Assembly: GCA_973895155.1 (NCBI GenBank) | Contig: OZ316893.1 | Coordinates: 15,530,645 to 15,594,644, forward strand | Reading direction: 5' to 3' | Origin: Marsupella aquatica | Taxonomy: Eukaryota; Plantae; Marchantiophyta | DNA length: 64,000 nucleotides | Shown: positions 1 through 64,000 of the stretch, in pieces | Layout: each line of letters begins with the position of its first letter | Position numbering within the stretch: position 1 is the stretch's first letter | Position numbers and translations under genes: made by a program | Notes under the pieces: model-generated | What the model saw: the letters and a program-made list of their open reading frames with translations, nothing else | What the model was told of the DNA's origin: nothing | Databases searched by the model: none

Positions 1-345
1 TAAAAAAACCACAATTAAACCCCCCAACTAAAAACCAAACCCAATCCCTTTAAAAAACAACCACAATTCAACCCCTCAACTAAAACCAAACCCAACCCCT
101 GTAATTACTCACAACCTAATGCAAACCTCTACCTTGAACCCTAAGCCAAACCCATTCATTTAAACCCAACCCTTTTATTCCAACCTAACCCAAGTTTTAA
201 CCCCCTTAATTAAACCAAATACTCCTAGATTAAAACCAAATATAAACCTAACCTTTAATTAAACCCAAACCTTTGTTAACTTATATTCTAGTTATCCTTA
301 CAACCCAAACATCCATTGACACCCCTTCCATGTTAACTTATGGGC
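1..345. repeat. Degenerate AAACCC/AACCC-rich low-complexity tract
   Basis: Many imperfect (T)AAACCC, AACCCT and AAACCAAA units on a C/A-rich strand; no perfect tandem array. Confidence 0.6.
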
Positions 346-770
346 ACTTAACATACCTTAAATGTCATTTGACAAACCTTAATAGCCGTTTGACACCCCA
401 AAGTATTTTCCAACCCTAAACCGATAAGACCTGCCTTGCAAATTATTTCACAAGTTAGAGAATCTTTTTGCGAACCTACGACCTTCGCACTTACTTCGCA
501 AAAACAGAGGCCGAGAACGATTTTTTGGGTCTTCTGCGGGTTGCGATGGCTTTGCGAAGGGAATAGATTCGGAAGTTCCTCGCAAGTTGCGAGACTATTT
601 GCGAGGGCGCGGGCTTCGCAGTTTCCCATGCGTATGTCATCGCAAACCCGTTTTTGAACGGCGTAAACATCGGCGGGAGCTCGCATTCGGGCTCATTTCA
701 GTTTTTGAGCGAGACGAGAAGGGCCGGGGCGCGCGCAACAGTACGAGGGAGACTGTGAGAGAGGGGAGCT

Positions 771-2813
771 ATGGCTACCGGTGAGGGGAGTGGAGGGCAA
801 GGTGGTAGTGGTAGTGGTAGTGGCAATGGGGGAAATCCAGAGAAAGAGAAGAATGCCTGGGCAGACTTAGTGGCCCAACATCTCAGTGCTGCACAATTGG
901 GAGAAGTGAATCTCAATTCTCCAGCAGGGCTTGCCTCTTTGAGTGCCATTCTTGGACAGGTTTTGCAAACTGGGATTGTAGCAGGACAAGCTACTAGAGA
1001 GGGGGAGGAGAGGGCCGCAGCTGAAGAGAAGGCTAGAGAGAAAAAAGGAAGAGAGAGGAAAGAACTAAGTCGGGAGTTGCATCTCCTCAAGCCCTAGAGA
1101 AGCAGAAGAGAAGAGAGGAGAGAGATTCAATTCGAAAACAGAGGGAGGAGCAACATTAGAAAGAGGAAGCAAGAAAAAAACTTCCATTCATTGCCTTGGA
1201 GACGAGTGGGACTCCAACTGAGATAGCGTATGCAGGGGCTAAGAGCACAATCAAGCAGATTATCACAAGCAATTTCTCACGAGGCATGCAGTGGGGGAAG
1301 ATTGAGAAGGCAGAGCGAAAGAGGGTCATCAACCAAATCAAGGATGCATTTCGCAATGGGCTTGACATAGATGAGCAATGGTTGGCAGATAAGATTTCAA
1401 ATTCTATGTCTCAAATGCAATACCATGACAGGATGAAGATTAGAGCCCACCTAAAAGACTTGAGATCATACAGGAACTTGCACAGACCCCTCCACTTCAC
1501 CGAGGACATCTGGAATTCGTTTTACAAGATTGAGGTGCAAATTAAGGCAGCTCACGAGTTGGAAGAGTGGAAGGGCAATCTAGATCGCCTTGAAAGCAAA
1601 GGAGGCCGGGAAGCTCCCCCCTGACCACGACCTGAAGCCACTTGAGTAGAAGGTAGCTGAGATGCAGAAGATGGCCGACCAGGAGGGAAAGCCACCCAAG
1701 CGTTTCACAAATGCAGCCAAACGAGTGAAATCCACCCCCAATCCAGTCCACAAGTTGGGTCAAGGCGGGCTCCCCGGCCTCAAGTCACACTTTGTGAGTG
1801 CCTCTTGCTCCTCCCTAACCTCTCTATTCCTTTCAGAGTTGTGCAATGCAAGTGAATGACATCCCCGAAGGTTCTTGCTGTTGTGCATGCTTGCTTGGTT
1901 ACTAGTTTAGGGCAACTCTGACACTTAGAATTTTGGGCAAATTTTTAAAAACTCTCGGGAACACAGTTTGCGAAGGTGTTGCGATGCGCATTTGTTCGCA
2001 AACCCCTCGCAAAGTCTATCATGGACTTTTTCCATTTCAATTTTCCGATGCCTTTGCGAACAAATGCGCATCGCAAACTCCATCGCAACGCCTTCGCAAG
2101 AAAAGGTGGTTCGCAAGTTGCTATGCTTATAGGTTCGCAAATTTGAATTTTAAAATTTTTTTGGGTCATGTTTAGTAGTTGAGGATTAAGGCGTCACTTG
2201 TGGCTATAGGGTATGCTTGAGGGAAAATTTAACCAATTTTAATTGGTTTTATGCATGGCAGTATCGGAGGTACAAAAGGAAGATATCAAAAAAGCATATT
2301 GAGGTGGCGATAGAGCATGGACGAAAGTACCTCTTTGCGATGGTAGATGCCGAGTTGGCTACTGTACGTAAGTGTCTAAGTGTGAACCATATGATTAGCA
2401 TGCGAACATTGTGAGTGACCCTTTATGTCTTGCGGAAACTAATGATATGTAATGGATGCAGGATTTGGATGAGCCTGAGGGGTCGGGTGCTGATGTGACC
2501 AGTAGTGATGACGATGAGGGGGCTACTCCTGGTACTAGTGGTGCTCGGGGGGGGGAGTAGTCGTGAGGTAGGTTCTTCCCACCGTGGTAGTGGTGGTAGT
2601 CGTGTGTCATCAGCACACGTTGATGACCAGGGGGAGGAGGAGGACCCTGAGGATGAGGAGGAGGAGCAGGAGGGGCAGGAGGAGCCAGAGGAGCAGCAGG
2701 AGCAGGAGCGCCGACGGCCATCACGCACCCATCACCAACAGGATCCCCGAAAGGATAAGGGCAAGAAGCCAGCCAAGAAGCCAACCAAGAGGAGCCGCAA
2801 GAGTCCATTCTAG
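771..2813 (+). pseudogene. CACTA TnpA/Transposase_24-like accessory gene, disrupted and spliced
   Basis: ORF pieces 771-1097, 1196-1624, 1662-1795, ~2206-2366 and ~2462-2813. RFTNAAKRVK..HKLGQGGLPGL resembles the TnpA-type motif also seen in element 2 (KRARVQDTSHFGRGGH). GTGAGT donor at ~1794, acidic/basic tail, premature stops and frameshifts. Confidence 0.55.
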
Positions 2814-3571
2814 TTATTTTGTAGAGATACATGCATGAGAGTGACTTGTCATGCCGAAGCTTAGGGTAGGAAGAGGCAGCATAGGTTTAGAAGGGCGAAC
2901 CTAGCATCAGATATTTCCCCCCTCTTGTCCATGTATAGGGTTCTTTGAAGCCCTATCATTTTGTTCATGCTTTTCCATTTCATAAAACAACAATTTTGCC
3001 TTCCACATTGGGTCCCAAGGAAAACCCCTTGCAAATAATGTATTGAATCCTGTGTGATCATAATTTTGCGAACCCTTTAAGAACTCATTCCCATCGCACA
3101 ATATAAACCCCAAGGCATCGCACTTTTTGAGTCAATTAACTTCATAACTTCAGATCCAAATATGTCGGGTTTTTGTGATACTTCTAGGATCGCACTTTCC
3201 TAATCGCAACCGTTCACAAACTTCTGAAATCACCGGTATCGCTCTTTTTCATACAATCCCCATCAAAATAATTGAACCAGTATCTATCGCAAATAAGATG
3301 CGATGGTAAATCCGTCTCAAATATCGACGCCCGCGCGGGACGTGTGCATGTATGTTTGCGAACCTTATGCGACGTATAATGGATCGCAGAGGTATTGAAT
3401 CTTGCAAACCTCTCAGCTTCTCAGTTTGCCATGATGTTGCGATGCCGTTGCGATGGTCCGAGTGCGAAGTTATTAGGTTCGCAAAGTGCGAAGGTGGTGC
3501 GATGCGCGTATGTTCGCAATGGCCAGAATTATGAAAATCAGGGGCTTGTTAGTTGCGATGAGATTGTCTTC

Positions 3572-5135
3572 AACACGATTTTGGACCAAACGAGAACTAT
3601 TTCCTCTAAACGAGAAGTGTATTTTTATTTTCCGCCGAATCTCGCGAAATCGGCAGTTTTTTTCATCAAAAACGCATTTTTGGGGAAATAATGTAATTCG
3701 TATCGGAGTTCGGATTGAAACAACAAATTTAATAATGATCAAAACCAATGAAATTCATGCTAACAAACATTCATATTATCAAGGAACAATTAGATCCGAA
3801 AAACTTTCTCCTCGACCTCATATTCACGCTCTCCGAAGATATATGAAAGGTCTTATCTATAAATCCATATCCATGTTTCGAGCCAAGTGCGATAACTGTA
3901 TCGGACTCCGGATTTGAGCCACGAAAACTCCGACCCAATCTCAAGTTTCTCAGTTTTTGGATATTTACCAAAAATATTTTACATCACAGTCGATAAGAAT
4001 TACTGCACGGTTCGTCAAATTTACCTTGCAGTTACCTCCGCAATTGACCAGTTACCTCCGCAAGTGACCATAGTCAACATGCCATTCTTTCAACAGCAAT
4101 GCGCAGTCCGATAAAATTATCGCAAAAACTACGGGCGACAAAAATACTAGTCGATAATACTAAGATCCTTCGGTTCATCGGTTAAATTTCAAAATTCCTA
4201 TCCATATGAAGAAAACTCTTCGCAATACCAACATCAGATAAATTTATCGCTTCAATTTCAAAATTGCAACTTCCATATGAAGGAACCACTTTTGCAATAC
4301 CAACATCAGATAAATTTATCGCTTCAATTTCAAAACTATATAATTTTGCCATGATGCACGTGTGAGAATGAAATTGGAAATCCAAGAAATATACCCTTTT
4401 ATGCTATTTTGTCGTTTAGGGTGACAGCCAATCAAAAGTGGACACGTGGGCCAACCCCTCAACAGACACTATAAAAGGGCCACCGCCGATAAGTTTTTGG
4501 CGTCATTATCGAGAGTAGAGTTTTGGGAGTTGTGTTCTTGGAGCAACATTCTGTCCGTTGAGCCTTTCGTTTTCCCTGATTGGGGGAGGAATGCAAAGCC
4601 CCATAGTGTCTCGGATAGCCATGTCTCAATCAGACACTGATTCACCTTCCAGTTCAGTTGAATCCTCTCCTAATCTTGTCGCTCGCTGTTTGCCAAGTTG
4701 CATACTTAAAGCTCTACCTCTCTCACAGCAAATAGTGCCCAAAATCTCTGACTCAGATTCTGATGCAAGTTCTGGTCCTGAGCCCAGTGCTTACTATGTG
4801 TCGCCTAGTAAACCTGAGAAGCGTCGTCTCTTGAGCGTTCCATCGCCAAGAAATGAGAAACTTTCAATCCCAGGTTTAGGTCCGAGACGTCGCTTCAGGC
4901 CATCCATCCCGGGTTATGGAGAGGGTATCCGGCGACCGATACGCGTATCACTGACGGAATGTAAAACCCGATGCACGTATCGCTCCCTGCATTCCCGCGG
5001 CGATGCAATGGAGGAAAGTGGCGTTTCGGAGAGTTTTTGCCAGTTTTATCGGTCATTGCATTGCCTTAGAAAAAAAAACGGGATCGGGCTAAACGAGAAC
5101 TCCGACACACTTCTCGGTCGGTCCGAAATTGTGTT
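3572..5135. mobile_element. Non-autonomous TIR element (Sola-like family, same family as the element ending at 58377)
   Basis: TIRs AACACGATTTTGGACC (3572-3587) and GGTCCGAAATTGTGTT (5120-5135). TSD CTTC at 3568-3571 and 5136-5139. The last ~180 bp closely match 58200-58377. Internal GATAAATTTATCG motifs. Confidence 0.88.
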
Positions 5136-6331
5136 CTTCACAAAACCGGCCGATAGTGTTGTAGTGTGCTAATGTCATTCTCACCAATGGGCCACCATGA
5201 ACTAGAGCACAAAGTCCAAAGCAAGCGCAGTTGTCAAGCCCATAGAACACTAGTAGAAAACAATGTATTTTATGACCGAAACAATGACTATTAATCAGGT
5301 CTTTTTAACAAAACAATGACGCAATTGTTCTCGTCTTTCCAGACACGTCACAACGGACATTTTGGTCACGGTCCTTTTGGACAAATGACGCTAAAAACAT
5401 GTGGTCATTTCATACTATCCTAAATGACCGTTTTTATGATATGGTCATAAATGTTGAACGGTCCAAAATGACGACACAAATCACCATCGACGGTCAATTG
5501 CCGTTGACCGTCGATGGTCCCCGTACCCAATCACACAACGACACATGGCAATAAAAAAACAAATAACATTGGTCATTTTGGACTTGTCCAAAATGACGTA
5601 CATTATATAACAAATCAAATAGTGACACGTGGTTCAAAGAGGATTCACCATTTGGCAATATATTTGGGTCATTTTGGACGTGTCCAAAATGACTACAGTA
5701 TAAACAAGTCATATTGAGACACGTGGTTCAATTGGGAGAAGACACGTAAAGATACACATTAGTCATTAATGACATGTCTTGAATGACATAAAGTGAGTCA
5801 TAGTGGACTTGTTTATAATGACCATGAGAAAGGTCATTGTATATGTCATTCTTTGAATCATTTAGTCTATGTCTTTAATGACCAGAGTTGAGTCATATTG
5901 GTCACAAAGATAGTTGTGAATAATGACCATTACATCAGTCATTCTAGCCAGTCATTTAATCATTCAAGCCAGTCATTCAGACGAAGTATTCAATGATTTG
6001 GAGAAATTCAAATTTAAGTGATCATGATAGATAAAACTTGATGTCAATCAAAAATCATACATTACAAAACCATTCAATAGAGTTGCTAAATGAAAACTTA
6101 AAGAAACATTCGATATATATCACAAATCCAATTGATATTCATACAAGATACCTTCATAAGTCTCACGGTAAATATTGAACTCAATGCAAATTTATGAAAC
6201 AAAATTACATTGACATCAATAATATTAGATTGTCAATTGTTACAACCTGACATACCAATCACTCTGCATGTTTATAGAAAAACAGAGTTGTCATTCTATC
6301 ATGTCTATTGTTTCTTGATAGAGTGCTATTT

Positions 6332-9215
6332 CTATTGCTTCTTAAGCAATCTAGAGTTCCATAGGGCATTCATCCCTTTCACATCAGATAATTTAGACTG
6401 GTTCTCCCCTGAATTGGCAAATGGCAATGCCACATCTACAAACACTTCAATCACACGCACTCGCAAGAAAGGGCTTTCAAAATCTGCACAATGAAACTTA
6501 TCTTCTCCTGGCAGCCCTGTCACCTCACCTTCTGCCACTATCATGGAATTGTCCACAACGCTCTTCATCTTCACCAAATCTCCTCTTGCAAACTGTGAAC
6601 AACACATTTCGTTAAAAATGCAATAAACAGAAATTGAAAGATAGAAGAACACTCAAATCAAACACACATTTACCTTTGCAACGGGGTTAGGAGACTGCAT
6701 TGGTTTCTTCTGTGCAGGTGATGCATTTGCTGAGGATCCTTTCTTCCTTTTCTTCTTTCCCTTTCTAGTTGATGGAGTGTCATCCTGTTCACTTGGAATG
6801 GGAGTTTCTTTTGGCAACTCAGATGATTCTGGGGTTACATCTGGTGTCAACTGAGTCAACTTATCCTCTGGCAACTGAAAGGCATCTGAAATGGCTTCTT
6901 TGGGCAACTTAGATGGCAAAAGGTTCACTTCCAATTCAGTTTGCTTTAGAGTACTGTTAGCTGTGTCAGTTGGTCTTCCCTGCGACACAGGAGGCTCCCC
7001 TAAAGATGCTGTCATAAAACACACACAAAAGAAATGCATAAACAAACATGTATACACCAGCAACATATAATCACACTAAAAACATGCAAGAACATTATAA
7101 ACATGCAATGACATATACACATCACAATAATTACATTGAATGGACAGTGTATACATGATAGAGAATTTTACCTTCATTATCGCCTGAAAAAGTAAGAGAT
7201 CGCTTTCTACTACCTTGTTTGGTAGTTGTAGTCAACTTACTGTGACTAGGCACAACTGTTGGAACTTGTGCATTACTGGGGTGATGTGCCATCCACGTAG
7301 TCATCATGTTTGTCAACTCCCTCACAGTGCCTTTCAACTCAGCGACATCCAATTTCACAGCCCCAATGGCAGTGATCTCTTCTTTTGAATGTGGGGTCTG
7401 TAAATGAACCACAAACCAACACAACAGTCTCACTGTCAAACTTACAAACGACACAACACTGGCTCTGTCAAATGGAGAATGATGTACAAATCAAATTGGT
7501 ATGACAATACTCACAGCTGATCCATGTCTGTTTCCTTGCCCCAGTAAGCTAGCACTTTTACCCTCCCCACTTGCCAATGATGGGCTCACCTTTGCTCCCA
7601 CAAAACTACCAGTCTGACCTTCTGCACTTGCCAATGATGGGCTCATTGTCACCTTTGGCAATGAACCCTGACTACCATGGTTTTCTTTCAGGTCAGATAT
7701 ACCTGGGCTTGATCCTCTCTTCTGCTTCTGTTCAAACACACAATGAATGAGAAATCATAGAGTTTGTTTTCATCAAGATTCACAAACAAGACAGAATTGA
7801 TAGTGAAAATGATAGACAATTTACCATTCTCTTTGTTGCTGCAGCATGCCCTCCCCTTCCAAAGTGAGAGGTATCTTGCACTCGTGCTCTTTTATCAGTC
7901 ATCTGTTTACTCAAAGATATCAATGCTGGACTGGTAAAATGAGATACCAAAGCTGCCCATTTCTTTGGATCAACACCAGATGGCCCAGGTTTGGTTGGAT
8001 CCTCATTGCAAACTTTCTTCCAATAAACATGCATTTTATGGCGCTCTCTCTTCAATATGCCACGACAATGACTCTGGAATTTGGTGTTAATAAATTCCCC
8101 ACCCACATACTCCCACTCAGCTGCCATGTTATTCCACACTGTGGTTGTATGAACTTGTGGATGATCAGTCCATTTTGGCTTTGATACATCAAAGACTCTG
8201 AGTACGTTGCCACGAAGTTCCTCCAGCCAGTATTGTTTGTTGCCATCAGAATCATCAATATCATTGTCATAAATCTGCATTTCACAGACAATGTCAGATC
8301 ATAACTCTGGAATTTATGCAGAGTCCAGGTTTTATACACACAACAACAGAGAGGATCAGATTTGTCTAAATCTACAAACAAGTACAATACTCACTTTAAT
8401 GTGTTTGGGCACCTCTCCGCAATCCCTTCGTTGTTTGGCAGTATTATCAAACTGCTTCTTAGCATGCCTTCGTTCCCTGCGCATCTCAGAGGCCCCTCCT
8501 GCAATGCACACACATGCATTCAATCAAAAAATATGTACATGATTGAAAAGTTGAGCAAATGTACTTGCATATGCATGACGAGCAGATTGTGTATTACCTG
8601 AAGATCCTCTGGAATGTAGTACATCAGATTGACCTGATCTGCCTTCAGATGCTGATGGAACCACTAAACAAACACACAACACCAAAGCACTTCAATTAAT
8701 TTCATTTCCAAGTAGAATATCAACTTCCAAACACACCTGAAAAGTAGAACAGTACAATCCACTCACTTTCATATAAGAGTCCAGTGTCTGGGTCTTTCCA
8801 ACATCTCACTAGCCCACCTCCACCAGGCCTAGTCTTCTTAGGACCACGATTTTGTTTCTGTACCTACATCATGGACAACGTAAGCATATCAACATATAAT
8901 TTGAAAAAGGGACAAGGATCCCTTCCTATTAGGATGATGAAGTTCAAGCATTACCTGTTGTGCACTCTCTGGTTCTGACCCTCCAATGTCAGAATCCTCA
9001 GTGTCATACTCAGAAGGAGAACCATAGCCATCATCACCAAACTCTGCCATGTTCACCTTGGTAACTTCTGATAGTCTAGAGCTCCTCCTCTTTGGCAATG
9101 TTTCAGTTGAAGTACCTTTCACCAAAGCAGGCTTTCCTCTCTCTCGTTGTACATGTGTGGTTGGGCCTCTAAGGAACAAAGCAATCATCAACATACACCA
9201 ATGCAGATCAAACAT
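6332..9215 (-). CDS. CACTA TnpA-like accessory protein, multi-exon; exon boundaries approximate
   Basis: Exon-sized ORFs with GT/AG ends. Transposase_24-like segment (RERHKMHVYW..PSGVDPKKWAALVSHF..KRARVQDTSHFGRGG). C-terminal En/Spm-type domain (VAEGEV..RVRVIEVFVDVALPF..ALWNSRLL). Confidence 0.7.
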
Positions 9216-9597
9216 ACATGCAAAATGAATCTACAACACCGTAACACTAGTACTTATGTACAGGATCCATACTAGTATGAGACCAATCTGGAATATGAAA
9301 ACAGAACATGAACCTGACAACTCCATCTACTGAATCAAATTTGCAATAGACATATCAACACACACGTCAGCTTGCAGTCTGGCCCCAGTCCTAGATCACG
9401 CATAATTCTGACATTATGCTCTATGTTCTGATTTCGGGCCTCCTCATAAGGATTCACAGAATGTGACAACCCTTGCAATCTTCCTTTCACAGGCTGCATT
9501 CACCAACTGCACAAATGGGTAAACCATTAGTCTGATTTCATAAATAGTCCATACATGTAGTCCATCTATGGACTTCACACACCTAGCTAAAACCTAT

Positions 9598-12500
9598 TCA
9601 CTGCTTAGGCTTGCCCTTTCTTGCAGATCCCTCTGCATCTCTGCCTCTTTTGGGACCAGTACTTGGTCCTGGATTTTCTCTGGACCTACAGGCCTTAGCC
9701 AATTCGATGTGTAATTTGGCATTGTTTTCCATTGTAGCATGGAAATCAACGTCTGTGTAATCACCTAACACCCTTGTGGACCTGGATTCTTTGTGGAGGA
9801 TTGTTCTCCATGCTATCCCCTTCTCATTGGGGTGGAAGAAAACCTGCTCCACTTGCTTTGGGAAAACGTAATCCATTTTCTTGGACACACCCAGTTCTCT
9901 ATGGAAATTCACCTGCCAAAGACCAGACTTGGTATACCTCATACTGGCAGAGGATTTAGGAGTCCATGATGGATCTGCCCATTTCCCTTTGAAAAGAATC
10001 ACCTCTTTCCTCAAGCTGCCATAATTCAGTACCAAGATATCTGTCAAGGCCCCTACATACTGTACAGATTCTTCTATGGTTGCACCAGACCTGTCCACTC
10101 GCTTCTCAGTGAATGTAGAAGCCATCCCAGAATCAAAAGTGTTGAAAGCACCAGAATCACAATCACTCAAACACCCCAAGGATGGAATAGTCCTCCAATG
10201 GTGCCCATAGGCTCTACATGCCCTATACAGTCGTGCCTTCAAACTAGGTGGTGTGGAGTATGCAGATAGTAATGACCGCTCAGACTCTTTCTCAAAATTA
10301 TGGGTATTGACTAATGTTTGAAACCATTCCCTGAAAGGTGGCAATTCTTGGCAGTCTACGGGAAATTCCACTGGTTTTCTTCGATTGGCAGGCTTCCTCA
10401 TCCACTCCTTCCGGAAATCCACTCTTTGTTTGGTAACAGTCTCATTGGTAGCATCATATATCCTGCATGGCAACAACAACACTGAAGACATTAGTGCACG
10501 ATCCACCATGAATATACAAACACAATGGGGCAACATAATTATGATCCATATGCCTAAGGATAGGAGAGTTTCTAGGGTTTATGTACCTGTACCATGGAGC
10601 CACTGTCTCTTCATTCTCTAATATATAATGATGCATGGCCATCATTTCAGACCAATCCAAAGTTATCGCCTTTGCAGCCCCTTCCAAAACAATGCCTGCA
10701 ACGCCAGCATCCTCCTCCAACTCCCAGGTTCGTTTTCCCTCTCCCTTTGCATCAATCATGTATTCAGAAAGAAATCCCAAAGACTCATCTAATACATAGC
10801 CTTCAGCCATAGAAGCCTCTGGACGTGCCTTGTTTCGTACATAACCCTTCAATACCTTCAGGTTCCTCTCTATTGGGTACATCCATCTGCCTGTAACTGG
10901 GCCACACAAGTCTAATTCCTCCACTAGGTGAATCATTAAATGGGTCATGACATCAAAGAAGCTTGGTGGAAAATGGATTTCCAAAATGCAGAGAGTGAAT
11001 GCAACATCCATCATCAAATTCTCATACATTGAAGGGTCCCACACCTTCGTACAGATCTGGCGATAGATATTGCTCACCCCAGCTATGGCCAAGCAAACCC
11101 CTTCATCAAGTAATCCCATTGTTGCCAGAGGGAGAATCTGTTGCATGAGTTGGTGGAAATCATGTGATTTCAACCCAGAGAGTTTCTTGGATTTTGTAAC
11201 ACACTTTGCCAAAGAACTTGAAAAACCAGTGGGCCCTTTCAAGGTCAATAAAACCTCCAAGAACCTTGTTCTTTCCTTCTTGCTCAGGCAATATGGGGCT
11301 GGGGGCATCAACAATTTGTCATCCTTACGCTTGGGAGCTGGATTGGGTACAAGCCATAGGTGTTGGCGCACCTGTAAGAGCTTCATGTCTTCTCTCACAG
11401 AAGGAGTGTCCTTGGTCCCAATGATAGTGTGCACAATGTTGTGTGCAAGATTCTTCTCACAGTGCATGGGATCTAGACAATGGTTAATGAGTAGTTTCTG
11501 CAGTGGACACACAATTCAGAAATTAGGGCATTGAATACAACTTTTGGCATCACTGGGCAGTAGTTTGTGCAGTGGACACAATTCAGAAATTAGTGCATTG
11601 AATACAACAATTACAAAATCTGGGCTACAGGAAGTATATGAAGAGAATATATTTCAAAGTCATATGAAGAGATTGCAGAAATTCATTGTAGTAGTATGGA
11701 GTCTTACATTCCAATAGGGCAACTTGTACAGACCAGTAGCCCTCTTCACTCCATGCACCTTTATGGGGCATTTCTCATCCTCAACCTTGGTTCCTCCCTT
11801 CTTCAAATATTCTGTTGTCTCGTCTCCCCACTTCTTTCTATCAGAGCTTGTCATTCTACACGGTGCAGGTCGACTCTCAATTGCACCATCAAAGTATTGT
11901 GCACTATCTGGTCTACGAAAAAGATGCCTTGCTGCTAACCATCGACGGTGGCCACTGTACTCTAATTTCTGCAAGTGCTTAGAACCACGTGCCACACATT
12001 CTGGCCCACAGATGACACATCCTTTGTATCCAGAGTGTTGTTGTCCAGATATTAAACCATATGCAGGGTAATCATTGATTGTCCACAATAGCACAGCCCT
12101 AAGGTTGAAGTGTTGAGACAATCCTGGGCGTGGCAATTTGTCAAAGCAGGGCACTCCTTTCTTCCACAACAGCTCCAACTCCTCATAGAATGGGCCCAAT
12201 ATTATGTCTAGCTGTTCCTCTGTTACTGAATCAGGTCCTGGAATCAGCATAGCTAGCATGACAAAGAACTTCTTGGTGGTAAGCCAAGGAGGTAAATTGT
12301 AATTCAACAACAGTATTGGCCAGGTAGACCAAGCTGTGGAATTATTCCCAAAGGGATTCACCCCATCAAGTGCCAACCCAAATCGCACATTCCTTGGTTC
12401 AGCTGCAAATTCCCGATCAATATTTGTATCCACATGCTTCCAAGCCTTTGAATCTGCTGCGTGCCGAACCATGTTGTCTGTGCTTCTATTCTCATGATGC

Positions 12501-13591
12501 CAAGTCATGAGTTTAGATGTACCAGCAGTGGCATACAATCTCTTCAACCTGGGAATTATAGGGAAATACCGCACTACCTTCCTTGCCTGTAATGAATTCC
12601 CCACTCTCTTCATCTTGGGCTGCTGACACACTGAACAGTTTTCTAACTTGGCATTCTCACCCCTAAAGAGCATACAACCTTTCTCACAGACAGGGATTCT
12701 CTCATAATCCAAGCCAAGCTTTCTCAATAGCTGCTTTGCAGCATATAAGTTCTTGGGCAGATTATGCTCTGTAGGCATACCATGCTCCCCCATCAAAGAC
12801 AACAATGCATTCACTCCTTTGTTTGAGAATCCATGGCCATGACAGATGTTCAGCAGAAGCAACATGAATGACACAACATCTATTTTGCTGCCTGGGAACA
12901 AAGGTTGCATTGCTGCATCTAAAGATAACTGTGCAGGATCAGTCTCCACAGGAGTTTTGGAGGTTTCAAGGGGGTTTACAGGATGGGCACCTCCTTCACT
13001 CTCATCATCCCCAAGTACAAAATCCAAGTCAAAACGGTCCTGATCATCTAGCTCATGCTCAGGGGATTCTTCACTGGTTCTCAGCAACGTTTCTTCCAGT
13101 AGAGCCCTGATATGTTCTTCAACATCTATAGTTGGATGTTCTTGAACATCCACAGTTGGATACTCTGGAACATCCACAGTTGGATACTCTGGAACATCTA
13201 CAAATAAATGTTCTTCAACATCTACAGTTGGCTGTTGTGCACAGGTTGCCTGCTGAAGGTTTGCTACCCTCAATGCCTCAGGGCCATGTTGTGACATGTA
13301 GTCAGCACCCCACTCTTCATCAGAAGAGTCCTGTCCCTCTCCCACCCACACTCGACATGCAGGGTACCGACCATGTTTAATAAGGTGCAGTCTAGCAGTA
13401 TTCCGATTAGTCCTATAATTCCCTTTGCAGTTCACACAAGGGCAGTACATCTTATGGTCCCCACTCTTGTGGCAGGCCTTCTGTTCTCGAACCCACAAAG
13501 CATCATCACGATGTTGTACTCTAGCTGGATGGAAGAGCGGCAACTTTGGAGTTCTACCCACACCTAACGTATTCTGTGGCAATTGTGCCAT
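9598..13591 (-). CDS. CACTA TnpD transposase, 3 coding exons (~13591-11708, ~11500-10587, ~10463-9598)
   Basis: Canonical CACTA motifs: MYCPCVNC, RNVRFGLALDGVNPF, STWPILLLNYNLPPW, WTINDYPAYG, HCLDPMHCEKN, GLKSHDFH, FPPSFFDVMTHLMIHL, WMYPIER, PEASMAEGY. Reading frames are open. Confidence 0.95.
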
Positions 13592-14188
13592 GCTAGCTTG
13601 ATTGAAATTGTATTCAAACTATGATTTTCAAACTGAATCAGAGTGACATGCATACAAAATTGGGCCTACCGTCACAGTTGTACAACCGATGCCAACCACA
13701 GTCCAATTGCTCAAACCCACAGAGCCCAGTTTCTCAAATCCACTGTAGTAGGGCACCTTCTCCTTGCATACAAATAGAGCATCACATACAGTGTCATCAG
13801 AATGATACTATGAACGTACATCTCTGTGCCTTCATCATTTCCAGTATTTGTTTGCCTATTAGGAATGTGAGCAGACAGGTCTGGAATAAGTAACGTTTGT
13901 GACACCAGTGACAAATTTACAAGTGAAGTTTAGACATCAATATGGAGGAAAGTCACACTCAAAGTACATGCTTGAAAATCAGAATCCTACCCTGGAAAAG
14001 ATAATAAAGTTGATTTCTCAAAATTAATTGCCTCAATCCGCAATGCACTGTCGTAGAGTGTGTATACATGAGGAGTTCATCAAACTGCATATAAATAGTC
14101 CACATGTTTTAGCACTCTGAAAATTGTTTAAGTCCACGTGAAACCATGAAAAAGCTCTATCTCAAGTTTGTGTTCGATCCAGCCTCAA

Positions 14189-14824
14189 TCAAATCCAAGA
14201 TATGTGGCTCCTAGCAGGAGTGCCTAGTGTAGGGTCAATGTCATGGTCAGGACAGTAAAACATCCCCTTCTTGGGCTGCCCATGCGCTGAGTGATCCCAA
14301 ATTGTTCGATCATGGGCAAATCCCCTCTGCTGGATAAACAGCAAGCAGTCCTTGTGCCATGCCTTAGGACACCTCATGCACTGAACCAAAAAGCCATTAG
14401 CCCCATCATTGGGCCCCTGTCCACAAGTAAGACAAATATGGAGTCCACATGATGCTGTGCTAGGAACCAAACACTGCCGACAGTAAAACCGGGCACAGAG
14501 AGGGTTTGGACATTTTCTTACCACTTCACCAATTTTTCCAGACACATGACACTTAAAGCAAGAATGTTCATCATTCTTGCAATCAACACAAAGCCATTCT
14601 CCAACATGGCCATCAGCCAGGGATATAGTTGGGCATAGCCATTGCTGACCCAAAGGACAGGAAACATTCTTATGGAAATGTCGGTGGCAAGGCCCATCAC
14701 AAACAATGAGATCCCCTCCCTCATCACAAATCGCACATACATGTGGACTATTCTGGTTAATCTCAATGTCTGAATATAAGGACAATTGAGGTGCTTGAGA
14801 GGATTCACCTTTGCAACGATTCAT
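14189..14824 (-). CDS. EDM2/NSD-type tandem PHD-finger protein (211 aa) carried by the CACTA element
   Basis: CAICDEGGDLIVCDGPCHRHFH..WLCVDCKNDEHSCFKC..CARFYC..CGLHIC..CMRCPKAWHKDCL..FYCPDHDIDPTLGTPARSHI follows the EDM2 PHD-region pattern. The ORF is intact. Confidence 0.85.
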   Translation of the reverse strand: MNRCKGESSQAPQLSLYSDIEINQNSPHVCAICDEGGDLIVCDGPCHRHFHKNVSCPLGQQWLCPTISLADGHVGEWLCVDCKNDEHSCFKCHVSGKIGEVVRKCPNPLCARFYCRQCLVPSTASCGLHICLTCGQGPNDGANGFLVQCMRCPKAWHKDCLLFIQQRGFAHDRTIWDHSAHGQPKKGMFYCPDHDIDPTLGTPARSHISWI

Positions 14825-17800
14825 GGCCTTCTACTTATTGCGAGCCATGGTCCTGCACACTCAGACCTACATCAGATTGTGAAACACAAAGGAATAACAG
14901 GGTGCAGCATGACACAAAGGAATGAGGGTGCAGCATAAAATATGACATGTAACCACAAGGGTGCAGCATAAACCAATGCTTTATGGATGGCAAAGCATTT
15001 AGGGCTGAGCAGAGCCCTAACCTTGGCCTATGATTGGAAGCAATCACAAATATTGCAACCTGTATGCCTTCGCTTGCTGTACAGCAGTGCTCACTCACCC
15101 TGCCTTTTAAAAATCTGTAAGGGCAACACAGAACAAATAGCAATTGAGTTTCAGCAAAGCATTCATTTGGTTCTCAGGTTTTAAAATGGACAAACAAACA
15201 CAACGATGTGCACAACAAAGCACAGAGAGCAACAAAACTCCAGCAAACTGGGACTCAGGCAAGAGACACGAATTTTAGCAGCAAAATCAAATCAAGATAA
15301 TTCGGACCTGTAAGTTCAACATGCAGTGCTCACTCACCCTGCCCTTTTTTAAATCTATAAAAACCAAGTTTTATTGCGTGCCTTCTACATCTTAAGCTGC
15401 TGCACACATCTGTTACAGAACCATAAGTTGCTTTACTCTCAACAAGCTAGCTGCTGGTCCACCCACTTTTTCAAACTGCTGGTCCACCCACTTTTTCAAA
15501 AGCTGCACCATACTCTATCTTCGTGCAGTCGTGGCATTACCGGGCTGCTGTCAGAGACCCTTACAAAGAATTTAAAATTGACCAAGCTGATTTTAGTTTA
15601 GTTTCGTCTAGTTTGCAGACCAAAGGAAATAATGTGGCTGTATTCATGGAGTTGTATTCATTGCTGTGTATGGATGTTGTGTGAACGTCAGACAGTTAGC
15701 TGTAAATTACCATAGTTGAAGAGCAAGGCTTGTACAAAAGCCACTGAGGAATTCTCTGAGGTGGCACAGCAGTTGGCAAACCATACACAAAACTCTGAAA
15801 CTTTTTGGCAACAGAATTCTACAGAGTCGTTGCCGGAATCCAGTGAGGATTCACCATACATGCCTGCACTTCTCTTCAATAAAAAAAAGAGAAAAGAAAA
15901 GGGCTATGATACAGAGGGATGTCAAAAGAAGAGTAAGGAAACCAATTGATTGAGGAACACAGACAGACTAAGGAAAACATCATACAATGGAAAAATAAGG
16001 ACTACATTGTAATAATAAGAGATCAAGCTCACCTTGCACCACAGAGATTGTCACGAGTCACCTCGCAGTTCCTCGCAGCTTAGGTCCAGGATGACATTTC
16101 AATATGGAGGAAAGGAGTTTACTCATTTAAAATAGAGAAGGAGTGGCATCTACAGGGACTTTGGGAGCACACTCAAAAGGTTCGCGATACATCAGGTTAT
16201 CTTTCTAGGTCAGACACTGCCAATAGAATTTTGAACACAACAAACACAACAAACACTGCCAGATATAGAATTTTGAACACAAGGGTACGGCATCCAGATT
16301 TGCCTAAACTCAATCAACTTAATAGCATATTTTTATGTTCAATTAGGCAGCACTAAATAGAACAGCCTTTCACGCAGTCAGAATAATTGGCAATAATTGC
16401 CAGACGACAACAAGACAACAAACTGAGCTGAACATAGCAGACAAAACAAACTGCACTCAATAGTAGACTAATACGGCAAGTAGCAATCAGAAATCAACAG
16501 CAGACAGACAGAGGACAACTCGGTCAAAACTCGGGCACTTGATTTAGTTGTGGTAAATAGGAGAAAGCTAAGAAACAGAGAGAGAAAAAACCATTTCTTA
16601 GCAATTGGATCTGTCTGCGATCTCCGCTGCCTGATTACAATCAAGAAGATTTTGCCAAAACAAACGATAAAGCTGAGGTGGAGTCATTCAAAGCCCAAGT
16701 CTTGATACTTCGTCAGAAGCATGATCAGTGGAGCGCTCAGCTACGGAGGCATGGGGTTTTGGAGGACGAAAGGCTTTCGCGGGCAGTGCAGGCAGCCGTT
16801 CAGGTTTGGGAAGATTTTGCCAAAACAAACAATAAAGCTTGAAGATAGTTAAATTTCTTAGGTCTCTGATAGTTAATGGAAGGTCACAGTGGAGCCAGCA
16901 TGGGACAGGGAAGGAAATGCAGGCACTTGTGATGCAATAGGCTACAGAGGGCGAGAAGGTGGACAACCAATTGAAACTCAACAAACTCAAAGAACATGTA
17001 GCGAATGGCAATAGAATAGAAGATCAGAGAACATGTAGCAAATGGAGAGGGATAGATAGAGAAAAAACATAAGCAGAGAGCTCTGGCACACAGCAACACA
17101 GGTCCCAACAGAGCACATTGCAAGTCCCAGGCTGGGGTGGAGCCAGAAGTGGAGAGCACAGAGCAACCAGGCAAATCACAACATGGGCGCCAATGGGAAT
17201 AAGGTCATACCTCTTTGCAGCTCTTGACCGACCAACAGCTCCTCACCGACCAGCGCTGCTGCAACTCCTCCCTGATGTAACCTCTTGCAGCTCCCGTAGC
17301 TCCTCCCGCAGCTCCGAAGCTCCTCCCGCAGCTCTGCAACTCCTCCAACAGCTCCGCAGCTCCCGATGTAATACCTCCCGTAGCTGCCACAGCTCCTTCA
17401 CGAACAGTGAGACTAGTTGCTGTCACTGCCTCCGATCCACGAGCTTCCACTGTTTTTGCCTTCCACAATGATAGGGGTCCCCAACGCGCGAATGCCTTCC
17501 CTTCCCTCCTGCAACTCAAACATGTGCTCGGAAGAGTGTCAAAACTCCTCCCCTCCCGCAACTCCAACCTGTGCTCCTGCAGGTCTAAATGGTGAGACCA
17601 ATGCGCGAATGCCTTCCCTTCCCTCCCGCAACTCCAATCTGTGCTCCCGGGGCAAATGTGCTCGGAAGAGTGTCGCAGCTCATCCCCTCCCGCAAATCCC
17701 ACCTATGCTCCCAGGGCAAATGTGCTCGCCTTCGTTCCCTGCGCTTGGTGGAATGGAGCACAAAGCTGCGCAGCCCTAAGCCCTTGCAATGTGCACACAA

Positions 17801-18419
17801 AGGCATGCCAAGACATAAGCACATATCGCGTTGCCCTCTCGATGTTTGTTGAGGAAAAAGGGCTCCTGTTGGTACGCAAGACCACTTGAGCGGGATAAAC
17901 CTAATTGCTGGACCCCTAAACCCCGTAAAGGTAAGGTATTTTGTTGGATGGGGATGGTGGATATTGTGGGTCATTAATTAGGGTTATTTTTTGAGACTAG
18001 TTAATAACAATGTAACAAAACCCCCCCATAAGGCCCATAGATAATACCAACTAAATAAGTTAATAACAAGGTCGGGACGCCCCCATAAGGCCCTAGGGAA
18101 GGCACTGAAGGTAAATAGCTCATAATGTCGCAACACCCCCATAAGGTCATGGCTGTTTGTGTAGGTGCCCATAACCCGCCCCTCATTTAAACCTCCTTAA
18201 TGGGAGGTGAGGGTGTTGTGGATTACATTAGTGTAATTAACTATGTACCGGCCATGTTTTTTGGGTGATAGGTTATGTCTGCAAAAAGGACCATATGCAT
18301 GAACACAATTTTGGACTACCTTATTAGTCTCACCATGACTATATGACCTCCAATATGCCAACATTAATGGCTTCCAAGATGACAGCGTGAGTGACCCCAC
18401 TTTTAGTCATTCATATTGA

Positions 18420-21400
18420 AGCACTATTTAATTCACAAATGACCCAATGAACTCCCTTGTACCTCCAAAGAGAACCCCCCAATAGCCTTTGTAAGGACCA
18501 CATTTCCAATCATTTGGAACTTCTTACCTGTAGTATGACAACCAAAATGACCCTAATTTGAGGTGTTTTCATTAATGACACACCATGAGGGACCTGTCTA
18601 ATGACCACAAATATGACTATAAAAATGACCCTATATGTAGTCATTGGCATTAATGACACACCATTATGTGAAAATGACCCAATGAAGAGTACATTACCTC
18701 TCGGAGTGCCCCCTTACAATTCATTTGGAATTTAATAGAATATATCCAAATCCAAATATCGGCACAAACATGACATAGTTATATAGAAGGACATAGTCTT
18801 CCACTAGTATTGCATTATATATCTCTTGGAGAGACAAAAACAATTTTTGTTTGCCGTTTGGACAGGACAGTATGCATGCAGGGTACGTGACACTTTTGGC
18901 AAATCACTCCAAAGTTGTATGACTTGGGAGTGATTTCCCCAAAGTTACATTGTGCCTAAAGTAAATGCAAAACACAGCTCCAAAGTGCTACTGGTGCAAC
19001 TAGTGGTTGGAGAATGGTAAATATAGTATTTTGCACCTAGTAGAGGGGTTGCGAGCTCTATGTGGGGCCACATGGCACTCTAGGGCCCGCCTCCAACCCT
19101 TAGCCCCAAATTGGTCATTCATGCTTGTCTCCAATGACTGCACTAGGGACATCTCAAATGACTCAAAGTCCAGTCATTTGCCTTATATGACATCCCATAT
19201 GACCAATTCAATGACCCTGCTTGTAGTCATTGGCAATTATGACACGACTTTGTTAAAAAATGACCCAATGAAGGTCCTAGTACGTGAAGAAAGAGGCCGC
19301 TTTAGATTTCTTGTAAAATAGGAATATTCCTATTCCTTTAACCAACACACATGTCCACCGTAGAGGGAAGCACCACTACCATGCCCATCCCATTGGTGTT
19401 GCACTACCTCGTTGAGGAACTAAACAAATGGCTCCATTTGCCTTAGGAACATAAGATATTCATGATCCATGTTGGTGCTTTTGGCAAATCACTCCAAAGT
19501 TGTATGACTTGGGAGTGATTTCCCCAATGTTGCATCATCCCTTAAGTAAACGCAAAAACTCACATGAGGTACGGTGCTAATGGTGCAACTAGTGGTTGGA
19601 GAATAGTAAATATAGTATTTTGCACATAGTGGAGGGGTTGCGAGCTCTATGTGGGGCCACATGGGACTCTAGGGCCCACCTTCAGCCCCTAGCCCCAAAC
19701 TTGTCATTTGTGCTTCTGTTTAATGACTGCATGAAGGGCCACACAAATGACCACAAGTCTAGTCACTTGACTTATATGACTTCCCATATGACAGTTTTAA
19801 TGACTTGACTTTTGGTCATTGGCATTTATGACAAGTCATTGGTCACATATGACCCAATAAAGGCCCTAGTACCTCCAAAGAGAACCCGCAATTGCAAGGT
19901 TGGAATATTCCTCTTCCCTAAACCCGCACCCACACCATACTGAGAAGCACGATTCCCCTGCCCATTCCATTGGTGCAGCACCACCTCTTGGAGAACCAAA
20001 AAACAAGTTTTATTTGCCTTTGGATGTGATGGTGTGCATGCATGGACACACTTTTGGCAAATCACTCCAAAGTCATATGACTTGGGAGTGATTTCCCCAA
20101 AGGTGCATCATGCCTTAAGTAAACACCAAAACATGTGTCCAAAGTGTTTATGTTGCAACTAGTGGTTGGACAATGATGAGTATTATAGTGTCCCGCACCC
20201 AGTGGAGGGGTTCTCACCTCTATGTGGGGCCCCATCGCACTCTAGGGCCCACCTCCAGCCCCTAGCCCCAAACTGGTCATTAGTGCTTGTGTTTAATGAC
20301 TGCATGAGGGACCACACAAATGACCACAAGTCCAGTCACTTGACTTATATGACAGTCCATGTGACAAATTTAATGACCCTACTTGTAGTCATTGGTATTT
20401 ATGACGGGCCATTGCTCACATATGACCCAATAAAGGCCCTAGTATCTCCAAAGAGAGCCAACTTTAGATTCCTTGCAAGGTTGGAATATTCCTCTTCCCT
20501 AAACCCGCACCCACACCATACTGAGAAGCACGACTCCCCTGCCCATTCCATTGGTGCAGCACCACCTCTTGGAGAACCAAAAAACAAGTTTTATTTGCCT
20601 TTGGATGTGATGGTGTGCATGCATGGACACACTTTTGGCAAATCACTCCAAAGTCATATGACTTGGGAGTGATTTCCCCAAAGGTGCATCATGCCTTAAG
20701 TAAACGCCAAAACATGTGTCCAAAGTGCTTATGTTGCAACTAGTGGTTGGACAATGATGAGTATAGTGTCCCGCACCCAGTGGAGGGGTTCTCACCTCTA
20801 TGTGGGGCCCCATCGCACTCTAGGGCCCACCTCCAGCCCCTAGCCCCAAACTGGTCATTAGTGCTTGTGTTTAATGACTGCATGAGGGACCACACAAATG
20901 ACCACAAGTCCAGTCACTTGACTTATATGACAGTCCATATGACAAATTTAATGACCCTAATTGTAGTCATTGGTATTTATGACGGGCCATTGCTCACATA
21001 TGACCCAATAAAGGCCCTAGTATCTCCAAAGAGAGCCAACTTTAGATTCCTTGCAAGGTTGGAATATTCCTCTTCCCTAAACCCACACCCACACCATACT
21101 GAGAAGCACGACTCCCCTGCCCATTCCATTGGTGCAACACCACCTCTTGGAGAACCAAAAAACAAGTTTTATTTGCCTTTGGATGTGATGGTATGCATGC
21201 ACGGTGACACTTTTGGCAAATCACTCCAAAGTCATACGACTTGGGAGTGATTTCCCCAAAGGTGCATCATGCCTTAAGTAAATGCCAAAACATGTGTCCA
21301 AAGTGCTTACGTCGCAACTAGTGGTTGGACAATGATGAGTATAGTGTCCCGCACCCAGTGGAGGGGTTCTCACCTCTATGTGGGGCCCCATCGCACTCTA

Positions 21401-21960
21401 GGGCCCACCTCCAACCCCTAGCCCCAAACTGGTCATTAGTGCTTGTGTTTAATGACTGCATGAGGGACCACACAAATGACCACAAGTCTAGTCACTTGAC
21501 TTATATGACAGTCCATATGACAAATTTAATGACCCTACTTGTAGTCATTGGTATTTGTGATGCAAATGTTTTTAGAAATGACCCAATAAAGATTACACTA
21601 GCTCCTTGAATGCCCCATCACTATTCATTTGCAAATTAAAATATTGCCCATCCAAACATTGGCACAAACATGACACAATTACAACAAAGGATGACAAACT
21701 TCCATTGGTATTGCCCTACTTCTTGGAGAGACAAAAAGACTTCATTTGCCTTTGGATACGATAGTATGCATCTATATATGGTAACATTTCTGGCAAATCA
21801 CTCCAAAGGTGTATGACTTGAGAGTGATTTCCCCAAAGCTAGGTGCATCACGCCTTAAGTAAATGCAAGACATGTGTTCAAATTGCTAATGCCGCAACCA
21901 GTGGGAGGACAATGATGAGTATTGTGTCCTGCATTTAGTGGAAGGGTTATCAACTATATC
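18420..21960. repeat. ~580-bp tandem repeat array (about 6 copies) inside CACTA element 2
   Basis: The anchor CAACTAGTGGTTGGA recurs at ~19000, 19590, 20160, 20741, 21319 and ~21900 (degenerate). The central copies are near-identical. Confidence 0.92.
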
Positions 21961-22039
21961 AATGACTCTACAATTATGATCGATGTATGGAATAACTACT
22001 GAGTATTTTAATCTTCATATCTCTTGGGTTCTTTAATGA

Positions 22040-22560
22040 CTCTATAAGTAGTCATTTATGCAATAAGTCCATAATGACTGTATGTTATTGTAAACATTGA
22101 TATATCATGATTTTTAGATTGACCCTATATTTAGTCATTTATGCGACAAGTCCATAATGACAGTATGTTGTTGTCAACACTGATATATCCTAGTTTCAGT
22201 ATTGACTATGGAGTTAGTCATTTATGAGAGAAGTCCATATTAATGACAGTATGTTCTTGTAAATACTGATATGTCCTAATTTCAAGATTGACCCTAGAGT
22301 TAGTCATTTATGAAAGAAGTCCATAATGACGGTATGCTATTGTAAACACTGATATGTCCTAATTTCAAGATTGACCCTAGAGTTAGTCATTTATGAAAGA
22401 AGTCCATAATGACGGTATGCTATTGTAAACACTGATATGTCCTAATTTCAAGATTGACCCTAGAGTTAGTCATTTATGAAAGAAGTCCATAATGACAGTA
22501 TGCTATTATAAACACTGATATATTCTCATTTTCAGATTGACCCTATGTTTTGTCATTTAA
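22040..22560. repeat. 83-bp tandem repeat (~6 copies), CACTA subterminal
   Basis: TAGTCATTTATGAAAGAAGTCCATAATGAC unit at 22301, 22384 and 22467, with degenerate copies upstream. Confidence 0.88.
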
Positions 22561-23772
22561 CACCGTTGGTTAAAATGACGGAAATACATTTTTTGTCATT
22601 TATCACCGTTGACCAAAATGACCCAAATAAATTTTTGGTCATTTTAATCATTGTCCAGAGTGACTATAATGGTGCTAAACATTGATTTATCATTGTTGTT
22701 ATTAATTGTGTCATTTAAGACATGTGTCTAAATTGACCATTTAGGGAAATTGGGTCATTTTGGTCACATCAGTCATTACAAACATTATACAAAATGACGC
22801 AAAAGTTAACATTTTGTCATTTCAGTCTATTGGTCATTTTGGACAGTCATTCTCTTGTCATTCTTTTTGTGTCATTAGAAATTTTGGTCATTTATTCATC
22901 TCCGTCATTGGGTGATTGGTCATAAAGGGCCCTGTTTTCTTCTAGTGGAAATAGTCGAGGCCAGGTGAGCTTTGTTGATGTTGTTGCCCAACCACCCGAT
23001 TGAGATGGCCAGGCCATGTGGTAACCTTCAGTCTCAACAATGTGGAGAAGGGCCGTTGTATTCAAACTTGCACAGATGGAGGTGGCACGCCATCAAGAAC
23101 AGAGGAGAGCCCATGGTTGTCAAATGCTATAGTAGAATGTAATAGAATTTCATGGATCTGTTGTCTTCAATTCCCACCAAAGAAAAATTGTAACTTAATT
23201 TAGATAATTTTATTTGGATCATGGGACAATGTGCTGATCAAAGGTTTCGCTTCCACAATTGATATTGATGAAGATAATAGGGAAGAGAGAGTCATGCGTA
23301 GTAATACATCAATGTGGACATTATAAGAGATTTCCCTGCACAATGATCCCCCAAGAGGCTCTCGATTCAGGACTCACTATTTGGAGACCTCGGATTATGT
23401 GGATCTCTTCTGCACCTGAACTACAGACTTTATATATGGGGCCATCCCACTTCTGAATGTCAAAACAACGTTTACACAATCGTTGAGAGGCACGAGACAA
23501 TATAGACTTGATCAAGGTCTGTTCTCCAACAAAGTACTCTGTAGACCTCTGAAACTGTATGTATATTAATTTGTTTACTCAATTATTCTTTGCCTTGGTA
23601 CGTGGATTTCTAACAAAAATCTCAATGCAACAATATAATCTCACAAGTGTTAAATCCAAGCAGCCCATTCAAATTGTAAGACATGGATGGAATGTGGTCA
23701 TGAAATCCTAAACCTGGGCAAGTGCAAAAATACATAAATATAAACATAATACTACATGTGTTGTAGGAGATG

Positions 23773-25755
23773 TGTAGATAGGCAGTAATTCCAAAGTCAT
23801 GAAGAAAACCGGAAAATTTTTAAATTTTTGAAGTAGTTAAACTATATTTGCTGATAACTCGAGTAAACTAAACTCTGCCGAAGATTAAGAGTTTAAGAGT
23901 TGAAGAGTTGAAGTGTTTTAAGAGTTTACGGGTTTACGAGTAAACCCTACTTTAATAGTTTAAGAGTTTAAGAGTTGAAGAGTTGAAGTGTTTAATAGTT
24001 TAAGAGTTTAAGGGTTTACGAGTAAACCCTACTTTAAGACTTTACGACTTTAAGAGTTGCGACTTGCGAACTGGCGAGCCCCGCGATTGTGACAGGCTCG
24101 GCTAACTCCAACGGGACTTTGCAACAAAACGAGGAGCAGGCCTTGAAGAGGGAAGGAATGCAAGACATAGGCGCTCATTACTGACTTCTCTTCCACCTTA
24201 CCTCTCAAACTCTGCCCAGCTTCAACCGGTATTTCAGAGATGTCAAATGGAGACTTCGACCCTTCTATTCCAGGATGATGAATAGTGATGAGTTTCTGCA
24301 TCACTATCCCCAAGTATATGCTGCCACCTGCAACAACTATGATGTGATCGGGATGTACAGAGAAGCTCTTCGTATAGATTCATGTTATTTGATGAAGCGA
24401 ATGCCTTTGATGTATCCTGAGAGACAACTAAGGTGCCTACCCTACTCTCGAGGATCACCACGTCAGACTGAGCTGATGGAGGTAACACAGAATCGGACTG
24501 TCACCTACGTGGAGCTGCTCGAACCCGATGATATTCGACAACAAGCTTGAAGGAGACTATCTTTTTAGCTAGTATTGAAAAGTATAGTACTTTTACCAAT
24601 TTTTCTAAATGTGTTCTAGAGCTTTAGAAGCTGTCATACTTCTTTAGGCTGTAGTCTGTACCTAGGAAACCCTGCTGGAAAAATTTCAGAGTTTTCCGAA
24701 CCAGGAGTAGAAAGTTAAAAATAGTTGAATCTACTCAATTTTTAGTATACCGAAATTAAGAGTTTAAGAGTTTAAGTTTTTACGTTTTTAAGAGTTTAAG
24801 TTTTTACGTTTTTAAGAGTTTAAGTTTTTAAGAGTTTAAGAGTTCATACTTAGCCATTTTTTCCGGCTTTCCACTTATTGAATCGTCGTTTTGACTTTTT
24901 GAGGGTTATGAAGAGGCATGTCTCTTCGACCCTGTGACCTCTTATTCTGTAGTTCATCACTATTTATACCTCTTCCCCTAGTGTAGAGAGATGGTTAAGT
25001 TTTGCAGTTTTGCCTCTCCCTTGTGTTAAACTAGTTGATCATGAATCTATGAGTTCGAGATCAGGTTTAACATTTGGAGAGACTTACCTCCTTCTTGTAT
25101 TTTGGAACCCAAATACTTGAAGTAAAACCTCAGTTATGAATCTCGTGAATTATAATGTCAGATTCCGCTTTGGTGACACATTGTAATCTCACAAGTTCTT
25201 AGAGTTAACTCATTGAGTTTAAGTTGCATTGGAAATGATGTTTTCACCTTCATGTTGCTTAGTACCATCTAAATGCTGAAGTATTTATCCTTTTAGATCT
25301 TGACTAAGTATCACTTAGGAAGAAAGGTCAAGACATGTTGCCAGCATTTTAAAAGGATACTCTAGTATGCAGTTTAGATCTGAAAAGCCGTGTGGATTTG
25401 GATTCCCTTTAAGTCATTCCATTATTACTTATGTCTAAGGAGTAACCTTGGTCTATTCCAGACTCCCTTAAGCATACTCTGAGAGATTTTTCCTTGTGTT
25501 TTGTTAATTGCAATCTTTTGCTTAATTGAAGGTTATCTGATGTTGAGTTATCATCAAAAACTACTCACCGCTGTGGAGCGATCTTCAAAGTACCTGATTA
25601 AAGTAGTCAAGATTGATTACTATGTGTGACACAAGAGCTTAAAGCTTTGTTTTTAGTTTATTACATCAAACCAACCCCATCTTGTTCTTAAAGGGAACGA
25701 ATACCGAGTTTGGAGACTTTAAAATGTGATTTTTGGTTCTCTATGGCAAACTACA
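23773..25755 (+). repeat. 5' LTR
   Basis: TGTAGATAGG...GGCAAACTACA, nearly identical to 28867-30849. Internal TTTAAGAG microrepeats. Confidence 0.96.
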
Positions 25756-25764
25756 TGAGATTTT

Positions 25765-25782
25765 TGGCGCCGCTGCCGGGGA
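25765..25782 (+). promoter_or_regulatory. Primer binding site, tRNA-Asp type (Athila/Tat-like)
   Basis: TGGCGCCGCTGCCGGGGA, 9 nt after the 5' LTR and one mismatch from the plant tRNA-Asp-type PBS TGGCGCCGTTGCCGGGGA. Confidence 0.85.
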
Positions 25783-27973
25783 ACAGATTCAGGAATGGTT
25801 TGACATTAGGCAGTGAATGACCAAATTAGAAGCCTTGGATTTTAAGAGAGATTTTCAGGCCAGGGAGAAAGAGAGTAACCATTGTAAGTGGAGTTAGGCC
25901 AATTCCATTTAGGAGGAAGTTATCTCTACTCTGATTTTAACTCTATTATAACCAAGGGAGAAAGATGAATGGATATAGGAGGGAAGGCCATTCCTCTTAT
26001 AGAAAGGACATCTTTCTCAAGACTTCATTGTTTATCTCTTGGAGAAGGGGTAATATGATATGCAGGCAGTGGATGTCAAATTTCAGAATTGAATTGATTG
26101 AGAAATTACAGAAAGAAATACTCCTTATGGATACATATGAAGAATGGTCAATTCAAGTTTTGGAAGCTCGACCTTACACTTTCACAGATGCACCAGCTGC
26201 ATTTGCAGAGGTAATTCGAGAAGGAGTTCTCCTTGTTATGAGAGGAAGGAGAAAAATGAAGGCTAAGAAGAAGAGGCTTAAAAGTGCTTAAAAAGCAATG
26301 CTTTGGAATTAAGAAAGGAGATTGAGTAAAGTCTCCATATGATTGTTAGGAGGACTTTAATTATAGCATGACTTCCTAAGTTGTGGTAGGAAGAAGCTAC
26401 TTTTAGAGGAGGGATTAAGTCTGATTTAATTAAATCAAGAGAGCTGGTAGACTTTAACTTACCATAATTGTAGAGAAGAAAGATAGGAAATTAAGAGACA
26501 GTTCACTTTGGTCAATTAAATCTATAGTATAGGAAGAGTATGAACTTCTTACATTATGAGAAGTCGACTTAGATAAAAGTGCAACCAATTTGATAGACTG
26601 TTAGGAAAATTAGGCGGCAAAAGCCATAGATAAATAGTTGGAGATTTTATTTTTTTAGAATATCTTATGCCATCTTGCACAATAGATATGCGCAAACTTT
26701 GGTGTTAAGTGTGAGATGTAGTATGGAGTTCATAATTGGCTATCTATTACTTGGTGGGAACGAGTAAATCTACATTTGGTTATATTAAGGCTAAATGGAA
26801 GAATTACAAGAGAGGAATATATAGTGATTTCTATACAAGACTTAGCTAGTACATTGATGCAAAGACAAAATCGGAGGCACAGATAAAGTAGGTTAGCTAA
26901 AGCAGTGAGAAATCTGAAGTGGAAAGGGTACTTTGCTACTAAGGACTCGCCGAGATACGAGGGGATAAGGCATTGCGGGTTAACCCTTACGAGTTACGGG
27001 TAAGCGTCGTGACGATTATGACTTTACGAGTTTACAAGTTAAGTGTTTACTAGTTGAAGGGTTACAAGTTGACGGGACACACGGAAGAGACGCACCTCGC
27101 CGAGAACTCGATGAAACGACACAACGCTTGCGGACACCATATGCAGAGAAGTGTCAACAAAGGGGCATACAAGCCATGGATCGAGCAAACTTGAAAGGGC
27201 GTGGATTTGAGAAATGACGGAACGGTGCGACCATTGAAGCTGCCTCTTGTAAACCAAGGATCTCCAAGAATGTACCCGCACCAACTCTCCTCCAAAAGAA
27301 ATGTCTTTCAGAATGAGGAATGACTGACAAAGGGAAGCGAAATTGGAAGTCACGACGCGAAGAAAAATCAGCAACTATTCAAATCTTCAGACTGATACAA
27401 ATGTGCAGAGCGCATTCCTTCAGTCTCTGACAAAGAAAGCTACGAGATGACGACCCTTCAGAGCTCCAAAGAGTTAACCAATATGACTATTCAAATCTTC
27501 AGCAAATTGCAAAGTCCCATTTTCCTGAATTCATGAGGAGAGAGCTACCTTGAGTCAACAATCCTGTGAACCTTGACCATGGCTACCACGAATAAACTAA
27601 CACCATCCGATTGGAATGCTTTTGCACTTCCAGTTAGACTTGCAGGAAGATTGATCAGAGATGCTACACCAGATCAAGAAATGAGAGACAATGTTAGTGT
27701 TTTCCGTGACACTAGCACCACACTTAGAGCTCACCCCAATTCTCCCTCATTTGGACTGATGAGAGTTAAACAAAAATTATGGGAGAGCTTAAGGCGGTCT
27801 CTATTCAAATTATAAAAAAGACACAGGTAGTCAAGATAAGGGATATCTGAGTGAGAATAGTCAACCAATTTGGAAGAAGAAACAAGGAGCCTCATCTGCA
27901 CCTAAAAGATTCCTCCACCTGATTGAATCTCAATGCCACTCCTTCATAGCCTAGTTTATTTCTTCCTACTCAT

Positions 27974-28777
27974 TTGATCAACATGGCCCGGAATAATATT
28001 CGCTATGACACCTTCAAAGGGACATCTAAAGAGGATGCAGAGACCTACTTAAAGGAGTTTGAAGCTACTGCAATTTCAAATGGACATAGCCAAGACGCTG
28101 AGAAGGCAAGCATTTTTGGAGGACTTATGAAGAAAGGAGCACAAAAGTGGCATCATCGATTTTTAGATAAAAATGACTGGACAAAGACAAAAGCTGCATT
28201 TTTAGAGAAATACAAAGAAGATGGGGCAGCAGCAAGAGCCTTCACAAAAATTTCTTATTTAAAAATGAACAAGTATGGATCTGTTCGGAAATATGCAGAT
28301 AAGCTGGAAGAGTTAGTTGACAAATACAACCCGGCTACATCAAAATCAACAGTCAGAGATTGGTTCATAAATGGACTGCCATCTAGAATTGCAAGATATG
28401 TGAGAAGAGAAGGTGGAACCACATATGGAGAAGCTTTAGCTGCAGCACAGAAATATGTTGATTCAGAAGTGTCTGGAAAGAAAAGATTGAAAAAAGAGCT
28501 CAAGAAATATATTAAGAAGAAAAAGAAAAAGAAACTCAATTCTGAATCAGAATCCATGTCAGACGAGGGGAGTGACAACAGCAGTGAAGAGAACACTAAA
28601 AGGACAACACCTAGTTCTTCAAATGATGAAACCAGCTCTAGCTCTGAATTTGAAAAAGCAAAAACCAAGAAAAAGAAGCAAGTACCAGATATTTCCACAA
28701 TTTCACCAAAAGTTAAGCAAGTATACAAGTTGCTTGACAAATTGTCCAGTCAAGTATCAAACTTAATACACAATTGA
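27974..28777 (+). CDS. Gypsy-type Gag (retrotransposon capsid domain)
   Basis: FKGTSKEDAETYLKEFE..GAQKWH..WTKTKAAFLEKY..SVRKYADKLEEL..WFINGLP matches the retrotransposon gag pattern. Probable ATG at 27983. Confidence 0.85.
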   Translation: MINMARNNIRYDTFKGTSKEDAETYLKEFEATAISNGHSQDAEKASIFGGLMKKGAQKWHHRFLDKNDWTKTKAAFLEKYKEDGAAARAFTKISYLKMNKYGSVRKYADKLEELVDKYNPATSKSTVRDWFINGLPSRIARYVRREGGTTYGEALAAAQKYVDSEVSGKKRLKKELKKYIKKKKKKKLNSESESMSDEGSDNSSEENTKRTTPSSSNDETSSSSEFEKAKTKKKKQVPDISTISPKVKQVYKLLDKLSSQVSNLIHN

Positions 28778-28853
28778 AACCAATGTGCATTTCAAAGGCG
28801 ATTTAGTTCTGGTGGAAGACTTCAGAAAGGCTTGTGAGGGCACGGCGCCGCTT

Positions 28854-28863
28854 GAGGAGAGGG
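28854..28863 (+). promoter_or_regulatory. Polypurine tract
   Basis: GAGGAGAGGG, 3 nt before the 3' LTR. Confidence 0.8.
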
Positions 28864-28866
28864 CTA

Positions 28867-30849
28867 TGTAGATAGGCAGTAATTCCAAAGTCATGAAGAA
28901 AACCGGAAAATTTTTAAATTTTTGAAGTAGTTAAACTATATTTGCTGATAACTCGAGTAAACTAAACTCTGCCGAAGATTAAGAGTTTAAGAGTTGAAGA
29001 GTTGAAGTGTTTTAAGAGTTTACGGGTTTACGAGTAAACCCTACTTTAATAGTTTAAGAGTTTAAGAGTTGAAGAGTTGAAGTGTTTAATAGTTTAAGAG
29101 TTTAAGGGTTTACGAGTAAACCCTACTTTAAGACTTTACGACTTTAAGAGTTGCGACTTGCGAACTGGCGAGCCCCGCGATTGTGACAGGCTCGGCTAAC
29201 TCCAACGGGACTTTGCAACAAAACGAGGAGCAGGCCTTGAAGAGGGAAGGAATGCAAGACATAGGCGCTCATTACTGACTTCTCTTCCACCTTACCTCTC
29301 AAACTCTGCCCAGCTTCAACCGGTATTTCAGAGATGTCAAATGGAGACTTCGACCCTTCTATTCCAGGATGATGAATAGTGATGAGTTTCTGCATCACTA
29401 TCCCCAAGTATATGCTGCCACCTGCAACAACTATGATGTGATCGGGATGTACAGAGAAGCTCTTCGTATAGATTCATGTTATTTGATGAAGCGAATGCCT
29501 TTGATGTATCCTGAGAGACAACTAAGGTGCCTACCCTACTCTCGAGGATCACCACGTCAGACTGAGCTGATGGAGGTAACACAGAATCGGACTGTCACCT
29601 ACGTGGAGCTGCTCGAACCCGATGATATTCGACAACAAGCTTGAAGGAGACTATCTTTTTAGCTAGTATTGAAAAGTATAGTACTTTTACCAATTTTTCT
29701 AAATGTGTTCTAGAGCTTTAGAAGCTGTCATACTTCTTTAGGCTGTAGTCTGTACCTAGGAAACCCTGCTGGAAAAATTTCAGAGTTTTCCGAACCAGGA
29801 GTAGAAAGTTAAAAATAGTTGAATCTACTCAATTTTTAGTATACCGAAATTAAGAGTTTAAGAGTTTAAGTTTTTACGTTTTTAAGAGTTTAAGTTTTTA
29901 CGTTTTTAAGAGTTTAAGTTTTTAAGAGTTTAAGAGTTCATACTTAGCCATTTTTTCCGGCTTTCCACTTATTGAATCGTCGTTTTGACTTTTTGAGGGT
30001 TATGAAGAGGCATGTCTCTTCGACCCTGTGACCTCTTATTCTGTAGTTCATCACTATTTATACCTCTTCCCCTAGTGTAGAGAGATGGTTAAGTTTTGCA
30101 GTTTTGCCTCTCCCTTGTGTTAAACTAGTTGATCATGAATCTATGAGTTCGAGATCAGGTTTAACATTTGGAGAGACTTACCTCCTTCTTGTATTTTGGA
30201 ACCCAAATACTTGAAGTAAAACCTCAGTTATGAATCTCGTGAATTATAATGTCAGATTCCGCTTTGGTGACACATTGTAATCTCACAAGTTCTTAGAGTT
30301 AACTCATTGAGTTTAAGTTGCATTGGAAATGATGTTTTCACCTTCATGTTGCTTAGTACCATCTAAATGCTGAAGTATTTATCCTTTTAGATCTTGACTA
30401 AGTATCACTTAGGAAGAAAGGTCAAGACATGTTGCCAGCATTTTAAAAGGATACTCTAGTATGCAGTTTAGATCTGAAAAGCCGTGTGGATTTGGATTCC
30501 CTTTAAGTCATTCCATTATTACTTATGTCTAAGGAGTAACCTTGGTCTATTCCAGACTCCCTTAAGCATACTCTGAGAGATTTTTCCTTGTGTTTTGTTA
30601 ATTGCAATCTTTTGCTTAATTGAAGGTTATCTGATGTTGAGTTATCATCAAAAACTACTCACCGCTGTGGAGCGATCTTCAAAGTACCTAATTAAAGTAG
30701 TCAAGATTGATTACTATGTGTGACACAAGAGCTTAAAGCTTTGTTTTTAGTTTATTACATCAAACCAACCCCATCTTGTTCTTAAAGGGAACGAATACCG
30801 AGTTTGGAGACTTTAAAATGTGATTTTTGGTTCTCTATGGCAAACTACA
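28867..30849 (+). repeat. 3' LTR
   Basis: Copy of 23773-25755 at an offset of 5094. At least one mismatch seen (TACCTGATTA vs TACCTAATTA). Confidence 0.96.
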
Positions 30850-31704
30850 AGATGAAAGACTTACAACTTTACAACTTTTCATTCAATTAAAGGAGCACAA
30901 ACATTGACTGCTCTGGTTGTTGGACTGAAAGAATCAATGACTGAAGCATAAGAGAACAAGATAGCTTCCATGAATCCGGGCAAGAATTTCAGCCCTGGAT
31001 TGGAAACTAAAGGATGCAAAAGTTACAAGGTGGTACTTGCCAACATATATTGATATCTGGAATGAGATGTACTATGCTTGAAAAGCAGTCTTCAAGAGCA
31101 CATGCTTTGTGGAGTTTTCTTTAAACAAGTCAACATGCCTATACATGGCCTATGATGATAATAATGGTGAAATAGGCAACAACCAAATGATACCCTGGCC
31201 TCCATCATGTGCCTATAGGATGGATTTGAGAGCTTGGTAGCTGAGCCACAACAATTGGCAATTAAGAAGCTAAAACATGCCACAAGTGCAGTCGAGTCTA
31301 GTGGCCCCCTGATGCTATGTATTAGATTAAATTCAAAATAATCCTTCTGAATCCAGGAGTCAATGTCAACTGGTCCTGGGCTGCTCCTGGGGGCGCGTTA
31401 ACACTACCTACTCAGTAAACTGTATGCATGTTGACTAGAACCAACAAACTGTACTACATTTCCTTGCTATAAGTCAGATCTGATTGCTTTCCTCCAATTA
31501 ATGTACGTACTGTTACCGGTATGTCAAATGTCATATCTCAATTTCCTGAATCAATCTACCTACATGGAGTTCAACTGAAACAAAGAGCATCTATGAAAGC
31601 AGTGCCTAAATTGACTGTCCTGGACAGAGTACTTAAACCTGTGCTCATTCACGTCTCGACTCCTTTCAATCAACCATTGATTGAAAGCTGATTGTAGTTT
31701 GCTT

Positions 31705-32150
31705 CCTAAGGACTTGTCAAGTCCTTCATTCCAAAGAACCTAAGTCCTTTGAAAGGACATGAGTCCTTTCAAAGGAATCGGGTCCTTTAGTCCCTTGTAA
31801 AGGACCCGAGTCCTTCAAAAGCACAAGAGTCCTAGGGTCTAAAGGACTCAAGTCCTTCACTCCGAAGGACATGAGTCCTTCATAAGGACTGGAGCCCTTC
31901 AACCGTAAGGACTAAAGTCCTTTCAACCCTTTAGTCCTTCAAACCCAAGGACTCTAGTCCTTCAAATCCAAGGACTCTAGTCCTTCAAACCCAAGGACTC
32001 TAGTCCTTTGAACCCAAGGACTCAAATGCTTTGAAGTACTACAGTCCTTCAATCAGCAAGAATTTAGGACAAACAAGGACTCAACTCCTTTGTCAAGCAA
32101 AAGAGTAAATGGGCCACATTAATCAAGGTCCTTAGACCCAAGGACTTAAC
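31705..32150. repeat. AAGGACTC/GAGTCCTT short inverted-motif array (~22-bp period)
   Basis: Repeated CCAAGGACTCTAGTCCTTCAAAC-like units downstream of the Sola2-like transposase. The same motif occurs at 36660-36700. Confidence 0.8.
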
Positions 32151-32373
32151 ACAAATCACGAGACTCATGATAATAGCACTCTTACAATAAAATAGTTACA
32201 GTCTGACTAGTTGAAAGGGTCAAATAAGTGATAAAACAGTAGAAAGTCCTTGCCTTCTTTAGAACTCAATACCTTGCTCCCAATCATGACAGAAACTCAT
32301 GGGGAAGCTCTGGTCACAATGTTCACAATGAAACACCTAGACAGGTCAGGCCAGGGCTCCAATGTTCTAATTC

Positions 32374-35300
32374 CTAAACAAACTCCCTTGAACCAACTGT
32401 AACTTGCGAAGTTAAGGAAGCTATAATCGCTGCAAGTGTATCTCCGTCTAAGTTGTACCATCTGCTACCACCTTTTGTACCCGTACTCACCTCGCAAGGA
32501 GTCAAAGCAAATCTGATGTGAACGACAGACCTTGCATGAGTATAGCTTGAAGGTGCAGCAGCATTGTACACACATTTTGTTTCGCTCCTTGGGTTTGGTT
32601 GATACCAATGTCCCTTCAATGCTAAGTCACCTGCGTCAAACTCCACCTCATAATCATCCCTGAATTTCTTCTGAACTTTTTGCAGCACTGCCTCACATTG
32701 AAGGATGTAAAAATCAACATTCCACTTATTTGGTTGGTCAGCTTCCACAGCATAGAAATCACCCAGTGTGACCAACTCTGCCAACGAGCCTTCCTCCCAT
32801 TCAGAGCCCCCTTGCCCCACTCCAAAGCTCTCTATGTCAAGTCGAACATCACTTGGCAATACTCCTTTCACCATCTCAAGTTTAAAATGTCCTACCCACT
32901 CTATATTCTCACATTTGGCCGATTCGTCATCTACACAATGAGCACAGAAACAACAAAGCTCCCTCACTTGTAAAAGAGTTGAAAGACTTTTACTAAAACC
33001 ATCAAAGCAATGTAAAGTTCTACTTCCCTTGATCGGATCACAATCCCATTTCTTTCTGCGATTCACATCTTGTGCACCAATTTCCCAAAACATTCGCCTC
33101 ACCATTTGAACATCACCATACTCTTTCTCTTGGCCAAGCGCAAATTTGTCTTTGCAGAATGCAACTACGTCATATGCATCCTCTAACCGAGCGCCATGAA
33201 TTCCTTTCAACTGCTCCTTCTCAATTCCACTTTTGATGTGACCACCGAGAGCATCCTAAAATCAGTACACCAATTCAGCATCAGAGGTGAATGTATGTAC
33301 AACCTGTACAATGAAAAATGAAAAATTGTTCTACAAAGACATGCAGAGGAGCTAGAGCAAAGTTTAGAAACTCACAGGCTCAACACCTTTCCCATGTCCT
33401 GAAGCATGGAAGAACCACTTCATTCTAGCACCATGATGCTTGTAGTATCTTGAGACATAGTAGAATGGCCTGCAAGCCTTAAACTGTGAAGCCGCTCCAT
33501 CTGACCAAACCCAATGTTTATTGAATGCAATTCCTTCATCCTTCATCCATTGTGCATGTCAATCCATGCAGTGTTGCACAAACAGAGTGTCATGGGTATT
33601 GTCATCACTAATAGAAGTGATAATCAGCTATAATATCTCGAGTCCCACTGTCATCTTGTGCCATTTGGACAGACCTACCCACAGCAGCCTCAAGAGATGT
33701 GACATCTTCCCGATGGCGATAGGTGACATGTATCAGCAAGGTTATCTGCTTGTTATCCCAATGCTGAGTTTGGATCTCATTCTGAATCTTGAATGTATAA
33801 TTCTCAGAAAAATCTATAGAGGAGACTATAGTTCCCCTTGGAAATGTCTTCAAGCACAATTTGGACTGAACACCTTGCCAACGGGCTCTGAAATTATGAA
33901 TAAGAAAAGTCTTCATTGTACTTAATACCTGTAGCTTGAAATCTGGAAGAGAAGTTTTCTTGTGCACCATCCTCAATCGCCTCACTTTTTGCAGCGCACT
34001 TTCAGCGGTTCCTTTCTTCTTCTCCCTCTTGGTCTGAGCCTTCTCATCTAGGTCCACATACTGAAACCTGGACCAATCAACATAGAGCCTCTCTGTGATG
34101 TCCAGCTCCTTTTCACACCACACCAACTTATCAACTCCACATGAGTTACAACGCCCAAATATACATTATTTCTTGTGCCATTCCTGCCCCTCGCCTTTTG
34201 GACAAACTGCTCCCTCAATCCATTCTCGCACAAATGTAATGTGACTCTCATAAGCTACACAGGAAAGAACACCTTCTGAACTACATACGGAGCAATCACA
34301 AGTACAATCCTTAGGGTGGTGGTGTTTCCTGAACTTGTTGAGTGCCTCTTTCAAGAGATCCATCTCCACATGTTGTTTTGCAGTAACAAACATTTCGATC
34401 CTTCATAGTGCGGATGTAGTAGGGCTTCAGGTTAGAGAACGACCTGAGTCCTATTAAAGAAATTGCATTCCGCTCCAAGGTCCACCAATCACGGAATTTC
34501 ATAAAGAACTCAACCTGCAAGATGGGAGTAATGCGCAGATTAGACTTATGGCAGAATTGAAGACAAAATTCACAGCTTCAGGAAATGAAATTCATTGCCA
34601 CACAAGTAGATTCATTGAGTCTAAATATAGTCATTCCCTGTTCTCTAGATAATCAAATTCAACCAAAACCTAGACTCACAAAATGCAAACTGTGAGAGAA
34701 GTAAACAAAATAATTTACCTCTGTATCCTCAAGCCAATGCTTTTGATGTGTTTCATACTTGTTCACACCCACTCGGAATCTGGCTTCATCATTCTTACAA
34801 GGAGAAATGCGAGTGTGGGTCTCCCAAAACTTTTCCACAATGTGTCTGACTTCATCAGAAATCTTGTCACTGCGCACTTGTCTTTCCCCCATTGGATATT
34901 TGACTGATGCATCCTCATCTAGTTGTCTCCTCACTAGTGATGCTTTATGAAGGTTCTGTCGTTTGATGCCCAAAGCATTGGCCAATGAGGTCTGGTACCT
35001 ATTCCCTACTGTGAATTTTCCAACCAATGCTGTCAACAATGCTTGCTTTGTAGCTAGATGATCTTTCCGCCTAGCTATTTTTACTACTTGCAACGATTTT
35101 ATGAGATCCGCCACTGCAGCACCTACAGAGTTGTCCAACCTTGGGCAACCAAGTGCTGCGGGTTGATAATCCCTCAAAGAATTGTGCATCCAAAATCTCT
35201 GCAAGACTAATTTTTTTGCATGATCTACATTGAACTTCTCCATTCGATTCAATAGATCTCTAATTATCTCATGGACTAAAGCATCAATACACCTTCGCTT

Positions 35301-35882
35301 CCTATTGGGAGTTGGATTCACCTCACTGTTATTTGTGGTTTTTCTTTTCATCCTTGTGCTATACTGTTGCTTGTCCCAATATGCAACTCTTTTCCTCGAT
35401 GCCTCTTTCCTTCTGAATGTCGCAACCTTGTCTACATCAACAACCAACCCTACCTCGTCGGTACTACACCCGACTCATCTATTCAAGGTTTGGAGATGTG
35501 CTTCCTTTTGACTTATGCTCACATCCAATCTGGACAGCCTTTCCTTGTGTGCAGCCAATAGAGTCTGTAACGTAACGACATCTTGATGTGCCCGTGCAGT
35601 GATTTGAAGTGCCTCAATCTTGGCAGCATTCTCAAGCTCTGCACATTGTTGCTTCGCATGAAGAAGCAACTGCGCACCTTCTTCCTCTGCATCAGCAAGC
35701 AATTGTAGACCTTGCTGCTCAACTTCTTCCAACATGGATTGCTCAATTAGCACGACATATTTCTTCCTCTGCTCCTTCTCGTAGTAAACCTTGCGCCTTT
35801 GAAGATTTCGTGCTTCTCTCTTCTTTTGTGCCGATTCATCTTCTGCTTCACAAACGACCTTCACCATGATCTCATCGATCAA
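32374..35882 (-). pseudogene. Sola2-type DDD transposase, spliced and disrupted
   Basis: Motifs SIDFSENY..QTQHWDNKQIT, WVWSDGAASQFK, WFFHASGHGKG and DALGGHIK, plus Cys clusters. In-frame stops at 35475 and 34166, and frameshifts. Assignment to Sola2 is from remembered motif patterns. Confidence 0.75.
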
Positions 35883-36984
35883 CTTCTAATACTCAAAGAC
35901 TTGTACTCTATCAAATGCTTCGGGCGGGCCCGTGTACAGGGCTTTGTGATATCTGATGGAATTGAGTTGACTGATTGGAACCTGCATCGCAATGTGCGGG
36001 AGTTGTTAGATTGGAACCTGCGTTGCAATGTGCGGGAATTATAGTCTTCTTGGACTTAATTTCTTGCAAGGAAGTGTAGACTCATTTGCGCTCTTCTCAA
36101 TAGCTAGTAGGCTGAGCATTCACCGCACAATCAGGTCATTGCAATGCAATAGGTCCAACCAAATCTTTAGCGAAACATTTAAATCACAATGTGGCATACC
36201 TAATGCCTGTATGTGATTCAGCTTAAGATGATGAGTGCCTGCCGTGGAAGAGCACCCGGAGCCTCTCACTGATCAAATGATCAGCGCCTCCCTTCGGCGA
36301 GCATCTCAAGCCCGTAGTTGCACTTTCAGATGATGAGTGCCTCCCTTCAACCAGCCTGCGGAATCTTAATTTGAACTGAGCGCCTCCCATATATATCTAC
36401 GTACCAAGCTACCATTGCCAATTCCCTTCTGTCTTATAACTTAAGTTGCTTCTCCTTTCCATTTTCAGAATGCCAGGCATACGTCTATTTCACAATGCCA
36501 AATTTTGCTCAAGAGGCCTGTGATTAACTCATCGACATTCATTGATGTTGTGTCGCGGTTTCTCTATCATCAGTGACCAAAATCACCAACTCGCGTGGGA
36601 ATGTGCACGCACAAACTTCTCTCCTAAGACAAACCATTGTTTGTGATCTTGGGAAATTGTTGTGAGTCCTTTCTTGAGGACTCTCTCCTTTTGGGAGTCC
36701 TCGTATTCAAATTAATTCAAACAACGCACAAACCTCTAGGCAGTTAGCAACAATTCTGAATATCTGGCAAAGTAGTAGGACTCAAGCCTCGATAGGATCC
36801 TTGGCTTTCACGCTTTCCCAAGATGGACAGGATCCTTGGCATTCACGCTCTTCCATGTTTGACAGGCTCTTGTGCATTGTCATGCTTTCTCGTGACTAGG
36901 GAAATAAATTAAATATCTTGTCAAATTCAAATCTGACCGTAAGATTGACCCAAACAAATCTAGGCCATTCCATGTAACATTTGG

Positions 36985-37862
36985 TCATTCTTGGTATCCC
37001 ATGCGTATGTGGCCAAAGAGTCTAGTCCTTTTTGAGGAGAAAAAGGATATCCTTTTAGTACCCCTCAATCTTGCCATCCACCTCATCTGGAATGTGGGTC
37101 GCACCACAAATGGCATTGAAGTCGACCACGGGAGCGACAGGAGACAATGATGATCAAGAGAATGATATTGAGGAACAAGACGAGCGGGCGACGCAAAATC
37201 ATTTTTCGACTCTTCAAAAGTGTCGGAGAGCAATTGAAGATGGATTCAATTACTTTGACGACAAAGATCGGCTATGGTGGGGTCGTTTTTTTGACAAACA
37301 AAAAGTGATTCAGCACCACCTGAAACTTGCACAATGGAGTTTTGATTGGAGTTGGCCCAAGGTAAACGTACAGAGAGAACCTACGACCAATCCTACGGAA
37401 GTAGCAATGGAACCTATCTTGGTTGATAAAATAGTGGGTGTGAGGACAGTCATGTATTCCGGAAGTCGGAGAAAAGTCACGGAAATTGGAGACTTCAAGG
37501 ATCTAGAGGTGAATACTAAATTTGCAATGATATGTGTTGCTGCCCATTAGGATCCAAAGGGAAGACCATTCTGGATGGCAAAAGTGACTGAGATTCTCAC
37601 AAAAATTAATGACATCCACAAGCAAATTAAAATCACTTGGTATGCAATGGATTTGGAAGAGGAGTCTGCAATTGAAGGCAAATATTATTCGGAGAAAGAT
37701 GCTTCGTCTAACAAAGTACTGGAGGATGAGCTGTCCCTAGCAGAAACTGCAGTTTATGCGTATAACTTTGCGTTATTGGCAAATAGTACTCTCCCTGTAC
37801 AAACAAGACGAATCATTCAAAATGCAATGATGGACACTGTAGTCGTTGATAGTAGAAGCTAG
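36985..37862 (+). pseudogene. C-terminal remnant of a Sola-like transposase
   Basis: ORFs 37071-37550 and 37575-37862 are joined across a TAG. DPKGRPFWMAKV..IKITWY resembles the C-terminal domain of the 43426-47208 transposase (HFWLVRAL..VEWW). The catalytic part is absent. Confidence 0.5.
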
Positions 37863-38313
37863 TGTAAAGGTTTTAAGTTATAATGGTTATCGTTAAGCTA
37901 GTTATCAATCCCATGAGGATGATTGCAGTCGTGAACATCTGGGACTAAGTATGTTGTTCTCCGAAGCTATAATTATATCTTTTTTTGAATTGATTGTAAT
38001 GACTAACTAGCTAGAGCGTGGAATGCAAAGTCCGATAATATTATCGACAACTCCATTCCCCCAGCTAGAACATCGTGACAAATAAGGGAGTGGAATAGCT
38101 AGAGCGTGGAATGCAAAGTCCGATAAGTCCCCAGCTAGAACACCGTGACAAACAAGGGAGTAGAATGCAATGTCCGATAAATTTATCGGGTTCAAACGTA
38201 ATTGCGATAAATTTATCACACTCCATTCTCCGAATATTGAGAAGTGGGACTGACATAATCTAACATAACCTAAACTAACCTAACCTAACTATCATACAAC
38301 CAGATAACAATTC

Positions 38314-41300
38314 CTAATCCAGTAACATGTCATTGAGATCATCCTCATTAGGCGTTCTGGGAGGTTCTTCGGCTTCTTCTTCATTCTCGACCTCCTTCAC
38401 GACTTCAACAGTGAAAGTCAAAGTCCCCAATGTTCCCAATTGGCCTCCAATTGGTGGTTGAATCTCTAGACCTTCGCCGCCTTGCCCTTCAATTTGTGCT
38501 TCATCATATAAATTCCAGTTTGATTCTAGAGTCATAATCTGATGTCTCACGAAATCAATCTGCGCAGCACTTTTATCGATCGCACAACCCTGGCGAGAAT
38601 TGAGAAGAGCCGCAGCTAACATGGATCCGGTTCCGCGGCAAAGATCCATAACCCAGTCATTTTTCTCCGAGAAATGAGTAACGAACCAAGCACCCAAACC
38701 AACAGGCTTTTGGTACGGATTCACAACATAGCCCAACGGATCAACAGACTTTTTGGTTACACATGGAACCTTGATGATATTGATGCGAGACTCATCCGGT
38801 TGGAAATTGTACATGTTCATGTTCCGGATGCCTTCCTCGCTGTAGAATCCCATCGACCAGTTTTTGAAACCCCACGCCAATTGAGCACCGGCGGGACGCT
38901 CATGAATGTTGGTCTTCTCCCAAATTCCAGACTCAACCCCATAGTTGCACATAGTCTCGAGCGTAGACATGACCATATTTGTTTGCTGTAATGAATGGAT
39001 CACAACAAACCTCCACTGCTTAGCAGCTGTCATGTTCGAAAAACTTCTCACCATATCTACAACGTCCTTTTCCGTGAAGGACACTTCATCAAACTCCAAA
39101 CCAGGCGCATTAAAACCATACGGAATGTCGGCGACGGCAAGAGTGTAAGGTTTTGCCTCCACAAAAGAATCCAAAATTCGAACATCCCCAACATGGAGAT
39201 AGTAAGGGAAAGAATCTCTGTCAGCATTTTTCCATATTTGCTCCGCGGCTTCTCGTGCGTCCTCGCCTAGCGCCTGGAGCCGGTTGTACCGATCAATTGC
39301 AGCAAGCACAAAATTCTTGAACACATACGGGATGTCAGCGGAGGGAACAATAACCTCCCCCACCAAATTATATTGCACAAGCGGAACAACTTTATTTTTC
39401 CGCTTTGACCCAATCTTCAGTTGTAACAAAGGTCGCACAGAATTCCAATCAGAATGAAATCGCTTAACAAATACGAAAGCCATTAAAAATCTTGGGAATG
39501 AAACGAGTTATGCAAAAATGTACTGATGGAATGGCAAGGCCGATAAAAATCTCGCGATGATTTTTGAATGGAACGAGGAATGCAAAAATCTACTAATGGA
39601 ATGGCAAGGCCGATAAAAATCTCGGGGAGAGACGGGTGCTTACCGCTTCGCTCGACTTCTCTGCCCATGTTCCCAGGACGGAAACATCCGTCTCATTTGG
39701 AAACATTTCTCTGCACGTTGCCCAGTTGGGCTGCCCATATATCTACAAGAATAATTTCTTCACCTTGGAAAGTTTTTTCAGCTTTTCCCCTTCCTTGTGC
39801 ATTTTATCCAAGGTGATCACTTTCCCAATGACCCTATTCAAGAGCCGCTTAACATGCTCCTTAGTTGACTGTCCTTGAAGACCTCGAAAAGTATTTAAAT
39901 TGAGGTCACCTGCAAGTTTATTCATTTTAATCTCTTTCAGCGTTAAAGGTTTAACCTTTCCCTTTGCATTTGTTGTTGCCACGATCTTTTTGGGTTGTCC
40001 CAAGACAGTCCCCTTCTCCCACATCTGGAAAACTTTCTCCTGAAGATCCCAAATTTCACCCGTTCGAAAAGCAATCTGGAATGTTGGGTCATGTTTGGCC
40101 ATGCTGTCACGAACACCGGGAGTGTATTCCAGCATACATTCCTGACAACAAGCTTCGCAAACATCCTTGTTTGATCCTACATCCATTTCAACAAAGATAT
40201 TGTGGCACGCACGAACTCTGTCGATATGAGTCATGTTCTTCCTATACTCCTGGTCATAATTGTGCTGGAAGACCAACTTCCAGACCTCCGACTTGGTAAG
40301 TCCTGCGTATACCCAAGCTTCCAGCTCACCATAAATCTGCTTCCCATACATTTTATACAACTCGGCCTTTGCCCGAGCACCATGATTTCCTCCAATAATT
40401 CTATACTTCCATACTCTGGACTTTAGAATGTCCCAATCCTCGATTGTGGGACAATCCTCCGGATCCACACACAGCACAAACGGTGCGCTGAAGTTAGTGG
40501 GGTTTTTCCTTAGAAGAATCTTGATATTCTCCACATGCAATTTGTCCACTGGTCTGATCAAAGGTGACTTCTCTCCAGCTTCATCAAAAATTATATTGTC
40601 GACATGCAAGAGGACAGTTGTCCTTTGAACCCTTTGCTGCATCAGCAGACTGAGCTCCGCTTTGATGGCGTCAGTCTCATACATCGAAAGAACAGTCTCC
40701 TCCTCTTCATCAATCTAGAAAACGCCGTTTGAAATTAGATTACGAAAGAAACAGCAAGATTTTTATCGGAATCCTCTTTCGTCAATAGAAAATCAAAGTT
40801 TGGTAGCACTTACCGATCAAACCTCGGCTTGTATATCTGAACAAGGCAAACGCTCGTCAATCACCGGAGGCTCCATGTCGATCGGGGCTTCCACTCCTTC
40901 CGGGGCTGTGGATAAACTCCAGCCTGTTCTCTTTCTCTTAACGCTGACTCCAGAACCAGATGGCCCCGATCCCTCAGATCCTCTACTCTCGCTTATATTT
41001 ATGTAAGGCGCTTTCGAAAGGCCTATACCTGCACCGGCTGCATGACCTCGACGATTGCCGCTGCCCCTTCTCCCGCCCTCGGAGGGACCAGTAACATCTT
41101 CCCTGATGTTCCCTCTCCCTCTCCCTTTCCCCCTGCCACTTCCCTTCCCCTAACCACTTTTGGGCTCGTCCAAAGCCGTACCTCCAGCGCTTTTTGCCGA
41201 TGAAGCTCCACTCCCGTTAGAACCAGGCCTCTTAATAACTATTTTCCGGATGGGTCTGAATTATTCACCTATGAGCCTCTTGTACTCTGCATTCACCCTT

Positions 41301-41788
41301 GGTAGCATGATGAGATCACAATCTTGGACAAACTGGCACACCCAAGCTGGGCCCATAAGATTCATTACTTTTGCTGACCTAACTTCCGTGACAAGCGCGT
41401 CTTCAGGGTAACTCTCAAGGGATTTCTGAAGAAAGTTCTCCATGGTGACAATGACAGAGGTGAATCCCTTGCCTCCACACATTGTCAAGAAACTCAGACC
41501 CTCTTTCAACACTTTTGCCTCTCCCTGGCTAATCAAGTACTCACAGATCGCCACACCAACGACGGGGCCAAATGAGAGAGTAACCTTTGCAGATTTTTGC
41601 ATCTGGACCCAAAGGATAGGAGACTCACTGTCTGCCATATCCTTGGATTGTAACTTGGCATCGCGGAAGTACCACGGTTTCTTGATGAACTTGACCTCTT
41701 CACAAATGTCTTTGCTTGTCCAAATTGCGTTCGTGAGGCTTGTCATGAGACTTTCCTCGGCAGATCCACTCTTCCCACTAGGACCCAT
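38314..41788 (-). pseudogene. ParB-like + beta-class DNA amino-methyltransferase fusion gene, copy 1 (spliced, premature stops upstream; MTase exon open)
   Basis: Exon from ATG 41788. ParB/Srx-like exon 39743-40715 (IRPVDKLHVENI..YRIIGGNHGARA). MTase ORF 38314-39483 with LAVADIPYGF (DPPY-like motif IV), VNPYQKP and WVMDLCRGTGS (SAM-binding motif I), in beta-class order. GT-AG introns near 40813-40716 and 39643-39490. Confidence 0.8.
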
Positions 41789-42127
41789 GATGACAAAGTC
41801 TGCAAATCTGAATGCAAGGAGCAATAAATTTATCGCTTTGACAAACCAAAAAAACCAAAAACCGGCATACAAACATCGATACAATGAACTCAGAAAGTGC
41901 TCATTCACGTACAAGCATTAGGTCATTCCACGAGCGATACCAACTCTGATAAAATTATCGCAAACAAATATGAGCACGATATAAATTGACGGCTGAGATT
42001 ACATTATCGTACGTGTCAACATCTGAAAATGAGACCAACACCGATAAAATTATCGCAAAAGTGGTCCAAACAAAAAGTGAGCCTTCTTTAAATTGACAAC
42101 CGAGTGTACATGTGATAATGTGCCTAA

Positions 42128-42806
42128 TCAATCATCCCACCCAAGATCAAACCGCGCTACAGCGAAGCGAGAGATTAGCTTCTTGGGCCATTGGGGTATA
42201 TGAGTGATCCTATGATCATAGGCCCACAGCCAATGAAAATCTGTGGCACCGGTCTCAGGATTAACTACAGCTACTGAATAGCGGCGTGACGGAACATCAC
42301 ATGCAACAGGCATTTGTGCAACACTGACACATCTCACCATTGTCAAGGACATTTGTCCATAAACAAGATACATAAGTTAACCTAAATAACGGACAAAGAG
42401 GTTGAGGGGGGAGTTGACGAACCTGTACGAATATAACTTCCCACCAGTGTCAATCAAAAACTCGGTAGCAAGAGGATTGTCCAGCTGGTCAATCACATCC
42501 TGAATCTCATCGAATGCTCTACGTCTGTTGTGGGCATAGAATTCTGGTTCATAGGCAGGATTGCCCTTCACAACATGATAGCAGTGCAGTATAAAACGTT
42601 TTACTGCACCGATTTTAAGAAAAAGCAGGATAATACTTCTAGAAAATGCAGCATATCTATCCCACTGGATATAAATTTCTCCCCCTACCTGGTCTACGTA
42701 GAAGTGATATGCGTTATTATAAAATGGGTTTGCTACTAGCTTGCAAATCTTTAAAATTAGTGATTCATCCAGCTTCCTTAGCTGGTCCATCAGGGCGCCA
42801 TTCCCC
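42128..42806 (-). pseudogene. 3' part of a small cargo gene (weakly F-box-like) split by the inner element; 5' part at 55898-55944
   Basis: Removing 42811-55897 and one CATT restores MLERRIFVPFVDPPEWGNGALMDQLRKLDESLILKIC in frame. ORFs 42377-42790 and 42128-42373 are in frame across one TAA. Confidence 0.7.
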
Positions 42807-42849
42807 CATTATCAGCCTATTCATTAAAAGTGTATTATTATTTGATTTA

Positions 42850-43175
42850 TGTACATTTGGGCAGTGAAAAGTGTACTTTTGGGCTTGGAAAAGTGTACAT
42901 TTGGCCAATGAAAAGTGTACATTTGGGGATAGAAAAGTTTACAATTGGCCTAAAGAGTGTACATTTGGGCAATGAAAAGTGTAAATTTGAACATCAAAAT
43001 AGATACATTTGGCTTTAAAAGTGTACATTTGAGTACATTTGGCCTAGAAAGTGTACATTTGAGTGCAAAATGCATACATTTGGCTTAACAAGTGTACATT
43101 TAAGTGCATTTGGTCTAGAAAGTGTAACTTTTAGTGCAATAAAGTGTACATTTGGCCTAAAAAGTGTACATTTGC
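42850..43175. repeat. Subterminal AAAGTGTACATTTGG array (also 55765-55850)
   Basis: More than ten imperfect copies next to the left TIR and four next to the right TIR, in the same orientation. Confidence 0.85.
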
Positions 43176-43425
43176 CTACCAACTCTTATTATAATCATTT
43201 AAAAGAAAGGAATGAATAGAAAAACATTTTTAATTATGTAGAAAAAGCAAACATTCATATTTATAATGATCAAAAGTTTAGAAAATGAGGAGATAGTATC
43301 ACATTAAAACTATTAGAATAGTAAATAACTAGTACATAAATTACTATGTTTGAATGAGTGACTATCTTAGTTACATAAAAACTAGTAACTATCTATTTAA
43401 TTATTATAGCTTCTAACAACTAAGT

Positions 43426-46400
43426 CTACTTGTCCATCCTTTGAAGATAATTTTGGACAGTTTGTAGAACATTTCGAGGGATCTTCAAACCTCTGCCTGC
43501 CATGTTTTCTTCTTTCATTCCAGATTTAAAACCATACATTGCAGAATTTGCATACTGCCAATGTTGAGTATTCTCACCAAACCCTGGATCTCGTTCCCAT
43601 GTCTTAGTGGACATGAAACAATTTAGATACCGCGCACTCTCAGTCACATCAAGTTTACTAGAGTGTTTAGGCCTCCACCATTCAACTGGGAACATTGGAG
43701 CGTACTGTCGAGGCAGAGAAGGGTTTGTTGAAGATGTAGTTGGGACTTCATGCTTTGGGTCCACCAAACCCAAAGCTCTCACCAACCAGAAATGACCTCC
43801 ACCATTTTTATTCTCCCAGTCATCCTCGGGTCGAAGAAATACAAAGTTTCCTTCACAAATATCTTGTAAAGGAATCCATCGTCCTTGTTCTCTCTCAGCT
43901 CGAGATCCAACAAATGGTGCTGCCTGATCTTCCATCTCTTCCAAGACCTCATTTTGAAGAGCCGTCATCTCTGCATTCTCCTCATCTTCACTTGGAGGAC
44001 CACTTTGTTCCGGTTGGTTGACCTTGTAACCAGTGCCGTGGTTAGTCTTAGGCCAAAATCTGTTTTCCAAGGGAAATTGAGTACTTCCCTCCCCTTCTAG
44101 TGCGAGCCCATTTGTCAACAACTCCACAATTCTCTCCCAATATTTCACAAGAGGAAATCTTTCCTTATATGCTATAGATGTCTCATCAGTGCAACTCCTT
44201 CTCAAAAAATCAAGGTACTTGTTAAGAAATGGGATAATCTCTTCAGATTTTTTGTGTATCTCTCCAATGGATTTAGCTAAGGGCTCTCCACTTGGTAAAA
44301 GAAGAGAATTTGTTGTCAGATCTGTTGCCCAAATGCACCTTCCACCAAGTGGAGCCCAAGCTTGCTTTACATGGGACTTATACTGAAATATTGGTACATT
44401 ATCTCTCATAGAGAAAAGAAATGATACAGGTTTTGAGTGACCTTGAATATCTTTCACCTTGAAAGTTTGAAGATATTCTTTGTAAGATGCAACTTCTTGT
44501 ATCAATCTGGGAACTGGATGAATGCTCTCGCATTCCCATACCTCTGCCATAAGAGCAAGGAGGGTTGCAACTTCTTTGTGCTGAACTTGATATGATACCT
44601 TTGAAAAGAGTGCATCAACATCTTCATGCGTATGACCAACCATTAGAAAAGACATTTGAACAGTTTCAAATACTCCTCTACTCACAAGCTCGCTACAAAA
44701 TGCCATGACAGTCTGGTTTTTGTTGTCCTTTGCTGAATTATCCATCTGCAATGTTAGGTGCCTTGGCAAGGGCTTGAACGATGGACTGCCTTGCTCTCCT
44801 TGCATGTCTTCTCCATCATCCTCATCTTGCTGGTTTGGGACGGTCTCAGTCCGACTCTCAGCTCCATCTTCAGAACCAATATACCTATTCACCGGTATAT
44901 TCTTTGGTTCCAAATAACCCGTCAAAAATGCTTCAAAGTCAAGTAGGGCTTGAAAGAAAGGTCTGTGAGGTTCCCAATGAAGGCCATCCAACATGTCACC
45001 TGTCTTGTCTCCATTGTACTCTTCAAGGTCTCGAAGACACTTAGCCAAGGATGTCACCGTGAAATCGACATCTCCTGGCCAAAGGCCAGTGACACTAAAG
45101 TGTGCATAAACTCCTGGATCCCTCCCGTGGGTCAACATCCCTGTGAGAGCAATAGGTAGCGGCATTCCATGACCCGAAAGAGATTTAGGAGTACTAACCA
45201 TTTTTGGAATCCATGTCTTTGCTTGATCCATCTTGTCGTGAATAATGCAAAGATATTCTCCTGGGTGTTGTTTGGCCATCACTCGATGAGCGTAGTAAAC
45301 ATATCTACGTGACATTTGCTCACGAAGATGTTGCGCTCGTTTTTCTTCAATTTCAGCACGTTCTTTTTTCCTTCTTTCTCGCATCAAACTGTCTTTGTAT
45401 TCACAACAAAGAGTACACTTGGCAAATGCACCATCTTTATGAAAACTGAAGTTTGCAAATGAGTTACTCCAGATCTTGTAGAGAGTATTCTCTGTGACAG
45501 GAGGAAGCCCTTCTTCCTTCATCTTTGTTCTCACATCTTCCAGAATCTCTAGCTTTTTGTAACACCCCGGAAGACGGTACTCAATAGAGTCTGTCCCATG
45601 TGCCCCTCCATAAGGCATATGAGGCATGGGCTCTGCATTTCGAGTCAAAAAAGCCTCCAACAGAGCTCGTGCATGCAAGGTATTTGCCCTTGTTTTCATC
45701 AAGCCCGTATTGCCATGGAACCCAATTTTGCAACCCTCCACATATCTCCTTTTGTAATCATAATATTTGGTGTGGCTAAAACCGTGGATAATTGCAAATG
45801 CATGTCTGCATACGACCATACCCTTAAGAACATGGTGTCCCTTATCACGAACATCATCCTCTCTATAGTGAAAGAGGTTGAAAATGTGTGACGTTTTTGA
45901 CTCGCTTGACATCCCATGAAATTCCATCCTAATATCTTCGATGTTTTCCCTTGGCATAATGAGACAACATTTTTGCTTGCAACAATTTTCTCTTTTCACG
46001 TCATCAATTGACGCCTCTGTTGTTTTTGAAATTGCCTTGGTTTCCAACAACCTCCTCTTCTTTTCATTTGGATCTACTTGATTCCTCTTGTTAAAATTGT
46101 AGGGCCTTGAACGCAGTACTCCTCTATCACTTACATCCGCATTGAGTTCATCCCTATCCATTGAGTCCATCCTTTCAGAACCTTCCACCAAAATATCTGA
46201 CAAAAATTTTCCATTTGCAACTAGTTTTGTTGAATCAATCCGCCATCGAATCAAACTCACTACTCCCTTGTGGATGTTGGGAAAGTATTGTGCTGCCACG
46301 ACATCTTTCACAGCAATCCCAACATGGTCATCACCAAGAATTTCATCATCAACTGCCGCCATCACTTGAGGGACAGTGATCGTTCCCGTGGCAACCATTT

Positions 46401-47208
46401 TGGTTCGATCCAAACCAGTGTAGAGTTCAACCAACTCTGACATCCAGTTTGCCCGATGAAAATAGTCACACTTAGTGTCTGTGGTGTTTGCCGAACAAGA
46501 CTGTGAAACAAAATCCGCCTTGTCCTTCTGCTTCTTAGAGGAAGATTTGTTGCTCCCATCGATATCAACATTCCATACTTTATTGTGGACGTCAGCCACA
46601 TCCCATAGAACCCAGGAGCCCTTTGCCTCTTCAATTGTTGCAGCTCCACCATGTGCGTAAGGTAAAGTCTTACTACCATGAATCACATCTGTGATTTTTA
46701 CACTAACCCGAGACTCACCGAGTAATATGTTATGACATCTCTCCATTGGATCAGTCTTGAAAACAACTCCAAAGGCCACACAATGGCCAGAGATAAACAT
46801 TTCAACCTCATCACCTGGCCTTAGGGTGGTCGAAGCATCCTCCTGTACATTTGCAGAATTATGGATGTTGTTATCTTTTCGAGTCGAACAACTACCAATA
46901 CTGATGCGTTTTTGAGTAATCTTATCCGCAGATCGATATGCACATGACATATCCCAAATGACACATGAGTCAATGGCATCATGAAGATTTTCCGCCCTAG
47001 GCATTGGAAAAGGGAGCTTCCTGGTCTCACCAAAGGCCTTCTCAATGAGAACCCCAATTCGATTATCTCCCAGCACAATATTTTGAACACTCTCTTGCGG
47101 ATCTGTCTTTTGAACTGTCCCATTTCCAACGTCGTAACCATCCATTGTCAAGGTCACATCATCGCCCCTAGAAAACCTTTGAGACATCCTTTTCCTATTA
47201 TCCTGCAC
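43426..47208 (-). CDS. Sola1-type DDD transposase (~1250 aa)
   Basis: FAKCTLC..H, IIHDKMDQ, LQMDNSAKDNKN and FLMVGHTHEDVDALFS. Three repeated N-terminal domains. Uninterrupted ORF inside TIRs with a 4-bp TSD. Confidence 0.85.
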   Translation of the reverse strand: MQDNRKRMSQRFSRGDDVTLTMDGYDVGNGTVQKTDPQESVQNIVLGDNRIGVLIEKAFGETRKLPFPMPRAENLHDAIDSCVIWDMSCAYRSADKITQKRISIGSCSTRKDNNIHNSANVQEDASTTLRPGDEVEMFISGHCVAFGVVFKTDPMERCHNILLGESRVSVKITDVIHGSKTLPYAHGGAATIEEAKGSWVLWDVADVHNKVWNVDIDGSNKSSSKKQKDKADFVSQSCSANTTDTKCDYFHRANWMSELVELYTGLDRTKMVATGTITVPQVMAAVDDEILGDDHVGIAVKDVVAAQYFPNIHKGVVSLIRWRIDSTKLVANGKFLSDILVEGSERMDSMDRDELNADVSDRGVLRSRPYNFNKRNQVDPNEKKRRLLETKAISKTTEASIDDVKRENCCKQKCCLIMPRENIEDIRMEFHGMSSESKTSHIFNLFHYREDDVRDKGHHVLKGMVVCRHAFAIIHGFSHTKYYDYKRRYVEGCKIGFHGNTGLMKTRANTLHARALLEAFLTRNAEPMPHMPYGGAHGTDSIEYRLPGCYKKLEILEDVRTKMKEEGLPPVTENTLYKIWSNSFANFSFHKDGAFAKCTLCCEYKDSLMRERRKKERAEIEEKRAQHLREQMSRRYVYYAHRVMAKQHPGEYLCIIHDKMDQAKTWIPKMVSTPKSLSGHGMPLPIALTGMLTHGRDPGVYAHFSVTGLWPGDVDFTVTSLAKCLRDLEEYNGDKTGDMLDGLHWEPHRPFFQALLDFEAFLTGYLEPKNIPVNRYIGSEDGAESRTETVPNQQDEDDGEDMQGEQGSPSFKPLPRHLTLQMDNSAKDNKNQTVMAFCSELVSRGVFETVQMSFLMVGHTHEDVDALFSKVSYQVQHKEVATLLALMAEVWECESIHPVPRLIQEVASYKEYLQTFKVKDIQGHSKPVSFLFSMRDNVPIFQYKSHVKQAWAPLGGRCIWATDLTTNSLLLPSGEPLAKSIGEIHKKSEEIIPFLNKYLDFLRRSCTDETSIAYKERFPLVKYWERIVELLTNGLALEGEGSTQFPLENRFWPKTNHGTGYKVNQPEQSGPPSEDEENAEMTALQNEVLEEMEDQAAPFVGSRAEREQGRWIPLQDICEGNFVFLRPEDDWENKNGGGHFWLVRALGLVDPKHEVPTTSSTNPSLPRQYAPMFPVEWWRPKHSSKLDVTESARYLNCFMSTKTWERDPGFGENTQHWQYANSAMYGFKSGMKEENMAGRGLKIPRNVLQTVQNYLQRMDK

Positions 47209-47249
47209 ACTGAAAAAAATGGATTACAACCAAAGTCATGCAAATTTTG

Positions 47250-48045
47250 ATTCAGACTGCGATCCTCAAAGTCTGGATTTGGACTACGATCCTTCAATTC
47301 CGGATTTGGACCGGGACCATCCAAGTCCGGATTTGGACTACGATCCTCTGATTCTGGATTTGGACTAGGACCATCCGAGTCCAGATTTTGACCGGGACCA
47401 TCCAAGTCCGGATTTGGACTGCAATCCTCTGAGTCTAGATTTGGACTACGATCCTCCGATTATGGATTTGGATTGGGACCATCCGAGTCCGGATTTGGAC
47501 TGGAATCCTCTGAGTCTAGATTTGGAGTACGATCCTCCGATTCTGGATTTGGACTGGGACCAACCCAGTCCAAAGTTGGACTAGGACCATCCCAATCCAA
47601 ACTTGGACTCGGACCATCCCAATCCAAACTAGGACTTGGACCATCCAAGTCCAAACTTGGACTCGGACCATCCCAATCCAAACTTGGACTCGGACCATCC
47701 TAATCCAAACTTGGACTCGGACCATCCCAATCCAAACTAGGACTTGGACCATCCAAGTCCAAACTTGGACTCGGACCATCCCAATCCAAACTTGGACTTG
47801 AACCATCCTAATCCAAACTTGGACTCGGACCATCCCAATCCAAACTAGGACTTGGACCATCCAAGTCCAAACTTGGACTCGGACCATCCCAATCCAAACT
47901 AGGACTTGGACCATCCAAGTTTAAACTTGGACTCGGACCATCCCAATCCAAAGTTGGACTCGGATGATCCCAATGCAAAGTTGGACTCGGATGATCCTAG
48001 TCCACATCTGAATCCAAACTTGGACTAGGACCATCCTAGACCAAC
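47250..48045. repeat. 21-bp minisatellite (TTGGACTCGGACCATCCCAATCCAAAC-type), probably in the 5' intron of the transposase
   Basis: More than 30 tandem units. The same unit occurs at 49270-49610. Confidence 0.92.
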
Positions 48046-49106
48046 CCATAATGTAACGGGAGATAAACTTCAAACATTTTAAGCTAAGAAAATTCCAAAT
48101 TTAGGAAGACTCCGTATTTTACGGATCTCCCTATATGGTGTAGCCTAAAGTTTGCGTGGTCTTAAGGTAGACCCTAATGTCTACATACAGTTTCATGAAA
48201 TAATGAAACCTAGCCTTATATTTGAATGCGTTAACCTTATACTCACCTTAGTATTAAGATCTGGTAGAATATGAATATCACATCCAAGGGGGATACATTG
48301 TTGTCTGTAGATTGGTAAAAACTTTCCCAGAACCCTGAAATACAAGCTATATGCCACTAAATCTTGGGAGTAAAAAACAAACTGAACCCTAAACCACACA
48401 TGTCTGTAAAAGATAAACTGAGAGGACCCCAAAAGTCAAGAAGCTGGCTAAGCTGACCCATTGAAGGTAAGTGGCTCAATACATAACACTTTAAGAGAAA
48501 CTCCGGATTACATGGAGCTTAGATTTGGGAAACTAGAACAAGAATGAGCTCCGAAGTGGGCGTCTCCCGAAATATACCCTTTGCTCGAGTCGGCTCAAAC
48601 GGAAATCGCGTGAAGATAAGGGTTGAGTACCCCTTCACCTTAGCTTGCGGCACACCTTATCTTCACGAGCCTAATTGCGCGGGGACTACCGTGCAAGGCT
48701 GTTAGGTAGGCAGGACATCAAGGAAGGAGGCCCGTATGCAGGGTGCGGGCAACGGGCCGTACGCAGGAGCAAGCCGTACGCACTATCAGGCCGTACGTAG
48801 GAGAAGGAGGCAACCGGCCGTACGCAGGCCGGGGTGAGGCAGGAGGGGGTAAAGGGACGGAGAGGTCCAGCCAGGACCTCATTCTCATTCTCACTCTTTC
48901 GCTCCTCACTCTGCTCACGCTCTCCACTCTCCGCCTCCGCTCTCTGCTCTTTGCCTCCACTCGCTCGCTCTCCTCGCTCTTTGCTCTCCGCTCTCTCTCC
49001 GCCTCCCCGCCTCTGCCTGCTTCCGCCTCCACCTCCATTCTTTTTCATTGCCCTAAATCGGACGCCTGCTAAGAAGCCACGTGTCACTCTGCCACGTGTC
49101 AGAAAG

Positions 49107-52100
49107 ATGGAAGCGAATCGCGTCCTTGTGAAGTCCTCCGTGGAAGCAACAGAGGAGTTTGACCTCTCCTCTATGAGCGACAGTGTAGAACTGGCACTTG
49201 AAGACTCCAAACAATTTCAATCAAGAATCCCTAGTAAGTATCCATCACCTATCCTCCCTAAGTCTTAGAGGACTGGGACCATCCGAGTCCAAAGTTGGAC
49301 TCGGATGATCCCAATCCAAAGTTGGACTCGGACCATCCCAATCCGAACTTGGACTCAGATGATCCTAATCCAAACATGGACTCGGATGATCCCAATCCAA
49401 AGTTGGACTCGGATGATCCCAATCCAAAGTTGGACTCGGACCATCCCAATCCGAACTTGGACTCAGATGATCCTAATTCAAACGTGGACTCGGATGATCC
49501 CAATCCAAACTTGGACTCGGATGATCCTAATCCATCCAGGAGATTGAATCTCGATTGTAGGAGCAAGTCTAAAACCATCTCAAGTTGGACTAGGACCATC
49601 CTAATCCAACAAGATTTATTCAAATGTTTTAAACTTAATAAGTCTAACATGGATGATGTTTTTATGATGCAGGGAGCGATCTTGTTGGTTTCAAACCCGC
49701 GATTGCACCGACCGACTGCCGGGACGGATTCTTACTAGATGAGAGATCCCCAGGCTTCCGATGGGGGCTTGAGTTCTCAAGAACCCCGCTTAATAATGAA
49801 GTGCCATCAAGCACGATTGAACCTGTTTTGACCTTAAAGTGCAGAGCAAATGATAGCCTGACTTTGGTTTGCGGACCTGTGGTCTCTGTTGGCATTGGAG
49901 GGAGAGGGATGAATTCGGTCATTCTGGAGATGCACGATAGGTCATGCTGGGTTAAAGTTAACCTTATGTCAAAGGCATACTCCTCAGAATTCTATGTCGA
50001 ATGGCACGCAAGTGGTGAATTGAGCGTTTTGTCAATGGGATTTTTTCCAAAGACATATGACACAAAGAAGTTGGTCATCGGGGTAACTGGTATGCTTCCA
50101 GTCGACATTATGTATGGGTTTCAATATTTGAAACTCAACATGATGAAGCACCAAGGCAATTTCTCTTTTGCAACTACTTGGACGTTAAGCAATTTACTTG
50201 AGAAAGTTGGATTGTTATCGTTGGAGTCAGAGGAGCCTGGTGTTTTAATTGATAAGGATGTTGCATTTGATCCCAACTTTGATTTAGTCAAAGCAAAGCA
50301 ATGGATAGAATCTTTGTCAAAGACGAGAAACCTTCCAACGGTGAATACAAACCCTGTGCCCGAGAAGGCGCCAGAGAAAGCTCCAGAACCTACAACAGAG
50401 ACCGCGGGAACTACAGCAGCAACCTCTCAAAGAGCAGTGGGAAAACAAAAACAAAGCCAAAGGAAACCTCCGGTTGAAAAGAAACTTCCAGTTGAGAAGC
50501 TGGTTGAGAAGCCGAGTACGAGAAGCCGAGTTCAGAAGCCAGTTGAGAAGCCGAGTACGAGAAGCCAAGTTGAGAAGCCAGTTGAGAAGAAACATTCGGT
50601 TGAGAAGCCAAGTGCAAGTGAAAAGAGGCCAAGACAAAAGAAGAAACAGAAAATTGACAGTGCCATCATGGATGACACTACAGAAAACCTGACAGTGCAT
50701 TCACAAGATATGGACGAGCAGTTGGACGCTCCTGAGGAGAAGAAGGTCTTAGAAGGTAATGAGGTACTACAACAAATGGAGCAATATTATACGTTTGGGA
50801 TCAATTCGATATTTTCTATTCCCGTAGAGAGTATTTTCCCTGCGTCGGCAAGACTCTGTTACAGAATGTTGAATGCAGACCATGTAAAGGAGGTGGCCAA
50901 TTCCATGATAAGAAATCCGGGGCATGAACCACACATAGCAGACTTGATTCCTTACACTACAAAACATAGAAACCTAATGCAATATGACAACACGGAATCA
51001 GATAGGAGGGACTTTGTAGCAGCCGTGAAAAAGGGGGAGGTTCAATTCCTTGCCATTAGCGGTCAACATTCGGCCAGAGCAGCCAGATGGATTCGAGAAT
51101 GGGCAAACAAGGATGCCAAGCTAACAGCATTGGCAAAAAAGCTGGAATTTCGAAAGTCAAGAATATTATCTCATCGAACACCATCATCAATATTAGTTGA
51201 GCATTCAATGCGATCTAATGCTATCAATAGCACGATGGTGTTTCAGTCATGCTTCAAAGATACAGTCGTTCATGCTAGGCGGCAATTTGTGGAATGTGGA
51301 AAACCTAGCCGGCCAAAACATGGGGACAACAAAACAAACGCTCAAGACAATCAAAAATTTCAGGTATGAAGTGTTACTGCTTGATTGGTACAATACCGTA
51401 GACTCTCCATGTGTGATTACAATTGAGATGGTAGTCTTTGACCACAAAGCTTCAAGTTTGCTTTGGATTGAGATGGTCCGAGTCCAAATGGATACATTCA
51501 CATTCAGTAGAATATTTCCACTGATATCGTCTAGTTTTGTGTTGGACTGGGATGGTCCCAGTCCAAATGGATTCATGCACATTCAATAGACTATTTCCAC
51601 TGATATTGTCTAGTTTTGTGTTGGACTGGGATGGTCCCAGTCCAAATGGATTCATGCACATTCAGTAGAATATTTCTCCACTGATACCGTCTAGTTTTGT
51701 TTTGGATTGGGATGGTCCTAGTCCAAACTAAATCATGCACATTCAATATAATATTTCCACTGATATTGTCTAGTTCTGTGTTGGACTGGGATGGTCTCAG
51801 TCCGCACCTGAGTGCTTTCAAACAATTGAGTTATGGAGAACTAACAGACTTTCCTTTGCAATTGTAGGATTGGTTGGCTCTTGCAAGAATGACCATGGGA
51901 AGGAAAGATTGTCGTAATGTCTACTGGTTACTGTTTGCCGACAATGCTCTTTTTGATTTATGGAGTTTGGTATGCCAATTGTGGTTGGATGGGAAACTTC
52001 CCGATGGAGCTGGTGTAGAAGGAAATGAGAAGTCTGAAAAAGCAATTACTGTTGCCATGTTTCGTTGTTTTGATGGTGAGTTGATCTCACAACGAGACAT

Positions 52101-54240
52101 CACAAGAATACTGACGCGGGTGAAGTCAGGAAAGGTATTGCTCAAGAAAGATGCCTCTAATAAATCAGACATGCCATCTATAGAGGAGTTGGCCAAAGAT
52201 GTGAAGATCGTGCGGAAACTCAAGTCCCTTATTGAAGACTACTATTGCACCAAGGATGCGGTGAATTTCCCGACAAATACTAATTGGGGGAAAGTAGTTG
52301 AGGTTCTTCCTACGCTAGCAATTGATTCAGAGTTCAGCAGGTGTCGAAGAGCCGCTGGCGAGGTCTATCTTGCCAACCTTTTAAAGCCAAATCATACGCG
52401 GGAGAGCGCAATCTTGCCGACGGCATTGGTATTCCGCCTAGATGATATATACTGCCAGAGATTTGGCGGAGGATCACGTTCTCGGACCCTACCATGGGTT
52501 ACATTTTTTAGCGACAATCTCATGAAGACCATTGATCCAGAGTCATTGCAAGAAGCTCCTCCGACCTGCCCTCTTGCCATTGTTGATTTTAGCCGGCTTC
52601 CACAAAAACAGTGGACTAAAGCAGAGATTCTTGTTCTCTTTGAATACATTGTGGAGCTTCCACAAAATCCCACGATTGTGGTGATGATAACAGTTCATCC
52701 TGGACAACTTGCACTGAATGTCCATGGTGCCCTTCGTAAATTGGGACAAGAGAAAGCTTTGACCATTCACATTGAGTATGGGAGTTATTCACGAGATGAT
52801 CAACCGCACCCTCATGACTCATGTTGGGGTGGAGGGATTGAAGAAGTTATCTTTGCAGGGATTTCTCGAGATGAAGACGTCAATTGGAATGAAGTTTTCA
52901 AGCCCAACTATCCAAAGCCAAAATTCTTGTATACTTCAAAGGATGTTGATTATGAAGTATGCAAGATCGACAAGGGAAAGGGGAAAGCTAAGGAATCAGA
53001 TGAGGGGACACAAAACGACGACCTAAAAGTGGTTTTGGACCCGGAAGAGGCCGTCAAGATTATGAATATGGCCCCTCGATTTGAGACAGTTGGTAGTCGC
53101 GGAGGATGGGTTAATCCTCATGCCAAACCCACGCGGATGATCCGAAGGATTATTGAATCCTTATCAGAACCGGGAGATTTGGTTCTAGATTTTTTCTCCG
53201 GTGGCCAAGTCATGAAGACATCATTTTTTTGCGATAGGGAATGCTTTGTTTATTGTGACTCTCAGTCCGAGAGGCATTTTGTGGAAGCTTTTGCTTCCTA
53301 CCTTTGCGAGAGAGTTCCCTCACTTAAAGCCCATTGTGAATCACTTGCTGAAAATTCTCGACAATGGGCTACCACTATTGCGGCTGTAGCTGTCGCTGTT
53401 GAATCCGACGGTTCTGAGTCTGAAGATGTTGCTGACAAAGTGGCTAAAGGCGTAGAGGCATCAGAGGAGGCATATGTCAAAAATTTGGATGACCGTGTTG
53501 GTCAAGGTGAGCCTTACGATGTAGATGATGATATTGGACTTGCACCAAACCGTTCATCTGGTTTAGATGACATCCCTTCGGGGCCCCATGAAGTTCAAGT
53601 TGATGATAACTTGGACAAGGATGATCCCAATCCAACAACGCCGGGAGGACAGATGGAGCAACTGGAAGGAGCAAGGGTTGATATGTTTGATCATCTTTCT
53701 TCAACCAATCTGATCAACGAAGGCGCAACGAGGCTTGGAGATTCAAATGAAGCTGAAACTAACGAATTGACTCGTGGGGAAGCCGGCGGATTGCCTGACA
53801 TTCCCATCAATCCAGGAGGAAATGCATCAACGGCTGCTGACAACCAGGCAGGTGCTTCAACTTGTCCTGACACACTCTTTTCAGCTTCTGATGACAAATT
53901 GGTGTTCGTTCGTTCACACTCGAGGAGTCCTGTTGTCCTTCCGTTCTCAAAAAAGAAAGGGAATAGAGTTGGATCAACTGGATGGAGGTCATTGGAACGC
54001 GACGCACGATGTTACGTGTGGAAAAGTGGGCCAAATCGAGGCCAAGAAATATCATTGGAAGCTGCTCCTTCAATTCTCAATAAGGAGGAGTATAAGAGGG
54101 GAGAATTGGGGTTCATAACTCCTGTTTGGACTTCTCCTTATTGGGTAGAACAAAGTACTTCAGATGTCAATTTTGAAATCCAACAGGAGCTTGGTGCTGA
54201 CATGATTATTGATGAATACGGATCTCTTATTTCGGAATGA
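49107..54240 (+). CDS. ParB-like + beta-class DNA methyltransferase-like fusion gene, copy 2 (exons 49107-49233, 49673-51363, 51868-54240; ~1396 aa)
   Basis: GT-AG introns keep the frame (phase 1, then phase 0). ParB/Srx-like YRMLNADHVKEVANSM..FLAISGQHSARA. MTase-like WVNPHAKP..SEPGDLVLDFFSGG, with motif IV degenerate (LAIVDFSR). No internal stops. Confidence 0.82.
49270..49610. repeat. 21-bp minisatellite in intron 1 of ParB-MTase copy 2
   Basis: TTGGACTCGGATGATCCCAATCCAAAG-type units, about 13 copies. Confidence 0.9.
51460..51810. repeat. ~80-bp tandem repeat (4 copies) in intron 2, each with the palindrome TTGGACTGGGA-TGG-TCCCAGTCCAA
   Basis: CCACTGATA anchors at 51518, 51597, 51678 and 51757. 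Confidence 0.88.
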
Positions 54241-54382
54241 AATTCAGCCTTTGACTTTCTATTTATTCATATCAATCTAAAATACTTCTCGGTCTCACAG
54301 AATGGGCTCACCAATTAAAGTCTCCATATCTGTCTACACATTGTGAGGCTTCTAAAAATGGTATGTAGGTTAATTTTCGTTT

Positions 54383-55516
54383 TTGTCAGCCATTGTGTTG
54401 TATTTTTGGACTGAGACAATCCTAATCCAAAGTTCACTTTTGGTCTTTTCTCTGAGAATGGTGTTTGGTGCACTTGCAGAATCGAGACCTGGTCCCGTCA
54501 AGCGGAAGTTGCTGATTTTGGACCTTAATAAAATACTTTGGGATTCTATTGAATTCCAAAGCAAGGGCACATCCAGGAATATTGTCACCTCAAGTGGAGT
54601 GCATTGGGATAGAAAAAATGGTATTAGTCGCATGTATACAGAACGACCAGGGCTCCATGAGTTTCTAAAGTTGGTTTTTGACAGATTTGACGTTGCAATT
54701 TGGACTTGTGCTGGGGTAGAACGAACAGTGAAAATGCTGAACATGATGTTCACTGTTGAGGAGCGGTTGAAACTTAAGTTTGTATTCACACAGGTGGAAG
54801 CCTTTGACACAGGCATTCAAAGGCGTGACATTACAAACGGAAAGGCAAATGTGCTACTGAAGGATTTTCAGGTGGTATGGAATGCATTTGGAAATCTGTA
54901 TGATGAAACCAACACCCTCCTTGTGGATGACTCCCCCCTTAAGGCATTTGCCAACCCAGACATGACCGGATTATTTCCAGTGCCCTACACGCATGCCAAT
55001 CGTGGAGATAATTTTCTTCTAGCAATTCTTTGGCCATGTCTTGAGAAACTATCACATGCAAGTGACATTCGATGCTATCTTCTTCTCAACTCTCCAAAGT
55101 GGTCTCTTTTGCACATGAAGAGAGACAAGGCAAAAAATGAGATTACTTATGATCAACTTAGCAAGAGATTTGCAGCAAAAATTTGGAAGTCACAGTTTAC
55201 ACATAGTGTGTTGGACCTCAACAGTAATGAGATCCCTTGGAATGTAAAGCACCGTATATGTAGTTTACGTCCTGAGGTGGAACTTGACAATGCACTTGTC
55301 AACTCACTTGCTAAATCATTTTTAGGAAAGGACTATTCAGGTCCATATAGAGAAAATCCCAGACACTTTTTGCGGGAGATTATAGCCATTAGGAACAACA
55401 CCACCAGATTTCAACTCCCTGAAAATAAAGTGAGTTGCAACCGTGACAATAGGGTAGATAGGAAAGGAGACAGGGGCACATGCTCAAATACACATTGTAG
55501 GGAGCACTTGGTTTAG
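54383..55516 (+). CDS. FCP1/SCP (NIF-family) HAD phosphatase-like protein
   Basis: RKLLILDLNKILW, RPGLHEFL, FDVAIWT, KDFQVVW and NTLLVDDSPLKAFANP. The true start is probably a short upstream exon (~54358) spliced to ~54480. Confidence 0.85.
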   Translation: MSAIVLYFWTETILIQSSLLVFSLRMVFGALAESRPGPVKRKLLILDLNKILWDSIEFQSKGTSRNIVTSSGVHWDRKNGISRMYTERPGLHEFLKLVFDRFDVAIWTCAGVERTVKMLNMMFTVEERLKLKFVFTQVEAFDTGIQRRDITNGKANVLLKDFQVVWNAFGNLYDETNTLLVDDSPLKAFANPDMTGLFPVPYTHANRGDNFLLAILWPCLEKLSHASDIRCYLLLNSPKWSLLHMKRDKAKNEITYDQLSKRFAAKIWKSQFTHSVLDLNSNEIPWNVKHRICSLRPEVELDNALVNSLAKSFLGKDYSGPYRENPRHFLREIIAIRNNTTRFQLPENKVSCNRDNRVDRKGDRGTCSNTHCREHLV

Positions 55517-56413
55517 ATATTTAATTGACTTGTGTTAAGCCCCTTGGATAGTACTAGAAACATGTTCGTATTCAATGTAAATTTGCAGATAATTGTATAA
55601 AGATATTTTATAATCTATTTGGAATGATGTTATTTTGTTCACAGAATATCTGGTCCTTAAATGGGGATGAAATAACTTTATAAGTTTTTATCCTCCATTT
55701 CTATGTGAGTTATTAAATAATATAATATGTATTATTTATTAATATAATATTAATGTGATTTGGCCTATAAAGTGTACATTTAGAGACACAAAAGTGTACA
55801 TTTGGGTGTCTTGAAGTGTACATTTGGGGACATGAAAGTGTACATTTCAGACTCATTTGTGAACAAAAGAAAATACACTTTTAATGAATAGGTTGATCAT
55901 TCCGGAGGATCCACAAAGGGTACAAAAATGCGTCGCTCGAGCATGGCCTGATCAGCGAATAGAAATCAGGAATATATTTTGGAGAACATACTCATTACAA
56001 TTCTACAAGTTTCATTCAACTTTATAGTACCTTGTATAACGGGCCGTGAAGCCAATGCACTTGTCAGCTAATTGTCCGTAGAGGCGCAAAAAATCTACAC
56101 TCTGGACCACACAACCCGAAGTCAGGCGAGGCAGGGTCATTTACATTCAAAGTGTTTTTTTACAAGCTCTTCTCGAGCAAACCTTAGAGCACCCAAAACA
56201 ATTGACTACTAAATCGACGAGAGGAATGAGGAGTGCGATAAATTTATCGGATGTTCGCAGCAATGCCTCATCCACTCAGACTTGTCCATGCCATGCAAGA
56301 ATTGTCCGCTTCCCGCTTTCTCCAAGATTCACCCAAACTCTAAGAAACGCATCTAATCGGTCATACAAGAAGCACCCAAGCATATCTATGGGAGGGAGGA
56401 AATGAGTTTCCTC

Positions 56414-56824
56414 TTAGAAGACCCTAGCAATATGTAGGTTTGAGAGAAGTTCGGCATTAGGAATGCTTGTGAGCATTTGGTTTATGTCATTAATCTCACG
56501 GACTGCATATTTCAGTAAAGCCCAAAATCGTGTACCAACAACAAGATGGTTCCATTTCTTCGAGGTGGCTCCAAGACAAATGATTGTTCTCATTCGAGCC
56601 AGTCGTTCTTTGGGTAAAAGTTTTAGGTCAAGGCCAAGGTGTTCATCTTGTGTGCAAGACAACGCCAAGAGAGGCCAAATGTGAGATTCAACGAGTTGAT
56701 CAGGAAGTCCATTCAACAGACTTCCGCATTCCACACCAGGCACTTTTCCTTGAATATATTTCCTACGCTCATGGGCTAATACGGATGCCATCTTAGCAAT
56801 GATTAGGTTCTTCGACGTAGCCAT
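56414..56824 (-). CDS. Small F-box-domain protein (136 aa)
   Basis: SLLNGLPDQLVESHIWPLL...CLGATSKKWNHLV follows the plant F-box pattern (LLPGLPD..I...V.K.W..L). Confidence 0.65.
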   Translation of the reverse strand: MATSKNLIIAKMASVLAHERRKYIQGKVPGVECGSLLNGLPDQLVESHIWPLLALSCTQDEHLGLDLKLLPKERLARMRTIICLGATSKKWNHLVVGTRFWALLKYAVREINDINQMLTSIPNAELLSNLHIARVF

Positions 56825-57018
56825 GAAGTAGAGCTACCAAAACCACCAATAAAAGCACCTTCAATCACCAGGTGTAACCGAAGATATCCACAGTACCAAC
56901 CCTGCACGACAGTTTAAAGATTAGGACTCGGACCATATTGTATTTGCTGCACATGGGTAGGACTTGTTTACTTAAATGTGTCCTTACAAAATGCGCCTCA
57001 ATGTGAAGGTCGCAACAC

Positions 57019-57348
57019 TCATCGTGAAAGGTTGACCCAAGGGTCCTCGTTCCAAATCTGACAACATAAGTATGTCAATTTATGGTACTTGTTGTCAAGA
57101 CGACGACAACAATAGTTACAAGAAAACTCCAAAGAATGGAGACACGCCGTTAACATCAACCTCGAACGGATTGGAACTCCTGCACCATTCATTCCGCAGA
57201 ACTCAATCCGGAGAGGATTCTGCCTATCTCCGGGATCAGTATCACCCATCCACAACGCTCCTACACCAATGGGGAGAACTTTACGTTGCACGAGTTTCTT
57301 GTACAACCGGCGTGCACGTTTGACATGATTTTGAATTAAGACAGCCAT
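57019..57348 (-). CDS. Small Cys-rich hypothetical protein (109 aa), cargo of the outer element
   Basis: ATG-initiated ORF on the same strand as the neighbouring cargo genes, with CNYCC..LCC. No recognisable family. Confidence 0.35.
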   Translation of the reverse strand: MAVLIQNHVKRARRLYKKLVQRKVLPIGVGALWMGDTDPGDRQNPLRIEFCGMNGAGVPIRSRLMLTACLHSLEFSCNYCCRRLDNKYHKLTYLCCQIWNEDPWVNLSR

Positions 57349-57479
57349 TTGTCACTATACCTTTGATCCACCGAGTGCAATCGACCTTTCGTTGTGCCTT
57401 CTAAACCCTGCAGCACTGCGACATCATAGAGGAAGATGAGTCTCCAAACAAAATAGAGGAAGATGAGTCTCACAAGAGG

Positions 57480-57930
57480 GTGCGATAACTTTATCGCACC
57501 TCGCATTCATCTTGAAGACATGACTCCCTCACACACTCAAGCAATCTTCAATCAATCACAAGAATGGAAACTCCGATAAATTTATCGAAGTCTCAAGCAA
57601 TCCTCAATCAATCATTGGAATGGAAACTCCGATAAATTTATCGGAGTCTCAAGCAACCTTCAATCAATCACAGGAATGGAAACTACAATAAATTTATCGG
57701 AGTCTCAAGCAATCTTCAATCCATGACAGGAATGGATATTCCGATAAATTTATCGGACCTTGAATATAATTTATGGAATGAATTCGCACTGGATCAAAGG
57801 AATGCAACAGAGGAATGCAGAATGCGATAAATTTATCGCAGTCCTCTCGGATCAGTACATTGACACCAAATGACAAGTCAACCTTACATGGATGATACTC
57901 GATTGGAATGGTAGTTCCAATAAATTTATC
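57480..57930. repeat. 56-bp tandem repeat and dispersed copies carrying the palindrome CGATAAATTTATCG
   Basis: Units start at ~57536, 57592, 57648 and 57704. Further palindromes at ~57483, 57825 and 57920. Confidence 0.88.
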
Positions 57931-58377
57931 GGGTTCTCTGGAGAAAGAGTCAAGTCTCTTGGGAGGAATGCAAGACTTGATAGGAGTTCAGTATTCACTC
58001 TGAGTGAGGTGTTGTTCGCTCCGGCAAAAATAAACTTTTTATGGGCAGCCCGCTCCTCTTTATATAGGGGATGCTCTAACCATGGTAACTTTCCCTCTTA
58101 ACCATGGTTACTTTCTGCCTTAACCCGGGTTAGTGCGTGGTCGACCCTCGATTATGTGGTTTGGGACCAAGTTACTCGCAGTTCGGACTTTTTCACATAC
58201 CGAATGTAAAACCCGATGCACGTATCGCTCCCTGCATTCCCGCGGCGATGCAATGTAGGCAACTCATTTTTTTTAATTTTTCGGCAGTTTTATCGAAGAT
58301 TGCATTGCCTTAGAAAAAAATGGAATCGGGCTAAACGAGAAGTGTGTCACACTTCTCGGTCGGTCCAAAATCGTGTT

Positions 58378-59327
58378 TCTCGCTTGAAGTGTCCAACTTG
58401 GTTGCACTTCCAGCATGTCACCTGCCTCCTCTGAGGGGATTTACCCCTGGACTTAGAAATGGATTTAGATCTAAACTGGGTTCTACGGTCCCCAGTTGGT
58501 CGCTGCATACTCCTCCCACGGTTAACATTGAGGGCAGCACCAGATGATGATGGCTGTGACGTGATGTGCATCTTCTACTGAAGATCATCACTAAGCAGAG
58601 AACTTACCACGTCATTGTATAAAATGGTATCCCTATCACGATGCAACAACACTCATGATAGGGACTGGTAAGATGGAGGCAATGAACTGAGAAGCTGTAG
58701 AGCCTTTGTCTCATCATTCAAAGTCTCCCCAAGGTTTTCCAAGTCAACGACCATGTCATTGAAAGCATCCACATGATCTTGCAACTTTGTACCGGATTCC
58801 TTCATCCTGAAACTCATCAGTTTGTAGGAAGTGTAGAGCCGGTTTGACAACTCCTTGCGGTGATACTTGCTCTGCAATTCCGCAAATAAGGACATGCAAT
58901 CCTTATGTGCACCCAACTGCTTGATGATGGGAGGCATGAGATAGAGTGTAACACATCACACTCCTTGCTCCTACATGCGGTCCCATTGTTTCTCATCAAC
59001 ATCATCTTCACGAGGGCTCAGTAGTTGGCCCATCCCTGATGCATAGAGCACTCCCTTCACCTGCTTCTCCCATAGCAAATAGTCAGAGCGCCCATCATAC
59101 TTTGTCACTTCATACTTGGGTCCCCCAAGCTTGAAAGTCCCCATCTTCTTCTTTGGCACTACCATGAGCTCCGGTAGTAGTACTGCTTCCTCCACCACAC
59201 GCCGCACTGGTGATGGTATCGGTGTCACATGCTCTTCCTCCTGCTCCTCTCTCTGCCCCTCAAACTGCCGTGGTGATCCCCGTGCTTCAAGTTCCACGTC
59301 TTCAAAAAACTCCTCCGAATCACTCAT
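58378..59327 (-). pseudogene. Copia Gag (UBN2-type) with CCHC knuckle
   Basis: KYDGRSDYLLWEKQV, LMSFRMKESG..HVDAFN, KALQLLSSLPPSY and CWKCNQVGHFKR, with four in-frame stops. Confidence 0.88.
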
Positions 59328-60710
59328 ATGAGAAAATCACAAAAATGTCATTTTTCACAACTTCTCAAAAAACTTGAAACTCAACACCGCCGTGTAGCCC
59401 ACGAAGCTAGGAGTCCAATACTGAAAACCGAAATCAAAATCAAAATTTGACGGAAAAGTTATTCAAATTTCGGTCGAGGTGGGTAAAACCTTGGGAAACT
59501 CTCCTGTTTTGACCACCTCAGGGAATAACCAAAATACCAAGTACAACCCGTCGTCGGAATTGAGATGTGATCGGTGCACCGCGTTGCCAATTTCAATGGC
59601 TACGACCTCGCCGAAAAAGAACCTTAAAAGTTACTGTTCGCCGGATGAAATCTTTGTCGGACGGTCAAAAAATAGCTCTCTGGTTTTTTGGAATATTCTA
59701 TGACCCTTGTACAGGCCCTGTGGGAATTTTGGAAGAACAATCGAGGGGCTGACACGTGTCCTCGAACCCCCAAAACCCCCTACCACCCTTCGTCGTCGAA
59801 ATCTGGTCGAGCGCGCAGAAAATACACACGACAAAATGTACCCCTCGACACCAAACGCAAGATATCTCACTCAGGTTTTGACGAAATCTAGATCTGATTT
59901 CAGATTTGGAAACTAGACTCCGAGGCGGTGAAGATCAATATAAGAAGCACCCAAAACGAGGAAAGAACGAGGGAGAAAAAAATTGGTAAAGATGACAGAT
60001 TTCTCTCAATTGCCATAGCCAATTTCGAATCAGTTTTTCAAAGAGAAAAAATGGTACCTTGTCAACAACGAATGTTGATGAATTGCACTTGGTGCCGTCA
60101 CCAAGTCCAACAAGGTAATTGATTTCGCTTAGCCTTCCTCTTCGCATCAAAGAGCCAATCCCGGACTCAAAACAATCGTCTTGCCTCAATCTCTCCGTTG
60201 AGTCAAAACACTTGACGCTTCTCCCTCCGAGTCGATTGCCACGACAAGAAACCCCGCCCAGGCAAAAGAGGACTCCATAGCCGGTCAGAAAATCAGAATG
60301 CTGCTTTTGCTCGTCCCGTCGCACATGGTACTCACTTGGTAACAAATCAGTTACCAAAACAAACAACTCATCCCGATCTACAAGCAGAGCTATAGCATGC
60401 GATGCCTCCTTCACCGTAGAGCTCACACCGTCGAGAAAACAAACTCTGATCCCTCCTCCAAAAAACCGTCGAACATGAATGTTGCCAACTTTCTTCACAA
60501 AATCCAGAACGACGAAAACTTAGATCTCTCTGCACCACGAGCTCCGTTCAACGATTTCTTCACACCGTTAGAAAGCTCTTGCCCCGATCTATCCATTGAG
60601 CCCATAAACTCCAAGTTCCATGCGATGGAACTCCGGGAAATCCACCGACACTCAATGCTAGAAAAACCGTCACGAAATCCCGTCACGAACACACGTCACC
60701 TCCCAGGCAT

Positions 60711-60722
60711 GCTCTGATACCA
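60711..60722 (-). promoter_or_regulatory. Primer binding site, tRNA-iMet
   Basis: GCTCTGATACCA on the + strand = TGGTATCAGAGC on the - strand, 2 nt from the LTR. Confidence 0.92.
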
Positions 60723-60724
60723 AT

Positions 60725-61073
60725 TGTTGAGCATAGACGACGATCGCAACGGCAAGCCCATGAACCATCCAACGCACAATAGTCGACACAGAGAGATACG
60801 TGGTTCACCTCCACATGAGGCTACGTCCACGAGAACACACAGGAGCTTTACTGCACTCTAGGCTAGGCCGACCGGCCATACCAAGCATCCACAGCACAAG
60901 CTCTCCCTATCTCTCAACTGGCTCCGTAACAATGAGTCTGAGTTCCTTCTCTCCAAGCAAACACCGTTTGGTTATAGAGTGTGCACAGCATGACTAACCT
61001 AACCAAGTCTACGACTAAGGTAGCCTTAACTACGGTGCAGTCGTGACTCTAGACCTAAGAGTAAATCCTAACA
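60725..61073 (-). repeat. Copia 5' LTR (~349 bp)
   Basis: TGTTGAG...CCTAACA termini next to the PBS. The outer end is inferred from the terminal inverted TGTT/AACA only. Confidence 0.7.
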
Positions 61074-61339
61074 GGACACTATTCCACTAATTGCCTACAA
61101 AGACTAAATAGTGCGGGTCTTTTTGACCGGGGGTCCCGCCGGGGGTAGGGCGGGGCCAGTAGCGCCTCGCCATGTGTCGATCAGCGGGCCAATGAGAAAT
61201 GACTTTGGGTTAACTCCTGCGGTTACCCTAACCCAACCTGCGAAATGGGGGAGCACTTGGCAAATAATTTAGTTTGGGGGAGCGGTAACTAAATATGGTC
61301 AGTTTGGGGGACTACTTAGTAAAAAGCTGTTTGAGGCAA

Positions 61340-61790
61340 TGCAAAGATGTTGAGGTGACAGAAGGCAAGATATCGAGGTGAGGAAAAGATAGGGAGGTGA
61401 GAGAAAGATGTCGAGGCAAGGGCAAGATGTCAAGGAGAGGCAAAGACAACTAAGGAGGTGAGGTAAAGATCTTGAGGTGAAAAAAGATGTCGATGAGAGA
61501 AAGAGTTGTTGAGGTGAGGGAAAGAAATCAAGGTGAGAAAAGGAGGTCAAGGAGAGAAAAGATGGCAAGGTGAGAAAAATATGTAAAGAATGATGAAGAA
61601 AAATGTCAAGGAGAGAAAATATGTTGAGGGTGACGGAAAAATATTGTAGTGAGATAAAGATGTCAAGGTGAGCAAAAGGTAAGATGTCGAGCTGAGGAAA
61701 GATCTCATGGAGAGAAAAGATGTAATGGTCAGATTAAGATGTCAATGTGAGAAAAATGGTGAGATGAAAGAAAGATGTGAAGGTAAAGTT
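61340..61790. repeat. Purine-rich degenerate ~18-bp repeat tract
   Basis: Recurring GAGGTGAGAAAAAGATGTC-like units. Confidence 0.6.
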
Positions 61791-64000
61791 GTTGCGGTGG
61801 TGTTTAATAACCTATGCGTTGCACATAGATATTGGAGACGTAAGATAACAACCACCGCATCTATTCAACCCATATTTATTCTTTTACCCAATTTTTTCTG
61901 GCCACCTCCCCCCCCCCGATCTCACCCCACCCCACCCCACCCTCTCCCATCCTCTCCCTTTCTTTCCTTGTGTTCCACTCTAACTTGCACTCCTAGTGCC
62001 TTGTCCTTCCTCCTCCCCCTCTTTCTTCCCTTGAACCCCGCCTTGAACAACATTAAAAATATTTTTAAATAAGTTTAAAAGTGGGAAGAAAAGACAATTA
62101 ACCTCAAAAAAATTAAACATTCTTTGTAAGAGTTAAATCCAAAATAATCTCCTTAGTGCTCGTTCCTTGCCAAAAATCATTATCTCAAGTCAATCTATTT
62201 TCACTTTAATGCTCCATGCCAAAATGTACTCTAAATAATACTCTACTTTCATTTTAATGTTTAGTCCAAGAACCTTAAATAATTCTAGAAAACATGTGAC
62301 GGTTGAACATTGTTCCCCCCTATTTCACTTTGTAACCGGATGATGGACCAAAAGTGGCAGGATTCATTATTATAGTAGTAGATAGATAGATATATGATCA
62401 ATTATTGCATGGTGTATATGAGGCTGGGTTGCATATGGACGAATAGGGTACATTTCGAGGCTGCTATATGGTGAATCCACCTTTCAGATTTTGTCTCATT
62501 CATATTTTGTGTCAAGTATTTTGATTATAATGTGCCTTAACAAGGTAAATCATTTGTATTAATTTGATTTTTGAATTAACTTTAGGACCCCTCTTAATTT
62601 TATTGAACTTAGAGTATTTTGAATGTATTTGGCTCCCCTCATCAAGGTTTAATCTTTTCTTTTCAATCACTCCTTAGTGAATTCTCTTTTTTCTCATGAG
62701 AGTGTAAGAAATGAATTTGATCAATCTGAACATCTGGTGTATTAAGTTCCCCTCATGGTTTACTTTGCAAAAGTTATGGTTTTAATTGAGTTGAATGTCA
62801 TTACCCAGAAGCAAGTGAAAATCTCTACTGTATGTACACAACTCAACTCTTTAGTACCTTTGTACTTTCTGGGTCATAATATAATTTGATGTGCATATAT
62901 TTACGTGTCCCTACTTAAATGAATTACATATCACTAGAAGACAAAAAAAGAGACATGTTCCAGGATGAACATGCTATATGGACGACATGGGTTGGCATGG
63001 GTGCGTGGGTGAGATGATTGAAGGGTGTTGAGTGGGCAGCAGTGGGGGGCAGATCTCCCTGTCTTACACAGGGCTTGAGGCACAATTCAGCAAACAAAGT
63101 GGGGAGGGAGAAGGACGAGGAAGAGAGAGGGGACAAAAACAAGGAAGAAAATAATGAAAGAAGTGGGAGGAAAGAGATCAAAGGGAGAAACAAGTGGACT
63201 TCACAGGAAAAGAAAGGGGAATGTGTGGTGGGAGAGGGGGACGCTGGGTTTCGAGGCCAAGTAGATTGAAGGGAGGCTAGGGTGAAAACAAGTTGTGTTT
63301 GGGTGGGGGGGGGGGAGCGGAACAACTTTTGCGTAGGCAACACTTCCACTAACAAGCTTCTCAACATTTATATCAAAACTGCGAAAGAACAAAAAACTAA
63401 GTCAAACCTGAAGACAAGATGCCAAAGGTGGAAACCCGATAAAGAGGGGAAAGGAAAAAAGAGAGAGACCCAAGAAAACCCAAGAGGCCTCACTAGCCCC
63501 AGAGCACTACCAACCCCAAAAGAAGACAAAAACAACAATTATGGTCGATAACACTTTCCTTTGACAGCAACTATGCTGAACATAGGTTTGTTTTGCCATT
63601 TTTTTGTTCAACAATTTTTATCGTCGACATCTTTTCAGCTCAATATATTTTTGTTCAGTTTTATGCTCAACATTATTTTCACTTTATATTTTGTCTGCTC
63701 GAAAATACTGGGCTAGGCAGGGACAGGCTAGTCAAGATGAATTGAGATTGAAGACCAGGTTTTCTTAGCAACGTAAATAGCATTGATTTTAAAACTGGAA
63801 GAAGAGGTCTGGAGGGGAAATTCATTTTGGAAGACAGGAATGAGCTCGGAAATATATTCAAAACCATCTCAACCAAATTGGAGGGACTCACATTCGATTC
63901 GAATGGTACCCGCTCCTGTCACGAACGAATTGAATGAAGATGTCCGCAGTAATCGGTCCTTTTCTATTAGCGCAGATAGCACAAATTCATAAGAAATTGG

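What the first reader, a model, noticed from the sequence alone, without database searches (positions are those of the whole stretch)
38314..54240. Two related Sola-like DNA transposons each encode a spliced ParB-like + bacterial-type DNA amino-methyltransferase fusion
Seen: two genes (41788-38314 minus in the outer element; 49107-54240 plus in the inner element) share one architecture. Each has an N-terminal domain (VTLSFGPVVGVAI vs LTLVCGPVVSVGI), a low-complexity linker, a ParB/Srx-like domain (IIGGNH vs ISGQH), a helical region, a methyltransferase domain (VNPYQKP..VMDLCRGTGS vs VNPHAKP..VLDFFSGG) and an acidic tail. Both have GT-AG introns and lie in TIR elements, and they are strongly diverged from each other. 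Established: motif IV preceding HPxxKP and motif I is the beta-class N6A/N4C order. ParB-methylase fusions occur in phages and prokaryotic mobile elements. Bacterial-derived amino-MTases have been co-opted in bdelloid rotifers and Marchantia. Inference: this is an old, conserved second gene of a transposon lineage rather than a one-off capture. It could give the element a self-marking (6mA/4mC) or anti-silencing system, and might be a source of domesticated plant amino-MTases. Novelty needs a literature check.
Basis: partly seen in the sequence, partly recalled or inferred. Interest (0 to 1): 0.92.

Follow-up and report, generated by a model that had tools for sequence, protein, structure and literature searches.

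The report
Plant transposons carrying ParB–methyltransferase genes
Two nested plant DNA transposons each carry a spliced gene that fuses a ParB-fold domain to a bacterial-type DNA methyltransferase fold, and each is studded with its own palindromic DNA word, so the protein likely binds and marks its own element; this extends a gene type already reported on algal transposons to land plants.

Summary
Both genes are real. Gene A (41788-38314, minus) has three exons and three in-frame stops. Its domains fold as ParB (Foldseek E 1.6e-4) and beta-class amino-methyltransferase (E 4e-13), and it keeps the catalytic D-I-P-Y motif. Gene B (49107-54240) is an open 1,396-aa frame. Its methyltransferase-like domain has lost that motif (D-F-S-R) but shows purifying selection. 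B lies in a complete 13.1-kb Sola1-type element (TIRs, 4-bp TSD, empty site seen in 3 of 4 runs). A's element shows only one TIR and a transposase-like tail, so its superfamily is unproven. Relatives occur in Chara, Riccia, Diphasiastrum, Adiantum, Ginkgo and Cymbomonas. A-type elements share non-coding CGA-N8-TCG palindromes whose core differs by family. The concept is published: Ectocarpus Sola1-1_Ec32 carries a ParB plus N4/N6-methyltransferase gene with the same self-marking proposal, and red-algal Plavaka elements pair a ParB-like gene with inverted-repeat arrays. This scan also found the kind on other DNA. Added here: land-plant copies with the catalytic motif intact, a candidate binding site, and a coexisting pseudo-enzyme lineage. 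A link to Marchantia DN4MT1 is unsupported. Activity is untested.

The parts
40823..41788 (-). Gene A exon 1: N-terminal domain and low-complexity linker; two in-frame stops
   Evidence: homologous first exons in L001, L003, L005
39644..40714 (-). Gene A exon 2: ParB/Srx-fold domain (about 40639-40238, IIGGNH) and helical region; one in-frame stop near the 3' end
   Evidence: AlphaFold model pLDDT 75; Foldseek ParB, Noc, PadC E 1.6e-4 to 8e-4; VIA-align PadC Z 7.8, rmsd 3.1, 100 aligned
38314..39414 (-). Gene A exon 3: beta-class amino-methyltransferase domain (D-I-P-Y at about 39129-39118, NPYQKP, DLCRGTGS) and acidic tail
   Evidence: Pfam PF01555; Foldseek CcrM E 4.3e-13, M.PvuII, rotifer N4CMT; D, Y, G, F of motif IV invariant in 27 of 27 rows
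37067..37862 (+). 3' remnant of a conserved ORF convergent with gene A, inferred to be the tail of the outer element's transposase; one stop; 5' part not found in the window
   Evidence: 50% identity over 181 aa to an ORF convergent with the same gene in L002, and a 31-aa match in L003; no Pfam match at cut-off
58358..58377 (-). Right TIR of the outer element (terminus AACAC); no partner TIR found on its left in the window
38033..57931 (.). Outer-family 14-bp palindrome CGATAAATTTATCG: 14 copies at 38033-38218, 41822-42055, 56236 and 57483-57931, plus two looser copies in gene A intron 2 (39541, 39611); none in gene A exons
   Evidence: 18 matches in the window against 0.10 expected
42811..55897 (.). 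Inner transposon, 13,087 bp, with TIRs and 4-bp TSD CATT (42807-42810 and 55898-55901), inserted into a short ORF of the outer element
   Evidence: empty-site joint 42806 to 55898 in runs X1, X2, X5, i.e. 3 of 4 laid
43426..47187 (-). Inner transposase, open frame of 1,253 aa, DUF7869; Sola1-type (family link recalled)
   Evidence: PF25273 E 7.5e-43
49107..49233 (+). Gene B exon 1
49673..51363 (+). Gene B exon 2: N-terminal region, linker, ParB-like region (ISGQH)
   Evidence: ParB plus helical profile 10.3 bits against 4.5 for the best of 500 shuffles; not folded
51868..54240 (+). Gene B exon 3: helical region, methyltransferase-like domain with degenerate motif IV (D-F-S-R, 52585-52596) and motif I (DFFSGG, 53188-53205), acidic tail
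   Evidence: Pfam PF01555 E 2.4e-6; Atlas N6_N4_Mtase 0.93; 25 of 40 listed variants synonymous
47227..51803 (.). Inner-family palindrome (about 25 bp, arms TTGGACTnGGA and TCCnAGTCCAA) in tandem arrays: 27-bp units at 47255-48036 and in gene B intron 1, 79-bp units in intron 2
   Evidence: 48 matches against 0 expected: 25 between the transposase and gene B, 15 in intron 1, 6 in intron 2, 2 (one site) in exon 3
54374..55516 (+). Third ORF of the inner element, NIF/FCP1 phosphatase-like, with DLN in place of the DxD motif
   Evidence: PF03031 E 2.2e-15; motif read from the sequence
3572..5135 (.). Non-autonomous relative of the outer element: same TIR at both ends, 4-bp TSD CTTC, four copies of the same palindrome

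Best explanation
These are accessory genes of DNA transposons, and their ParB-fold plus methyltransferase-fold protein likely binds the family-specific palindromes in the element's own introns and flanks and likely keeps the element from being silenced. Shown: domain folds (A), gene structure, location inside TIR-bounded DNA, family-specific palindromes outside exons, conservation across green plants. Inferred steps: (1) a dimer binds CGA-N8-TCG (A type) or the 25-bp inverted repeat (B type) through the helical region behind the ParB domain; (2) the ParB pocket, which keeps a conserved Arg, G-x-H and Asn, gates loading or spreading with a nucleotide; (3) intact A-type copies methylate nearby DNA, more likely at adenine N6 given D-x-P-Y; (4) the mark or the bound protein hinders host CG methylation. 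B-type proteins have lost the catalytic motif and would act by binding alone. The window's copy of A is dead; the window's copy of B looks intact.
For: Folds. Motif IV reads D-x-P-Y in 93 of 126 aligned segments and motif I is mostly kept (close relatives are over-represented); D, Y, G, F are invariant in 27 of 27 close homologues. The ParB-pocket Arg is present in 24 of 24 rows with that column filled, and G-x-H in 30 of 31. CGA-N8-TCG counts: outer element 12, L001 12, L002 8, L003 22, L005 4, L004 0, against shuffle means of 0.1-1.3; 0 in the inner element and 0 in 31.8 kb of other window DNA. N8 is the top spacing in 5 of 5 regions. Only 5 of 46 sites in the four loci that have sites fall in coding DNA, which is 53-77% of each locus. 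The inner bases differ by family. VANC21 binds motifs in introns and intergenic tandem repeats in the same layout (PMC5735166, passages). CpG observed/expected is 0.72 in the outer element with palindromes masked, against 0.31 in the CACTA element and 0.43 in the Sola2-like element. The B domain shows 25 of 40 synonymous variants against 22-29% expected (p about 1e-5 or lower).
Against: No binding, methylation or expression data. The CpG signal is mixed: the outer element does not differ from two other window regions (0.62, p 0.16; 0.65, p 0.40) and barely from the LTR element (0.57, p 0.03), and element age confounds it. The palindrome pattern was read off the same loci it was then counted in, and coding intervals in the loci were set by eye. 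The transposase could be the binder. The Arg that follows G-x-x in canonical ParB CTPases (recalled) is not conserved here. B has no catalytic motif. Streptophytes are described as lacking abundant genomic 6mA, and retrotransposon DAM domains expressed in E. coli gave no 6mA (bioRxiv 10.64898/2026.05.21.726589).
Confidence: 0.45

Rival explanations
1. The protein is a non-catalytic transposition cofactor: it binds the palindromes and bridges or organises the element for the transposase, and the methyltransferase fold serves as a DNA-binding or dimerising module in both types.
For: B has lost motif IV yet is under purifying selection inside a complete element with an empty-site joint. Palindromes also cluster near the right end of the outer element and in the non-autonomous relative. 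33 of 126 motif-IV segments depart from D-x-P-Y.
Against: Close A-type homologues keep both the catalytic and the SAM-binding residues, which a pure scaffold would not need. Many sites lie in introns kilobases from the ends.
Confidence: 0.3
2. The palindromes are transposase sites, and the fusion protein works elsewhere: it methylates the element's RNA or excised DNA, or lays a self-limiting repressive mark like rotifer 4mC on transposons.
For: The beta-class fold is shared with METTL3 RNA enzymes (weaker hits, E about 5e-7). Rotifer N4CMT marks transposons for silencing, and that paper notes the domain has repeatedly switched between 6mA and 4mC (PMC8885841, passages).
Against: The best structural hits are DNA enzymes (CcrM E 4e-13). 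A ParB-like gene beside inverted-repeat arrays recurs in Plavaka elements, which have a different transposase. CpG is less, not more, depleted in the outer element than in two neighbouring DNA transposons.
Confidence: 0.18
3. The genes are passengers captured once and carried without benefit, or mostly host genes unlinked to transposons.
For: The window's A copy is broken. The genomic context of the named plant homologues could not be read. Linkage to the tail ORF was seen in only 2 of 5 loci.
Against: Strong conservation of catalytic columns, synonymous excess in B, many variant contigs across the whole region in 4 of 4 runs, and the same pairing in a brown-algal Sola1 element. Two of the three loci without the tail end inside the gene, and L001 ends about 360 bp past the stop.
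Confidence: 0.07

Closest known systems
ParB-like + N4C/N6A methyltransferase accessory protein of Ectocarpus Sola1-1_Ec32 (PMC12477816; passages and supplement rows read)
   Same: Sola1 element with 4-bp TSD; second gene on the strand opposite the transposase; about 1,100-aa fusion of the same two domains; self-binding and self-modification already proposed. Its termini (AACCG) resemble the outer element's (AACAC).
   Different: Land-plant host (inferred); two deeply diverged lineages side by side, one with and one without the catalytic motif; defined family-specific palindromes. The passages I read give no binding site or catalytic-motif analysis. Sequence homology to the Ectocarpus protein was not tested.
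Plavaka accessory genes PAG2 (PF01555 + SET) and PAG3 (ParB-like + 2OG-oxygenase) of Bostrychia (bioRxiv 10.1101/2025.02.11.637652; passages; supplements closed)
   Same: Transposon-borne ParB-like and N6/N4-methylase domains; arrays of inverted repeats proposed as the ParB-like protein's sites.
   Different: EnSpm/CACTA lineage; ParB and methylase domains lie in separate genes with other partners.
VANC21 / VANDAL21 of Arabidopsis (PMC5735166; passages)
   Same: Accessory gene; short family-specific motifs in introns and intergenic tandem repeats that diverge between families. This is what the system likely works like.
   Different: Mutator element; VANC acts through loss of 5mC and has no ParB or methyltransferase domain as far as I recall (not tested).
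Phage ParB-terminase-locus methyltransferases and eukaryotic N6A-MTase clades (Iyer et al., PMC4738411; section 8 and passages)
   Same: ParB and amino-methyltransferase associated; D-x-P-Y motif as in phage enzymes (DLPY, DPPY, DIPY in the phage proteins).
   Different: Only 22-25% identity to the listed phage hits, best listed E 4e-6. The eukaryotic set is one side of a 99-supported branch against 8 phage enzymes. Spliced gene with an added N-terminal domain and helical region.
Marchantia MpDN4MT1a/b and rotifer N4CMT (bioRxiv 10.1101/2021.02.12.428880 and PMC8885841; passages)
   Same: Beta-class permuted amino-methyltransferase fold in a eukaryote (N4CMT structure hit E 5.8e-10).
   Different: Host genes; DN4MT1 has TSPPY and no extra domains, N4CMT has a chromodomain; no ParB domain is mentioned in the passages read.
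DAM-carrying DIRS and LTR retrotransposons (bioRxiv 10.64898/2026.05.21.726589; parts 1-3 of 5 read plus term search)
   Same: Transposon-borne prokaryote-like adenine methyltransferase linked to 6mA and higher expression.
   Different: Retrotransposons; N-P-P motif DAM family; DAM-LTRs absent from streptophytes; 'ParB' and 'Sola' occur 0 times in the text.

Membership tests
Beta-class (permuted) DNA amino-methyltransferase, gene A | Fold and motif order IV, TRD, I | tested here: met
   Foldseek top hits CcrM, M.BceJIV, M.PvuII, N4CMT, E 4e-13 to 6e-10; Atlas 0.96; order read from the sequence
Beta-class (permuted) DNA amino-methyltransferase, gene A | Catalytic motif IV (D/S/N-P-P-Y) and SAM-binding motif I | tested here: met
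   D-I-P-Y and DLCRGTGS; D and Y invariant in 27 of 27. The second position is I, as in some phage enzymes
Beta-class (permuted) DNA amino-methyltransferase, gene B | Domain homology | tested here: met
   Pfam above gathering score; Atlas 0.93, 10 of 10 best hits one family or clan; 28.9 bits against 3.9 for the best of 500 shuffles
Beta-class (permuted) DNA amino-methyltransferase, gene B | Catalytic motif IV and G-x-G motif I | tested here: not met
   D-F-S-R and FFSGG (motif IV position assigned by eye); the 40 best-supported variants show only synonymous changes there (127 further variants not shown)
DNA amino-methyltransferase (either gene) | SAM-dependent 6mA or 4mC formation on DNA | not testable with these tools
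   needs an assay or modification-aware long reads
ParB/Srx superfamily, gene A | ParB N-terminal fold | tested here: met
   8 Foldseek matches at E<=1e-3, all ParB, Noc or PadC; PadC Z 7.8 is the top VIA-align row but in the middling range; no Pfam ParBc hit
ParB/Srx superfamily, gene B | ParB N-terminal fold | tested here: inconclusive
   Profile match 10.3 bits against 4.5 for the best shuffle; hhalign probability 3%; not folded
ParB CTPase clamps | GxxRxxA arginine patch and CTP hydrolysis | tested here: inconclusive
   Box I Arg, G-x-H and a later Asn are conserved but the following Arg is not; the canonical motif is recalled; hydrolysis is untestable here
Sola1 DNA transposon, inner element | Sola1-type DDD transposase | tested here: met
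   DUF7869 E 7.5e-43 and an open 1,253-aa frame; the DUF7869-Sola1 link and the triad are recalled, no Repbase comparison was possible
Sola1 DNA transposon, inner element | TIRs and 4-bp TSD | tested here: met
   TSD CATT has the right length but not the AWWT preference given in PMC3845634 (passages)
Sola1 DNA transposon, outer element | Sola1-type transposase | tested here: inconclusive
   Only a 3' remnant is present; no Pfam hit at cut-off and no match to the inner transposase
Sola1 DNA transposon, outer element | TIRs and 4-bp TSD | tested here: inconclusive
   One TIR in the window; a relative with the same TIR at both ends has a 4-bp TSD
ParB + methyltransferase transposon accessory proteins (Ectocarpus type) | Both domains in one chain, opposite strand to the transposase, inside the element | tested here: met
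   Gene B: (ParB part inconclusive as above). Gene A: both domains met, transposase identity inferred
ParB + methyltransferase transposon accessory proteins (Ectocarpus type) | Sequence homology to the Ectocarpus protein | not testable with these tools
   sequence not retrieved; none of 20 looked-up hits was named as a brown alga
VANC-type anti-silencing system | Family-specific motifs in non-coding regions and tandem repeats | tested here: met
VANC-type anti-silencing system | Protein binds the motifs and causes loss of 5mC | not testable with these tools
   only an indirect, mixed CpG-depletion signal
MpDN4MT1 / N4CMT 4mC enzymes | S-P-P-Y motif IV | tested here: not met
   0 of 126 aligned segments read SPPY; neither gene has it

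The most novel reading that the evidence does not exclude
Land plants and their algal relatives harbour an ancient, still catalytically competent transposon-encoded system in which a ParB-type clamp loads at family-specific CGA-N8-TCG sites and spreads a bacterial-type 6mA (or 4mC) mark along its own element to block host CG methylation: a parS/ParB-guided self-marking system in eukaryotic chromatin, with a sister lineage that kept the binding and dropped the chemistry.
Probability: 0.25. Interest if true: 0.85.

Novelty: new member of a known kind. Interest (0 to 1): 0.5.

Why it matters
The self-marking idea for ParB-methyltransferase accessory genes is in print but, in the passages I read, untested and without a defined site. 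This locus supplies what a test needs: a land-plant lineage with intact catalytic residues, a candidate 14-bp site with fixed geometry and family-specific core, a naturally motif-less sister lineage as control, and a complete element. A positive result would be a transposon-written, local 6mA or 4mC mark in plants, where these marks are disputed, and a new route of anti-silencing.

Tried and rejected
No whole genome is held for this window, so genome-wide linkage was not tested. Search for longer fused homologues of A's methyltransferase exon: 0 of 4,622 candidates (weak, and later overturned). Viral contigs: no relatives of the A profile, B's domain or the inner transposase. PDB by sequence: nothing at E<=1e-3. 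Phage collection: A's ParB region best E 0.9; methyltransferase homologue only 22-25% identity in listed rows. No RNA holder listed. Shared N-terminal domain of A and B: at chance level, rejected as evidence. Outer tail against inner transposase: no match; against the Sola2-like tail E 0.017 in a two-sequence search, not trusted. The tree had gene A in the wrong frame and was discarded. In the redone quick tree (55 rows; 21 close homologues were filtered out by rule, 2 duplicates dropped, and fragments not spanning the domain excluded) gene B is a long branch of unsure place, so sisterhood of A and B is not shown; the eukaryotic rows were chosen by A's own profile. The second fold-library search for the methyltransferase model was not run. 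The sigma-70 scan is not meaningful for a eukaryote. No complex prediction was sent. Literature: 10 searches. None listed a paper describing this fusion in land-plant transposons; only PMC12477816 held all of 'ParB-like, transposon, accessory, methyltransferase, algae'. Iyer et al. 2011 (cited there for green algae) and Bao et al. 2009 were not read, the journal version of the Bostrychia paper is not held, and bioRxiv supplements are closed; any of these, or Repbase, may already list plant cases.

Full report
Observation. GT-AG splicing gives gene A as three minus-strand exons (41788-40823, 40714-39644, 39414-38314; 1,045 codons with stops at 176, 213 and 646) and gene B as three plus-strand exons (49107-49233, 49673-51363, 51868-54240; 1,396 aa, open). 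The splice sites are inferred; no RNA run was listed. At the first stop of A, every covering contig in runs X1, X2 and X3 reads another base, and close homologues read through the third, so the damage belongs to this copy. The host is a plant, likely a non-seed land plant; this is inferred from the neighbouring transposons and named homologues.

Domains of A. A model of exon 2 from 18 sequences (pLDDT 75) matches ParB, Noc and PadC: 8 matches at E<=1e-3, best 1.6e-4. PadC is the top VIA-align row (Z 7.8, rmsd 3.1, 100 aligned), a middling score on its own. A model of exon 3 from 27 sequences (pLDDT 70) matches CcrM (E 4.3e-13), M.BceJIV, M.PvuII and rotifer N4CMT. Motif IV reads D-I-P-Y, with D, Y, G and F invariant in 27 of 27 rows.

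Domains of B. Pfam N6_N4_Mtase passes its cut-off, the Atlas gives 0.93 to the same family, and a broad family profile scores 28.9 bits against 3.9 for the best of 500 shuffles. The ParB and helical region scores 10.3 against 4.5, which is suggestive only (hhalign probability 3%). The claimed N-terminal similarity is at chance level, 5.6 against 5.1. Motif IV reads D-F-S-R (position assigned by eye) and motif I FFSGG. Among the 40 best-supported variants in related contigs (127 more not shown), 25 are synonymous against 22-29% expected, and none alters these motifs. B therefore looks like a conserved pseudo-enzyme. A and B share only 24% identity over 98 residues, and B's place in the tree is unresolved.

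Elements. The inner element spans 42811-55897, with TIRs, a CATT duplication and an empty-site joint in 3 of 4 laid runs. It holds a DUF7869 transposase (E 7.5e-43; Sola1 type by recall), gene B head-to-head with it, and a NIF-like ORF. The outer element has a right TIR at 58377 and no left TIR in the window. A 1.56-kb relative at 3572-5135 has the same TIR at both ends and a 4-bp duplication. Convergent with gene A is a 3' ORF remnant conserved in the same position in L002 and L003, 2 of 5 loci; two others end inside the gene and L001 ends about 360 bp past the stop. I infer it is the transposase tail, but it matches neither Pfam nor the inner transposase. 'Two Sola-like elements' is thus shown for one and plausible for the other.

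Family. A profile search found 1,174 clusters at E<=1e-3 and 158 at E<=1e-10. Of 149 proteins scanned, 25 also match the ParB plus helical profile at E<1e-3; many of the rest are short fragments. Of 20 looked up, 9 carry organism names: Chara braunii (3), Adiantum nelumboides (2), Ginkgo, Diphasiastrum, Riccia sorocarpa and Cymbomonas. Motif IV is D-x-P-Y in 93 of 126 aligned segments and never SPPY (close relatives weigh heavily). Listed phage hits are distant (22-25% identity) and fall on one side of a 99-supported branch (8 rows). No donor can be named.

Palindromes. The outer family has a 14-bp palindrome: 18 matches in the window against 0.10 expected, 14 in the outer element and 4 in its small relative, none in gene A exons; two looser copies lie in intron 2. 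L001, L002 and L005 have GCGAGACnnGTCTCGC-like sites, and L003 has CCGATnnnnnnATCGG-like sites. All reduce to CGA-N8-TCG: 12, 12, 8, 22 and 4 copies (0 in the short L004) against shuffle means near 1, with none in the inner element or in 31.8 kb of other window DNA, and 5 of 46 locus sites in coding sequence. Other spacings give 0-5. The pattern was derived from these loci, so the counts describe rather than test it; the shared spacing across three different cores is the informative part. The inner element has its own 25-bp inverted repeat in tandem arrays, 46 of 48 matches outside gene B's exons and the transposase frame.

Mechanism. I put 0.45 on self-binding with anti-silencing: a dimer binds the family palindrome, the ParB pocket likely gates loading, A-type copies likely write 6mA nearby, and B-type copies act by binding alone. 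The layout mirrors VANC21. CpG depletion is milder in the outer element (0.72) than in the CACTA (0.31) and Sola2-like (0.43) neighbours but no different from two other regions (0.62, 0.65), so this is weak support. Rivals are a non-catalytic transposition cofactor (0.3), transposase-bound sites with another target for the enzyme (0.18), and a passenger gene (0.07).

What is known. [quoted passage not shown] The Bostrychia preprint proposes that a ParB-like accessory protein binds adjacent inverted-repeat arrays. The scan has 7 similar notes from other genomes. One says plant versions lack the catalytic motif, which holds for B but not for A's lineage. MpDN4MT1 (TSPPY, no extra domains) does not resemble this family in motif or architecture. 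My 10 literature searches listed no paper on land-plant cases, but Iyer 2011, Bao 2009, Repbase and closed supplements were not seen.

Verdict. Real, well-supported structure; a new land-plant member of a published kind. The added value is the intact catalytic lineage, the candidate binding site and the motif-less sister lineage, which together make the published hypothesis testable. Interest 0.5.

Noticed in passing
window 32377-35885 minus (element roughly 31400-37066): Spliced transposase with a DFSENY motif, Sola2-like by recall, with its own AAGGACT/AGTCCTT palindromic subterminal repeats. One end (GAG terminus at 37066) abuts the outer element's tail ORF; the other end was not located.
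   Followed up: partly
window 54374-55516 plus: The inner element carries a third ORF, NIF/FCP1 phosphatase-like (E 2.2e-15), with DLN where active enzymes have DxD (recalled).
   Followed up: partly
window 42377-42806 and 55902-about 55945, minus: A roughly 158-codon ORF of the outer element is split by the inner insertion; its longer part has no Pfam match.
   Followed up: partly
window 56414-56833 and 57019-57351, minus: Further small ORFs in the outer element; the first has a faint F-box-like hit (E 0.067).
   Followed up: no
window 9598-13618 and 14189-14830, minus: CACTA/EnSpm element (Transposase_21, DUF4218, DUF4216) with an adjacent NSD-like PHD-finger ORF, a possible chromatin-reader cargo gene; strongly CpG-depleted (0.31).
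   Followed up: no
window 3572-5135: Non-autonomous relative of the outer element shows no CpG depletion (1.10 with palindromes masked), the highest in the window.
   Followed up: partly
window 53611-53635: One copy of the inner-family palindrome sits in frame in gene B's acidic tail.
   Followed up: no
window 18500-22000: Array of about 580-bp repeats, each with a 52-bp imperfect palindrome.
   Followed up: no
window 23773-30400: Long identical direct repeats 5,094 bp apart around a retrotransposon gag ORF: a young LTR element.
   Followed up: no
protein P0082 (Ginkgo Gb_37443): A seed-plant homologue with ParB-like and methyltransferase domains in one chain; motif IV reads DIPH.
   Followed up: partly

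Follow-up and report, generated by a model that had tools for sequence, protein, structure and literature searches.

The 13-kb element in the Marsupella aquatica window (the whole 64,000-nucleotide stretch of DNA that was analyzed, to which all positions refer) is a DNA transposon of the cut-and-paste kind, intact and present in many copies, which carries two extra genes as its own part. It occupies 42811–55897 (13,087 bp), with both ends exact in the window sequence. The clean terminal inverted repeats and CATT target-site duplication of the original prediction were borne out: a 26-bp repeat at 42811–42836 (forward strand), found next to many flanks in public runs X1 and X2, pairs with the right repeat at 55872–55897 (reverse strand) with 25 of 26 positions matching, and CATT flanks the element on both sides (42807–42810 and 55898–55901). 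The 19-mer core of this repeat occurs at only two places in the window, which are the two ends (chance expectation 0.02; 0 of 100 shuffles reached two). Subterminal repeats of 20–22 bp with a TGTACA core, which are putative transposase-binding sites, lie at the left end (42850–43178), and 22-bp repeats lie at the right (55769–55847). An empty site was represented by a contig joint from 42806 to 55898, which skips 13,091 bases and in which four letters fit both sides; this joint was present in three of four public runs (X1, X2 and X5) and was not among the joints listed for X4. A model with a 2-bp AT duplication was rejected, as the interrupted flanking frame would gain two stops. The 4-bp model was preferred because the frame then stays open and the empty-site joint shares four letters.

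With respect to mobility, the left terminus ran into unlike flanks in at least 15 contigs from X1 and at least 17 from X2, with agreement of approximately 0.5–0.7 where several were pooled. No filled junction at exactly the 42806/55898 site was found among the pieces listed for either X1 or X2, and the depth of the flanks stayed level up to the site, which gives no more than a hint that the insertion is polymorphic. The flanks themselves belong to a multicopy element (depth approximately 450–1,400 in X1), and the empty sites could therefore come from paralogous copies and not from alleles. Near-identical X1 contigs had a depth of 455 over the transposase (2 differences in 991 bases), 364 and 383 over exon 2 of gene 2, and 431, 403 and 402 over its exon 3; these depths are approximately 18–22 times the median depth at unique junctions, which is 20, and serve as a rough guide only, depth being no copy number. 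A diverged sister family in X2 had depths of 2573 over the transposase and 1439–2415 over exon 3. Its joint at the NIF gene (gene 3) had a depth of 900 among the joints listed, below that of its transposase, so some copies may lack gene 3. The similar contig depths, taken roughly, uphold the proposal of a young, multicopy and mobile multi-gene element in which gene 2 travels with the transposase. CpG depletion is milder in the element (0.39–0.68) than in a neighboring CACTA element (0.20–0.22), but an LTR copy stands at 0.63, so this measure fails to single out the 13-kb element.

The transposase is encoded on the reverse strand (43426–47187) by an open reading frame of approximately 1,253 aa from the first methionine, and is a DDD-type protein matching DUF7869 (Pfam PF25273, E 7.3e-43). 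Its acidic motifs HDKMD (45240), QMDN (44748) and HEDVD (44628) are intact, and D652/D655, D817 and D857/D859, invariant in 21 of 21 aligned sequences, probably form the DDD/E catalytic triad. There were 46 homologs, and Physcomitrium DUF7869 homologs were 26–31% identical. Sola1 elements are listed for Physcomitrella, and we refer to the transposase as Sola1-like indirectly, through these Physcomitrium homologs. The target preference of Sola1 is AWWT; the single duplication read here, CATT, falls outside that pattern at one insertion site only. A metagenome scan (22 of 64 parts) returned distant transposases only. At 80 distant transposase loci, 39 of them at least 10 kb long, no ParB or methyltransferase homolog was found, and three of them (L012–L014), apparently one site, had a disrupted NIF-like gene in divergent orientation to that of the transposase. 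A tblastx comparison produced linked noise only.

While the three genes had been predicted to be uninterrupted, and their reading frames are free of stops and frameshifts, gene 2 is split by two predicted GT-AG introns (49234–49672 and 51364–51867) which contain tandem arrays. The three-exon model, on the forward strand, yields an unbroken frame of 1,396 aa. Exon 1 (49107–49233) is predicted from this model alone. Exon 2 (49673–51363) encodes an unknown N-terminal domain, a Lys/Glu-rich peptide-repeat linker and a ParB/Srx-fold domain (approximately 50734–51363, with GQHS at 51061), and exon 3 (51868–54240) encodes a helical domain, a beta-class amino-methyltransferase fold (approximately 52483–53337, with DFSR at 52585 and DFFSGGQ at 53188) and an acidic tail. 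Calypogeia proteins P0048 and P0077 bridge the exon 2/exon 3 splice, and ParB and methyltransferase motif occur together within single Riccia proteins (P0143 and P0149).

Both folds of the predicted ParB-methyltransferase are supported, but the canonical catalytic motif IV is lacking and the ParB domain was undetected by Pfam, NCBIfam and PDB sequence searches. The ParB domain has homologs in 101 clusters. Its model (pLDDT 94.8) matched Noc with a Foldseek E of 9.6e-4 and PadC with a VIA Z of 7.4 (rmsd 3.5, 99 aligned); ParB and Srx structures also matched, and we take the top 8 VIA structure matches to belong, without exception, to the ParB/Srx superfamily, each of these scores being middling when taken singly. 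The core fold is thus that of the ParB/Noc/KorB/sulfiredoxin superfamily, at 8–21% identity to its members. ParB CTPase clamps carry a GxxR arginine patch, and unlike these gene 2 has GQHS at that position (G110 Q111 H112 S113), with S in 48 of 54 sequences. DndB matched weakly in 2 of the 54. Language-model Atlas neighbors of gene 2 included fungal DUF3723 (0.94), a similarity of language-model features only and without alignment, and ParB_N; an Atlas search with the N-terminal domain gave no usable match, and of 96 pattern matches in viral contigs none was confirmed.

The methyltransferase domain matched CcrM with a Z of 16.6 (rmsd 4.5, 210 aligned), Foldseek supported the fold at an E of 6.2e-7, and Z values to CcrM, MboIIA, RsrI, PvuII and N4CMT were 14–16.6. 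It shares its fold, its motif order (motif IV preceding motif I) and a putative SAM-binding segment, KP..DFF, with beta-class DNA amino-methyltransferases (CcrM, M.RsrI, M.MboIIA, M.PvuII, rotifer N4CMT and Marchantia DN4MT1), from which it differs in lacking (D/S)PPY, in being fused to ParB and in being transposon-borne. Judged by strand order, DFSR appears to occupy the motif IV position. The catalytic (D/S/N)PP(Y/F) was lacking in 6 of 6 sequences, which have DFSR, DFGR or DLAR instead (DFSR for DPPY here), while DFFSGGQV was invariant in all six, its M.RsrI counterpart being DFFAGSG. Exon 3 homologs were 31–48% identical over 94–98% of the region.

Gene 3 (54458–55516, forward strand; approximately 352 aa from a putative start) had been predicted to encode an FCP1-like phosphatase. 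The NIF/HAD domain was recovered (Pfam NIF E 2.2e-15; 57.2 bits against a cut-off of 21.8), but UBLCP1/HAD-IIID is nearer than FCP1 (UBLCP1 E 3.5e-12) and motif I is DxN (DLNKI at 54521). Motif I of FCP1/SCP/UBLCP1 HAD phosphatases is DxDx(T/V). The protein shares RP.L..FL and DDSP motifs with these NIF phosphatases, and differs further in having no detected ubiquitin-like or BRCT domain and in its conserved, lineage-specific C-terminal extension. Among its 13 homologs, 11 had DxN, one was truncated, one had ELVG and none had DxD. As canonical catalytic motifs are lacking, "methyltransferase" and "phosphatase" name folds here and not shown activities. One ParB exon homolog (P0085) and one NIF homolog (P0060) both lay on 6,073-bp ENA contigs, an unverified coincidence of 1 match in 168 pairs, with 20 of 101 ParB homologs looked up and chromosome-scale records excluded.

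A 25-bp palindrome, overlooked in the original prediction, is present in the window in 41 copies, all of them inside the element and 39 in introns or 5' non-coding DNA. A 27-bp tandem array with 23 copies lies in the 5' non-coding region of the transposase gene (47255–48045, a predicted intron), a 27-bp array with 11 in gene 2 intron 1 (49268–49610) and a 79-bp tandem array with 5 in intron 2 (51463–51803). Perfect palindromes numbered 34 in the element versus 5–9 in five Markov controls. Palindromic arrays also occur at 31.7–32.0 kb, beside a transposase-like region in which no ParB gene was found, and are therefore not specific to ParB carriers. The GC-rich candidate divergent promoter, from which transposase and cargo would be co-expressed under the original prediction, lies at 48600–49106. 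The CT/GA-rich segment predicted there (48600–49100; GC 0.60, CpG o/e 0.83) was confirmed, with GA-rich (48700–48870) and CT-rich (48880–49045) parts, a purine fraction that swings from 0.56–0.76 (48700–48850) to 0.14–0.18 (48900–49050), and five CCGTAYG repeats (48732–48825). The 13-kb element is nested in a second ParB-methyltransferase element, so that two families with differing palindromes lie one inside the other in the window. The host element carries another palindrome in 14 copies, none of which is in the 13-kb element, and its version of gene 2 keeps a near-canonical DIPY; the two gene 2 versions resemble each other only weakly, with hhalign probabilities of 48% (methyltransferase) and 9% (ParB).

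The reading we favor, to which we give about an even chance, is that the ParB and methyltransferase-fold protein attaches to the palindrome arrays in the introns of its own element and is probably a non-catalytic helper that keeps the element transcribed or mobile. The transposase would bind the terminal inverted repeats and the 22-bp subterminal repeats and cut and paste the element, and the gene 2 protein would recognize the 25-bp palindromes bracketing the candidate divergent promoter, by analogy with VANC on the intronic tandem motifs of VANDAL elements. The methyltransferase fold may be a DNA- or SAM-binding module and not a writer, and the DxN NIF protein may be a weak or dead phosphatase which binds phosphoproteins, for example the tail of RNA polymerase II. 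In favor of the helper reading are the mobility of the element, the apparent retention of gene 2 with the transposase, the conservation of exon 3 and of the ParB domain among homologs, the element-specific palindrome, and the precedents of VANC (PMC5735166) and of Sola1-1_Ec32, whose accessory protein is proposed to bind its own sequence (PMC12477816). Against it, gene 2 variants among those listed show no synonymous skew, palindromic arrays occur also where no ParB gene was found, GQHS replaces GxxR, gene 3 may be missing from some copies and none of the 80 distant loci had gene 2.

Sites of the parS type are palindromic in form, and the candidate targets of gene 2 resemble them. Together with the ParB/Noc-type fold, this would suit a transposition accessory in which a ParB-type clamp loads on the palindromes and brings the ends of the 13-kb element together, unrelated to silencing. 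We regard such a role as unlikely, since the arrays lie mid-element around the candidate promoter, away from the ends, and the arginine patch is altered, although giant elements are reported to carry ParB genes as accessories (PMC12477816, available part) and the Atlas neighbor DUF3723 is a conserved Starship cargo gene. It is quite improbable, in our estimation, that gene 2 encodes an active N4C/N6A DNA methyltransferase which marks the element's own palindromes through a non-canonical active site. FSR, FGR or LAR stands in place of PPY in every sequence, and in CcrM and N4CMT the proline and tyrosine of motif IV hold the target base by bonding and stacking (PMC10406627, in the text accessible); yet the beta-class fold is complete and scores well against known enzymes, the motif IV aspartate and putative SAM loop are invariant, and DIPY is kept in the host element. 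Active beta-class 4mC enzymes in Marchantia (bioRxiv 2021.02.12.428880, as excerpted) and the self-marking already proposed for algal elements (PMC12477816, as excerpted) would also agree with activity.

The two cargo genes could instead be passive passengers, and the arrays ordinary minisatellites or the transposase's own sites. Among the variants listed (28 coding rows among 40 listed of 1,758), those of the transposase were skewed to synonymous changes (8/12, p 0.004), and those of gene 2 (4/13, p 0.48), the NIF gene (2/3, p 0.18) and the pooled cargo (6/16, p 0.25) were compatible with neutrality. Distant moss- or alga-type transposase loci without gene 2, and the non-adjacent Riccia locus tags of transposase and ParB-methyltransferase matches (cluster representatives only), point the same way. 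Passengers nevertheless seem a poor prospect, given open frames of 1,396 and 352 aa, non-canonical motifs conserved family-wide, similar contig depths for the transposase and gene 2 in both subfamilies and, in the available part of the report, a brown-alga element whose genes are arranged in this divergent way (PMC12477816).

The original prediction held that Sola elements are mostly described as carrying a single transposase gene, a premise weakened by Sola1-1_Ec32 of Ectocarpus. In the available text of PMC12477816, this 21.5-kb Sola1 element has a listed TSD of 4 bp and an opposite-strand ParB plus N4C/N6A methyltransferase gene. The Marsupella element is thus a plant variant of a design reported in algae and not a new kind. 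The best match of the Sola1-1_Ec32 transposase is Physcomitrella Sola1-1_PPa, and the Marsupella transposase also has Physcomitrium homologs. As described in that part of the report, Sola1-1_Ec32 differs in length, in its 282-bp imperfect terminal inverted repeat and AACCG terminus (here 13 kb, 26 bp and ATCA), and in having two intact copies, against apparently some 20 near-identical ones here by rough depth. The land-plant host, third NIF gene, degenerate motif IV and intronic palindrome arrays set the Marsupella element apart, with the proteins compared by description only. VANDAL elements, which have the VANC anti-silencing system in Arabidopsis, are likewise multi-gene DNA transposons. 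Their short family-specific motifs form tandem arrays both within introns and ahead of the transposase, and part of their accessory protein is variable and made up of peptides repeated in tandem (PMC5735166 and PMC13317346, available parts). VANC binds the intronic tandem motifs, and demethylation has been shown (PMC5735166, same part). VANDALs, however, are non-TIR Mutator-like elements, whereas this is a TIR-bounded DUF7869 element, and no VANC-type domain was detected in the cargo, so that the likeness is one of anatomy and possible working.

A broader proposal is possible but doubtful, namely that liverwort Sola1-like elements run a family-specific lock-and-key self-activation, in which a ParB and pseudo-methyltransferase protein reads parS-like palindromes within introns and is connected to RNA polymerase II through a DxN pseudo-phosphatase. 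If true, VANC-like anti-silencing would have arisen independently here from bacterial parts, and the palindromes would supply a target site for the ParB-methyltransferase class of transposon accessory proteins. For such proteins of algal transposons, binding and modification of their own elements has been proposed, with no target or test given in the available part of that report (PMC12477816). The Marsupella element adds a land-plant case that is young, intact and multicopy and has a specific candidate for the target, and its nesting in a host element with a different palindrome and a near-canonical motif provides a natural swap experiment. Were binding family-specific, it would show selective evasion of silencing and offer a new programmable DNA-binding scaffold; were it not, the element would still define a liverwort family of cargo transposons that is under-annotated by standard domain searches.

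The focal transposon occupied 42811-55897 (13,087 bp) and was bounded by CATT on each side, with 26-bp terminal inverted repeats (TIRs) carrying one mismatch. The 19-mer core of these repeats occurred twice within the 64-kb window versus 0.02 expected, and inward of both ends lay subterminal repeats of 22 bp built around TGTACA. An empty-site joint from 42806 to 55898, read from the best 15 of 76 contig joints, skipped 13,091 bases with four letters fitting both sides and was recovered in three of the four public sequencing runs compared (depth 516.8 in X1, 169.2 in X2 and 10.5 in X5). As this joint shares four letters, the target site duplication (TSD) was read as 4 bp rather than 2 bp. Removal of the element and one CATT restored an open frame to the flanking gene; an alternative reading of the ends, as a 2-bp AT duplication, left two stops in that frame. 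The focal element is a real feature, and the clean TIRs and CATT TSD of the original prediction were upheld by the near-perfect repeats and the four-letter joint.

The insertion lies within a second element (~38.0-58.3 kb), multicopy by contig depth, which it splits into 38000-42806 and 55902-58300. No ends of this host element were found. Its minus-strand gene encodes an N-terminal domain (41261-41917), a ParB-like GGNH domain (39743-40714) and a methyltransferase with a near-canonical DIPY motif (38314-39507), and the host element is possibly the catalytically competent relative. An F-box-like gene of the host element (E 0.066) is broken at the insertion site. Because the host-element flanks are also multicopy, other, paralogous host-element copies may account for the empty sites. 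A fragment related to the host element lies at 3890-5200 (CpG o/e 1.05), with 84% identity between 4948-5135 and 58193-58377.

Elsewhere in the window, a CACTA element at 9598-14830 carries Transposase_21, DUF4218 and DUF4216 domains and an ORF with an NSD-like PHD finger, and is strongly CpG-depleted (0.20-0.22). A large tandem array of ~585-bp units, 74-86% identical, spans 18600-22560 and is followed by an 83-bp array. A very recent insertion at 23773-30852 is an LTR retrotransposon whose 1,986-bp LTRs share 99.9% identity; it contains a gag-like ORF at 27950-28777. Within 31700-36700, a broken transposase-like gene (32374-35474, minus) without a Pfam match has AAGGACT..AGTCCTT palindrome arrays at its sides; at 37000-37860 (plus), a segment with one stop visually resembles the DUF7869 transposase C-terminal domain.

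The transposase of the focal element (43426-47187, minus) matched DUF7869 (E 7.3e-43) and has aspartates that were invariant in 21/21 aligned sequences. Of its 46 homologs, those from Riccia sorocarpa were 33-51% identical and those from mosses 26-31%; others reached up to 50% over the whole searched region and 58% over part of it. From these matches the host is probably a liverwort. The left terminus continued into unlike flanks in at least 15 contigs of X1 and at least 17 of X2. Unique-junction contig depth was 15-26 among the six long pieces listed for X1 and 19-53 among the eight listed for X2. In X1, near-identical contigs had depths of 455 over the transposase (two differences in 991 bases), 364 and 383 over exon 2 of gene 2, and 431, 403 and 402 over exon 3; these correspond to ~18-22x the junction median, and the terminal core to ~59x. 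A diverged sister family in X2 reached ~69x (transposase), 38-64x (exon 3) and 24x (NIF gene) junction depth. Such multiples are rough, as contig depth does not equal copy number and one of the runs may stem from the very source of the window. These data indicate that the family was recently amplified and that gene 2 and the transposase move together. The predicted young multi-gene element is supported by the unlike flanks and the similar, if rough, depths of transposase and gene 2.

Gene 2 was predicted as three stop-free exons with GT-AG introns, encoding 1,396 aa. The exon 2-3 splice is spanned by two Calypogeia fissa proteins (P0048, P0077), and in two Riccia proteins (P0143, P0149) a single chain contains both ParB and the SAM motif of the methyltransferase; exon 1 is putative. 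The ParB part gave no match in the Pfam search, had homologs in 101 clusters and a predicted structure of pLDDT 94.8, with fold matches of middling score and consistent hit identity to Noc, PadC, ParB, KorB and sulfiredoxin, which belong to the ParB/Srx superfamily. Motifs GxxR, DxDx(T/V) and AWWT, and a comparison with parS, served as background. In a language-model comparison, the ParB-like domain (50734-51363) lay nearest to clusters from fungi, among them DUF3723 (score 0.94), a gene conserved as Starship cargo; this link is a lead only, and a literature search for DUF3723 together with ParB turned up no paper. Gene 3 encodes a NIF/HAD domain protein nearest to UBLCP1/HAD-IIID. A broken NIF-like gene (L012:3592-5379, also in L013 and L014, apparently one site) lies ~5 kb upstream of a distant metagenome DUF7869 transposase and divergent from it, in the relative layout of the focal element.

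A 25-bp imperfect palindrome, TTGGACT-N-GGA-NNN-TCC-N-AGTCCAA, overlooked in the first, sequence-only reading, had 41 copies at ≤4 mismatches, all 41 within the focal element: 23 precede the transposase ORF on its 5' side, the two introns of gene 2 hold 11 and 5, and exon 3 and the stretch ahead of gene 3 hold one each. It is distinct from the subterminal repeats and flanks a GC-rich GA/CT segment on both sides; the mirror-image GA/CT layout makes the predicted bidirectional promoter plausible. In the host element, 14 copies of another palindrome, CGATAAATTTATCG, were counted, all outside the focal insertion; four further copies lie in the 3890-5200 fragment.

The reading judged most likely is a Sola1-like element of autonomous type whose accessory genes are genuine; its gene 2 protein would bind the element's own 25-bp palindromes and act as a helper, mainly without catalysis. 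Several results were counted against this reading. Among 28 coding differences in the best 40 of 1,758 difference rows, synonymous excess was confined to the transposase (8/12, p 0.004); the cargo genes had none (gene 2, 4/13, p 0.48; NIF, 2/3, p 0.18). A palindromic array elsewhere adjoins a transposase-like region where no ParB gene was detected, and gene 2 was found at 0/80 distant transposase loci. CpG retention exceeded that of the neighbouring CACTA element, yet was not unique to the focal element. That genes 2 and 3 are passive cargo was judged improbable, and an end-bridging clamp role for gene 2 unlikely.

Exon 3 encodes an amino-methyltransferase fold of the beta class (Z 16.6, rmsd 4.5 and 210 aligned against CcrM), with motif IV as DFSR, DFGR or DLAR in 6/6 methyltransferase-fold sequences; the Pro and Tyr by which CcrM and N4CMT grip the target base (PMC10406627) are absent. 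Gene 3 homologs had DxN in 11/13 and DxD in 0/13. Given these two departures, both cargo proteins are probably pseudo-enzymes or of altered chemistry. An active non-canonical methyltransferase was judged improbable.

The premise that Sola elements usually have a single gene is weakened by Sola1-1_Ec32 (21.5 kb, 4-bp TSD), which carries, in opposite orientation to its transposase, a gene for ParB and N4C/N6A methyltransferase; similar proteins are cited for green and red algal transposons (PMC12477816). Iyer et al. described ParB-HTH-fused methyltransferases in chlorophytes and chytrids, with few such enzymes in land plants (PMC4738411). The core design of Sola1 with a ParB-methyltransferase is therefore already known. 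In a literature search with key Sola and red-algal sources outside its coverage, no liverwort version, NIF cargo, degenerate motifs or intronic palindrome arrays were described. In anatomy only, the focal element resembles VANDAL, whose VANC has tandem peptide repeats and recognises tandem motifs particular to each family, located upstream of the transposase and within introns (PMC5735166): here motif arrays occupy introns and the region 5' of the transposase, and the gene 2 linker carries tandem peptide repeats. The element offers a concrete, testable candidate target for a class of transposon accessory proteins.
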